From: a virus
Taxonomy: Duplodnaviria > Caudoviricetes
Virus record (IMG/VR): IMGVR_UViG_3300025084_003228
Span: 1-37,266 of that record
Length of the DNA: 37,266 nucleotides
Reading direction: 5' to 3' (one strand)
Part shown: one piece after another, positions 1-37,266 of the stretch
Position numbering within the stretch: position 1 is the stretch's first letter
How the letters are laid out: each line of letters starts with the position of its first letter
Notes under the pieces: generated by a model
The model's database searches: none
What the model was told of the DNA's origin: nothing
The model's input: only the letters and a program-made list of their open reading frames with translations
Translations under genes and position numbers: made by a program

Positions 1-320
1 TTACGGGTGTTACAACAGCAACAGAAACAGTTACTGATAGTGGAAATGATAATGATATAGATTACATAAGTGGAGCTACGTTTGATGATACGACAGGTAT
101 AATTACAGGTACAGGAACAGGTAATGCCGGATTTACTGTTGATATTGATGGTAGGTATTTAACCACTGAAAGTTACACAGCACACGATAATATTACCGCG
201 GCAAGTTCATCTGACAATAGTGGTAGAACATATATACAAGATATCTTATTAGATGGTAATGGTCACGTTACTGGTATAACTACGGCTACGGAAACAGTTA
301 CCGATAGTGGAAATGATAAT
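1..320 (+). repeat. Degenerate intragenic tandem repeat, 267-nt (89-aa) period, in the tail fibre
   Basis: 1-53 (ttacgggtgttacaacagcaacagaaacagttactgatagtggaaatgataat) recurs at 268-320 (ttactggtataactacggctacggaaacagttaccgatagtggaaatgataat). Confidence 0.85.
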
Positions 321-1202
321 TACTATGTTGATGGATTAAGTTTCGATACTGGTAATGGTGTTCTTACGGCGAGTGTGAATGGGGCAACTAATCAGACAGT
401 CGATTTAGACGGTAGATATGCACTTTCATCTCACGATCATAATAGAATTACCGAGAACGCAACAATTACATTCGGAGCGGCTCAACTTCAATGGATGGAT
501 CAGAGTGGTAATGGAGGTACAGGTATGAATGGTGCGGCACCACAAAATCCGAATAGTGATTGGCATTATCAAATGATCATGAACCACGCTAATAGTGCTG
601 GTTATTATGTACAAATGGCGTTTGATTTCCATGATGATCAAGTATGGTTCCAAAGAATGGAAAATGGTTCATTACAGGGTTGGAGAGAATTTATACACTC
701 AGGAAATATTGGATCCCAATCAGTGAGTTATGCGGCCACAGCGGGATCGGCCGACCAGATTGATGGGATTCCGTTTAGAAACACAAACCACACTGCAGGG
801 ATTAACGCAGACACCTTAGATAGTGCGGGTATCACATACTACACAGCTGGGGTAGATAATTTTTCAGGGAATGCAACGGACGGAGCACTCTATTCACAAA
901 TATATAGTTCATCATGGCAACATCAAATTGCGGGTGACTATAGAAGTGGACGAATTGCCGTTAGAGGTAAAAATAATAGTACTTGGCAATCTTGGAAAAA
1001 GATACCGGCGGTTAATGTTTCTACATTCGTTAATGTGAGTATCGTTACTTTTACCCATGGTTTAGGAACCGATAATGTAATTGTACAGGTATATGACAGT
1101 AATGGTGATTTATTTTTCCCTTCGGCGATAAATTCTTTAAATGGGGTGGTTGTGGTTAAATTTGAAACAAGTAGATCAGGAAGAGTAGTCGTAACAGGAT
1201 AA
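3..1202 (+). CDS. Tail fibre protein, C-terminal part (gene begins upstream of the window)
   Basis: The frame of ORF 375..1202 is open back to base 3 (TGVTTATETVTDSGNDN...). It has T/G/D-rich repeats with 'VD(I/L)DGRY', two knob-like segments (ending ...GWREFIHSGNI and ...WQSWKKI) and a terminal 'THGLGTDNVIVQVYD' module typical of phage fibres. Confidence 0.8.
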   Translation, partial: TGVTTATETVTDSGNDNDIDYISGATFDDTTGIITGTGTGNAGFTVDIDGRYLTTESYTAHDNITAASSSDNSGRTYIQDILLDGNGHVTGITTATETVTDSGNDNYYVDGLSFDTGNGVLTASVNGATNQTVDLDGRYALSSHDHNRITENATITFGAAQLQWMDQSGNGGTGMNGAAPQNPNSDWHYQMIMNHANSAGYYVQMAFDFHDDQVWFQRMENGSLQGWREFIHSGNIGSQSVSYAATAGSADQIDGIPFRNTNHTAGINADTLDSAGITYYTAGVDNFSGNATDGALYSQIYSSSWQHQIAGDYRSGRIAVRGKNNSTWQSWKKIPAVNVSTFVNVSIVTFTHGLGTDNVIVQVYDSNGDLFFPSAINSLNGVVVVKFETSRSGRVVVTG

Positions 1203-1213
1203 AAGGAAGATAA

Positions 1214-2353
1214 ATGATTAGAGAAAACGTAATAGTTAGTGGTTCACTTGACGTGAGTGGACAATTTATCATACCGAGAGGTAGTAGAGGGGAAAGACCC
1301 ACTTCACCTGAGGTTGGTTCTATGTACTTAGAAGAATCTACAAGTGGTAGTTTCGTTGTTACATATACTGGGTCATCTAATTATGATGATGGTTGGGAAC
1401 CAGTGGGTTCACAAGATACTGACAGAACAGGATTCAAATACAGACAAATAATAAACTATTCATATTTGGCAGGTGGATATAAGTCAGGTTCACCATGGAA
1501 GAATGTACATAAAACAATTAACGCAACCGACCAAACATCTCACTTAGGTGAGTTATTAGATTACCCAGCAAACTATACCTCAGGGGCGTGTAGTAAAACT
1601 AAATTATTTCTTTGGTCCACAAATACTGACGGTGGTAATAAAGGAGCCACCACCATACATTCAACCCACACATCTGGTGTTGATATGGTAAACGAGACCA
1701 CATACGCACACCAATCTAAATGGGATTTATTAAATGCCAGGGATGATTGTGGGACTTTATTTAAGGAAACTGAATTTGCATACGTTTTTGGTGGATCGGT
1801 GGCGACTGTAGAAAAATTTAATTTAACTAACGAGACAATGTACACCACTTATTATCCAGGTGGATCACCTTATGTTACAACAACACTATCCATTACAAGT
1901 ACATTAGGTTCTTCAGGATTTTCTGATGAAAACTATGGTTATGGGTATGGTTCCCAAAGTGGGAACAAATGTCACTTTGCAACTGATGTGTTCGAGACAA
2001 GAGCATCTTCATGGGCATCTAGTGGACAACAAAAAGGAATTAGTTCTAAAGTTGGTAAAGGTTATTGTGGAAATGAAGGTACATATAATGGAGGTTACAA
2101 TTTAAGAAGGTGGGATGTTTTTACCGAAACTAATATTGGTAATGTTCCTAAACCACACGCAAATTGTGGGGAAGAGAATTTTACAATGGGACAAGACCAT
2201 CAATACATGTTAGCAACATACGATGGTACGGGTCAATCAAATGCGAGTTGGAAATTCTCATATACAACAGATACAGGTACGGTAAATCCTGCAGGGTTAG
2301 CACCAGGTGTTAACGCAGGTGCATCATCAGGACATTGTGGTTGGAGAAATTAA
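1214..2353 (+). CDS. Putative virion/tail-associated beta-propeller-like protein, paralogue 1 of 3
   Basis: N-terminal 'VSGSL...P-x-G-x4-RP-x2-P-x2-GS-x-Y' motif like phage fibre/virion proteins; G/S/Y-rich beta repeats (YLAGGY, YVFGG, GYGYG); ends SSGHCGWRN. Confidence 0.6.
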   Translation: MIRENVIVSGSLDVSGQFIIPRGSRGERPTSPEVGSMYLEESTSGSFVVTYTGSSNYDDGWEPVGSQDTDRTGFKYRQIINYSYLAGGYKSGSPWKNVHKTINATDQTSHLGELLDYPANYTSGACSKTKLFLWSTNTDGGNKGATTIHSTHTSGVDMVNETTYAHQSKWDLLNARDDCGTLFKETEFAYVFGGSVATVEKFNLTNETMYTTYYPGGSPYVTTTLSITSTLGSSGFSDENYGYGYGSQSGNKCHFATDVFETRASSWASSGQQKGISSKVGKGYCGNEGTYNGGYNLRRWDVFTETNIGNVPKPHANCGEENFTMGQDHQYMLATYDGTGQSNASWKFSYTTDTGTVNPAGLAPGVNAGASSGHCGWRN

Positions 2354-2365
2354 CTATTTATAGAT

Positions 2366-3484
2366 ATGATATTTGAAAATTTAGAAATTAGTGGATCATT
2401 AAGAGGACAAGGACCTACAAGACCTCCTTCAGGTTTGAAGGCGAGTAGACCATCTTCACCAGAAAATGGGTCTCTATATTTAGAAATGACAACCTCAGGT
2501 AGTTTTGATAATAGTTTCTTAATGGTTTATACGGGTAATGGAAACGACGGTGGATGGGAAAGAATTGCAAATCAAAGTAATTTTGGTAAAACTAGTTTCA
2601 AGTACAATCAGATAATAAACTATTCATATTTAGCGGGTGGTTACAAATCAAGTTCACCTTGGAAGAATGTACACAAAACAGTAAACGCAACCGACCAAAC
2701 ATCTCACTTAGGTGAGTTATTGGATTATCCCGCATCGTATACCTCAGGGGCATGTAGTAGAACAATTTTCTATGTTTGGTCTGTTAATGATGATGGTGCT
2801 TGGAAAAGTGCGGGTAATGTACATGGTACAACCACGTCAGCAGTAAATATGATGACCGATACCAACTATGCACATACCGCGGCAATGGATACTACCATAT
2901 CAAGAAGTGATTTAGGTACTATGTTTAAAGAAACTGAAATGGCATACCTTTTTAGTGGTGGTTCAACAACCGTGGAATTATTTAATTTAACTACAGAATC
3001 TTTACATACCGCATATACATTAACAACAATAAACGGTAGTGATGGTGCTTCCGCATTTTCAGATGAACTCCATGGTTATGGTTGGACATCGGGCGCTGGT
3101 GTAAAATTAAATTTTGCAACCGAAACATTTACAACCTCGGATCGTTGGGGTAATCACTCACAACAAAAAGGAATTAGTTCTAAGGTTGGAAAGGGTTATG
3201 CCGGTAATGAAGGTTCATATAATGGAGGTTACAATTTAAGAAGATGGAGTAATCAAACAGACACGAATATTGGTAACGTCCCTAAACCTGACGGAAATTG
3301 TGGTGAAGAAAACTTTACTATGGGTCAGGATTGGCAGTATATGTTAGGTAATTATAATGGTTTACAAAATAATAATGCGTGGAAATTCACGTATTCAACA
3401 GACACAGGAACTACAAGTGTTACAGGTTTAAATCCCGCGGTAAACCCAGGGACTTCTTCTGGACATTGTGGTTGGAGAGAATAA
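2366..3484 (+). CDS. Putative virion/tail-associated beta-propeller-like protein, paralogue 2 of 3
   Basis: Collinear with 1214..2353 (INYSYLAGGYKSSSPWKNVHK, QQKGISSKVGKGY, NCGEENF); ends SSGHCGWRE. Confidence 0.6.
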   Translation: MIFENLEISGSLRGQGPTRPPSGLKASRPSSPENGSLYLEMTTSGSFDNSFLMVYTGNGNDGGWERIANQSNFGKTSFKYNQIINYSYLAGGYKSSSPWKNVHKTVNATDQTSHLGELLDYPASYTSGACSRTIFYVWSVNDDGAWKSAGNVHGTTTSAVNMMTDTNYAHTAAMDTTISRSDLGTMFKETEMAYLFSGGSTTVELFNLTTESLHTAYTLTTINGSDGASAFSDELHGYGWTSGAGVKLNFATETFTTSDRWGNHSQQKGISSKVGKGYAGNEGSYNGGYNLRRWSNQTDTNIGNVPKPDGNCGEENFTMGQDWQYMLGNYNGLQNNNAWKFTYSTDTGTTSVTGLNPAVNPGTSSGHCGWRE

Positions 3485-3496
3485 AATAGAAAGAAT

Positions 3497-4612
3497 ATGA
3501 TATACGAAAATATGTCCGTTAGTGGTTCACTTAAAGTGGACAGAGTCACTGCAAGACCACCGAAAGGTGTTAAGTCACAGAGACCATCGAACCCATTATC
3601 GGGTTCTTTATTCTTGGAAGAATCATCCGAACACACAAGTTATCTTATGGTTTATACTGGTGTTTCAAATATAGAAAATGGTTGGGAACGAATATCGGCA
3701 CAACAGAATGAAGGGACTAACTTTAAGTACAGACAAATAATAAACTATTCGTATATGGCTGGTGGTTACAAATCAAGTTCACCTTGGAAGAATGTACACA
3801 AAGCGACTAATGCAACTGATCAGACAACACACATAGGTGAGTTATTAGACTACCCTGCAAACTATACCTCAGGAGCATGTAGTAAATCTATATTTTATAT
3901 GTGGTCCGTGAACACTGATAATGGACACAAAGGACCGACAACTCTACATAGTAACACAACTTCAGCGGTTAATATGATGACGGACACTAACTACGCACAC
4001 CAATCTAACCACGACTTACAATATAGTAGGTCCGATTGTGGAACCATGTGGAAAGAACATGAGTTTGCTTGGATTTTCGCGGGTAACAGAACTGAGGTGG
4101 ATAAATTTAATTTAAGTAATGAAACGACAATAACAAACTATGGTGTAACCTCGATAAGTAGTAGTGGTGGAGCGAGTTCGTTCTGTAATGAAACTCATGG
4201 TTATGGATGGAGTACAAGTAGTATAAAAATGGAATTCTCTACGGAGACCATATCAAGTGCGTCAAGTTCATGGTCAGCACACGGACAACAAAAAGGTATT
4301 GCGTCTAAAGTTGGTAAGGGTTATGCCGGTAATGAGGGATCTTACCAAGGTGGTTACAATTTGAGAAGATGGGATACATCTACAGATACTAATATTGGTA
4401 ATGTTTCTAAGTTAAGACCTAATTGTGGTGAAGAGAATTTCGCAATGGGACAGGATTGGCAATACATGTTAGGTTGTTACGGTAGTAGTCTTCAAAATAA
4501 CGATAGTTGGAAGATGTATTATCAAACAGACACAGGTGTTTTAAATCCGGCAGGTCTTCCACCAGCAGTGAACGCAGGTACGTCTTCAGGTCACTGTGCT
4601 TGGAGAGAATAA
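3497..4612 (+). CDS. Putative virion/tail-associated beta-propeller-like protein, paralogue 3 of 3
   Basis: Same motifs as paralogues 1 and 2; ends SSGHCAWRE. Confidence 0.6.
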   Translation: MIYENMSVSGSLKVDRVTARPPKGVKSQRPSNPLSGSLFLEESSEHTSYLMVYTGVSNIENGWERISAQQNEGTNFKYRQIINYSYMAGGYKSSSPWKNVHKATNATDQTTHIGELLDYPANYTSGACSKSIFYMWSVNTDNGHKGPTTLHSNTTSAVNMMTDTNYAHQSNHDLQYSRSDCGTMWKEHEFAWIFAGNRTEVDKFNLSNETTITNYGVTSISSSGGASSFCNETHGYGWSTSSIKMEFSTETISSASSSWSAHGQQKGIASKVGKGYAGNEGSYQGGYNLRRWDTSTDTNIGNVSKLRPNCGEENFAMGQDWQYMLGCYGSSLQNNDSWKMYYQTDTGVLNPAGLPPAVNAGTSSGHCAWRE

Positions 4613-4672
4613 TACCATTTTACACTTTATTTAATTCTTTTTTATACTTATATTATAGTAAAATTTTATTAT

Positions 4673-5419
4673 ATGCAAGACTTTAAATACGAAAGAGATG
4701 GTGTTAACTCTAAACTCATAGAAATAGCGGAACAGGTATCATTCGCACTACCGAGATATAAGGCAGAGACTTTTGTTGGGGGAGCACAAATTACTCCATA
4801 CGCAAAATTGAAACAGTGGTTACTCGAACTCAGAGGTCGTGAAGATGCGGTCGAACATTTAGAGTATACTGTACAAAAACAAGACTTAGAAATACAAATA
4901 CAAGAGGAGAGTAAAGAATTTCTTACCGACCCCAAAAGAAAACAATTAGTTGACCTTAATATTGCGGATATGAAGATTGACCTTAGAAAGTTTAAAAGAA
5001 ACTTGAAGGACGCTTATATTGAGAGACAAGGGTTTATTGACCTAATAAAAGATTTCTTAGACACTGATGACGCCAAACTACCTGACGGATCTAATTTAAT
5101 AGATGTTATAGGTAATAAAGAATTAGAAGATAAATTTGAACACGAGTATTGGACGGTTAGAATGGCAAAACAAGCCATGTTAGATATGATATCGTATGGT
5201 AGAGTAGGTACAGGTAACTTAGATTCTATTTTAATGATGTCGGCCGAACAACAGAAACAAGTTTTATCACTTGCTTCCTCTTACACAGTATTTATAGATA
5301 AGAACATTAATCAACTAATGTCTAACGCAACAACAAATAGTTTCTCCATTGAAGAATCATTGAGGAATCAACTTAAGTTGGGTAAGGCAGATAAACCTGA
5401 TACTGAAAAACTTTTATAA
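4673..5419 (+). CDS. Alpha-helical/coiled-coil hypothetical protein
   Basis: 248-aa ORF with heptad-like E/K/Q/L segments; stop overlaps the next start (TAATG). Confidence 0.65.
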   Translation: MQDFKYERDGVNSKLIEIAEQVSFALPRYKAETFVGGAQITPYAKLKQWLLELRGREDAVEHLEYTVQKQDLEIQIQEESKEFLTDPKRKQLVDLNIADMKIDLRKFKRNLKDAYIERQGFIDLIKDFLDTDDAKLPDGSNLIDVIGNKELEDKFEHEYWTVRMAKQAMLDMISYGRVGTGNLDSILMMSAEQQKQVLSLASSYTVFIDKNINQLMSNATTNSFSIEESLRNQLKLGKADKPDTEKLL

Positions 5420-6159
5420 TGAGACATATTATTTTTAAAATAACTGGTGAAATCCCTGGATACATTAAAGTTATTGGATCCTACATGAATTATTACTACG
5501 GACGTATTGAAGACATATACGACGATATGAGATTAGATTTGGATAAGTTTAATGCCTCTGTTATAACTGAAGATGTGGGAAAGGGTTTTATTTTTGCCGA
5601 CATTTATAAAAGTTATGTGAGTATTAGAACAAACTCTTCACTGATGGATGAGGTACCTGTTTTAGCAGAGTCTTCAGAAACCGAGGAAGAAAAAATTAAA
5701 TACACACTTACAGATGAGGACAAACAATTAGGTGTTGATTTTAACAAAGCGGTTCTTCTAAAGGTTATTGCGGATAGATTCTTTACAAGATATAAAGATC
5801 TTATGGTTGACGTATCTGATTTAGAGAAAGATACGTGGGAAGAACAAAAAAGAGAGGCATTTGCATATGAAGAGAATAGTAACTACCCAACACCTGTAAT
5901 AGACATACTTTCAAGTGGTAGGGGTATCGAGAAACAAGTATTAGTGGATAAGATTATATCCAATGTTACAACATATAACACAAAATTAGCGACACTACTT
6001 CTTGAACAACAACTTTTAGAAACAAAAGTTAAAAATTGTAACACCATTGCGGATTGTCACAGGGTAAGACATGAGAAATTTGGTGTAGGTATGAGTAGAC
6101 AACAAAAGATTGATGAGGAAATTGAGACAACCCCACTGACACTGAAGATAGATTTCTAA
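5419..6159 (+). CDS. Tail fibre assembly/chaperone-like protein
   Basis: C-terminal 'EKDTWEEQKREA...TPVIDILSSGRGIEKQVLVDKI...QQLLE' resembles the E-x2-TW-x2-Q-x2-EA...TP...RG pattern of phage tail-fibre assembly proteins. Confidence 0.55.
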   Translation: MRHIIFKITGEIPGYIKVIGSYMNYYYGRIEDIYDDMRLDLDKFNASVITEDVGKGFIFADIYKSYVSIRTNSSLMDEVPVLAESSETEEEKIKYTLTDEDKQLGVDFNKAVLLKVIADRFFTRYKDLMVDVSDLEKDTWEEQKREAFAYEENSNYPTPVIDILSSGRGIEKQVLVDKIISNVTTYNTKLATLLLEQQLLETKVKNCNTIADCHRVRHEKFGVGMSRQQKIDEEIETTPLTLKIDF

Positions 6160-6169
6160 AAATAACTAA

Positions 6170-7168
6170 ATGAATTTAGCAATAAATGGTACATGTGCTA
6201 AAGGTTGTTCGTTCTGTTTTACAAAAGAAGATGCAAGACTAAAACATACTCTTGGTGAGATGTCGATAGAAAAGGTGGGTGAGTTACTTGACCACTTTGA
6301 TGTTAAAGGATCTAGAGAAGAGGTCACTATTTTAGGTGGTGAACCAACACAACATTCAAACTTTATAGGACTAATGGACTATATAATCTCAAGGGGTTAT
6401 AAAGTTAATTTAGTAAGTAACTTATTATTTGGTAAAAGAACATTAGATTACATAGTCACCAACATAAGACACATTAAGTGGGTTCTACCTAATGGTGCGG
6501 AATTAGATGAAAAGAATAGATTAAATCTATTCAAAAAGAATTACCTATCACTATATACAGCGTACGCCAATACGTGGGGTTTTGAAGAAAACTCAAGATT
6601 GTTCATCGCACTAACATTATCGTCGGATTGGAAGGAAAGAAAAATGTACGATTACATAAAGTGGTTGTATCATGCATTGGATGGTAAACTAAATGCAATA
6701 AGGTTAGGTTTAGATCTGACAGGTACCTATCTGATTAATAATAAAGAGATGGGTGAGGAGGTTACCAAAATACTTAAATTTGGGATGTACAACAATATAA
6801 GGGTTACATCTGATTGTCAAGTACCTCCATGTTTATGGGAGGGTAAAACAAAAGAATCAATTATACAAAACTCATTTGATTTTGCGACCTTTAAAGTAAA
6901 AGGGTATGATAAGATATGTGGGTTTATGCCGTTAGACATCTTTCCTGATGGTTCGTCTATTCATTGTTATCCTTTACAAGACAAAGTTAAGATAGATAAT
7001 GTATTGAAAATTTCAGGAGAAAATAATATATTAACTCTAAGAGATGAGTTCGATGATCTTTATAGGGAGAATCATAAAAATTATAAAATACCACAAGACT
7101 GTTTAGATTGTGTTTTTTACAAGACAGAATGTAATGGAATATGTGGAGGATGTTTAGAGAATGAGTAA
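6170..7168 (+). CDS. Radical SAM enzyme with SPASM/twitch-like C-terminal domain
   Basis: CxxxCxxC (CAKGCSFC), GGEPT motif, CQVPPC, CGFMPLDIFPDGSSIHC and C-terminal CLDC-x5-CNGICGGC. Confidence 0.9.
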   Translation: MNLAINGTCAKGCSFCFTKEDARLKHTLGEMSIEKVGELLDHFDVKGSREEVTILGGEPTQHSNFIGLMDYIISRGYKVNLVSNLLFGKRTLDYIVTNIRHIKWVLPNGAELDEKNRLNLFKKNYLSLYTAYANTWGFEENSRLFIALTLSSDWKERKMYDYIKWLYHALDGKLNAIRLGLDLTGTYLINNKEMGEEVTKILKFGMYNNIRVTSDCQVPPCLWEGKTKESIIQNSFDFATFKVKGYDKICGFMPLDIFPDGSSIHCYPLQDKVKIDNVLKISGENNILTLRDEFDDLYRENHKNYKIPQDCLDCVFYKTECNGICGGCLENE

Positions 7169-8201
7169 GATTTTTTCAATACCGTTAAACCCGATGTTAA
7201 GTGAACAAGCATTCACACATGTGTTCTATCCTTTTTTAAAGGAACACAAGGATTGGATTTATGATATATATTTCACGTGTAGGATACCACCATTTACTCA
7301 AGATGCGATGGGATCAATTATAGATGATAATGATAGAAACTCTGTTTTTGAAAATGCAATGATGATACAAGAATCGTTAGGTATAAAAGTAAGTGCAACT
7401 TTTAATAATTTCAACGTATCACCAAAGTATGAAAATTATAAACTCTTTATTGATAATTTAAAACCACTCTATGAGAAAGGGTTAAGGTCTATGACAATTC
7501 CTCATGGTCATTGGGTGGCCATGGGACTAAAGGACCATTTTCCTGAGATGCATATTAAAAACACCATACTCAGAAAGGTTAACACCGCACAAGATTTTTG
7601 GTATTCCGCCGAACAAGGTTTTGATTACATTAATGTAGACAGAATATTGATGAGGGATATGGAAGAATTAAAAAACATTAGAAGAGCACAACTAATGTTT
7701 CAACAAAAACACGGTAGGTATATTGAAATAGCGTTACTTACTAATGAAGGTTGTTTGGGTAGGTGTCCTGTTATGGATGAACACTATTCATATAATAACC
7801 TTAGAAAACCAAACGAATTACCATACTTTCATCATGAAATATCTAAAGTTACATGTGAACACAAATGGGAAGACGAGGTAGATGCGTTCTTTTTTAAAAC
7901 TGCAACAATTCCTCCATTCAAAGAGGAGTTTAACGAATACCTAAACCATATTGACGTTTTTAAAATGCACGGTAGAGATAGTTTTGATAGACTTAATGAA
8001 ACTATGGAAATTATTGAGTCATATTCCAAAGGTAAAGAGGTGTTGTCTTCATCCTCTAAAACATATTTAGATGGTGTACCATACGAAGAGTTAAGAGGGT
8101 GGAGAAAGAAAATTAAGAAATGTAAATTTCAATGTTGGGATTGTAACTATTGTGATATAGTATCGGAACACAAAAAAAGAAAACTTAATGGACCTAATTA
8201 A
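7161..8201 (+). CDS. Peptidase U32-like Fe-S protein (RlhA/TrhP/UbiUV superfamily)
   Basis: 'GFDYINVDR', 'IEIALLTNEGCLGRCP', 'DVFKMHGR' (cf. U32 SLKIEGR) and a C-terminal CKFQCWDCNYC cluster. Confidence 0.75.
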   Translation: MSKIFSIPLNPMLSEQAFTHVFYPFLKEHKDWIYDIYFTCRIPPFTQDAMGSIIDDNDRNSVFENAMMIQESLGIKVSATFNNFNVSPKYENYKLFIDNLKPLYEKGLRSMTIPHGHWVAMGLKDHFPEMHIKNTILRKVNTAQDFWYSAEQGFDYINVDRILMRDMEELKNIRRAQLMFQQKHGRYIEIALLTNEGCLGRCPVMDEHYSYNNLRKPNELPYFHHEISKVTCEHKWEDEVDAFFFKTATIPPFKEEFNEYLNHIDVFKMHGRDSFDRLNETMEIIESYSKGKEVLSSSSKTYLDGVPYEELRGWRKKIKKCKFQCWDCNYCDIVSEHKKRKLNGPN

Positions 8202-8853
8202 ACACATAGACAACTCAATTAGGTGGGGTGAAAGAGAAGTATCCAAACTTAACCAAGACGTATTAAACATTCACGGAATTACAAGTAACAAAGTAAGGTC
8301 ATTACTCAACAACATATGTTCAATAGGTGGGACGTACTTAGAGATTGGGGTTTTCAGAGGTGCAACCTTCTGTTCTGCCATTTATAATAATGATAATCTA
8401 CATGGTATTGGGATTGACAATTTTGCATCACCAAACCTAATGCCGATGGGTGTAAGTCAAAAATTGGCATCTTATCTAAAACAAGGGTTAGATGTAACAC
8501 CACAGGAAAACTTCTTAGACAATGTTAAGCGGTTCGGAGACCCTGATAGGTTAGATATATATAAAACAGATTATACAACCTTTGATTATTCCCAACTACC
8601 TAAATTAGATATTATTTTTTATGATGGAGACACCAAATTCCATGATCAGTATGTTACACTTAAAAAAATAATCCCTCAATTTTCAGACAAGACAATACTA
8701 ATAATGGATGATTGGAATTGGGATAGTGGTGCTCTCTATAGAATCATAGATGAGGAAAAATTGTTCGTATCACACCAAAAAGAAATCTTTACAAAGGGTG
8801 AAGATATGGAAGATTTTTGGAACGGAATTGGTATATTTCTTATAGAAAAATAG
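8188..8853 (+). CDS. Class I SAM-dependent methyltransferase (Methyltransf_24-like)
   Basis: YLEIGVFRGAT (motif I), GIDNF, DIIFYDGD, LIMDDWNW. Confidence 0.85.
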   Translation: MDLIKHIDNSIRWGEREVSKLNQDVLNIHGITSNKVRSLLNNICSIGGTYLEIGVFRGATFCSAIYNNDNLHGIGIDNFASPNLMPMGVSQKLASYLKQGLDVTPQENFLDNVKRFGDPDRLDIYKTDYTTFDYSQLPKLDIIFYDGDTKFHDQYVTLKKIIPQFSDKTILIMDDWNWDSGALYRIIDEEKLFVSHQKEIFTKGEDMEDFWNGIGIFLIEK

Positions 8854-8889
8854 TTGACTTTTATTTATATTTTATCTAAATTAAAATCT

Positions 8890-10647
8890 ATGAGAAAGTT
8901 TATTTTTTACATAGTAATCGCACTACTATTTTGTAATGTAGGATACTCCCAAACCAAAGTAGATACACTAAAAGTAAAGACTTTAGATGAGGTTGTCGTG
9001 GTTGCAGGAACTAACTACCAAGTTAGACAAGTATATATCGAACCTAAGATATATGAAAGGTCAATACAATTACAACAGACAAGTCCGGGTCAACTAAGTC
9101 CTTTCTTAGGTGGATTCACAGGTAACCAAGTTGATCAAGTCATAAACGATATAAGGTTTAATAGTGCATTATTCAGAACAGGTCCTAATCAATACTTTGG
9201 GTGGGTACCTATGAATTTTACTAAGAGAATAAGGATTAGTGATGGAGGTAATATAGGTGGTACAATTAATAGAGAGTTAGGTATCGACTCATCATCAATA
9301 AAACTATCTTATGATGGTGGTGTAAATGGAACAACTAATTATATTTCTTACAAAGAAGGTAAGTTTGGTATTGCGGTTAATAGTATTATAAACGATAATG
9401 TAAGGTCCGTGGGTGGTGAGATACCACACAGTTCTTATAATCAGAATTCATTAATCACTGAGTATCAATGGTCTAATAAAAATAAAACTACTTTTCTCTT
9501 CACCCAATCCAACGATTTAGAGAGAACTGATAAATGGAATGGTGGTGAAAGAATAAATGGTTTCCAAGATCCTAAAATCTATACGTGGGAATTACAGAGA
9601 TATATTTTACTTAATCATAAGTACGATTATAAGGATCTAAAAGTAAACTTTGCATATCAAAACTTCTCAGAAAATATACTCAACAAAACAACAAGAATAA
9701 AAAGTAGATTAAATTCGTTCACTATAAATGGTGAATATATGGTTAGTGACAATCTTGAACTATATACATCTAATGTAATTGAACATATTGATTACCAAAC
9801 TGAAGGTGTTGATTATGTCCCTAATGACCTTTACAAAACATTCAAACAAGGACTTAGGTGGGATATAAAACTTAAAGGGTTTAATGTGTTTGTAAGTGGT
9901 GGATACAAGACAGTAAAGATTACAGATATTGAACCATTCAGTGGATTCGAAAGTTCCTTTATTATAGGTAAGAAGGGTTTCTTTGGAAGTTATGTAAGGT
10001 CTTTAAACGCACCTAGCTACCTTATGGTAAAACAATCTATTACAACGGGTAAGGCCGAGCAACTACCTAATCCTGATCTTAAACAGGAAAACTCAGACTC
10101 GTATAGGGTTGGGTATAAGAATAGGGGTTTCTATGTGGACTTTAATTATAGGTTATTGAATGATGCAATAAGTACCATATTCATTAATTCAGATACCATC
10201 CAAACAGTAAATCAAGGTAAAATAAAGGTATGGTCATCAAATGTGGGGTTTAATAAAGATAACCTACTTAATAGGGGTATTAGTCTTAAGTCTAGGTTAG
10301 AATATGTTTATGGTAAAACATCGACAGATGAACCAATCAACAAAGTTTCTCCATTTAGAACCTACGTTAAGATAAGTAAGGATAATTTGTGGGTAGATTG
10401 GTCATTTCAAATTAAAGACGATGAACTATCTGAAAACGATTTGAATGATGTTAGACAGTATGCCCACAACAAGGGAGTGAACATAATCTCTGTAGGTTAT
10501 GACCATACGTTATTTAAACATAAAAATAATCCTATTAATTTGGGAGTATCCGTTTATAATATTCTAAATAATGAAAGTAGAATAACTGGATCATCAACAG
10601 ACTTACCTAAGAGGTCTGTGTTGTTCAATTTAAAAATGAATTTATGA
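8890..10647 (+). CDS. TonB-dependent receptor-like outer-membrane protein (compact, about 585 aa)
   Basis: ATG at 8890 gives a signal peptide (MRKFIFYIVIALLFCNVGYSQ). Also 'TLDEVVVVA' TonB-box-like segment, plug-like 'QQTSPGQLSPFLGGFTGNQV...RFNSALFRTGPNQY', 'PNPDLKQE', 'VYNILN' and terminal beta strand 'RSVLFNLKMNL'. Confidence 0.8.
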   Translation: MRKFIFYIVIALLFCNVGYSQTKVDTLKVKTLDEVVVVAGTNYQVRQVYIEPKIYERSIQLQQTSPGQLSPFLGGFTGNQVDQVINDIRFNSALFRTGPNQYFGWVPMNFTKRIRISDGGNIGGTINRELGIDSSSIKLSYDGGVNGTTNYISYKEGKFGIAVNSIINDNVRSVGGEIPHSSYNQNSLITEYQWSNKNKTTFLFTQSNDLERTDKWNGGERINGFQDPKIYTWELQRYILLNHKYDYKDLKVNFAYQNFSENILNKTTRIKSRLNSFTINGEYMVSDNLELYTSNVIEHIDYQTEGVDYVPNDLYKTFKQGLRWDIKLKGFNVFVSGGYKTVKITDIEPFSGFESSFIIGKKGFFGSYVRSLNAPSYLMVKQSITTGKAEQLPNPDLKQENSDSYRVGYKNRGFYVDFNYRLLNDAISTIFINSDTIQTVNQGKIKVWSSNVGFNKDNLLNRGISLKSRLEYVYGKTSTDEPINKVSPFRTYVKISKDNLWVDWSFQIKDDELSENDLNDVRQYAHNKGVNIISVGYDHTLFKHKNNPINLGVSVYNILNNESRITGSSTDLPKRSVLFNLKMNL

Positions 10648-11660
10648 TAGATGTAATATTAAATAACCAACACTTCCTTATATACCTTTCATTTATAATG
10701 GTTATAACAGGTATTTTAAAAGAGAGAGGGTATTTGGTAGATGTATTTAGTTTAATACTTAAAACGGTTAAATCTAAGAAGTTAGTTTTATTTCTAATAT
10801 CTTTATTTGGTGGGGTGTTACCTATACCCGGTAGGGTTGCGGTTTCTGCGGGTATACTTGATACCATTGCACCTAAAGATAAAGAAGGGAGAGAGAATTA
10901 CGGAATAATTGACTACCTGTCAACACACCATTATTATATATGGTCACCATTAGAAAAGACAGTTATAATACCTATGGCAATTTTAGGTATCACATATGGG
11001 GAACTAATGAATATGGTTTACCCATTACTTATAATATCCATAGTCGTTATAGGTACATACATTTACAAATTTAAAGACGGGAACATTGAAATACCTAAAG
11101 ATCACCAGGTTAATTATAAGAACATATATTCAATATTCCTACCCTTCATACTAACATTAGTATTGGCGGGTTTAACGGATCGTTATTTACCTTTATTTTG
11201 TGGATTCACCCTTTACTTAGTAAGTTACTCCAATTCGTGGGGTAAACTATTAAAACACGTCAGATGGAGATTAGTTTTGAGTGTGGGTATTGTGATTATT
11301 GTTTCTAATCTTATTTCGTTATATGGTAATGAAATAAAAACTAATTTAGAAGGGTATACATCCGAACATAACATACTCTTAGTTGGTACCTTATGTTTTA
11401 TTGGATCATTTCTATTAGGGTCATCAGGGAAGTACGCAGGGATAGTCTCATTAGTAACCTCTATTATGGGAATACAATATTTTCTATTCTTATTTACCAT
11501 GTGTTATTCAGGTTACCTTTTATCCCCAACACACAAATGTATCTACATTGGACAACAGTATTTTGGTACTCCAATTAAAAAATATTTATTATCCATTTCG
11601 GTTTGGGTAATAATTATGATAGTCTATAGTTATTTAGACTTGACTTTTACAATTAAATAA
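10644..11660 (+). CDS. Multi-pass membrane transporter-like protein (IT superfamily/DUF401-like)
   Basis: About 10 hydrophobic segments; 'GGVLPIPGRVAVSAG', 'HHYYIWSPLE', 'GYLLSPTHKC'. Start overlaps the receptor's stop (ATGA). Confidence 0.7.
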   Translation: MIDVILNNQHFLIYLSFIMVITGILKERGYLVDVFSLILKTVKSKKLVLFLISLFGGVLPIPGRVAVSAGILDTIAPKDKEGRENYGIIDYLSTHHYYIWSPLEKTVIIPMAILGITYGELMNMVYPLLIISIVVIGTYIYKFKDGNIEIPKDHQVNYKNIYSIFLPFILTLVLAGLTDRYLPLFCGFTLYLVSYSNSWGKLLKHVRWRLVLSVGIVIIVSNLISLYGNEIKTNLEGYTSEHNILLVGTLCFIGSFLLGSSGKYAGIVSLVTSIMGIQYFLFLFTMCYSGYLLSPTHKCIYIGQQYFGTPIKKYLLSISVWVIIMIVYSYLDLTFTIK

Positions 11661-11668
11661 ACTATATT
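11640..11668 (+). promoter_or_regulatory. TTGA-N19-TATATT promoter-like motif
   Basis: ttgacttttacaattaaataaactatatt upstream of 11685. Confidence 0.6.
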
Positions 11669-11684
11669 TTTAAAAAATAACATT

Positions 11685-12128
11685 ATGTCAACAAAGTTAA
11701 CAATCGATCAAATCCTACAATTAGATGCGGAAATAAATGGATATACTAATCCTCAAAATGGTGAAGTAGTCTATGAAGGTTTTGCAGCACAACCATTATC
11801 AATCTTATTGAAATATGAACTTAGAGAACTCTCTGAGAAATTAAAAGATGAAAGAGGTAAAGTTGATGAACTAAGAAACGAACTAATAGAAAAGTTTGGC
11901 GAAAAAACAGAAGAAGGTGGTATACAAATAACACCAACAATTGAAAAAAAGAAAGGGAAGAAAACTGAAACGGTTAAAAATCCTAAGTATGTAGAATTCT
12001 TAAATGAATATAATAAGTTACTAACTAAAGAGATAGAATTGGACCATCCAGTAATCACTAAGGACGACCTTAAAGATGCGGGTAAAACAAAGGACCAATA
12101 CAATGTCTTATTTAATTTAGTGGGGTAG
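11685..12128 (+). CDS. Hypothetical helical protein (DUF1617-like)
   Basis: 'RNELIEKFGEK...YVEFLNEYNKLLTKEIE' pattern seen in small phage proteins near tail genes. Confidence 0.5.
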   Translation: MSTKLTIDQILQLDAEINGYTNPQNGEVVYEGFAAQPLSILLKYELRELSEKLKDERGKVDELRNELIEKFGEKTEEGGIQITPTIEKKKGKKTETVKNPKYVEFLNEYNKLLTKEIELDHPVITKDDLKDAGKTKDQYNVLFNLVG

Positions 12129-12129
12129 T

Positions 12130-13230
12130 TTAAACCTTCTTTTTAATTATGATTTTCAAATTTCCGATTTGATATTCCCCTACATCGTAGTGTGGAATTG
12201 ATAATCGGATTTTGTTTATTGTGTGAAGATCTTCTTCGTTCATTGATTCGGTTTCAATAATCATCACGTCTACAATATCACATAATAAGAATTTAGATCT
12301 TAAATCGTAGTTAGTGTTAGGTTGTTCATTTGCAATATATTCGGTGGGTGTAGTGCCACCTAAATACAATTTATCAAAATAAGGTTCTAACTTATATAGG
12401 TGTTTGTCACTCCTCAATTCAATACCCATATTAAACGTTGGGTAATTAAAAATTTCATCTTCCCAATAATACAGTTCGTTGAATGTAGGTATTGTGATAC
12501 CCCATTTACGTATAAAGTTACGTATGTTTCTATGTTCACTTAATTTACTTTCTTCGGACCTTAACACTCTACTTGTTTTAGAAACAAAGTGATATACTAC
12601 AGCACACTCTGTTGTCTTAAGTAAGTAACCTTTTAATTTGGCTCTAATAATGAAATCATCATCTTCACAGAAAAAAGGATCAAAAGTAAAACCATCAAAT
12701 AAACCAACATCAATAAATGTTTTCTTATAACCCGACATAAAAAATGTACCTCCATTAACTAAGTCCTTTCTTTCCTTAACTTTGTCAACGTATTGATCAA
12801 ATAAGTGATAATTAAAATCGTTAAATCCTCTACCTAATTCTAATATAACTTTACCAGGTCTTTTATGTCCTTTAAAAATTGGGGGTTCAATAGTAGTGTA
12901 TGTAATAAGAGATTTTTCATCAATCAGTTCCGATAGATTCTCTAAAAAATTCTTACCGATGACCATATCATTATGAATCAAAACCAACTTATCTGTATCA
13001 ACTAACTTTATAGCTGAATTATAATTGTCTGAGAAAGTTAATTGGTCATCATCGTGTATAAAGGAAAGGTTATCATCATCCAAAGATTGTAACCAATCTA
13101 ATGTACCATCTGTAGAACCACCACTACTAATCACCATAGGTGCGTCAGGATATATATCCCTAACCCTCTCATAGGTATTCTTAGTATAGTCTAAGTTGTT
13201 AAAAACAGCAAGTACTAAAGATATATCCAT
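12130..13230 (-). CDS. Glycosyltransferase family 2
   Basis: ISLVLAVFN, GGSTDGT, IHNDM, FDPFFCEDDDF, VYHFVSKT. Confidence 0.9.
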   Translation of the reverse strand: MDISLVLAVFNNLDYTKNTYERVRDIYPDAPMVISSGGSTDGTLDWLQSLDDDNLSFIHDDDQLTFSDNYNSAIKLVDTDKLVLIHNDMVIGKNFLENLSELIDEKSLITYTTIEPPIFKGHKRPGKVILELGRGFNDFNYHLFDQYVDKVKERKDLVNGGTFFMSGYKKTFIDVGLFDGFTFDPFFCEDDDFIIRAKLKGYLLKTTECAVVYHFVSKTSRVLRSEESKLSEHRNIRNFIRKWGITIPTFNELYYWEDEIFNYPTFNMGIELRSDKHLYKLEPYFDKLYLGGTTPTEYIANEQPNTNYDLRSKFLLCDIVDVMIIETESMNEEDLHTINKIRLSIPHYDVGEYQIGNLKIIIKKKV

Positions 13231-13835
13231 TATTTATTAGTATCATCAAATATTGAAATGAATAGTCGTTCGAAGATCCACGGACCTAATACTCTATCGA
13301 CACACAACTCGTTGGCCTTTTTATAAAACTCCACACTTCTCATTCTGATCGTATCTCTACTAACCGCAAATATTGCACCAGCAGTAAATGGGTATAGTTC
13401 AAGGGGTGGGTCTTCAAATAGTTCTACCCAAACACCATTTATATCCATACCTCCGTGATGTGGTAAACCGTTTGGTTTTGAATGTAAAACTCTTTTATAA
13501 TGATGACTATTACTAAAAAATAGTGATTGGTTAGGTTTTTCAAAAACCACTGATCTATTTGTATTTGGAAACTCTTTTAAAACCTCTTTGTAATTTGTAA
13601 CGTGATCAAATGGATGTCCTTGAGTAAAGAATACCCAATCACTTAAATTATCGTAATTTTTTATTATGTGAGTTAGATACGTGTTACCTTCTCGACCAAT
13701 GTTAGGTAAATTAATAGAATCTTCGATAGGTTCCCCTTTATTATATAAAAAAATTCTATAATCGGAAAACTCCGATAACCAAGATATATCCTCCTTATAC
13801 CTACTTACAATTAAATCACCTTTGTAGTTCGTCAT
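13230..13835 (-). CDS. DUF3431-like glycosyltransferase-associated protein
   Basis: IVSRYKEDISW, NIGREGNTYLTHI, FTQGHPFDH, GAIFAVS, FERLF. Start moved to MTNYKG (13835) to minimise overlap. Confidence 0.7.
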   Translation of the reverse strand: MTNYKGDLIVSRYKEDISWLSEFSDYRIFLYNKGEPIEDSINLPNIGREGNTYLTHIIKNYDNLSDWVFFTQGHPFDHVTNYKEVLKEFPNTNRSVVFEKPNQSLFFSNSHHYKRVLHSKPNGLPHHGGMDINGVWVELFEDPPLELYPFTAGAIFAVSRDTIRMRSVEFYKKANELCVDRVLGPWIFERLFISIFDDTNK

Positions 13836-14445
13836 AATAGTTATTTTGTTTTTCTTGTTTTTTAATATCTTTATGATGTATGAGTGAAAATGTTTCATCC
13901 TCAGGTAAGTTAGTATATGTATTATAGTTTACTAACCTTTCATGTACTTTACCGTACCATCTTATTCTACTTTCTTTTTTCCATATTCTTGTCTGAGTGT
14001 CAGGAAAATTTACCCACCCTATGGAGTTTACATTCCAACCCCACTTTTTAATGTGTTCGTCTGTCAAACCTTCAACAGTATTCACTCTCGAAATTAAGAA
14101 TACTTCGTTTTTAGGGTTCGCCTCAAGTATCGTTGGTAGATAGTTGATTAAATTTAAATGAGGTATTTCATCCGCATCAATTTGAAAGATGTAATCACCA
14201 TTACAATAATCTGAAAGTGTATTTTTCCACTCACCAAAATGACCATCGAAGAAACCTCTCCACATTTGAAAGTTAGGTAACTTATTATGTTTGACTAACC
14301 ATTCCGATACTTCTTCGGAACCATTTTTCTGATCGTATAAAACAACTATTTCATCCTTAGGTCTTTTGGTCCTAAGTAGAAACTCAACGAGACGTTTTAT
14401 TTCTTCGAATTCATCACAGACAGTTATTGCGTAACTAATTTTCAT
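13816..14445 (-). CDS. Glycosyltransferase family 2
   Basis: KISYAITVCDE, DYIFQIDADE, FPDTQTRIW, GKVHERL. Confidence 0.9.
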   Translation of the reverse strand: MKISYAITVCDEFEEIKRLVEFLLRTKRPKDEIVVLYDQKNGSEEVSEWLVKHNKLPNFQMWRGFFDGHFGEWKNTLSDYCNGDYIFQIDADEIPHLNLINYLPTILEANPKNEVFLISRVNTVEGLTDEHIKKWGWNVNSIGWVNFPDTQTRIWKKESRIRWYGKVHERLVNYNTYTNLPEDETFSLIHHKDIKKQEKQNNYYDELQR

Positions 14446-15291
14446 TTATAAACTTTTTATATAATTTTCTAATCTATCTTTTGGTATCCATTTTAGTCTT
14501 TCTACCATATCGTTATTTTCTCTAAGTGTGCATCGGTAATTACCCTTCTGTTCAGGTATTAATATATGGTCAACTTCAAACTTATTTTTAAACATCGAGT
14601 ACACTTCATTGATGGAGTAATTTATACCCGTCCCTAACTCCCATGCATCATCATGAGACTTATCGGTCATCCCAATTTTATAAAGACCATCTACGATATC
14701 AACAACGTGTGTAAAGTCCCTTCTTTGTTCACCGTCACCTACGATTGTTATTTTCTCACCATCCCTTACCTGTCTTCTCCAAATACCTATAACTGCTGCC
14801 CAATCTCCATCGACAACTTCATTAGGTCCGTAAACATTATAGAAACGTGCAATTTCACAGTTTAAACCATAAACCTTACGATACATTTTTAATATTTCCT
14901 CACCAAGATGTTTGTAACACGCGTATGGTGATTGATATGGGTCATGCCATCTTGAAGACGAACCCGCATAAATAACTTTAGCCCCAATAGTTTTTGCGAA
15001 TTCACAAACCATTTGAGTACCGGTTACATTAGTATCGTAAGTTAGTAATGGATTTTCAAAAGAGGGTTGTATTCTTGACAGTGCGGCTAAATGATATATA
15101 ATATCAAAATCTTTATCCATAAGATCAATTAACTGTATATCACCTGTATGATAGTTACATCCATCAACTTCATTCTCAATTAAACCACTATCGTAATTAT
15201 CTATTGAGTGAACATCGTGTCCTTCTTTTAATAATCGTTTTATAAGGTTAGTACCGATAAACCCTGCACCACCTGTTACTAATATCTTCAT
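14446..15291 (-). CDS. NAD-dependent epimerase/dehydratase (extended SDR)
   Basis: KILVTGGAGFIG, HLAA, YACYK (YxxxK), RFYNVYGP, GDGEQRRDF. Confidence 0.93.
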   Translation of the reverse strand: MKILVTGGAGFIGTNLIKRLLKEGHDVHSIDNYDSGLIENEVDGCNYHTGDIQLIDLMDKDFDIIYHLAALSRIQPSFENPLLTYDTNVTGTQMVCEFAKTIGAKVIYAGSSSRWHDPYQSPYACYKHLGEEILKMYRKVYGLNCEIARFYNVYGPNEVVDGDWAAVIGIWRRQVRDGEKITIVGDGEQRRDFTHVVDIVDGLYKIGMTDKSHDDAWELGTGINYSINEVYSMFKNKFEVDHILIPEQKGNYRCTLRENNDMVERLKWIPKDRLENYIKSL

Positions 15292-16556
15292 TCCTTTTCA
15301 ATTTTTTTTAATTCAGGTAAAACCAATTTAGTTTTCTTTGGTTTAACTGCGTTTATTATTACTGATTTTAAAATATCTTTAAACTTGACTGTCGTTGATT
15401 CTAAAGAGAAGTTATTTTCATTCTCTTCTTTAAGAAGTTTAGACTTTTCTAAGAACTCTTCATACTTGTCTTTCACAATTTTAAACACCTCAATAACTTC
15501 ACCGTAATTACACGTAAACCATTTAGATTCTTTAAGTATGAAATCATCTGAGGCACTCTCATGTACGTTGGTCAACTTACCACCTAACATTATTGCTTTA
15601 TCCATTGGTAGGAAATCTTTGTGACCCGACCAATTAGATGCAATTATCGGTTTACCCGTCATAGAAAATTCTAATAGAGGTCTCCCAAATCCTTCACCCT
15701 TTGTTAGAGTTACCATTGATTTTACCTTAGGGTGGTTGTATAAGTCGTTCATCTCATTATCGGTGAGTTGTCCAAACAATAAGTAAATTTTGGGTGGACT
15801 ATTATAAGACGATGTAATCCTTTGTATTTTCTTTCTCATCACTTCCCTTTGTTTAATAGAGAAGTTAGCACTGGATGTCTTTAAAATTAATCCAGGGGAA
15901 TCCTCAACACCATTAAACGAATCACAGAAACACTTAATTAACATACCCACGTCTTTCCTGTCTTGTCCAATGTCACCCTTTAACCAATGACCAACAAATA
16001 AGTAATTAAAATCATCTTCTAAATCTAACTCTAAGTCCGATTCTTTCTCATAGTATATTGAAGTATCCACACCTTCATGAAGAACTTCTAAATCTACATT
16101 TATTTTATGTTGAGAGATTAACTTACCTGTTACTTTATCTGTTTCATTATAGACGGTTTGTAGTAAAACATCTCTAGAGAAGGTGGATGTGGTTATAACC
16201 TTATCCATCCTATTTATTCCATCTATCCATTCCTTAGGTGCTGCGGTGGTTTCTATACCCGCTGTGACACCAATATTATACTTACCCTTCCGTTGAAATT
16301 CGTTAGGTACAGTCACTTGAATATACACGTCAGGTATGAAATCTAAACTACTTACAATGTTCTCCTCTATCCAAGTATGAAATAAATTCACCTCGGGTTC
16401 TAAAGCGGTCATGGGAGTCTTACCCCAGTTACAACTGTCAATGTATATGTCAAATGAGTCCATATCATATAAGGACTTCAACAAATCTCTTGAGTGAGAA
16501 CCATAACCACTTAAAGTCTTAATTGGTCCTCTAAATAATAGTTTCTGTTTAATCAT
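15288..16556 (-). CDS. Glycosyltransferase family 4 (GT-B)
   Basis: SGYGSHSR, RKDVGML, TKGEGFGRPLLEF (Ex7E), PIIASNWSGH. Confidence 0.9.
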   Translation of the reverse strand: MIKQKLLFRGPIKTLSGYGSHSRDLLKSLYDMDSFDIYIDSCNWGKTPMTALEPEVNLFHTWIEENIVSSLDFIPDVYIQVTVPNEFQRKGKYNIGVTAGIETTAAPKEWIDGINRMDKVITTSTFSRDVLLQTVYNETDKVTGKLISQHKINVDLEVLHEGVDTSIYYEKESDLELDLEDDFNYLFVGHWLKGDIGQDRKDVGMLIKCFCDSFNGVEDSPGLILKTSSANFSIKQREVMRKKIQRITSSYNSPPKIYLLFGQLTDNEMNDLYNHPKVKSMVTLTKGEGFGRPLLEFSMTGKPIIASNWSGHKDFLPMDKAIMLGGKLTNVHESASDDFILKESKWFTCNYGEVIEVFKIVKDKYEEFLEKSKLLKEENENNFSLESTTVKFKDILKSVIINAVKPKKTKLVLPELKKIEKE

Positions 16557-16568
16557 ATTGTGTTAAAT

Positions 16569-16781
16569 CTAATCCTTTGGAAAATACTTGTCTAATGTTT
16601 CTAATTTATCGTCAGCATCTACCAGCATTGATAACGCTTCTTCAGCGTTTTTATAGAAGTCACCTGTTGAGTGATCCCCAATACCTGACCCTTTAGTCCC
16701 TAAAAGATCTAAAGTTAAAAGTGCCTTTGATTTCTCTGCCAATGCACTTGTTCTTAGCATCTCTATTAATTTTTCGTTCAT
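16569..16781 (-). CDS. Small hypothetical phage protein (GIGDH motif)
   Basis: 70-aa helical ORF within the operon. Confidence 0.65.
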   Translation of the reverse strand: MNEKLIEMLRTSALAEKSKALLTLDLLGTKGSGIGDHSTGDFYKNAEEALSMLVDADDKLETLDKYFPKD

Positions 16782-16795
16782 ATTATAGTTTTTAA

Positions 16796-18178
16796 TTATG
16801 TTATTTTAAATAATTCAAATTTTTTCTTAGGGGTGAATTTGGATAGTGACTTCTCAATACCTTTAACTAATGAATTACACATAGTCTTAGTTGAGAAGTT
16901 TTTTACCATATATTTTCTCCCTATGAGTCCTCGTCTCTTTCTTTCCTCTCTACCTAAATTGTACATTTCTCTTATAGAAGAAACAACATCATAATGATTG
17001 ATGCGGTCATCAAAAATATAAGGAGTATTAACTGACCCATTTAGTGTTGTTGATGCTGGCCATACAGGACTTACCCACTCACCATGAGTAACCTTACCTT
17101 CCCACTTCTTAGGGTCATGGAGTGTACCTATCTCTATGTAGTCATCGGCCGTTATTAACTTACCATCCAATTCAAATCCACACTGGTCCTGTAATCCACC
17201 AGTGACATTTACTATTATTGGAGTACCACACATTACAGATTCGGCAGTGGTCAAACCAAAACCTTCATTGTTTGCAATGTTAATAGTACAATCAACTGTA
17301 TTATAAATTCTATTTAACTTATCCTGATCAAACTTATCATTAGTAAATTTTACATCATACTTAGGACATAACTCATTAACAACTGCAACTAAGTCAGTTC
17401 CGTTTTTATCTATAGACCTCGTATGCATTAGAAGTAAACATTTACTTGATTCTTCTTCGGTAAGTGTGTCACAAAATGTTTTGTATGTGTATATTACATC
17501 GGATGGTTGTTTACGTTTAATATTTCTATTATTAAAGAACAAAATAAAGTCATAGTCTTTGTCACCGTGTATAAATTTCCTCATTTCATCATCAACCTCT
17601 ACAGGTTTAAAAGTTTCAGGATTTATACCGTGAGGTACATAACTGACTTGCCACTTCTTCAACGGTTTATGAGTGACCTCCCTATTTGACATACCAACCC
17701 TATTAACTATACCATAGGTTTGTTTTGAAATACAACCTAACCAATCACAAGATTCGTAATAATCTCTATTATAATAAGGATCTGGTAAGTCATCCCATAT
17801 ATGGTAAAAGAAAATGGGTATCTGTTGTCTTATTTCATGTTCACTGTCGTATAACCATTGCCAATAGTGTGGATCAGTAAAATGTAAAATTGCATCAGGT
17901 TTCTCAATTGAAATTAATTCTCGTAACCTCTCAATATTACCATAACCATTTGATGGATATATTTTTACATTTGCGTCTTTTACTCCCGTTTTATTTCGTA
18001 CATCGGAATTAAGATCCACAATTTTACCAAACTCAGGGTGTTTTATAGCGGCACCCAACTGAACCCAATCAAATTTGTCCACACTACCTATAACCATTTC
18101 TTTTGACATGGTCGCCACACCTGATGTCATTCTCATGTCATCAGATAAAAGTAAAATCTTTTTCTTACTCATATTCAT
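16796..18178 (-). CDS. Glycosyltransferase family 4 (GT-B)
   Basis: KILLLSDD, VPHGI, NRNIKRKQ, NEGFGLTTAE (Ex7E), TGGLQDQ. Confidence 0.9.
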   Translation of the reverse strand: MNMSKKKILLLSDDMRMTSGVATMSKEMVIGSVDKFDWVQLGAAIKHPEFGKIVDLNSDVRNKTGVKDANVKIYPSNGYGNIERLRELISIEKPDAILHFTDPHYWQWLYDSEHEIRQQIPIFFYHIWDDLPDPYYNRDYYESCDWLGCISKQTYGIVNRVGMSNREVTHKPLKKWQVSYVPHGINPETFKPVEVDDEMRKFIHGDKDYDFILFFNNRNIKRKQPSDVIYTYKTFCDTLTEEESSKCLLLMHTRSIDKNGTDLVAVVNELCPKYDVKFTNDKFDQDKLNRIYNTVDCTINIANNEGFGLTTAESVMCGTPIIVNVTGGLQDQCGFELDGKLITADDYIEIGTLHDPKKWEGKVTHGEWVSPVWPASTTLNGSVNTPYIFDDRINHYDVVSSIREMYNLGREERKRRGLIGRKYMVKNFSTKTMCNSLVKGIEKSLSKFTPKKKFELFKIT

Positions 18179-18382
18179 TTAAAATCTTGAACCACTAACG
18201 GCTAATACATTATGACTATCAATCAAACTTCTAAACTCTTCATTAGTGTTATATAAATCTAAAGAACGATTTACTAATTTTTGAAAGTTAAGTCCGTCAG
18301 TCTCTATTGTTTTGATTCTGAATTGTTTGTAAGTGTTTTCTATAACGTTAACTGTAGTTAACTTTGTCTTTGCTTTACTCAT
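18179..18382 (-). CDS. Small hypothetical protein, possibly ribbon-helix-helix-like
   Basis: 'KLTTVNV' strand followed by two predicted helices; first gene of the glycosyltransferase run. Confidence 0.55.
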   Translation of the reverse strand: MSKAKTKLTTVNVIENTYKQFRIKTIETDGLNFQKLVNRSLDLYNTNEEFRSLIDSHNVLAVSGSRF

Positions 18383-18416
18383 ACTTGTATATATTTCTAT
18401 ATATATAATTTATATC

Positions 18417-18450
18417 AAAAAAATACCACGGTAGGTTAATACTGTGGCAT
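18417..18450 (-). terminator. Rho-independent terminator after the MGCGC gene
   Basis: Minus strand atgccacagta-ttaacc-taccgtggtat (one mismatch) followed by a T run. Confidence 0.6.
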
Positions 18451-18480
18451 TTAGTGGATTTATAACTTCACGTCTGTGAG

Positions 18481-18606
18481 TTACGAATTTTTCTTAGCCT
18501 CTTCAACCTTAACTATAATAGGACTGTTTGGTTCCTGTTGAATAGTTTTAGTTGTAGTCTGATTAGTTGTTTCTTGTTTTTTCTTTTTTTTACATCCACA
18601 TCCCAT
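18481..18606 (-). CDS. 41-aa basic peptide MGCGCKKKKKQ...
   Basis: ATG at 18606 within ORF 18481..18687; upstream TATTTAT motif and downstream terminator. Confidence 0.6.
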   Translation of the reverse strand: MGCGCKKKKKQETTNQTTTKTIQQEPNSPIIVKVEEAKKNS

Positions 18607-18791
18607 AGTATAAAGTGTTTTATAATAATTATTAGGTTTATTAAAAAGTAACGGTACTTTTGTAAAGTATAAATATTTTAAAGTCAATAATCAATAGTTA
18701 ATACCGAATAAAAGTTTTATTTTATTTCTGTAGGGGGGTTTCTTTTCTAATTTATTTTATGTATATTTTACTATAATCAAACTCAAATAGA

Positions 18792-19478
18792 ATGGAAGAA
18801 GTACAAAAAGATTTTAAAATGGTAAAGAGTGTATATAACTCTAATTTCGAAACCATAACCAATATTATGCACTTGTATGGTATTGATAAGTTTGATTTGG
18901 ATTGTACGTATTCTAAAGGTAATTTTTGGAAGGGACTACCGGACCCAACACATAAAACGGATTTGATCCCACATTATGAACACGTAATTCAGTCTGATTC
19001 TGAGAATCTCCCATTTGAGGATGAATCAATGAGGGCAATCATGTACGACCCACCATTCATCATTGTGGGAAGTGGAAAGGGTTATAAGAAAAATGGTCCT
19101 AATAGTTCTATAATTGCAAAAAGATTTGAGGGTTATGGGACATATAACGATCTAAAAGAAAACTACTACAACACACTAAAAGAATTATACAGACTTACTA
19201 AGAAAGATGGGTTTGTAGTAATGAAATGTCAGGATACGGTTTCTGGTGGAAAACAACACTTTAGTCACGTCATGGTAATGAACATGGCATATTCTTTAGG
19301 TTTCTACCCAAGAGATATGTTTGTATTAACTTCCAATGTGAGGGTTAATGCGTTCAATGGAACCAAGTGGAAGAAACAACACCACGCTAGAAAATATCAT
19401 TCATATTTTTGGGTATTTGAAAAACGTAAACCGAAAGTTCCTTATGAATTTAACCCATTGGTTCAAAGTGAAGATTAA
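18792..19478 (+). CDS. Orphan amino-DNA methyltransferase (N6-A/N4-C type)
   Basis: LDCTYSKGNFW SAM-binding-like motif, catalytic DPPF, 'ELYRLTKKDGFVVMKCQD'. Confidence 0.75.
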   Translation: MEEVQKDFKMVKSVYNSNFETITNIMHLYGIDKFDLDCTYSKGNFWKGLPDPTHKTDLIPHYEHVIQSDSENLPFEDESMRAIMYDPPFIIVGSGKGYKKNGPNSSIIAKRFEGYGTYNDLKENYYNTLKELYRLTKKDGFVVMKCQDTVSGGKQHFSHVMVMNMAYSLGFYPRDMFVLTSNVRVNAFNGTKWKKQHHARKYHSYFWVFEKRKPKVPYEFNPLVQSED

Positions 19479-19800
19479 CCCTATCACCCACCTTAAAATT
19501 ATCTTTACAGGTTCCTGATGGGAATTCGATAACGTGATCACCTATTCCCGAATATCTTTGTTCACAATTGATATCACATGGTTGACAATTATGATGTATA
19601 CCACTGATTCTTTTATTGTTTACAAACATAATATCTAAAGGTATTAAACATCTTCTCATCCAAAAACGATGATGACCTTTACCCATATTGAAAACCATAC
19701 AACCGTCTAAGGACTTACGTCCCATCATACCTTGTTTGATTTCCTCAGGTGATGTCATGTATTCCGCGTCAAATACTTGATCATTAATCTTTACGTTCAT
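19450..19800 (-). CDS. DUF192 family protein
   Basis: GMMGRKSL, FWMRRCLIPLDIMF, VIEFPSG, VGD. Confidence 0.85.
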   Translation of the reverse strand: MNVKINDQVFDAEYMTSPEEIKQGMMGRKSLDGCMVFNMGKGHHRFWMRRCLIPLDIMFVNNKRISGIHHNCQPCDINCEQRYSGIGDHVIEFPSGTCKDNFKVGDRVNLHFEPMG

Positions 19801-19812
19801 TTCTATAATTAG

Positions 19813-19841
19813 TTGATAATCCAATTTAATTTACGTATATT
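19813..19841 (+). promoter_or_regulatory. TTGA-N19-TATATT promoter-like motif
   Basis: ttgataatccaatttaatttacgtatatt upstream of 19851. Confidence 0.6.
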
Positions 19842-19850
19842 TTATTAATT

Positions 19851-20198
19851 ATGAAGTATAACGATCTATTAATAGGTGTTTTCCTTTTCACCATAGCACA
19901 TTTCCTAACATTCTATCAATTGAATGGTCAATTCATATGGAAGTGGTTTCAAAAAAACGAGTGGATAATTATCATTAGTGGGTCCCTACTATCAATATTT
20001 TATGTGTTGGGTACTAAGTATGCTGTGTCAGGTACAGGAGGTTTATTGTGGCCCGCTAGGTTTATAGGGTTTGGTATTGGTATGGTTTTATATGCGGTAT
20101 TAGTGAATCACCATTTCAATGAAGGACTTAATACTAAAACAATAGTTAGTTTGTTTTTGTGTTGCGCATTAATATGTATACAAGTATTTTGGAAATGA
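19851..20198 (+). CDS. Small four-TM membrane protein (DMT/SMR-like)
   Basis: Four hydrophobic segments in 115 aa; 'FNEGL' before the last helix. Confidence 0.6.
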   Translation: MKYNDLLIGVFLFTIAHFLTFYQLNGQFIWKWFQKNEWIIIISGSLLSIFYVLGTKYAVSGTGGLLWPARFIGFGIGMVLYAVLVNHHFNEGLNTKTIVSLFLCCALICIQVFWK

Positions 20199-20770
20199 AA
20201 AAACATTTAGTAGTAATAGGACATCCAGATAAAAAATCATTTTGTTACAATGGTATCTTTAAAACTATCGTAAGAGAGTTAACTAGATATAAAGAAGAAT
20301 TTGAGGTTATAGACTTATATGATGATAAGTTGCATCGTGATAGAACAGAATTAATTAAGGGATATAAAAAATTAGTTGAATGGTCAACCCACATCTATTT
20401 CGTATCTCCTGTTTGGTGGTTTAGACTTACCCCTAAAACTGAGACATTTTTCGACGAAGTTCTTACACCAGGATTTGCATATAAGTTTGTACCATTGTTT
20501 GGTAAGTATGCATATCCAAAACCATTTCTTAGTGATAAGAAAGTTAGAACATATATTACACATGGGGCACCGATGTTACCTGTTGTTACTTTGTATCTTA
20601 ATTCAGTTAAGTTGAGATTAGTAATGGGGGTTTACACATTTGTGTTTGGGTGGAACATATCTCGTTGGTTGAAGACAAAACAATTTTGGTCCGTACCATT
20701 TGTAGATGCAAAGAAACGAGCAAAATATTTACGAGTAGTAAAGAATGATATTAGAAAAGATTTAAAGTGA
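20195..20770 (+). CDS. Flavodoxin-like NAD(P)H-dependent oxidoreductase (Flavodoxin_2)
   Basis: GHPDKKSF, SPVWW, FFDEVLTPGFAY, ITHGAP. Start at ATG 20195 (ATGA overlap). Confidence 0.85.
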   Translation: MKKHLVVIGHPDKKSFCYNGIFKTIVRELTRYKEEFEVIDLYDDKLHRDRTELIKGYKKLVEWSTHIYFVSPVWWFRLTPKTETFFDEVLTPGFAYKFVPLFGKYAYPKPFLSDKKVRTYITHGAPMLPVVTLYLNSVKLRLVMGVYTFVFGWNISRWLKTKQFWSVPFVDAKKRAKYLRVVKNDIRKDLK

Positions 20771-20997
20771 AGATAGAAGATTTAGATAGAATTATAGAAA
20801 TGGCGTGGGAAGATAGAACTCCCTTTGAAGCCATAGAGTTTCAATTCGGTATTAAAGAGAATGAGGTTCGTAAGATAATGAGAACCCATATGACAGACTC
20901 TTCATTTAAGATGTGGCGAAAGCGAGTAAAAGGTAGAAAAACAAAACATACCAAGACAAGTGAATCAAATAGATTCAAATCTAAAAATCAGAAATAG
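20767..20997 (+). CDS. TIGR03643/DUF2805 family protein
   Basis: RIIEMAWEDRTPFEAI...SFKMWRKRV-x-GR. Confidence 0.85.
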   Translation: MKIEDLDRIIEMAWEDRTPFEAIEFQFGIKENEVRKIMRTHMTDSSFKMWRKRVKGRKTKHTKTSESNRFKSKNQK

Positions 20998-21014
20998 TTG
21001 GACAGTAACCTTTA

Positions 21015-21545
21015 ATGGTAGACGTAAATAAAATAGTACAGTATAGAATGGTTGATGGGGATCTAACGACACATAACCCTTCACCATATTATTCTCTTCA
21101 ATACGTTGATGTAAATAACTACAAAACATATATTGATGATATTAGGGAAGTCTCTAACCTAATTATAAAACAAATTCCTGATTGGGGAGATGCACCGACA
21201 GTGGAAACAGTCATTAAAAGGTTTGAATCAAAATCGTACACTTATTTATTTTACTATAAAGATAGGTGTATAGGGTGGAATTGGGGTAACCCTAATTTTA
21301 CATATAATTGGATTGATATTGATCAAGAACTAGCAGATGATGAGACTTATTTGGGTGGATGTTTTGTGAGTTTGAATAAAGATGATAGACCTAATAATTC
21401 GGGATATTCTATGTGTTACTTGTTCTTTAAAGAGGAGAGTAGCAGAGGAATAAAATCCATGTATGGTGTGACCGATGATTGGAATAGACGAGCATCTATT
21501 CTGTATTATAGGTTGGGTTGGAAAACATATAATTTTATAAAATAA
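21015..21545 (+). CDS. GNAT-like acetyltransferase
   Basis: C-terminal 'DDWNRRASILYYRLGWK' resembles GNAT motif B. Confidence 0.6.
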   Translation: MVDVNKIVQYRMVDGDLTTHNPSPYYSLQYVDVNNYKTYIDDIREVSNLIIKQIPDWGDAPTVETVIKRFESKSYTYLFYYKDRCIGWNWGNPNFTYNWIDIDQELADDETYLGGCFVSLNKDDRPNNSGYSMCYLFFKEESSRGIKSMYGVTDDWNRRASILYYRLGWKTYNFIK

Positions 21546-21551
21546 TTAGTT

Positions 21552-22574
21552 ATGAATAAATTAGACATACAGTATCTCGGTATATTAGAAAACGTTTTAC
21601 ATCACGGTACTGAGAAAAAAGATCGTACAGGTACAGGAACATTATCTTTATTCGGTAGACAAATACGTCATGATATGAGTGACGGGTTTCCATTACTAAC
21701 CACTAAGAAAATGGCGATAAAATCTGTTATGACGGAATTAAAATGGTTCTTAAAGGGAGACACTAACATCAAATACTTAGTAGACAATGGTTGTAATATT
21801 TGGAATGGTGACGCATATAAGAATTACCTAAACATTTATAATTATAACTTTAAAGATGATGATACCATAGAACCACTCACCATGAATGAATTTATGGAGG
21901 ATTTTAAAGACGATGAGGAGTTTAGAGAACAGTGGGGAGAGTTGGGTCCGATCTATGGTAAACAATGGAGAGGGTGGTTTAGTTATAATGATAATGTAGA
22001 TCCTGTTTTTGTTGACCAAATTGCGAACCTCATAGAAGAACTAAAAACAAATCCTGATTCTCGTAGACTTATGGTAAGTGCTTGGAATGTTGGAGAGTTA
22101 GAGAAAACGGTGTTACCACCATGTCATTATGGATTCCAAGTGTATACGAGGGAATTAGGGTTGGATGAAAGGATAGATTATATGAATAAGGGTAGCATAT
22201 CCAAATCCTCAGATTACTATCACGAACATTTAGATTCAATGGGGATACCTAAACGATCACTCTCACTAATGTGGAGTCAAAGAAGTGTGGATACATTTTT
22301 AGGTTTACCATTCAATATCGCATCTTACGGTATGTTACTGTCATTATTGGCTGACGAAGTCGGTATGATACCTGGTGAGTTAATAGGTAATTTAGGTGAT
22401 GTACATCTATATAAGAACCACATACTCCAAGCGGAAGAACAACTAAAAAGAGAACCACACAAATTTTTACCAAAACTAAAATTAAAAAGTTCAGATATAC
22501 TGAACGGTGAATTTGATTATGAAATATTACACTATCATTCTCACCCCACAATTAAAGCGCCCCTTAGTAACTAA
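21552..22574 (+). CDS. thyA: Thymidylate synthase
   Basis: DRTGTGT, GFPLLTTKK, ELKWF, LGPIYGKQWR, LPPCH, QRSVDTFLGLPFNIASY, DVHLYKNH. Confidence 0.98.
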   Translation: MNKLDIQYLGILENVLHHGTEKKDRTGTGTLSLFGRQIRHDMSDGFPLLTTKKMAIKSVMTELKWFLKGDTNIKYLVDNGCNIWNGDAYKNYLNIYNYNFKDDDTIEPLTMNEFMEDFKDDEEFREQWGELGPIYGKQWRGWFSYNDNVDPVFVDQIANLIEELKTNPDSRRLMVSAWNVGELEKTVLPPCHYGFQVYTRELGLDERIDYMNKGSISKSSDYYHEHLDSMGIPKRSLSLMWSQRSVDTFLGLPFNIASYGMLLSLLADEVGMIPGELIGNLGDVHLYKNHILQAEEQLKREPHKFLPKLKLKSSDILNGEFDYEILHYHSHPTIKAPLSN

Positions 22575-22963
22575 TGCAATTAATAACAACACACCCAATA
22601 AAGAAATCTGATTTAGGATTTCATGCAAACCTATTTGGAGGTAAACTATTAGCATGGTTAGATGCTGCAGGTGCCGCCTACGCCATGGAAATATGTGACA
22701 CACCAAGAATGGTTACTGTCATGATCGATAAATGTCTATTTAAGAAACCCGCTAAAGAGGGACAACTGATTAAAATTTATGGAGATGTTGTTCACGTTGG
22801 TAACACTTCAATCACATTTTACTTAGAGGCAAGAGCACATAACGTATATTCAGGTAGTCAAACAGTTATACTACAAACTAACATTAGGTTTGTTAGAGTC
22901 GACGAAAATGGGGATTCGGTACCTATCTCAGAAAAAGTAAGGAACAAGTATGGACCAAAGTAG
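22574..22963 (+). CDS. HotDog-fold acyl-CoA thioesterase (YciA-like)
   Basis: NLFGGKLLAWLD, VT, FKKP, VGNTSI, FVRVDENG. Confidence 0.88.
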   Translation: MQLITTHPIKKSDLGFHANLFGGKLLAWLDAAGAAYAMEICDTPRMVTVMIDKCLFKKPAKEGQLIKIYGDVVHVGNTSITFYLEARAHNVYSGSQTVILQTNIRFVRVDENGDSVPISEKVRNKYGPK

Positions 22964-23246
22964 TTACAAATTCAGGTTGGACTCAATAAGGAGACGAGTG
23001 GATCAGGTCGATAAAGAACTCTACGAAGTTTTACGAAGAAGATTTCAATTGACTAATCGAATCGGAACCTTAAAGAAAGAATATAATTCTTCTGAAATGT
23101 GTGAATCACGTAAAAATGAAATCATTAACAAACTAAAAGACAATACGTTAAAAGATGACATGTCGATAGATTTAATTGAGTCATTATATAAATTAATAAT
23201 TGATCAATCAATCACAGAACAATCACTTATAATTAAAGATAAGTAA
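22950..23246 (+). CDS. Chorismate mutase type II (AroQ-like)
   Basis: LDSIRRRVDQVDKEL...RRF...IGTLKK...R..E...IIDQSI-x2-Q matches the AroQ pattern. Confidence 0.8.
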   Translation: MDQSSYKFRLDSIRRRVDQVDKELYEVLRRRFQLTNRIGTLKKEYNSSEMCESRKNEIINKLKDNTLKDDMSIDLIESLYKLIIDQSITEQSLIIKDK

Positions 23247-23294
23247 TTACAATTAACACTACAGAATCACTTTTTTTTCACTTAAATTTTAGGT

Positions 23295-24725
23295 GTGGAG
23301 AAGGTATTCAATTACAAACAAAACAAGAAAACAGATAAAGGTAAATGTCGGGAGAAATGTTCTATTGACATATATCATTATGACGATACTTTAATACTTG
23401 AACTTTCATACCTATTCACATATATGAGGTTCGACGAGAGTAATCAGAATGAGTTCGAATTAAAGAGACGTGTCGAAACAGAACACAGATTATCGATAGA
23501 TCTAAAGAGTTCAGACTTTCGTGTCTTCACTCAAACCACAAACAAAGGATTCTTAGGTGGTAACAAATCATCAAATGGTAGAGACCATAAAAATAAGTTC
23601 TCACAATTAGAGGATATCACTAGTGTGGGGTTCTTTGGTGGGTCTAAGAAAGGTTCTACTTGGGGTGTTAAGTACAGAAAAAAAACAGAGGAAGCGTGGA
23701 ACCTAATAAGAGAAATTATCCAACCAAGAATAAAAGATGAGTATCTTTCAAAAAAAGGATATCATAAAGTTGAGATAGATCCTTTGTACGATCTAATTGT
23801 TGATTTTCATTTAGATAAAAAAAATATTAAAGGTCATGATCTAATTTATATTGACATTCAAGAGGATTACCCAAAACAAAAATACCTGAAAAACAATGAC
23901 CGTAAATTTGTACCCGCTGTTTTAGAACAGTATGGAATAAAAAATAGACAATTTATAGGTTCGATAAATAACAATGATGAAGGGATGCCGATAATAATTA
24001 AATCACTTAATTATTTTAGTAAGTTATTCGGTGATAACTATATCGATTATATGAATAAAATTGATTGGCATTTACATTGTTATAAATCACCACCCAATAG
24101 AAAGGTCCACCCACTAAAAAATGAGACCGAAAAGAGAAACATGGTTAAGTTAATTAGAAGGTGGGAAGAAGAAGGTTTAAGATTAAATACAGACTTAACA
24201 TCAGATGGGACATTAATAATGTCCTTGTATCGTTTATTTGAATTAAGAAACAAGATTGAAAAAAGGGGTATCGAATTAAAATTCACCGCAACAAAAGATT
24301 CGGAATTGGACGCACTATTTGAGAAATGGGAATCTCTAAGAAAATACCTACAGAAAGGATATAGAGTTAGATATCTTTTCCCCGAAGATTTCGTTAAATA
24401 TGTTGAACAACCTATCAAGGTAGGTGATGTAATATACCAACCCAAAGTCTTATCTAAAGAAGAGGAGTTTAAAGTTGAGGGACATATAATGAAAAATTGT
24501 ATGGGTAATCAGTTCGCACATGGGATTGCATCAATATTTATCTCTTTAAGGAAGGGGAAAAGATGGGTGGATGTTCAATATAGAAAAGGTAAGAAAACCA
24601 TGTGTTATGGTAAGGCAAATTCACCAACACCTTCTGATTTTAAAAGTGCAATAGACACACTCAACAAACGTATGAGTAACTTTGACAAAGTGAAGTGGGT
24701 TAAAGAGAAGTACGATTTGATATAG
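23295..24725 (+). CDS. PcfJ-like domain protein
   Basis: C-terminal 'EGHIMKNCMG...IFISLR...QY...GKAN'; GTG start. Confidence 0.7.
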   Translation: MEKVFNYKQNKKTDKGKCREKCSIDIYHYDDTLILELSYLFTYMRFDESNQNEFELKRRVETEHRLSIDLKSSDFRVFTQTTNKGFLGGNKSSNGRDHKNKFSQLEDITSVGFFGGSKKGSTWGVKYRKKTEEAWNLIREIIQPRIKDEYLSKKGYHKVEIDPLYDLIVDFHLDKKNIKGHDLIYIDIQEDYPKQKYLKNNDRKFVPAVLEQYGIKNRQFIGSINNNDEGMPIIIKSLNYFSKLFGDNYIDYMNKIDWHLHCYKSPPNRKVHPLKNETEKRNMVKLIRRWEEEGLRLNTDLTSDGTLIMSLYRLFELRNKIEKRGIELKFTATKDSELDALFEKWESLRKYLQKGYRVRYLFPEDFVKYVEQPIKVGDVIYQPKVLSKEEEFKVEGHIMKNCMGNQFAHGIASIFISLRKGKRWVDVQYRKGKKTMCYGKANSPTPSDFKSAIDTLNKRMSNFDKVKWVKEKYDLI

Positions 24726-24745
24726 ATTTTTATTTTTCGTATATT
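24717..24745 (+). promoter_or_regulatory. TTGA-N19-TATATT promoter-like motif
   Basis: ttgatatagatttttatttttcgtatatt upstream of iscA. Confidence 0.6.
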
Positions 24746-24752
24746 TTATAGT

Positions 24753-25082
24753 ATGGTAGACGTAACAGAAATAGCAATAGAAAAAATAGTTGGTTTAATG
24801 ATGGAAGGTGGTATAACTCCTGACACTCACAACCTTAGGGTTGGTGTAAGTGGTGGTGGTTGTAGTGGTTTACAGTATGAAATGGACTTCGATGATAAGA
24901 TAAATGAGGGGGACAGTGTATTTGAAGTGGATGCAATCAAGGTGGTTATTAATAAACCTTCACTACTTTATTTAGCGGGAACGGTATTAGATTTCCAAGG
25001 AGGTTTAAACGGTAAAGGGTTTGAATGGATCAATCCAAACGCATCAAGAACCTGCGGATGTGGGGAAAGTTTTAGTTTATAA
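24753..25082 (+). CDS. iscA: A-type Fe-S cluster carrier (IscA/HesB family)
   Basis: GGGCSGLQY, YLAGTVLDF, NPNASRTCGCGESF. Confidence 0.92.
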   Translation: MVDVTEIAIEKIVGLMMEGGITPDTHNLRVGVSGGGCSGLQYEMDFDDKINEGDSVFEVDAIKVVINKPSLLYLAGTVLDFQGGLNGKGFEWINPNASRTCGCGESFSL

Positions 25083-25126
25083 GGTTTAAACTAATAAATA
25101 AAGTATTTATATATAAAAACAATCTA

Positions 25127-26704
25127 ATGGAAGAATTAAACAAAAAAGATATTTTAACTCTTATTGGTGAGAATCTAACCACCATAAGACGACCTGGGTA
25201 TAAAGGTTTCGACGAATCTAAGGAGTTAGATGAAATGCCATTAAGACCAGATCAACTACCAAAGAAAGAAGTTGAACCAGGTAAACCCACAAAAAAATCT
25301 AAAAAAATTGTTTTAACTTTAGATAATGGTGAGGAGATGACATATAGTACATCTCAATCAGTTATAAAGGTTGATGGGGAAAATAAGAATACCGTTAAGG
25401 TAAGTCAAATACAGGCCGGTGATGTTATTGTTGACGACAATAGGAGTGAACAAACAGTATCAAGTGTGGATCAGAAAGAAGTGATTGCACCTTGGACGGC
25501 AATGTTTGAAACGGATAATGAGGGTAAACCAATAGAACATGTTGGTTGGTACCGATATGATAATGGGGAGGTTACACCAATTATATTTACTTGTGAGTGG
25601 GATGAATTGACAGAGAAACATCCTGATTTAGTAGGTAAACTAAAAGAGAAGTTTGGTAAAGTAAAACTAAAAGAGGAAAACTGTCCAGCATATAAACCGA
25701 GAGGTAGAGACATAGATGGGGTAAAACCTATCCCTGGTGATGATGGAGATGAAGTTAGTTTTGACAATGCAGATCAAGTACCTGACGCATCTGGAAGTAG
25801 GACTACCTATACGAGAGAGAAGATAAATAGAGCATTTAATTCCGTACTAAAAAACGAGTTAGTTGATGACGAAGATTTCGTAAATACATTAAAGAGAATA
25901 AGTTTACCTGAAATAGTTATCCTTAACCCAAAACATCGAAATAAATACAGTGAAGTAAATGATAAGGAGATTACATTCCAATCACACAATATAAATTTAT
26001 ATAAAACACAGGAAGAGTTCCAAAAAACCACAAAGAAAACGGTTATGAGGGGTAGAACACCTGAGTATTTTGAAAGTGATGATTATAATCCAAAAAAATC
26101 TAATAGTTTAAGAAGACAATACAATTCAGGATATTCTAATTGGTCTAAAACACGTTTTACTCAACAAGGGGGTGGATACGGTAAAACACCTGTATTCAAA
26201 TTAGACAGAGGTGACTTCCCAAATGAAGAAGATTTTTCAGTAATGGTATCATCTGATTTAGAAATAAAAGGTATTGCTCAAGGTGAAGGTGAAATGACAT
26301 CTGGTTATAGATGGGAATTAGTCTATACCGTTGAATACGCAAAGAAATTACCTACTGATAGAGTAGCAAGAAAAATATTTAAGGATGAGGATGTATCAAT
26401 AAATCTTTTTGTTGATGTTGAATTGAGTGAAGAAAAGGATTTTGACGGTAAGGTTGAAAAAGAACAAGACGGTAAGATCGTAGGTGGAGACACAGGAGAT
26501 AATCACCCACTAACAGATGTTAACATAGTTCAAGGACTAAAAGAAATTTTAGATAACTTCAAGAAAGAAATGAGTGGTAAGAAACAATTCCAATTGGCGG
26601 CTAAAAGGGCTCAGATGACAAGACAGGATGTTGATACTGCGGATATGAGATTAAATGAAGAAGAAATAAAAGATATTATAAAGAAAACTATAAACAAAAA
26701 GTAA
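25127..26704 (+). CDS. Hypothetical protein, putative virion-internal, with a partial Hint-like segment
   Basis: 525 aa, charged; upstream TATTTAT; amphipathic helices at both termini. Confidence 0.55.
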   Translation: MEELNKKDILTLIGENLTTIRRPGYKGFDESKELDEMPLRPDQLPKKEVEPGKPTKKSKKIVLTLDNGEEMTYSTSQSVIKVDGENKNTVKVSQIQAGDVIVDDNRSEQTVSSVDQKEVIAPWTAMFETDNEGKPIEHVGWYRYDNGEVTPIIFTCEWDELTEKHPDLVGKLKEKFGKVKLKEENCPAYKPRGRDIDGVKPIPGDDGDEVSFDNADQVPDASGSRTTYTREKINRAFNSVLKNELVDDEDFVNTLKRISLPEIVILNPKHRNKYSEVNDKEITFQSHNINLYKTQEEFQKTTKKTVMRGRTPEYFESDDYNPKKSNSLRRQYNSGYSNWSKTRFTQQGGGYGKTPVFKLDRGDFPNEEDFSVMVSSDLEIKGIAQGEGEMTSGYRWELVYTVEYAKKLPTDRVARKIFKDEDVSINLFVDVELSEEKDFDGKVEKEQDGKIVGGDTGDNHPLTDVNIVQGLKEILDNFKKEMSGKKQFQLAAKRAQMTRQDVDTADMRLNEEEIKDIIKKTINKK

Positions 26705-26733
26705 TATTAGTTTTGGTTATATTCAAATCTATT

Positions 26734-26769
26734 AAGGGGTTCAATGTAAATTGGGTCCCTTTTTCTTTT
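26734..26769 (+). terminator. Rho-independent terminator
   Basis: aaggggttcaat-gtaa-attgggtccctt stem-loop followed by tttctttt. Confidence 0.75.
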
Positions 26770-26771
26770 AG

Positions 26772-26800
26772 TTGACATATTGTAAAAATATCCTTATATT
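26772..26800 (+). promoter_or_regulatory. TTGA-N19-TATATT promoter-like motif
   Basis: ttgacatattgtaaaaatatccttatatt upstream of 26819. Confidence 0.6.
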
Positions 26801-26818
26801 AATAATAAAATTAAAAGT

Positions 26819-27028
26819 ATGGTAAGTTTATTAAGGAAAGAATGGTTAATGGATCCAAAACTTAAAAAGTGGAATTCTATTGAATGTACTGAGGTTGGTA
26901 AGTGTAATTGTGATACTGATAAAAATCATGTAGAACTTTGGGAGCAAGATTCTTGTGTAAGAGGTAGAATAGATACAATAATATGTACTCTATGTGATAC
27001 TATTAAATCATTTAATATTGTAAGATGA
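26819..27028 (+). CDS. Small Cys-rich (zinc-ribbon-like) protein
   Basis: CNC and CTLC motifs; preceded by a TTGA-N19-TATATT promoter-like motif. Confidence 0.6.
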   Translation: MVSLLRKEWLMDPKLKKWNSIECTEVGKCNCDTDKNHVELWEQDSCVRGRIDTIICTLCDTIKSFNIVR

Positions 27029-27144
27029 TTAATAGTTATGTTGATTCCACTTGGAACTGTGGTTGTGGAGCATTAAATGCTGGTTACAGAGAGACGTGCG
27101 GTGCATGTGGGAAACCTAAACCCACGCCTAAAGTCATCCATTAA
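27025..27144 (+). CDS. 39-aa RanBP2-type zinc-finger-like peptide (not in the ORF track)
   Basis: MINSYVDSTWNCGCGALNAGYRETCGACGKPKPTPKVIH; ATGA overlap with the upstream stop. Confidence 0.7.
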   Translation: MINSYVDSTWNCGCGALNAGYRETCGACGKPKPTPKVIH

Positions 27145-27168
27145 AATTTTAAACAGATATTTATTGTT

Positions 27169-27444
27169 ATGAAAATAGATTTCAATAAAATACTTGAGGC
27201 GTATAGAATAAAAATTAGTCCAACTAAAGAACAAAAAGACTTGGCACTAAAAAGATTAAACATTTGTAAAGGATGTGAATTTCTTAAGGGTAGTGTTGAG
27301 GATAATTTTTGTAGTTGTGGTGTTTGTGGTTGTTTTATACATGGTAAGATATTTACTAATAAAGGGGATGAGTGTCCAAAAGGTAAGTGGAGTAAAGTAG
27401 ACCAAGGACACTTTAAAACAAAAGTTAAAAACACATTAATATGA
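27169..27444 (+). CDS. Cys-rich phage protein (RLxxCxxC...CxxCGC...CPxGKW; DUF6171-like)
   Basis: RLNICKGCE, CGVCGCFI, ECPKGKW; ATGA overlap with the next gene. Confidence 0.7.
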   Translation: MKIDFNKILEAYRIKISPTKEQKDLALKRLNICKGCEFLKGSVEDNFCSCGVCGCFIHGKIFTNKGDECPKGKWSKVDQGHFKTKVKNTLI

Positions 27445-29486
27445 GAGCAGTTCTAGTAGGTAATGACTACCTTAAAGATAATAACGGTAATTTTAAACAC
27501 TTAGAAAGTAACACTTCTGTTTTACCTTCATTTGTAAGAGCCGAAGATTACTTTAATAAATCTGTATTTGATCAGTTTCTTTTAGATAATAACATAACAA
27601 GTATTGTCATTATAGATGCTTTAGGTCCTACCTTCGTACAAGATGGGTTAGACAAACAACATGACGGTAATTCTTCTTATCAAAAGATTAGTCATATGTT
27701 ATCTAATGTATATGGTGAAACTCACAATGTTAGTTTTATCACTCAAAATCAAGATGGATCTTTACCATTGATCGATGATGCGGATGATAAACTAATCTTA
27801 AGAATTGCATATGACGACAATGCGTTAGTTGATGAATCGTACTGTAAAGATAATTTTGGGTTTCTAAAATTAATATCTGATAGTAATCCCAACTCATTAC
27901 CTAATGTATTTTTTAATGATGGGAATGAGATTAGTGTAGATACCATAGGTACGACGATAACAGACAATGGTAACCACCCTAACTTTATTATTAAGGAAAG
28001 GTATCCTACGACCAACTATAAAAATTACCCTAAAGTATATAGAATTAATGGTATTGAGGAATTAAACACACTTAAAAACGGATTAAATAGTAATGAATTA
28101 CTTCAGGAATATATTTGTAACACTAACGATTTAATTGACGGTAAATTAAAAACGTACAGACATATTACAATACTATACGGAAGTGACCTGTCAGTTTTAA
28201 ATCCGTTCGACGTATTCTGTCATTCTAATAGGTTACCAATAACAGATGCTGTGGATTACGATGGTACAACAAATGAACTATCTCCATGGGAGAGACCTAA
28301 GTACTTACAAAAAACAGGGTCAACGGCAGTTTCGAAACTTTATACTGGATCTGAAAACGATAATGTTAAAAAAAGTGATGGTTCATTAGTTAAACTAAAA
28401 GATCTTAAAGTAGGTGATAACCTCTCAAGTGTGATATTATCGGGATTAGGACCTGATGACGAATCCCACGCTAATTTTGTTTCGAATATAAATGATTTAA
28501 ATAGTAGTAATGTAATATATTCACCTGTATTTGATGGACCATTTGGAGGTATGTCTTATACTAAAGAAGAAGGTTCTCACCCAACATATAATAATCCAAG
28601 TACATCTAACGAATGGGGTGGTTTTGCAAATACCAATACAGAATTATCAAACATTACGTTTCCTGAAGGTGGTCGAATAACGTTCGACGCTTCTTGTGAG
28701 GGTAGTGCTCAAGTTATGTTTCTATTAGAGAAAGATGTATATGATGCAAACGGTAATGGTGATGAGGATACCGAACCCAAGTATACAACCGATTTAGTTA
28801 CTATCAGTGGTACAGGGACTACGGAGTATTCTCTTGAGATATTTCCAAATAGTGAATATAGTTCTTTTGTAATGAAGGTTATGACTCAAGATTTGGATGT
28901 CAATATATCTAATACCAAGATTATATCTTACGTAAGTGAACTCACCGATACTTCAGTTAGTACTGATAGTATTATTTCCGAAGAGTCGGGATTTTTTGAA
29001 CACATTATAACCTTAAGTGGGGGTAAAACATATACCTTTTTAGGTAGAAGTCAAATCCTATCATCAGGACCAAACGATGAGTTGTATAGATTCATGATTG
29101 CGGATAATTTATTGGTTGGGTGTAAAGTAATAACAAGAGAATTAAGTGGGGGGAACCTTATTCCCGAAACGATAGTTTCTATGGGTTATAGGTACGTCCA
29201 TGAAGTTGCATATAGTATAGATGTCGAAGAGGTAGATTACTATTTCAGAACAGATAGTTCTGAAACCCCTACACAAAGTGTTATTCATCACAATAAAGAA
29301 CAGATTGGGTGTTTGTGTTATTATAAAAACCAAGAATGGACCAATTGTAGTTGCAATAGTGCATGTATTTATGCTATGGGTGAATGTGATGAAGGTGGTG
29401 GATTCATAGATTGTTGTTCTCAACAACCAATGTGTTATGGAGGTGTATATTCAATGGGTGGATGCGGTGATACAGGTAAAGAATAA
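27441..29486 (+). CDS. Fusion of circularly permuted ATP-grasp-like domain, Hint (intein-like) domain with insertion, and Cys-rich C-terminal peptide
   Basis: N-terminal GxD...DxxG...LExNT, then FIIKERYP and LLQEYI. Hint-like 'DGSLVKLKDLKVGD', 'ITLSGG', 'ADNLLVG', 'YSIDVE...YF...IHHN'. Then 63 aa with 10 Cys. Confidence 0.65.
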   Translation: MRAVLVGNDYLKDNNGNFKHLESNTSVLPSFVRAEDYFNKSVFDQFLLDNNITSIVIIDALGPTFVQDGLDKQHDGNSSYQKISHMLSNVYGETHNVSFITQNQDGSLPLIDDADDKLILRIAYDDNALVDESYCKDNFGFLKLISDSNPNSLPNVFFNDGNEISVDTIGTTITDNGNHPNFIIKERYPTTNYKNYPKVYRINGIEELNTLKNGLNSNELLQEYICNTNDLIDGKLKTYRHITILYGSDLSVLNPFDVFCHSNRLPITDAVDYDGTTNELSPWERPKYLQKTGSTAVSKLYTGSENDNVKKSDGSLVKLKDLKVGDNLSSVILSGLGPDDESHANFVSNINDLNSSNVIYSPVFDGPFGGMSYTKEEGSHPTYNNPSTSNEWGGFANTNTELSNITFPEGGRITFDASCEGSAQVMFLLEKDVYDANGNGDEDTEPKYTTDLVTISGTGTTEYSLEIFPNSEYSSFVMKVMTQDLDVNISNTKIISYVSELTDTSVSTDSIISEESGFFEHIITLSGGKTYTFLGRSQILSSGPNDELYRFMIADNLLVGCKVITRELSGGNLIPETIVSMGYRYVHEVAYSIDVEEVDYYFRTDSSETPTQSVIHHNKEQIGCLCYYKNQEWTNCSCNSACIYAMGECDEGGGFIDCCSQQPMCYGGVYSMGGCGDTGKE

Positions 29487-29504
29487 ATTAAAACTTAAAT
29501 TATT

Positions 29505-29648
29505 ATGTCAGAAGTAAATAAAAATACTCTTTATAACGATAAAAATCAGATTAGACCAATTATTGATAAATCCTCTACGGAAGATAAAACAAGTATTGAG
29601 AACCTAACTAACAGTTTTGTTCAACTAATAAAGGACAAACACCTTTAG
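29505..29648 (+). CDS. 47-aa hypothetical protein (not in the ORF track)
   Basis: MSEVNKNTLYNDKNQIRPIIDKSSTEDKTSIENLTNSFVQLIKDKHL fills the gap after the fusion gene and has an A/T-rich start context. Confidence 0.6.
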   Translation: MSEVNKNTLYNDKNQIRPIIDKSSTEDKTSIENLTNSFVQLIKDKHL

Positions 29649-29651
29649 TAT

Positions 29652-29680
29652 TTGATTTATTAAAATATTATTCGTATATT
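29652..29680 (+). promoter_or_regulatory. TTGA-N19-TATATT promoter-like motif
   Basis: ttgatttattaaaatattattcgtatatt upstream of 29687. Confidence 0.6.
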
Positions 29681-29686
29681 ATTTAT

Positions 29687-29944
29687 ATGAGTAATATTGA
29701 AAAAATACATGACCAATTTCCAGAACTTGAAGTTCTTCAGGCCGATGGGTTTGATGATGCAATTATTGGTTTAGAACCACTCAGTGGTAAACTAATCTAT
29801 GACATTTCTAAAATGGTGGAGGTACTTTTAGAGGAAGGTTTATCACATGAAGACGCGATTGAACACTTAGACTTTAATGTACTTAACGCTTATGTGGGTG
29901 AAAATACCCCACTTTATATTCACACTATAGAGGAAAGTTTATGA
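29687..29944 (+). CDS. Hypothetical phage protein (ADGFDDAIIG type)
   Basis: ADGFDDAIIG...YD...EDAIE...FNV...YVGE-x-TP pattern common in phages. Confidence 0.75.
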   Translation: MSNIEKIHDQFPELEVLQADGFDDAIIGLEPLSGKLIYDISKMVEVLLEEGLSHEDAIEHLDFNVLNAYVGENTPLYIHTIEESL

Positions 29945-30141
29945 GTCTAAGTAAAACATATAAAAAGGCATTGAAGGTTATTGATAGTTGTCACACTAAG
30001 GAACAAATCAAAGGAGCCGCAAATTATGTAAATCTTTTTCTTAGTCACTTTACCAAAATGGGTGAGGACTCCGAACTAATAAAAATATACTATACAGAGT
30101 TAAATGGGTCTATTCAAAATAAGTTGAATGAGGGTTTCTAA
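29941..30141 (+). CDS. Small hypothetical protein
   Basis: 66 aa, KVIDSC...Q motif; overlaps both neighbours. Confidence 0.65.
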   Translation: MSLSKTYKKALKVIDSCHTKEQIKGAANYVNLFLSHFTKMGEDSELIKIYYTELNGSIQNKLNEGF

Positions 30142-30670
30142 GACCAAAATAAAAGATTGTTATATAATTGAGTACGATAAGTATTTCGATGAAAGAGGAC
30201 ACTTCTCTGTACCTTTTAATGTGGATGATTTTAACAACCAAACAGGGTTAGACTTTCAAATAGTCCAAGAAAACGAGTCCTTCTCAAAAAGAAACACTAT
30301 AAGGGGTCTACATTTCCAAAAACCCCCATTTGAACAATCTAAATTAGTAAGATGTATCCATGGTAAAGTCACAGATGTAATTGTGGATATTAGAAAAACA
30401 TCTGACACTTATGGTGAGGTGGTTACAGTTGAGTTGGACGAACACGATGTTAAATCTGTATTTGTACCTAAAGGATGTGCACATGGATTCTCAACACAAT
30501 CATCGGCGGTATTCCAATACAAAGTTGATAATCAATACAATAAGGAGAGTGAGTGTGGTATAATTTATAACGATCCTGATCTTAAAATAGAATGGAACGT
30601 AGATCATAACCCCAAAATAAGTAAAAAGGATTTATTACTTCCCTTTTTAAAAGATTTAGATATTTATTAG
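30128..30670 (+). CDS. rmlC: dTDP-4-dehydrorhamnose 3,5-epimerase
   Basis: DERGHF, QENESFS, TIRGLHFQ, QSKLVRC, DVIVDIR, VPKGCAHGF, YKVDN, DPDLKIEW. Confidence 0.93.
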   Translation: MRVSKTKIKDCYIIEYDKYFDERGHFSVPFNVDDFNNQTGLDFQIVQENESFSKRNTIRGLHFQKPPFEQSKLVRCIHGKVTDVIVDIRKTSDTYGEVVTVELDEHDVKSVFVPKGCAHGFSTQSSAVFQYKVDNQYNKESECGIIYNDPDLKIEWNVDHNPKISKKDLLLPFLKDLDIY

Positions 30671-30682
30671 TAAACTATTATT

Positions 30683-30952
30683 ATGTCAAAAGTCATTAAA
30701 TTAAAACAAGAGGATCTTGAGAAGTTAGTTCAAGACGTAATTAACGAACAAGAAGAGTGGAAGGGTTCCACAGATCCTGAGATAATGCAAATGGGTCAAG
30801 AAGGTCCTGAGGAAATGGGTGACGAACCTGAGAGTATGGAAAGTGACGAAGATGGTGTCCCACTTAGATTGGGTAAGGATGATAAAGGTAATTATTTTGT
30901 CTTTAAAGACGACGGATCGGAATCACCAACAGTATTCAAAATAAATAAGTAA
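30683..30952 (+). CDS. Acidic small protein, putative internal head protein
   Basis: N-terminal KVIKLKQEDLEKLVQDVINEQ; upstream TATTTAT. Confidence 0.55.
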   Translation: MSKVIKLKQEDLEKLVQDVINEQEEWKGSTDPEIMQMGQEGPEEMGDEPESMESDEDGVPLRLGKDDKGNYFVFKDDGSESPTVFKINK

Positions 30953-30955
30953 TAT

Positions 30956-30984
30956 AAACCCCACACAGTGGGGTTTCTTATTTA
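30956..30984 (+). terminator. Rho-independent terminator
   Basis: Perfect aaaccccac-aca-gtggggttt hairpin followed by cttattta. Confidence 0.7.
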
Positions 30985-31004
30985 AAATCAAACTATTTAT
31001 CATT

Positions 31005-31844
31005 ATGAAGTTATCTTCTCTTTATGAGGAACTGAGCAGTAATAAAGTTCAAGCAATATTAAAACGTAATCCTGATTTTTTTAAAAACAGAGTTAGGTTT
31101 GTTTTGGGTGCAAGTAGTGGTGCGTTTGATTTTGAGATACATATAAGTCCTGAAGATATTGGTGACTATGTTGGTGGTGACTACAACATACGTAGTTACA
31201 CAACTAAAGATAATAGAAAAGTTGACATCGGACTTTTTGAGACCATATTAGATGGTGATACTTTCGATATTTATGAAAACTACTATTACGACGGGGATTG
31301 GGAATCAGTTTTGGATTATTATTTAAGTCCCGAAAATGAAGAGACAATTAAAGGTATTATCAATAAACTAATTAAGAGAGAAGGTAAGGAAATAGAGGAC
31401 CATGAGGGAGAGTCTTTACAGGACCTAATTGAACAATACGATACTGAAGACCACATAAAAAATGTTTTAAGGGATAGTTTGGGTAGTGCACAGGCTGACG
31501 ATTATGTTTATTACCTAAAAGAACTACTAAGAGAATGTTTGGTGGAATATGGGAATATTAAAAGTTTTGACTATGAAGGGGTTACACTTAAAATAGAATT
31601 CTCAACAATGATGGATATGTTAGGTCTCGATGTGGATGATGTGGATGTGATAGATAAAATGGACGAAGATTGTGGTTACGACCCTAAATGTTATTTCGAG
31701 GAAATGTTTTATAAAAACACTTACGACTCACCTAAGTTTAGTCCTGATGATAGATATCAAGGTGATGCCAGTAACGAGGTTGTTAACGACATGATTAACG
31801 ATAGATTGGGTGAGGTTGAGTATGATTATAAATTAGAGGGATGA
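31005..31844 (+). CDS. Acidic hypothetical protein
   Basis: 279 aa, D/E/Y-rich, starts MKLSSLYEE. Confidence 0.65.
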   Translation: MKLSSLYEELSSNKVQAILKRNPDFFKNRVRFVLGASSGAFDFEIHISPEDIGDYVGGDYNIRSYTTKDNRKVDIGLFETILDGDTFDIYENYYYDGDWESVLDYYLSPENEETIKGIINKLIKREGKEIEDHEGESLQDLIEQYDTEDHIKNVLRDSLGSAQADDYVYYLKELLRECLVEYGNIKSFDYEGVTLKIEFSTMMDMLGLDVDDVDVIDKMDEDCGYDPKCYFEEMFYKNTYDSPKFSPDDRYQGDASNEVVNDMINDRLGEVEYDYKLEG

Positions 31845-33664
31845 AATTAATAGAAACAATTTACGAACTTATTCTTGAGGCGAGACCAAAAGAAATATAT
31901 AAAAAATACTATTCAGATATAGAATGGAATGTGTTTCTTAACATAATAAGTTTAGATCCCAAAACAAAACTTAAACAAATACCAGAAGACTACGAAATAC
32001 TAAAGATTGGTAAGTACGCTAAGTTACTTATTAAAATGTTTAAATCGAATAAACTTAAACCAGAGGATTACCCAAAGGCAAAAGAATATCTTACGTTAGT
32101 CTACAAACACCAAGTACCTGTTGATGTGAACAAAGTAAAAGAATTAGGTGACCTATATGCCCTCGTGGAGAAATACTATGTTAAGGATGGGGACCGTAAT
32201 TACTTTGATGTGGTTAATACTTTAACTGATTCTGATCATAAACTATTGATGAGTGGTGAGAAATGGATCATATACACCCCAACAACTGAGAAAGGTGCCG
32301 CTTACTTAGGTCACGGTACACAATGGTGTACTGCTTGGGGACCATATTCGACGAATGACCAATATAAAGGTCGTAGTAACCACTTCTCACAACATAATAA
32401 CAAAGGGAGTCTATATGTTATTGTGAAAAGGGACGAACCAACACAGAAATTCCAATTCCATTTTGAAACTAAACAATTTATGAATCCCGCGGATAGGGGA
32501 ATTTCTACTTCAGATTTCTTTAACAAACATAGGGAAGTTACAAAATACTTCTTCCCATCATTGTTTGATGATACACCAGTCGACAGTACTGAATTGGAGA
32601 GAATGGATTTCTTAGGTTATGTGGACGTGGCCACATTAACTGAAAAAGAGATTGGGGACACCGACAATAAGTTAGTGGAAATACTAATTAATAACAATGG
32701 TGACGAACTTATTGAAAAACTAAATGAGGGGTCATTTATTAACGACGGTAATGTATTAGATGTGTCGTCGGACCAACGAGACAATAATAGAATAGTATTT
32801 ACACTTAGTGTGATAGGTGATGACGTTGAAACGACAAAATATGCGTTAGATGCGTATAAGTCTTCTTCAGGTCATTATGCAGATCATGGGGATTACCTTA
32901 GGAGTGACATAACAGATACTGACGAAGATCAGCAAAAAGAAATTTTAACACCAATACTCGAAGCGTTCTACGATAAAAATTATATCCCTTATGCAAGTAA
33001 TCGTGATGAATTTATTAAGAAAATAAGTTTTACGTACTTTGATGAACTTATTAATGATCTTGCGGATGAATACGCTCATTTAAATGAAGAGGGTGTTAGG
33101 TCTGCAAATGAAGTTAAAGAGAATGAGATAACGAAATATATAGACATTGATGAAGATCGTAATAGTCATGACATATACATACCAGTAATGAGGTTGGCTC
33201 TGTTTATATCCAAAGAAAATATCACACAAATAACCGATAGTGAGAGTTTATTTGATGTATATGTTGATAGTAAAGATCTTAACTATGAGTACGAGAACCC
33301 AATGTGGGAAATTCCATTAGAGCAAGTATCACTTAAAGATATGGAAACCCATATCGAGGGTTACTCATCTAAATTGGAAGAAGAATTTGAATCACATCCC
33401 GAATGTGAAAAATCAAGAAACGAGTTACAAGAAATACTAAATAAGTATTTTACAAAATATGGTGGGTATACTTCAATATACCGTTTTAATAACGAACATG
33501 TACAGGTAACAATACAAGATAAATTCGATTGTGAAAAGAATGGAGTACCTGTAGAGGTTATAATCGAAGAGAAAGGTGAACAAAAAAGAGAACGATACAC
33601 AGGTACTATCTCAATTGAGAAAGTGAAAGAATACATTTCCATGGAACCCCTTATGGAAGAATAA
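31841..33664 (+). CDS. Large hypothetical phage protein (GTxWCT motif)
   Basis: YLGHGTQWCTA, GSLYVI, KFQFHFETKQFM; starts MKLIETIYELILEA. Confidence 0.65.
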   Translation: MKLIETIYELILEARPKEIYKKYYSDIEWNVFLNIISLDPKTKLKQIPEDYEILKIGKYAKLLIKMFKSNKLKPEDYPKAKEYLTLVYKHQVPVDVNKVKELGDLYALVEKYYVKDGDRNYFDVVNTLTDSDHKLLMSGEKWIIYTPTTEKGAAYLGHGTQWCTAWGPYSTNDQYKGRSNHFSQHNNKGSLYVIVKRDEPTQKFQFHFETKQFMNPADRGISTSDFFNKHREVTKYFFPSLFDDTPVDSTELERMDFLGYVDVATLTEKEIGDTDNKLVEILINNNGDELIEKLNEGSFINDGNVLDVSSDQRDNNRIVFTLSVIGDDVETTKYALDAYKSSSGHYADHGDYLRSDITDTDEDQQKEILTPILEAFYDKNYIPYASNRDEFIKKISFTYFDELINDLADEYAHLNEEGVRSANEVKENEITKYIDIDEDRNSHDIYIPVMRLALFISKENITQITDSESLFDVYVDSKDLNYEYENPMWEIPLEQVSLKDMETHIEGYSSKLEEEFESHPECEKSRNELQEILNKYFTKYGGYTSIYRFNNEHVQVTIQDKFDCEKNGVPVEVIIEEKGEQKRERYTGTISIEKVKEYISMEPLMEE

Positions 33665-33697
33665 TTAGTATATTATTAAAATATTTTTAGAATTTAG

Positions 33698-33727
33698 TTG
33701 TATATAACAAAATAATTATTATCTTTG
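33698..33727 (+). promoter_or_regulatory. Bacteroidota primary-sigma promoter (-33/-7)
   Basis: TTG at 33698, 19-nt spacer, TATCTTTG at 33720. Confidence 0.8.
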
Positions 33728-33754
33728 TCAGTATAAAGGTAAAAATTATATATC

Positions 33755-34042
33755 ATGACAATTAAAGAAATTAAATTCGAACCCCATCAAGCGGGTGGAT
33801 TCAAATCCAAAACCAACATTAAAGACAATATAGATATCTCCATTGTATGTGGTCAGTTTTTCTACTGCTCACCGAGAGTTAACCTATCAGACCCACTTGA
33901 ATACGATTCTTACGAGATTGCCATTTTTAAAGATGGTGAGTTCACAAGGGAATTCTATGACGAGTTTCATAGTGATGATGTTGTTGGATATATAAGTGAA
34001 GATGAAATTACAAGTTTAATTAATAAAATAAAAAAATCATGA
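33755..34042 (+). CDS. Hypothetical phage protein
   Basis: ISIVCG...YCSPR...YEIAI...DDVVGY pattern; follows the host-type promoter. Confidence 0.7.
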   Translation: MTIKEIKFEPHQAGGFKSKTNIKDNIDISIVCGQFFYCSPRVNLSDPLEYDSYEIAIFKDGEFTREFYDEFHSDDVVGYISEDEITSLINKIKKS

Positions 34043-34149
34043 TACCAAAATTCGAAGATTTAAATCCAAAACTACAAGGGTTCGTAATTGGTGTGGGAGT
34101 TACACTACTTACGGTTTTTACTACAGGAATATACTTAACAAATTTTTAA
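34039..34149 (+). CDS. 36-aa single-TM peptide (not in the ORF track)
   Basis: MIPKFEDLNPKLQGFVIGVGVTLLTVFTTGIYLTNF; ATGA overlap upstream, ends 1 nt before the next ATG. Confidence 0.6.
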   Translation: MIPKFEDLNPKLQGFVIGVGVTLLTVFTTGIYLTNF

Positions 34150-34150
34150 A

Positions 34151-34636
34151 ATGACATTATTTAATAACCTTAGATACAAAATATTCTGTGATATGGATGG
34201 AGTCCTTGTTGATTTCGAGAAGGGTTACTTTGAACTCACAGGTTTAGATATATCGGGTCAGTGGCACACTACACCTGAATTTTGGAACCCCATAAATGAA
34301 AAGGGTCAAGAGTTTTGGTACCATTTAGAGTGGATGAAGGACGGTAAAAAGTTATGGTCGTATATAGAAGAATACTATCCCGTACTATTGTCCTCCCCAT
34401 CTCGTAACGGATACGGATCGAGAAAAGGTAAGAACTCTTGGGTTAATAGAGAGCTACCGGGGGTACCACTTCTATTAGAATACTCAAACAATAAAAAGAA
34501 ATATGCGGGTGAAGATTGTATACTGATTGATGATAGAGAATCAAACATAGAACAATGGATATCTAACGGTGGTATAGGTATCTTACACAAAGACTTTAGT
34601 ACCACCGTAGTTGAACTACAAAAATTAGGATTATGA
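34151..34636 (+). CDS. HAD-superfamily 5'(3')-deoxyribonucleotidase-like protein
   Basis: FCDMDGVLVDF, LSSP, GK-x2-W, ILIDDR-x2-NI-x2-W-x3-GG-x-GI. Confidence 0.85.
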   Translation: MTLFNNLRYKIFCDMDGVLVDFEKGYFELTGLDISGQWHTTPEFWNPINEKGQEFWYHLEWMKDGKKLWSYIEEYYPVLLSSPSRNGYGSRKGKNSWVNRELPGVPLLLEYSNNKKKYAGEDCILIDDRESNIEQWISNGGIGILHKDFSTTVVELQKLGL

Positions 34637-35094
34637 TGAATAACACAAATAGTTTTCAGACAAATACAAATGGGTCGTCAATAGACAAACCATCACAGTG
34701 GATAAGAATGCATTGGTTTGTATTAGCCATAGGTGTAACATATTTCTCACCAGAATTTGGTTTAATTCCTTTAGTTGTGTGGTTATATTATGCTATTGAT
34801 TTATACTTTTGGTCATGGACCTATACCTCAGACTCTATTATTGAGAAAAGGGGAATACTGAATGTGAATACGGAAGAGATACAATACTTTAGAATAAAAG
34901 ATGTACAACTGTACCAGCCATTCCTTTATAGATTAGTTGGTTTATCTAAGATCATTTTAATCACCTCAGATGCAACAAAACCCACAATAGTACTTGATGG
35001 TATTATGGATGGAGAAGGTAAACGAGAGATGTTTAAAACGTTCGCCCTGAAGTCAAGAAGGTCTGAAGGTATACGTGAATTTGATATTAGATAA
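34633..35094 (+). CDS. Membrane protein with bacterial PH domain (bPH_2/DUF304-like)
   Basis: Two TM segments then 'EKRGIL...EEIQYFRIKDV...QPFLYRLVGLSKI...TSDAT-x-P'. Confidence 0.8.
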   Translation: MMNNTNSFQTNTNGSSIDKPSQWIRMHWFVLAIGVTYFSPEFGLIPLVVWLYYAIDLYFWSWTYTSDSIIEKRGILNVNTEEIQYFRIKDVQLYQPFLYRLVGLSKIILITSDATKPTIVLDGIMDGEGKREMFKTFALKSRRSEGIREFDIR

Positions 35095-35109
35095 AAATTT
35101 ATGTATATT
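35081..35109 (+). promoter_or_regulatory. TTGA-N19-TATATT promoter-like motif
   Basis: ttgatattagataaaaatttatgtatatt upstream of 35114. Confidence 0.55.
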
Positions 35110-35113
35110 TATT

Positions 35114-35317
35114 ATGAAACAGGTATTAACCATGATTTATTTAAGTTCGGTTGACTCGTACTATGATCAACAAACAGGTCTTGTTTATGTATGTAAATCA
35201 AAATCATGTAGGGACACTAATGAAGGTTTAATATTAAAAGATATGAAGGAACAATGGTGGGATAGTCTCACACCTTCAGATCTGTCGAGGATTCACTTAG
35301 ATGGGGGTTTATACTAA
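35114..35317 (+). CDS. Small hypothetical protein
   Basis: ATG 35114 (MKQVLTM) downstream of a TTGA-N19-TATATT motif. Confidence 0.55.
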   Translation: MKQVLTMIYLSSVDSYYDQQTGLVYVCKSKSCRDTNEGLILKDMKEQWWDSLTPSDLSRIHLDGGLY

Positions 35318-35328
35318 ATTAAATAAGA

Positions 35329-35424
35329 ATGTTTGAATATCTCTTTAATTTATTATTAGGTGGGAGTTTTTTCCTGATCGTTATATTCTTAATTAAGAGT
35401 ATTAAGGGTGGTAAAAACAAATAA
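35329..35424 (+). CDS. 31-aa single-TM peptide (not in the ORF track)
   Basis: MFEYLFNLLLGGSFFLIVIFLIKSIKGGKNK: hydrophobic helix with a basic tail. Confidence 0.5.
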   Translation: MFEYLFNLLLGGSFFLIVIFLIKSIKGGKNK

Positions 35425-35458
35425 CTACTAGTATTTTTTAAAATTTATTAGTATTTTG

Positions 35459-35488
35459 TTGGTATATTCAAAAATATTCTTATCTTTG
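35459..35488 (+). promoter_or_regulatory. Bacteroidota primary-sigma promoter (-33/-7)
   Basis: TTG at 35459, 19-nt spacer, TATCTTTG at 35481. Confidence 0.8.
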
Positions 35489-35511
35489 TATAAGAATAAA
35501 AATAAAATATT

Positions 35512-35796
35512 ATGAAAAAGTTAATTTTAATGATCGTCTTAGGGGTATCTTTTACCTCTTGTGTTGAAACTCAAAATCTACCACACTGTCAAACTGTTGA
35601 GGTGGAGTATTCGGAAGACCCCAATAAAGAATTGTTTGAGATATGGGAAAAAGAAAAGTCTGAGGGTGTACTATACCACAAATTTAAAGGTAAGTTTTAC
35701 ACAAAAACTCAAATGGATTCAATACATCAAGCAATAAATGATCTAATTACAAAACAAATGATTGAAGAGTTAGATTCTACTGGTTCTTTGCAGTAA
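35512..35796 (+). CDS. Predicted lipoprotein
   Basis: MKKLILMIVLGVSFTS-C lipobox-type signal. Confidence 0.75.
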   Translation: MKKLILMIVLGVSFTSCVETQNLPHCQTVEVEYSEDPNKELFEIWEKEKSEGVLYHKFKGKFYTKTQMDSIHQAINDLITKQMIEELDSTGSLQ

Positions 35797-37237
35797 TTGG
35801 ATTACCACATAAATCAGTCTCCAATAGAGTTACCTCTTTCAAACTACCTCTAGTGACTGATACTGATGGGTATCCCCTATACTTATGTTTACTCTCACCG
35901 TCTTTAGTTATCCTAACAAAGGGAACATTACTGTGGGATCCATTTTCGTAATAATGTGAGTATGGTCCTGATCGTGATACTAAAGGTTTCATACTTAAAA
36001 TTATTTTATTGTCTTTTATTTTACCCTGATCGAATATCTCTTTAGCTTTGGCGGTGTCTATGGTAAATGTTTGTGTTCGCTTACCTCCTTTTTTCTTATC
36101 GGAAGTCCTACCAGGTAGAGTTGTTAATTTTTGGTGTAACGCCTTGACGGACTTATTTTTTTGATCCTTATCAAATTTGAACGGTTTACCAATAGCCCTT
36201 TTATATGTATTCATCTCATACTTTGGGATAGGGGACATCCCTTTACGGTCTTCGATCATTTTATTTAACATTTCTCTAGTAAAAATAGTTTCATCGTTGT
36301 AAGTTACCTTAAGTGGATTGTTCTTTCTATAAAATTGTTGCACGTAGGTTTTATATGAGGGTACATCACCTATAGCTGTTAAATCCCCTATTCGTTTACC
36401 ATCAAATACATACTCTTTATAAGAGGTTCCAGGGTTGGATTCTCTCCATTTAGCATATTTTCTACGTTCTGCACCTACCATCTTAGAGTACATTTTGTTA
36501 TTATGTTCTTGTATCTTTTTCTTAACATCAATCATAGGATCAGATAAAACTAAATCTTTTGTAAAACCATTTACATCGTACTTACCATTATTTAGATTTG
36601 CAATACCTAAGGATACTCCATTCATTTTCAATTCAAATAACGCTTCATCACAGACGTGACCCGATGAATTTATGAAACCTATTAAGACCTTTAAACCGAT
36701 TAGACATTCACTCTGACTTGATGCGGTTATTTTTAATCTAACAAATTGTTCTTGTGTATATTTTGGATCCTTTGGATCGTCTCCTTTATCTCTACTGTAA
36801 GGTGTGGAACCTACAATAGTTTTAGGTTTTGGAATTGATGGGTATGTAAATGAGACCCCCGCATTTTCTAATTTTTTAAAGAAATTATTTAAATAACCAA
36901 CCAATGACTCACCTCTCTTGGTAGAAAGGTACCCTGGTGGTACTTTTTTACGTCCCATCTCGTTATCGTAATTTGTAACTCTAGACTCACCCGCTTCAAC
37001 TTGAATAGTTAATTTAGTTTGAGGGTTTGCGTCTAAGAATTGTTGAATAACCTTCATTTGGTTATTTAGGTTTTGGACCTGTTTAGATGTAATCTTATAC
37101 ATACCAGAATTCCACACTGATTTAAAATCAACTGTCTCCGTTTTTGTTATGGGATTAAACCCAACGGATTGTTCATTAATTGTTTTATAGTCACTAATTA
37201 ATTTTTTAACCTGACTTTCAGAAAGATGTATTTTCAT
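35777..37237 (-). CDS. Basic hypothetical protein with OmpA-C-like segment, putative virion-internal
   Basis: N-terminal MKIHLSESQVKKLI...INEQ; 'TIQVEAGESRV...LSTKRGESLVGYL...QFVRLKI'. Confidence 0.5.
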   Translation of the reverse strand: MKIHLSESQVKKLISDYKTINEQSVGFNPITKTETVDFKSVWNSGMYKITSKQVQNLNNQMKVIQQFLDANPQTKLTIQVEAGESRVTNYDNEMGRKKVPPGYLSTKRGESLVGYLNNFFKKLENAGVSFTYPSIPKPKTIVGSTPYSRDKGDDPKDPKYTQEQFVRLKITASSQSECLIGLKVLIGFINSSGHVCDEALFELKMNGVSLGIANLNNGKYDVNGFTKDLVLSDPMIDVKKKIQEHNNKMYSKMVGAERRKYAKWRESNPGTSYKEYVFDGKRIGDLTAIGDVPSYKTYVQQFYRKNNPLKVTYNDETIFTREMLNKMIEDRKGMSPIPKYEMNTYKRAIGKPFKFDKDQKNKSVKALHQKLTTLPGRTSDKKKGGKRTQTFTIDTAKAKEIFDQGKIKDNKIILSMKPLVSRSGPYSHYYENGSHSNVPFVRITKDGESKHKYRGYPSVSVTRGSLKEVTLLETDLCGNPITAKNQ

Positions 37238-37266
37238 AATATTACGATATTACTATAAATATCATA

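Follow-up and report, generated by a model that had tools for sequence, protein, structure and literature searches.

What would lead an aquatic phage to place a U32-like Fe-S enzyme, a methyltransferase and a radical SAM enzyme directly behind a probable tail fibre, and on what would these enzymes act? We addressed this question for a 37,266-nucleotide stretch of a caudovirus (IMG/VR record IMGVR_UViG_3300025084_003228; hereafter the window), whose gene block recurs in cyanophages, in a jumbo phage of Ralstonia and in a bacterial injection machine that carries no DNA. The conserved core of the block comprises a propeller protein, a helical protein (CC), a chaperone-like protein and a U32-like enzyme. 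The block is a mobile accessory module, and its likely role is to assemble a tail-fibre appendage tipped with propellers and to modify it chemically late in infection. Searches of the mainly open-access literature found no paper on this module.

Organization of the gene block

All eight co-oriented ORFs that a first-pass annotation had placed at positions 1214–8853 are present (Table 1), and the overlaps it noted (5419, 7161–7168 and 8188–8201) amount to 1, 8 and 14 nt, with the remaining gaps being 10–60 nt. That annotation omitted the continuation of the block past 8853, where a barrel resembling TonB receptors and a DUF401 permease follow (8893–11660). As the gene order is repeated in dozens of distinct loci, the block is not a chance arrangement. 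Of the "tail fibre" proposed upstream, the ORF is present, while its label derives from relatives of the locus, which have an ORF of 1049–1341 aa at this position: Pfam and NCBIfam gave no match for it and the PHROG match was weak. An RNA-run search of the window returned three runs, at 0.05–0.06 of words, and gave no evidence.

Table 1. Features of the gene block and of the putative supply genes elsewhere in the window.
Feature	Position	Strand	Basis
Probable tail fibre, C-terminal part, 5' end beyond the window	3..1202	+	ORF at this position in relatives
Propeller paralogue 1, ~80 aa N-terminal segment and predicted 6-blade Kelch propeller	1214..2353	+	PHROG 1417
Propeller paralogue 2, predicted Kelch propeller at residues 81-372, model pLDDT 84	2366..3484	+	Structure comparison
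Propeller paralogue 3	3497..4612	+	PHROG search, paralogue identity
CC, helical protein, PHROG 1409	4673..5419	+	PHROG search, co-occurrence
Tail-fibre-assembly-like helical protein, lead only	5419..6159	+	PHROG 1604
Radical SAM enzyme, clade-specific add-on	6170..7168	+	PF04055
Divergent U32-fold TIM barrel	7161..8201	+	Fold and profile links
Class I methyltransferase, PF13578	8188..8853	+	Pfam; PHROG 1458
TonB-receptor-like outer-membrane barrel, swappable slot	8893..10647	+	Weak Plug match below cut-off
DUF401 inner-membrane protein, accessory	10644..11660	+	Pfam
Chorismate mutase type II	22950..23246	+	PF01817, E 4e-14, above cut-off
A-type Fe-S cluster carrier	24753..25082	+	PF01521, E 2e-14

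The core is inherited together

The first-pass annotation had offered the co-occurrence of the U32-like gene with the paralogues as a check on its reading, and this co-occurrence was recovered on both sets surveyed. Among 42 non-redundant U32-like loci, the propeller is found in 36 (37 with phage RP31), CC in 37 and the assembly-like protein in 36. Among 50,697 cultured-phage records, 123 carry the propeller, 126 the U32-like gene and 126 CC, with an identical organism breakdown, and three extra Ralstonia records carry a divergent propeller. Such divergent versions are RP31 ORF139 (HMM E 2e-10) and an RP12 protein recognized by fold search (E 2e-11). The module is absent beside 5/42 U32-like genes; CC and propeller were also not found in four of five bacterial MAGs with U32-like genes, which are incomplete genomes.

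CC accompanies the U32-like gene more consistently than any other partner and displays the invariant polar residues Q48, E52, E117, W160, R163, Q167, D171, G181 and N182. Its profile recovered 381 clusters at E<=1e-10, none of them named among the 10 looked up; it had no usable Atlas match, and a PDB sequence search with the profile gave nothing meaningful. The assembly-like protein hit the Atlas row PF27318 HI1402_helical (0.90), with no Pfam family and nothing meaningful in the PDB sequence search. In a complex prediction of propeller, U32-like enzyme and CC, the latter scored 0.19 against a mark of 0.32, which speaks neither way.

Predicted Kelch propellers with a conserved polar face

The three paralogues reported at first pass stand, the second and third being 62% and 60% identical to the first. 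We predict them to be six-bladed Kelch propellers: the model of paralogue 2 aligns with KLHL17 (Z 28.8, rmsd 2.5, 269 aligned) and features six four-stranded blades with GG motifs. Since Pfam Kelch found no match in them, the assignment is at the level of the fold, and the propeller profile gave nothing meaningful against PDB sequences. In 102 sequences, Y93, Y125, E314 and S365 are invariant, and K268, E315, Q334, N335 and N336 are each >90% conserved; these polar residues cluster on the ligand face when mapped by strand order, that is, from secondary structure and not coordinates. Tyr and Gly conservation is common in Kelch repeats for structural reasons. A modification role for the SSGHCxW motif is not supported: it is the strand closing the propeller ring, and among 80 aligned non-redundant propellers 42 retain H367 and 60 retain C368. 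Separately, a galactose-oxidase-type copper site was rejected because the 102 sequences lack an invariant His or Cys. The propeller N-terminus is fibre-like by eye only, as a profile of its first 70 residues matched no other ORF.

The U32-like enzyme and its methyltransferase

The enzyme called U32-like at first pass is, by fold and profile links, a distant relative of the O2-independent U32 hydroxylases. For its model (pLDDT 90), 5d88 ranks first both in Foldseek (E 1.9e-7) and in VIA-align (Z 16.5, rmsd 3.2, 227 aligned; next 12.9). Compared with the long ORFs of 10 U32 loci, the family profile matches L339 (E 1e-13), L271 and L272, and it also matches the U32 protein of phage LC53 (hhalign 82%, E 1e-5); all four themselves pass PF01136, and alignments to such passing members cover the L.N.GC...C....H, K..GR and C-terminal Cys motifs. 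PF01136 itself matched neither the window protein nor six divergent members, the profile gave nothing meaningful against PDB sequences, and hhalign with five canonical members covered the N-terminal 117 columns only.

Within the family E196, C198, C202, H208 and K268-x-H-G-R are invariant, C232 is near-invariant, and a C-terminal cluster is formed by C321, C325, C328 and C331. These seven conserved cysteines, spaced CX3C-X29-C plus CX3CX2CX2C, depart from TrhP and RlhA, whose canonical CX6CX15CX3/4C motif and E162 are not kept (canonical positions E162/C170/C177/C193/C197). To our knowledge, every characterized U32 target is an RNA base or a quinone ring. Prephenate is the oxygen donor in U32-dependent hydroxylation, most U32 subfamilies are without a known substrate, and the direct hydroxylase activity of RlhA and TrhP lacks in vitro demonstration (PMC10990095).

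The class I methyltransferase proposed at first pass is confirmed by PF13578. It is usual (39/48), in many relatives forms one chain with the U32 domain (PHROG 1458), and has an invariant acidic motif (D...DxN/DD.N; D146, D174, D175, N177). Its best solved relative, at a weak E of 1.6e-4 over 93 columns, is TrmR/YrrM (5zw3), the partner of the U32 protein TrhP (PMC6599085).

An injection system and late expression tie the block to the tail

The link of the block to a tail appendage, likewise proposed at first pass, is supported by a fibre fusion and by expression timing. One bacterial MAG contig (G001:C264, locus L157) codes for sheath, tube, baseplate J, gp25, OB-fold spike, AAA ATPase, Pvc16 and eCIS_core, with no capsid or terminase among the ORFs scanned, which are most, not all, of those on this 44-kb contig; it thus has the parts of an extracellular contractile injection system (eCIS) and no head genes in the scanned set. 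Here the propeller forms the C-terminal end of a 1589-aa protein resembling the DUF6519 fibre neighbours, followed by CC, the assembly-like protein, the U32-like gene and DUF401. In the order to which this MAG belongs 2/401 genomes matched, the other with a different U32 subgroup, and a viral-contig scan with the eCIS propeller found no relative.

The core is expressed late in cyanophage P-HM2, where genes 098-101 are all classed as Late (PMC5082946 supplement), and in phage CBB the virion contains a Kelch protein (PMC5259590). Gel-band mass spectrometry of the RP31 virion listed 32 proteins, among them the neighbours ORF133, ORF140 and ORF150 and not ORF135-139 (PMC5468394 Table S3).

The radical SAM gene is a lineage-specific addition

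The radical SAM core is matched by PF04055 (E 3e-10), with an invariant CxxxCxxC (C9, C13, C16). The SPASM half of the earlier rSAM-SPASM label draws on nine C-terminal cysteines invariant across 22 sequences, PF13186 giving no match; against the PDB the profile yielded weak core matches only, and an alignment scan close relatives only. The earlier view of this gene as a core part is not supported: it occurs in 9/42 non-redundant loci, all of one clade, with zero matches across the 50,697 phage records, and is lost even inside its own clade (L210, L214). A one-clade add-on leaves a RiPP-like core unsupported, and the "RiPP-like" cassette fares no better on its other parts: gaps of 10–60 nt leave no room for a short precursor ORF, and no RRE or PqqD domain was matched, the radical SAM core beginning at residue 8.

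Possible supply of prephenate and Fe-S clusters

Two further genes of the window are circumstantial hints of Fe-S binding and prephenate-dependent chemistry: the chorismate mutase would supply prephenate to the U32-like enzyme, and the Fe-S carrier may be linked to the module. The former lies 14 kb from the block, beside a thymidylate synthase, and is present in one relative (G411) and absent from another that is 97% complete (G406); it occurs over the cut-off in 0/5 records, in 1/3 of another set, and was not found in the cyanophage records. The Fe-S carrier is present in 4/5 related records as well. In loci L209/L225 and L219, shikimate-pathway genes are interleaved with propeller genes, and a viral-contig scan with the L209 chorismate synthase found no relative.

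A candidate tailoring pathway and its alternatives

Prephenate-dependent hydroxylation followed by O-methylation of the fibre appendage, the candidate target, is possible, if somewhat short of probable. In such a pathway the propellers would first be mounted on the fibres, aided by the assembly-like protein. The U32-like enzyme would bind one Fe-S cluster in its barrel (C198, C202, H208 or E196, C232), and its C-terminus would hold another that relays electrons. Partnered by CC, the enzyme might then oxidize an aromatic ring and install a hydroxyl from prephenate; the likeliest site would be a Tyr or Trp on the conserved face of the propeller (Y93, W99, Y125, Y325, Y330) or else an adjacent fibre protein. 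In loci that have it, the TrmR-like enzyme would cap the hydroxyl as methoxy, and the radical SAM, halogenase-like and 2OG-oxygenase genes may be lineage-specific extra decorations. Tentatively, we extend this to a U32-superfamily enzyme acting on protein, with prephenate oxygen turning fibre-tip Tyr/Trp into catechol or methoxy residues or a protein-derived cofactor, and with some phages and injection machines supplying their own prephenate and Fe-S machinery.

Several observations count against fibre tailoring: the propeller is not on the RP31 virion list, 5/42 U32-like genes stand outside the module, the canonical Cys motif and E162 are not kept, characterized U32 targets are RNA bases or quinone rings and TrmR methylates tRNA, chorismate mutase is patchy among relatives and distant from the block, the eCIS case is a single MAG contig, and the barrel-DUF401 pair suggests a transported small molecule. 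The enzymes could instead make a small aromatic ligand or cofactor, loaded into the conserved pocket of the fibre-borne propeller, with the pair importing a precursor or moving the product and the tip being an enzyme or a metal/siderophore mimic. We regard this as unlikely. In both RP31 and the eCIS DUF401 comes immediately after the U32 gene, the polar propeller face is conserved unlike a variable receptor-binding tip, the L209 shikimate genes could feed the ring substrate as well as the oxygen donor, and the bacterial U32 subgroup closest to the family adjoins biosynthetic genes. However, DUF401 occurs in only 12/126 cultured-phage records and 16/27 loci, the core is without a scaffold-building enzyme, and the face mapping carries the limit given above.

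It is improbable that the U32-like enzyme and methyltransferase are hitch-hikers in the fibre locus that modify a tRNA, rRNA or DNA base (5-hydroxy to 5-methoxy pyrimidine). TrhP and TrmR are a known pair of this kind, the related LC53 U32 gene adjoins a chorismate mutase and a thymidylate-synthase homologue in a hydroxycytosine cluster, and the module-less branch L149/L172/L227 is surrounded by nucleotide-metabolism genes (dCTP deaminase, ligase). Against this, an eCIS without DNA retains the module, expression is late, its propeller and CC partners persist across very different hosts, and the window has no tRNA gene. Further, its thymidylate synthase retains the canonical Asp and Asn (RSVD, PFN) and is ruled out as a hydroxy-dCMP synthase, lacking the D169N mark of those enzymes (PMC13326640).

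There is similarly little likelihood that the propeller is the substrate-recognition subunit of a soluble propeller-CC-U32 complex modifying a host or phage protein, for example in a superinfection block. Kelch propellers are typical substrate adaptors, and the conserved face would suit that role. The RP31 propeller lacks an N-terminal extension and was missing from the virion proteins identified, and the module-less bacterial U32-like genes L152, L154 and L158 lie next to a PqqD-radical SAM gene and to genes for secreted or surface proteins. Nevertheless, the eCIS propeller is fused to a fibre protein, and across genomes the propeller paralogues number 1–3 and vary, as adhesins do. Finally, cross-linking of the SSGHCxW cysteine by the radical SAM enzyme in a RiPP-like cassette is highly improbable: C130, C312 and C368 occur in 27–29/30 propellers of radical-SAM loci versus 12–32 of 50–51 elsewhere, but this contrast tracks clade and so is not independent evidence, and the gene losses, the absence of the gene from cultured phages, and the missing RRE and precursor described above count against it.

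Significance and comparison with known systems

The module is compact, often with U32 and methyltransferase in a single chain, and is present in the cultured cyanophages P-SSM4, P-HM2 and S-RIM2, so that target and chemistry are directly testable. Were the fibre tip the target, host recognition would have a covalent chemical layer invisible to sequence-based host prediction, and the halogenase-like and 2OG-oxygenase genes that marine phages carry, at present regarded as metabolic helpers, may encode enzymes that tailor virions. If the protein-directed reading is true, U32 chemistry acting on protein would be seen here for the first time, and virion appendages would have a post-translational tailoring pathway of their own, in which swappable enzymes (radical SAM, halogenase-like, 2OG oxygenases) tune host binding.

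The propeller, radical SAM enzyme and aromatic-residue hydroxylation on protein recall the maturation of quinohemoprotein amine dehydrogenase, which involves the radical SAM/SPASM protein QhpD, the flavin hydroxylase QhpG and a propeller subunit. The module differs in being without a heme subunit or a small cross-linked subunit, in its optional radical SAM gene and in its U32-type hydroxylase. In Bacillus subtilis, TrhP and TrmR/YrrM convert tRNA U34 to ho5U and then mo5U (PMC6599085), similarly pairing a U32-fold protein with a TrmR-like O-methyltransferase; the module departs in Cys spacing, an extra C-terminal four-Cys cluster, frequent fusion and fibre-locus partners. UbiU/UbiV/UbiT carry out prephenate-dependent ubiquinone hydroxylation (PMC10990095, bioRxiv 587956) and share the U32 fold, predicted Fe-S clusters, an accessory partner and a prephenate supply gene in the genome. 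In contrast, the module relies on one U32 gene, whose product carries both Cys sets, its CC protein is not SCP2-like by any search run, and quinone genes are absent nearby.

The arabinosyl-hydroxycytosine cluster of LC53/RB69-like phages holds a U32 gene (RB69p050; PMC13326640) of the same subgroup, with the C-terminal Cys cluster, that is phage-borne with a chorismate mutase in the genome; it sits, however, in a DNA-modification cluster, and LC53 is not among the organisms returned by the propeller and CC searches. The module's six-blade Kelch fold and its place among phage structural genes are shared by CBB_552, a Kelch-repeat virion protein of a jumbo phage (PMC5259590), and by the cyanomyovirus clusters T4-GC 351-354 (PMC3037559), of which T4-GC 351 bears no annotation beyond "similar to sericin". 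The latter clusters are direct orthologues of the module.

Composition and spread of the module

The eight co-oriented genes, their overlaps and the paralogy of the three ~375-aa proteins were recovered by ORF calls and sequence comparison just as the first-pass annotation had described them. This block, from a 37-kb virus record with relatives on contigs of up to 324 kb, represents a real and widespread module which, as far as our literature search shows, has not been described. Among 50,697 phage records, we found 123 matches to the propeller, 126 to the U32-like enzyme, 126 to the helical protein CC and twelve to DUF401; compared as organism tallies, the first three agree except in three Ralstonia records. 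In the Ralstonia jumbo phage RP31, a divergent propeller gene lies two genes before CC.

We then collected loci for 140 distinct U32-like sequences (57 at <85% identity), drawn from the best 80 matches per scan and hence tilted to close relatives, counting a gene as present if it occurred anywhere in the locus. Where at least 4 kb was available upstream (n = 42), the propeller was found in 36 loci, CC in 37 and the assembly-like protein in 36; the methyltransferase is present in 39 of the 48 loci with 1 kb downstream, and DUF401 in 16 of the 27 with 6 kb. The radical SAM protein, earlier proposed as the central part of a RiPP-like cassette, does not hold that position: it had no match among the 50,697 phage records, occurs in 9/42 loci and is restricted to one clade (support 0.99), some members of which lack it. 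It combines the core motif with nine further invariant cysteines, and a family search found no RRE.

Orthologues of the module genes (T4-GC 351-354) were reported from 5 of 16 cyanophages, where they mostly stay together (Sullivan 2010, PMC3037559); by coordinates, none of these is a phage with virion proteomics. Clusters in which the tested members are halogenase-like appear in 29, and those in which they are 2OG oxygenases in 28, of 99 partly redundant loci listed; both are frequent in cyanophages anyway.

The ORF upstream of the module, a putative tail fibre, had no match in family searches. These searches showed the module running on into a TonB-receptor-like barrel and then the DUF401 membrane protein. 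In different phages the slot before DUF401 holds different genes, whose products resemble a TonB receptor or a small barrel or belong to the pilin-type N-methyl proteins. The glycosylation cluster adjoins the module in close relatives too.

Features of the window and of collected loci (L numbers)
Record	Coordinates (strand)	Feature
Window; L169, L210, L209	8893-10647 (window)	Slot before DUF401
Window	12130-18178 (-); 30128-30670	Glycosylation cluster separate from module: GT2, GT4, NAD-dependent epimerase, RmlC
Window	21552-23246	Consecutive thymidylate synthase, hotdog thioesterase (PF03061), chorismate mutase; identical trio in relative G411
Window	27441-29486	681-aa protein, Cys-rich C-terminus; no match in Pfam or PHROG
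L152	1-4313	U32-like gene between RTX-repeat ORF and C39 ABC exporter
L154	1-16252	Module-less U32-like gene beside GLUG-motif surface protein, sulfotransferase, ATP-grasp ligase, sulfate-activation genes
L158	8247-11068	Module-less U32-like gene straight after PqqD-radical SAM/SPASM gene and 36-aa Cys-rich ORF
L160		Module-less U32-like gene beside solute-binding protein and O-methyltransferase
L172, L227		Module-less U32-like gene adjoining nucleotide genes
L227	8189-9964	Adenylosuccinate-synthetase-like and asparaginase-like genes directly 5' of U32-like gene
L209; also L219, L225	5343-11722 (L209)	Near-complete set of shikimate-pathway genes with propeller genes in between, 3' of fibre gene
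L343 (phage LC53)	4718-6923	Chorismate mutase directly after related U32 gene; hydroxy-dCMP-type synthase beside them

Protein components

In the paralogue model (pLDDT 84), built on a 120-sequence alignment, a poorly ordered stretch at the N-terminus precedes a six-blade Kelch propeller, which matched KLHL17 with a Z of 28.8 in structure comparison. The SSGHCxW motif, previously taken as central, forms the final strand of the model (E367-371), which by Kelch convention we take to be the ring-closing one; with its His kept in 42 of 80 propellers and its Cys in 60, neither is conserved, and the motif loses that role. Nine invariant, mostly polar residues of CC persist down to 25% identity and, judged from sequence, appear to exceed the needs of a plain coiled coil. 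The assembly-like protein yielded an Atlas lead only.

The 346-aa U32-like protein was modelled as a TIM barrel, with the U32 protein Mk0906 as its closest structural match. It falls below the PF01136 cut-off and lacks the canonical four-Cys spacing, yet the greater part of its profile can be aligned to U32 proteins passing that cut-off, with which it has L.N.GC...C....H and C-terminal Cys motifs in common; hence, on profile and motif grounds, it is a divergent branch of the U32 superfamily. Fold and profile links support its initial identification. Seven conserved cysteines predict two Fe-S clusters. The best solved match of the methyltransferase profile is TrmR, a weak one (E 1.6e-4), and in cyanophages the U32-like and methyltransferase domains are encoded by a single gene.

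Five of the 42 U32-like genes lie outside the module, and because their neighbours are so varied, the family is not bound to one target class. The L227 group is possibly a base-modification cluster. The 36-aa ORF of L158 had no NCBIfam match; it resembles a precursor, and this branch may have a true RiPP use there.

Target of the module

Our leading, still tentative, reading is prephenate-dependent hydroxylation and O-methylation of a fibre appendage. In a single case, a bacterial MAG contig, the propeller, CC, assembly-like protein, U32-like enzyme and DUF401 are encoded within a contractile injection system; the methyltransferase is absent, and a fusion places the propeller at the C-terminus of a 1589-aa fibre-type protein. 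A possible but rather unlikely alternative is a small ligand made for the propeller pocket: G92, Y93, Y125, E314 and S365 are invariant across 102 propeller sequences and, by strand order and Kelch face conventions, would lie with K268, E315, Y330 and Q334-N336 on the ligand-binding face. Contractile injection particles carry no DNA; the module's presence in such a system therefore counts against a role on phage DNA, and we regard a nucleic acid target, which the L227 neighbourhood would recall, as improbable.

The fibre fusion and the Late class of genes 098-101 in cyanophage P-HM2 (PMC5082946) bear out the originally claimed tail-appendage link, and a Kelch protein is present in the CBB virion (PMC5259590). 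Against an appendage target counts the absence of RP31 ORF135-139 from 32 virion proteins that include ORF133, 140 and 150 (PMC5468394 Table S3), a list in which just 17 of the 28 predicted structural proteins appear. A soluble adaptor complex, which this list would favour and the fibre fusion counts against, seems quite unlikely.

Prephenate and known U32 systems

Prephenate is the oxygen donor of UbiUV, with the same proposed for other U32 proteins (PMC10990095), and TrhP also requires it (PMC6599085). Family search showed that the window encodes a chorismate mutase as well as an Fe-S carrier of the A type; apart from G411, the mutase was over cut-off in none of five other related records, one of them 97% complete, and the carrier is present in four of five. 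Genes for shikimate dehydrogenase, DAHP synthase, EPSP synthase, chorismate synthase and kinase/DHQ synthase lie between propeller genes in the putatively viral loci L209 and L225, and the first two in L219, likewise putatively viral; no chorismate mutase was seen in these three loci.

The U32-mutase gene pair of LC53, a phage with an arabinosyl-hydroxycytosine cluster, supports the U32-prephenate link in phages, though in a DNA-modification setting. Hydroxylation there is credited to a thymidylate-synthase homologue with O2 in the available part of PMC13326640, where U32, prephenate and chorismate are all unmentioned; the window's thymidylate synthase is canonical on inspection. The LC53 pair could constitute an oxygen-independent route to 5-hydroxycytosine.

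Follow-up and report, generated by a model that had tools for sequence, protein, structure and literature searches.

What would a phage make with a single protein in which a predicted ATP-dependent ligase, an intein-like domain and a cysteine-rich tail follow one another? The question is raised by an open reading frame (ORF) on the plus strand (27441-29486, 681 amino acids (aa), referred to below as the hub protein) of a marine T4-like phage, analysed as a window of 37,266 nucleotides (the whole stretch of DNA, IMG/VR record IMGVR_UViG_3300025084_003228). The initial annotation had assigned an ATP-grasp domain, a Hint domain and a 10-Cys tail to this ORF, and these assignments were borne out by structural models and alignments. 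The reading preferred here, with a probability of about 40%, is as follows: the ligase, completed by a separately encoded peptide, acylates a lysine of its own tail in cis with an acid from outside, and the Hint domain then releases the tail, so that each protein is used once.

Homologues of the hub form a family of 358 clusters (50% identity) with freely varying tails. The family had no match in Pfam, PHROG or NCBIfam, or among 50,697 annotated phage records; a search of a viral fold library gave no specific match, and the best hub row of a PDB sequence search was weak (BIL2, E 0.04). The layout (ATP-driven ligase, Hint domain with a sugar-binding insert and Cys tail) was not found in the literature searched. 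A cellular origin was considered and rejected: 2 of 25 GTDB pattern matches were true relatives, both were in metagenome-assembled bins, and a gene for the Gp23 capsid protein is present on the larger contig. Parts of the hub were covered by contigs 90-99% alike in four marine metatranscriptome runs, which is not taken as evidence of transcription.

A predicted two-piece ligase

A circularly permuted, split ATP-grasp ligase domain was assigned to residues 1-296 (27441-28328, plus strand) from a model (pLDDT 86.5) and a fold search. The GxD...ExN motif (residues 5-25, 27453-27515) stands ahead of FIIKERYP (residues 182-189) and LLQEYI (220-225), the order that had been interpreted as permuted. 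The model agrees with that interpretation: it aligned in sequence order with permuted ATP-grasp ligases, and its D...ExN hairpin precedes the lid and the C-terminal sheet. The best 10 fold rows were all permuted ligases, covering approximately residues 1-294 of the model in order (Z 6.7-9.3, rmsd 4.2-4.9). Alignments were obtained with 3k1t (Z 9.3, rmsd 4.3, 225 residues aligned), YgiC 7uka (Z 8.3, rmsd 4.2, 207 aligned) and GspS 2io7 (Z 8.0, rmsd 4.6, 210 aligned); such scores (8-9.3, with rmsd above 4 Å) are moderate. Domain order, fold (Z 8.0-9.3) and D...ExN metal site are shared with YgiC/YjfC (7uka, 7uk6), GspS (2io7), eukaryotic glutathione synthetases, Cp1B (9cjn) and 3k1t. Unlike these permuted ligases, to which it is approximately 10% identical, the hub is fused to a Hint domain and a presumed amine substrate, and a separate gene of 47 aa is predicted to encode the segment before its first strand.

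Six residues (D9, E22, N24, K185, E223 and R240), assigned by motif as the predicted Mg/ATP residues, show no variation among the 158-160 members in which these positions are covered. Where permuted ligases have the Arg of an RxD motif, the hub family has Gly or Ala. A Pfam search with 44 ligase domains matched no ATP-grasp family, a PDB sequence search with the ligase domain gave nothing useful, and the profile comparison with E. coli RimK was not significant; that no sequence method recovers an ATP-grasp match counts against the cis-acylation model. From its fold and invariant residues, the hub is predicted to be an ATP-dependent amide ligase.

The small genes on either side of the hub (starting at 27169 and 29505) had been proposed to form a three-gene unit with it; this is supported, and both recur beside other hubs. 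What the initial annotation missed is that the product of the downstream gene (29505-29648, plus strand, 47 aa) is a predicted component of the enzyme itself. The ligase model has as its first element the opening strand of the GxD/RxD hairpin (its residue 1 corresponds to GspS 310 and YgiC 94), and the helix ahead of the first catalytic strand of permuted ligases is not in the hub chain. The match to RimK covers model residues 1-216 only, and RimK 217-242 (the segment before GVD at 246), presumably a strand plus helix, has no counterpart in the hub. On the basis of a complex model, gene linkage and natural fusions, the prediction is that the 47-aa peptide completes the ligase with a strand and the absent helix and also bridges to the Hint domain. 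The complex scored 0.83 against 0.02 for the best control, a mark reached by 116/157 solved complexes and 2/215 mismatched pairs, with the qualification that the complex was folded with custom alignments and ligands, outside the calibration of the scoring tool. Runs agreed in at least 86% of contacts, with a partner pLDDT of at least 87; in the model, peptide residues 16-20 contact hub residues 260-265, and residues 31-42 contact residues 10, 18 and 144-145.

The peptide gene follows every distinct hub checked (57/57 and 55/55). In addition, seven Hint-less relatives have a peptide-like segment fused to the ligase as the end of the chain, and three of them match the short-peptide profile (E 8e-6, 0.003 and 0.01); the seven form one clade and hence represent one event. 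The loci of these fused tail-less forms were looked for and none were found. The RimK segment was not detected with the peptide profile, and a PDB sequence search with the peptide gave nothing useful; the missing-helix reading draws on the ranges of the structural alignments, on the modelled complex and on the fused relatives, and sequence comparison does not contribute to it. Together these point to the 47-aa peptide as the predicted missing piece of a split ligase.

The Hint domain and its insert

The 317 residues originally described as Hint-like do contain a Hint domain; they also contain a sugar-binding-like insert of 143 residues, which is not Hint and which the initial annotation missed. 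The two parts of the Hint domain (residues 302-355, 28344-28505, and residues 499-618, 28935-29294, plus strand) lie on either side of this insert, and residues 302-620 aligned with Hint 1at0 (Z 17.1, rmsd 2.3, 143 aligned). Thr302, not Cys, sits at intein position 1, and the C-terminal part ends with His617-Asn618 (29289-29294), the predicted cut site, followed by Lys619. All 158 members that include the C-terminal part retain Asn618, and 153/158 retain His617; Cys near position 1 occurs in 3/158, block-B TxxH in 0/158, and Cys/Ser/Thr at +1 in 6/158. The fold and these counts agree with the cleavage-only type that had been proposed (no N-terminal Cys or TxxH, His-Asn kept and then Lys), and the conservation of His-Asn on which that proposal turned was found in the homologues.

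A-type BIL domains keep the N-terminal Cys, with His-Asn and a non-nucleophilic +1 residue; the hub Hint has no Cys1, and the second Hints of some relatives fit the A type by motif. Class 1 inteins have Cys/Ser at position 1, block-B TxxH and Cys/Ser/Thr at +1 (PMC4031507; papers given by PMC number are cited for the parts of their text that were available), and the hub Hint departs from them in these features. In fold (Z 15.5-17.1), His-Asn and non-nucleophilic +1 residue it is like bacterial intein-like domains, Tetrahymena BUBL1 BIL2 (6tmm, 2lwy), which forms an isopeptide to Lys (available part of PMC8616854), and hedgehog Hint (1at0). Unlike those Hints, it has no Cys1/TxxH and carries a CBM-like module in a loop. 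Lacking Cys1 and TxxH, it would perform no N-terminal activation, and acyl activation would come from ATP. By analogy, C-terminal cleavage would proceed by Asn cyclisation. It may be slow or absent, because block-F helper residues are partly missing: by our reading of the spacing, position 592 is Thr, Ser, Phe or Lys, not Asp, and position 599 is Asp in 129/160 and His in 18/160 members.

The insert (residues 356-498, 28506-28934, plus strand) lies inside the Hint loop and has a galactose-binding-like jelly-roll fold (residues ~355-499). It was assigned as a CBM4/CBM29-like module by fold alignment (1wcu, Z 11.5, rmsd 3.1, 127 aligned; 1gwk, Z 10.7; 1gui, Z 10.0) and is predicted to bind a glycan; its fold-atlas matches under 0.9 are leads only, and Pfam gave no match. 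The module is present in 27/160 aligned members and absent from 133, and for this reason cannot define the donor of the family. A second hub lineage gained a glycan-binding-type insert independently, again in the Hint loop. A protein search with the insert returned 24 matches, all hubs, with no relative outside the hub family; in a search of viral contigs an outside-family relative was found at 1/9 loci. A relative of the insert (35% identical) adjoins a baseplate-hub gene of another phage.

If the Hint domain were left uncut, the whole protein could be an adhesin of the virion or cell surface, anchored via the tail Lys and displaying the CBM and the Cys-rich domain. The degraded block-F helpers would suit such a role, as would the repeated entry of glycan-binding-type inserts, the baseplate-hub neighbour of the insert relative, the swapping of tail and insert among close strains, and the S74 chaperones of other members, which belong to tail-spike and fibre proteins (PMC3742440, in the part available). 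An adhesin is nevertheless improbable: the Hint drifts elsewhere, yet 153/158 members retain His-Asn; the hub gene has non-structural genes around it and is distant from where the syntenic relative has its capsid and tail modules; and cargo-less forms would have nothing to display.

The tail and its conserved lysine

The 63-aa tail with 10 Cys was confirmed (29295-29483, plus strand, ~6.8 kDa, Lys at 619, 629 and 680). It had been suggested that the peptide behind His-Asn is hypervariable and the domains ahead of it conserved, and this held: P0012 shows 98% identity over the ligase compared with 63% over the tail, and tail and insert have been exchanged among close strains. What the tails have in common is a lysine, and not the N-terminal Lys or C-terminal Glu for which roles had been envisaged; family-wide, the first residue is Lys in only 30/158 and the last residue is Glu in 27/123. 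Among representatives of 50% clusters, tails without Lys number 0/70 (15.7 expected), a single Lys is present in 46/70, and none of the control residues is in comparable excess. K680 (29478-29480) matches the family-wide near-terminal Lys, and K619 is found in 24/26 members of the insert-bearing clade, many of them near-identical. Of tails bearing S74, 34/35 end with K or KP before the Ser of the chaperone; a count of the Ser-to-Lys spacing in S74 forms is a product of the pattern used to find them and carries no weight. The 19 members with a second Hint have no Lys between the Hints, and 17 keep a Lys behind the last one. In cargo-less members just a Lys or a stub a few residues long is left, with the ligase residues and the peptide gene kept.

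The catalytic Glu is Gln in 7/7 fused tail-less proteins and Gly in tail-less P0175, having been lost on two separate branches of the tree (a quick version with SH-aLRT support only); tail-less P0204 and P0122 keep it. Because Lys is conserved and this Glu is lost in tail-less forms, the tail Lys is the candidate nucleophile. Against cis-acylation, the tail in the window carries three lysines, not one.

The ligase might also cyclise the released tail, from its N-terminal amine or Lys to a C-terminal or side-chain acid, with a phage RiPP resembling graspetides or cyclotides as the product. Both tail ends are freed in many members (Hint plus a stop, S74 or a second Hint), Cys counts are even in 70/70 tails, a Lys-to-terminus ring would be feasible in the 27 tails with an internal Cys-x-Lys, and ATP-grasp enzymes make graspetide lactams (PMC8939145, part available). 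On the other side, 13/70 tails lack both Asp and Glu, the terminal residues vary freely, the last residue is Lys in 20/70, and cargo-less members leave a Lys or short stub yet retain ligase residues and peptide gene. The acid-free tails and the Lys stubs mean that graspetide-like self-cyclisation, part of the original suggestion, cannot be the general job of the family; it is less likely than acylation with an outside acid, and we give it a small chance.

Graspetide systems (microviridin and chryseoviridin ligases, 7mgv) resemble the hub in combining an ATP-grasp enzyme with a short helical peptide as partner, which for the hub is a prediction, and in having a core that contains Lys. Their ligases are unpermuted (7mgv, Z 4.7, with the alignment starting at model residue 52), and they differ further in their separate precursor and in their Ser/Thr/Lys-to-Asp/Glu links. 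Graspetide cores have conserved Asp/Glu acceptors and Ser/Thr/Lys donors, and Hint domains or phages were not found mentioned in the available part of that source (PMC8939145). The hub has a permuted order and a fused core, and its Lys is conserved though 13/70 tails are acid-free. As is proposed for the hub, borosin RiPPs have the enzyme fused to the peptide it modifies, which is released later; they use methyltransferase chemistry and an outside protease, in contrast to the ligase and built-in Hint of the hub. In Hint-bearing polymorphic toxins, as predicted for the hub, the Hint releases a variable C-terminal part (PMC3417536, part available). The hub differs from these in having a ligase at its N-terminus, no secretion or delivery domain, and a small Cys-rich peptide or bare Lys as cargo, the tail being in some members a single Lys. 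The product of the 47-aa gene downstream, for which binding to the ligase is predicted, resembles a subunit of an enzyme more than an immunity protein.

Neighbouring genes and a proposed reaction

The upstream gene encodes a 91-aa six-Cys DUF6171-like protein (27169-27444, plus strand; Pfam DUF6171 E 3e-5, under the cut-off; phrog_13558 E 9e-9), and its stop overlaps the hub start. It is present at 73/81 Cys-tail loci versus 13/80 loci of the mostly cargo-less group, and the protein is likely a helper for the Cys-rich tail. A sigma-70-like promoter (26772-26800, plus strand, 11/12 matches), just after a terminator-like hairpin (26734-26761), is a possible but weak candidate for the operon start; the region overall had 20 promoter-like sites versus 20.3 in shuffles.

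The 91-aa protein ends in an island tag (N-T-L-I). A loose K-[S/T]-[L/I]-[L/I] tag ends 335/1145 ORFs at 80 hub loci versus 6/243 ORFs of a 248-kb relative, and persists in cargo-less loci. The C-termini of tagged island proteins, including the 91-aa protein, could thus be the acids that are isopeptide-linked to the tail Lys, and the fold neighbour YgiC is a peptide-spermidine ligase, joining a peptide to a polyamine amine (PMC11762307, part available). Such conjugation is unlikely: it would be costly, since every tagged enzyme would use up a hub; the tag might simply serve docking or targeting; and the marine clade has only 2-4 tagged genes, mostly 35-45 kb from the hub.

Common neighbours of hubs encode 2OG-Fe(II) oxygenases, a carbamoyltransferase and glycosyltransferases; others, sulfotransferase-like by a motif, were not confirmed as such with Pfam and NCBIfam. 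These enzymes would be accounted for if the conserved Lys were a site of hydroxylation, glycosylation or carbamoylation, with the Hint cutting first and the new alpha-amine, which cleavage yields whatever the +1 residue, attacking the target acid. That order of events is very unlikely: the +1 residue is Pro, a poor nucleophile for such ligases, in 18/158 members, and a tail freed before ligation loses the advantage of the fusion.

Acylation in cis by an outside acid is the reading we retain. The hub and the 47-aa peptide would be made together, the peptide docking as the missing strand and helix, as suggested by the predicted complex, the gene linkage and the natural fusions. To judge from the fold and the invariant residues, ATP would then convert a carboxylate to an acyl-phosphate, which the epsilon-amine of a tail Lys, most likely K680, would attack in cis. 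Finally, by Hint chemistry, cyclisation of Asn618 would free the acylated 6.8-kDa tail, which is probably disulfide-bonded or metal-bound. The favoured donor is perhaps a sugar acid made by the tailoring island of the phage, or else a virion or host surface that the island has glycosylated, since on two occasions a glycan-binding-type module entered the Hint loop, and in a close relative the island has genes for a UDP-sugar dehydrogenase and glycosyltransferases.

More broadly, and as a doubtful proposition, large aquatic phages might possess a self-consuming tagging machine without known counterpart: a peptide-switched, two-piece ligase would couple an acidic glycan or tagged protein to a Lys of its own exchangeable, disulfide-rich tail, and an intein-like domain would release the conjugate. 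The outcome would be a large library, found in nature, of glyco- or iso-peptides of knottin-like form, which in the marine lineage a sugar-binding module would direct to their targets. If this scheme is true, phages build peptide conjugates post-translationally with one self-processing protein and no separate protease, and the islands of tailoring enzymes in large aquatic phages would acquire a definite function. An ATP-grasp enzyme that is split in nature and switched by a peptide would also be gained, together with a sequence-tolerant tool for lysine acylation and release.

Domain organization and conservation of the hub protein

The 681-aa hub ORF (27441-29486, + strand), its motifs, the His-Asn pair and the 63-aa tail with 10 Cys were re-read from the sequence and lie where the initial annotation had placed them. 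The protein had no match in Pfam, PHROG or NCBIfam. When its full-length model (mean pLDDT 81) was searched with Foldseek, the hits included Hint and CBM structures as well as YgiC/YjfC and glutathione-synthetase-like ones. The wide structural search upheld the Hint assignment, with a predicted Hint fold at residues 302-620 (1at0, Z 17.1, rmsd 2.3, 143 aligned; BIL2 6tmm, Z 16.0) and a predicted jelly-roll on residues 355-499 (CBM29 1wcu, Z 11.5, rmsd 3.1, 127 aligned; CBM4 1gui, Z 10.0). When the ligase domain was modelled alone (pLDDT 86.5), permuted ATP-grasp enzymes aligned to it in sequence order (rmsd 4.2-4.6), and unpermuted enzymes aligned only from residue ~50 on. The fold-search scores were moderate (Z 9.3 for 3k1t, 8.5 for GSS22, 8.3 for YgiC, 8.0 for GspS and 8.0 for Cp1B), yet most of the 50 rows listed were ATP-grasp by title; the in-order alignment supports, at the level of models, the permuted ATP-grasp N-terminus proposed earlier.

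A word search recovered 109 relatives of the hub. With 44 ligase domains used as a profile (E up to 0.001), 358 clusters (50% identity) were reached, the best 150 of which were listed. Among 160 distinct aligned members, D9, E22, N24, R121, D125, D131 and Y134 never vary in the 158 sequences that reach these positions; K185, E223 and R240 are the same in 160/160. Asn618 was found in 158/158 and His617 in 153, so the conservation expected of the ATP-grasp and His-Asn residues was borne out. A Cys lay near Hint position 1 in 3/158, TxxH was found in 0/158 and a +1 Cys/Ser/Thr in 6/158. By the list of splicing residues in PMC4031507, where Asn and the penultimate His serve C-terminal cleavage, the hub Hint is unable to splice but keeps the residues for C-terminal cleavage, in line with the cleavage-only type suggested by the initial annotation. 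In a subgroup (L012:6001-7914, P0065, P0067, P0073; tails of ~155 residues), Ser-Asn replaces His-Asn.

Members with the 143-residue jelly-roll insert form a clade (support 99), and the sister of this clade, P0026, is without the insert. In the family member P0123 this Hint loop holds another insert, which matches CBM4 of laminarinase 16A (1gui, E 3.5e-5); P0123 stands on another branch beside the insert-less P0033 (support 99). Glycan-binding-type modules therefore entered the loop on two occasions. The window insert has a 35%-identical relative in a protein encoded directly 3' of a baseplate-hub gene in another phage. Insert alleles are swapped among close strains: for locus L001 identity is 97% over the ligase and 69% over the insert, for P0016 the values are 82% and 97%, respectively, and one RNA-run contig has a replaced insert segment.

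The partner peptide and a predicted split ligase

In the first 80 loci, a 24-50-residue ORF follows 57/57 distinct hubs. The same type of ORF follows 55/55 distinct hubs in a distant group that is mostly cargo-less (cargo-less members terminate in Lys or in a short stub containing it) and, by a looser test, 84/84 of a third set that partly overlaps the others. The long, short and distant peptide classes detected one another in profile comparison.

In the window this ORF encodes 47 aa (29505-29648, + strand). The complex model of hub residues 1-620 with the peptide, ATP and Mg scored 0.83, against 0.02 for the best control. This mark was reached by 116/157 solved pairs and 2/215 mismatched pairs, counts that hold only roughly because our own alignments and ligands were used. 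The runs shared at least 86% of contacts, with partner pLDDT of at least 87. Contacts were predicted between peptide residues 16-20 and hub 260-265, and between peptide 31-42 and hub 10, 18 and 144-145, with a predicted bridge from peptide 9-10 to Hint 582-584. In the fold search, the hub chain begins at the strand equivalent to GspS residue 310 or YgiC 94, and the RimK match was restricted to RimK 1-216 (RimK GVD is at 246 and EVN at 260). The intervening RimK 217-242 is a strand plus a helix. The peptide is predicted to dock where the ligase fold has a gap; no sequence method tied it to the RimK 217-242 segment.

Natural fusions are a second line of evidence for a split enzyme. P0159 and six relatives (302-317 aa, the relatives 48-59% identical to P0159) lack the Hint and the tail and end in a peptide-like segment; the short-peptide profile scored 3 of these 7 among 372 proteins. 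Since the six placed in the tree form one clade (support 99) nested in the short-peptide group, they represent a derived deletion, a single event kept during divergence. With the catalytic Glu changed to Gln, P0159 and P0254-P0259 are probable pseudo-enzymes; a search for their genomic locus found none. A full-text literature search found no paper on a split ATP-grasp.

The tail lysine and the proposed chemistry

The tail proved hypervariable behind conserved domains, as had been anticipated: the ligase of P0012 is 98% identical, its tail 63%. Lys was present in 146/146 unique tails although it makes up 2.6% of residues, and lay within the last four positions in 111 (shuffle mean 15, maximum 31; 2000 shuffles); the number of Cys was even in 142. 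Because unique tails include close kin, the count was redone on 50%-cluster representatives, of which a plain Cys-rich tail filter kept 70/128 (left out: S74, second Hint, long tail, stub or unlocatable end). None of the 70 lacked Lys (15.7 expected), 46 had exactly one, and all had even Cys; in 41 the Lys lay close to the end, and in 27 it was part of an internal Cys-x-Lys.

An S74-like chaperone follows the tail in 35 members, and K or KP precedes its Ser in 34; such domains are cut at that Ser (PMC3742440). A second, canonical Hint lies inside the tail in 19 representatives, in a survey where 14 were not locatable; no Lys occurs between the Hints, and Lys stands behind the last His-Asn in 17/19. 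Six double-Hint Cys-tail members are dispersed among single-Hint kin in the tree, as if extra Hints had been inserted repeatedly just upstream of Lys. Loci L143:5001-7736, L150, L159 and others have up to four Hints, spacers of 0-7 residues and a His-Asn-Lys end; their later Hints resemble mobile elements that had landed in a short tail with a Lys. Cys-poor tail domains of 145-540 residues occur in P0210, P0212, P0215, P0217, P0218, P0226 and P0245, so the Hint can carry whole folded cargo; the five placed in the tree form one clade. In P0059, a ~100-aa module (weakly like Pfam At5g54830, E 0.11) sits within the Cys-rich tail, ahead of the last two Cys.

Catalytic Glu22 is Gln in 7/7 fused tail-less proteins and Gly in the tail-less P0175, on a separate branch; the tail-less P0204 and P0122 retain it. 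Lys, an amine, is the one residue kept by every tail, and the catalytic Glu is gone from most tail-less forms; the likely nucleophile is therefore the Lys of the tail, acting in cis. Self-cyclisation of the tail is improbable: Asp and Glu are both absent from 13/70 tails, and in some members the tail is nothing but a Lys. For the same reason the acid likely comes from outside. ATP-grasp enzymes phosphorylate an acid and then couple it to an amine (PMC12568646). In the preferred scheme, the ligase would phosphorylate an acid for joining to an amine, the tail Lys would attack this activated outside acid in cis, and cleavage by the Hint would release the product afterwards. If the donor is a glycan or a surface acid, we give this scheme a probability of about 0.4.

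By our reading of the block-F spacing, position 592 is never Asp and 599 is mostly Asp, not His, which would count against cleavage by the hub Hint and favours an uncut, anchored adhesin, a reading we consider unlikely. The released peptide was initially given a new N-terminal Lys and a C-terminal Glu; these two ends are not general in the family, the first tail residue being Lys in only 30/158 and the last Glu in 27/123. Ligation through the new N-terminus is the least probable reading.

Neighbouring genes, source phage and relation to known systems

The six-Cys gene (91 aa, 27169-27444, + strand) was found at 73/81 Cys-tail loci versus 13/80 loci of the mostly cargo-less group, both sets including near-duplicates and truncated flanks. 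Frequent neighbours were 2OG-Fe(II) oxygenases, radical SAM enzymes, a carbamoyltransferase, APS kinase and GDSL-like proteins. A C-terminal K-[S/T]-[L/I]-[L/I]-like tag occurs on many of these neighbours and was carried by 335/1145 ORFs of the second locus set versus 6/243 of a 248-kb relative; the scheme with tagged proteins as acid donors is a doubtful variant of the preferred one, in which a glycan or surface acid is joined to the tail Lys. The tag is common to about ten unrelated enzyme families of the tailoring islands (L001-L080, L115-L194). In G002, an 89%-identical relative, tagged genes besides the six-Cys gene lie 35-45 kb from the hub, within an island that encodes a UDP-glucose/GDP-mannose dehydrogenase, GT7 and GT2 glycosyltransferases, a methyltransferase, a carbamoyltransferase and radical SAM enzymes; this island falls outside the window.

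Elsewhere in the window, three tandem paralogues of 371-379 aa (1214-4612, + strand; phrog_1417, E 2e-44 for the first) and the genes 3' of them (phrog_1409, phrog_1604, a radical SAM gene, phrog_1458 and a methyltransferase) form a conserved module directly downstream of a fibre-like gene. At 8854-11660 (+ strand), a DUF401 membrane protein accompanies a 597-aa protein with no family match, which gives the impression of an outer-membrane beta-barrel receptor with a signal peptide; being unmatched in either syntenic relative, its gene may be a recent pick-up. A glycosyltransferase cluster (12130-18178, - strand; GT2, DUF3431, an epimerase and two GT4-like genes), together with RmlC (30128-30670), points to putative phage-made glycans.

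The 37,266-base window is a whole virus record with an estimated completeness of 16%. Near-identical DNA occurs in marine/seawater metagenome runs, at least half of the words being present in 14/24 runs among the matches listed (2 possibly the source). In the 248-kb relative, 31 window proteins were matched in nearly fully conserved order; with its gene for a Gp23 major capsid protein (E 1e-71), it identifies the source as a large T4-like phage. The bin that holds this contig is a metagenome-assembled genome of Flavobacteriaceae, a weak hint of the host. The hub had 0 matches among annotated phage records, and GTDB genomes gave two family matches, both in metagenome bins.

No description of the ATP-grasp/Hint/Cys-tail layout was found in the full-text literature on phage ATP-grasp enzymes, BILs and RiPPs, a body outside which most subscription papers lie. 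The term-matched passages of PMC3417536, PMC7824862, PMC11118758, PMC8939145, PMC4031507, PMC8616854, PMC11762307, PMC12568646 and PMC3742440 do not describe it. For jumbo phages, PMC7824862 notes R2K-family ligases and cyanophage tailoring clusters, and a ligase-Hint fusion is not among the ligases noted there. Architecture, conservation patterns, gene linkage and fusions are direct observations of the hub system; its folds and the binding of the peptide are predictions. The anatomy is well supported, and we infer the chemistry. The hub system is a real and widespread phage system, made of known parts in an arrangement outside every family tested.
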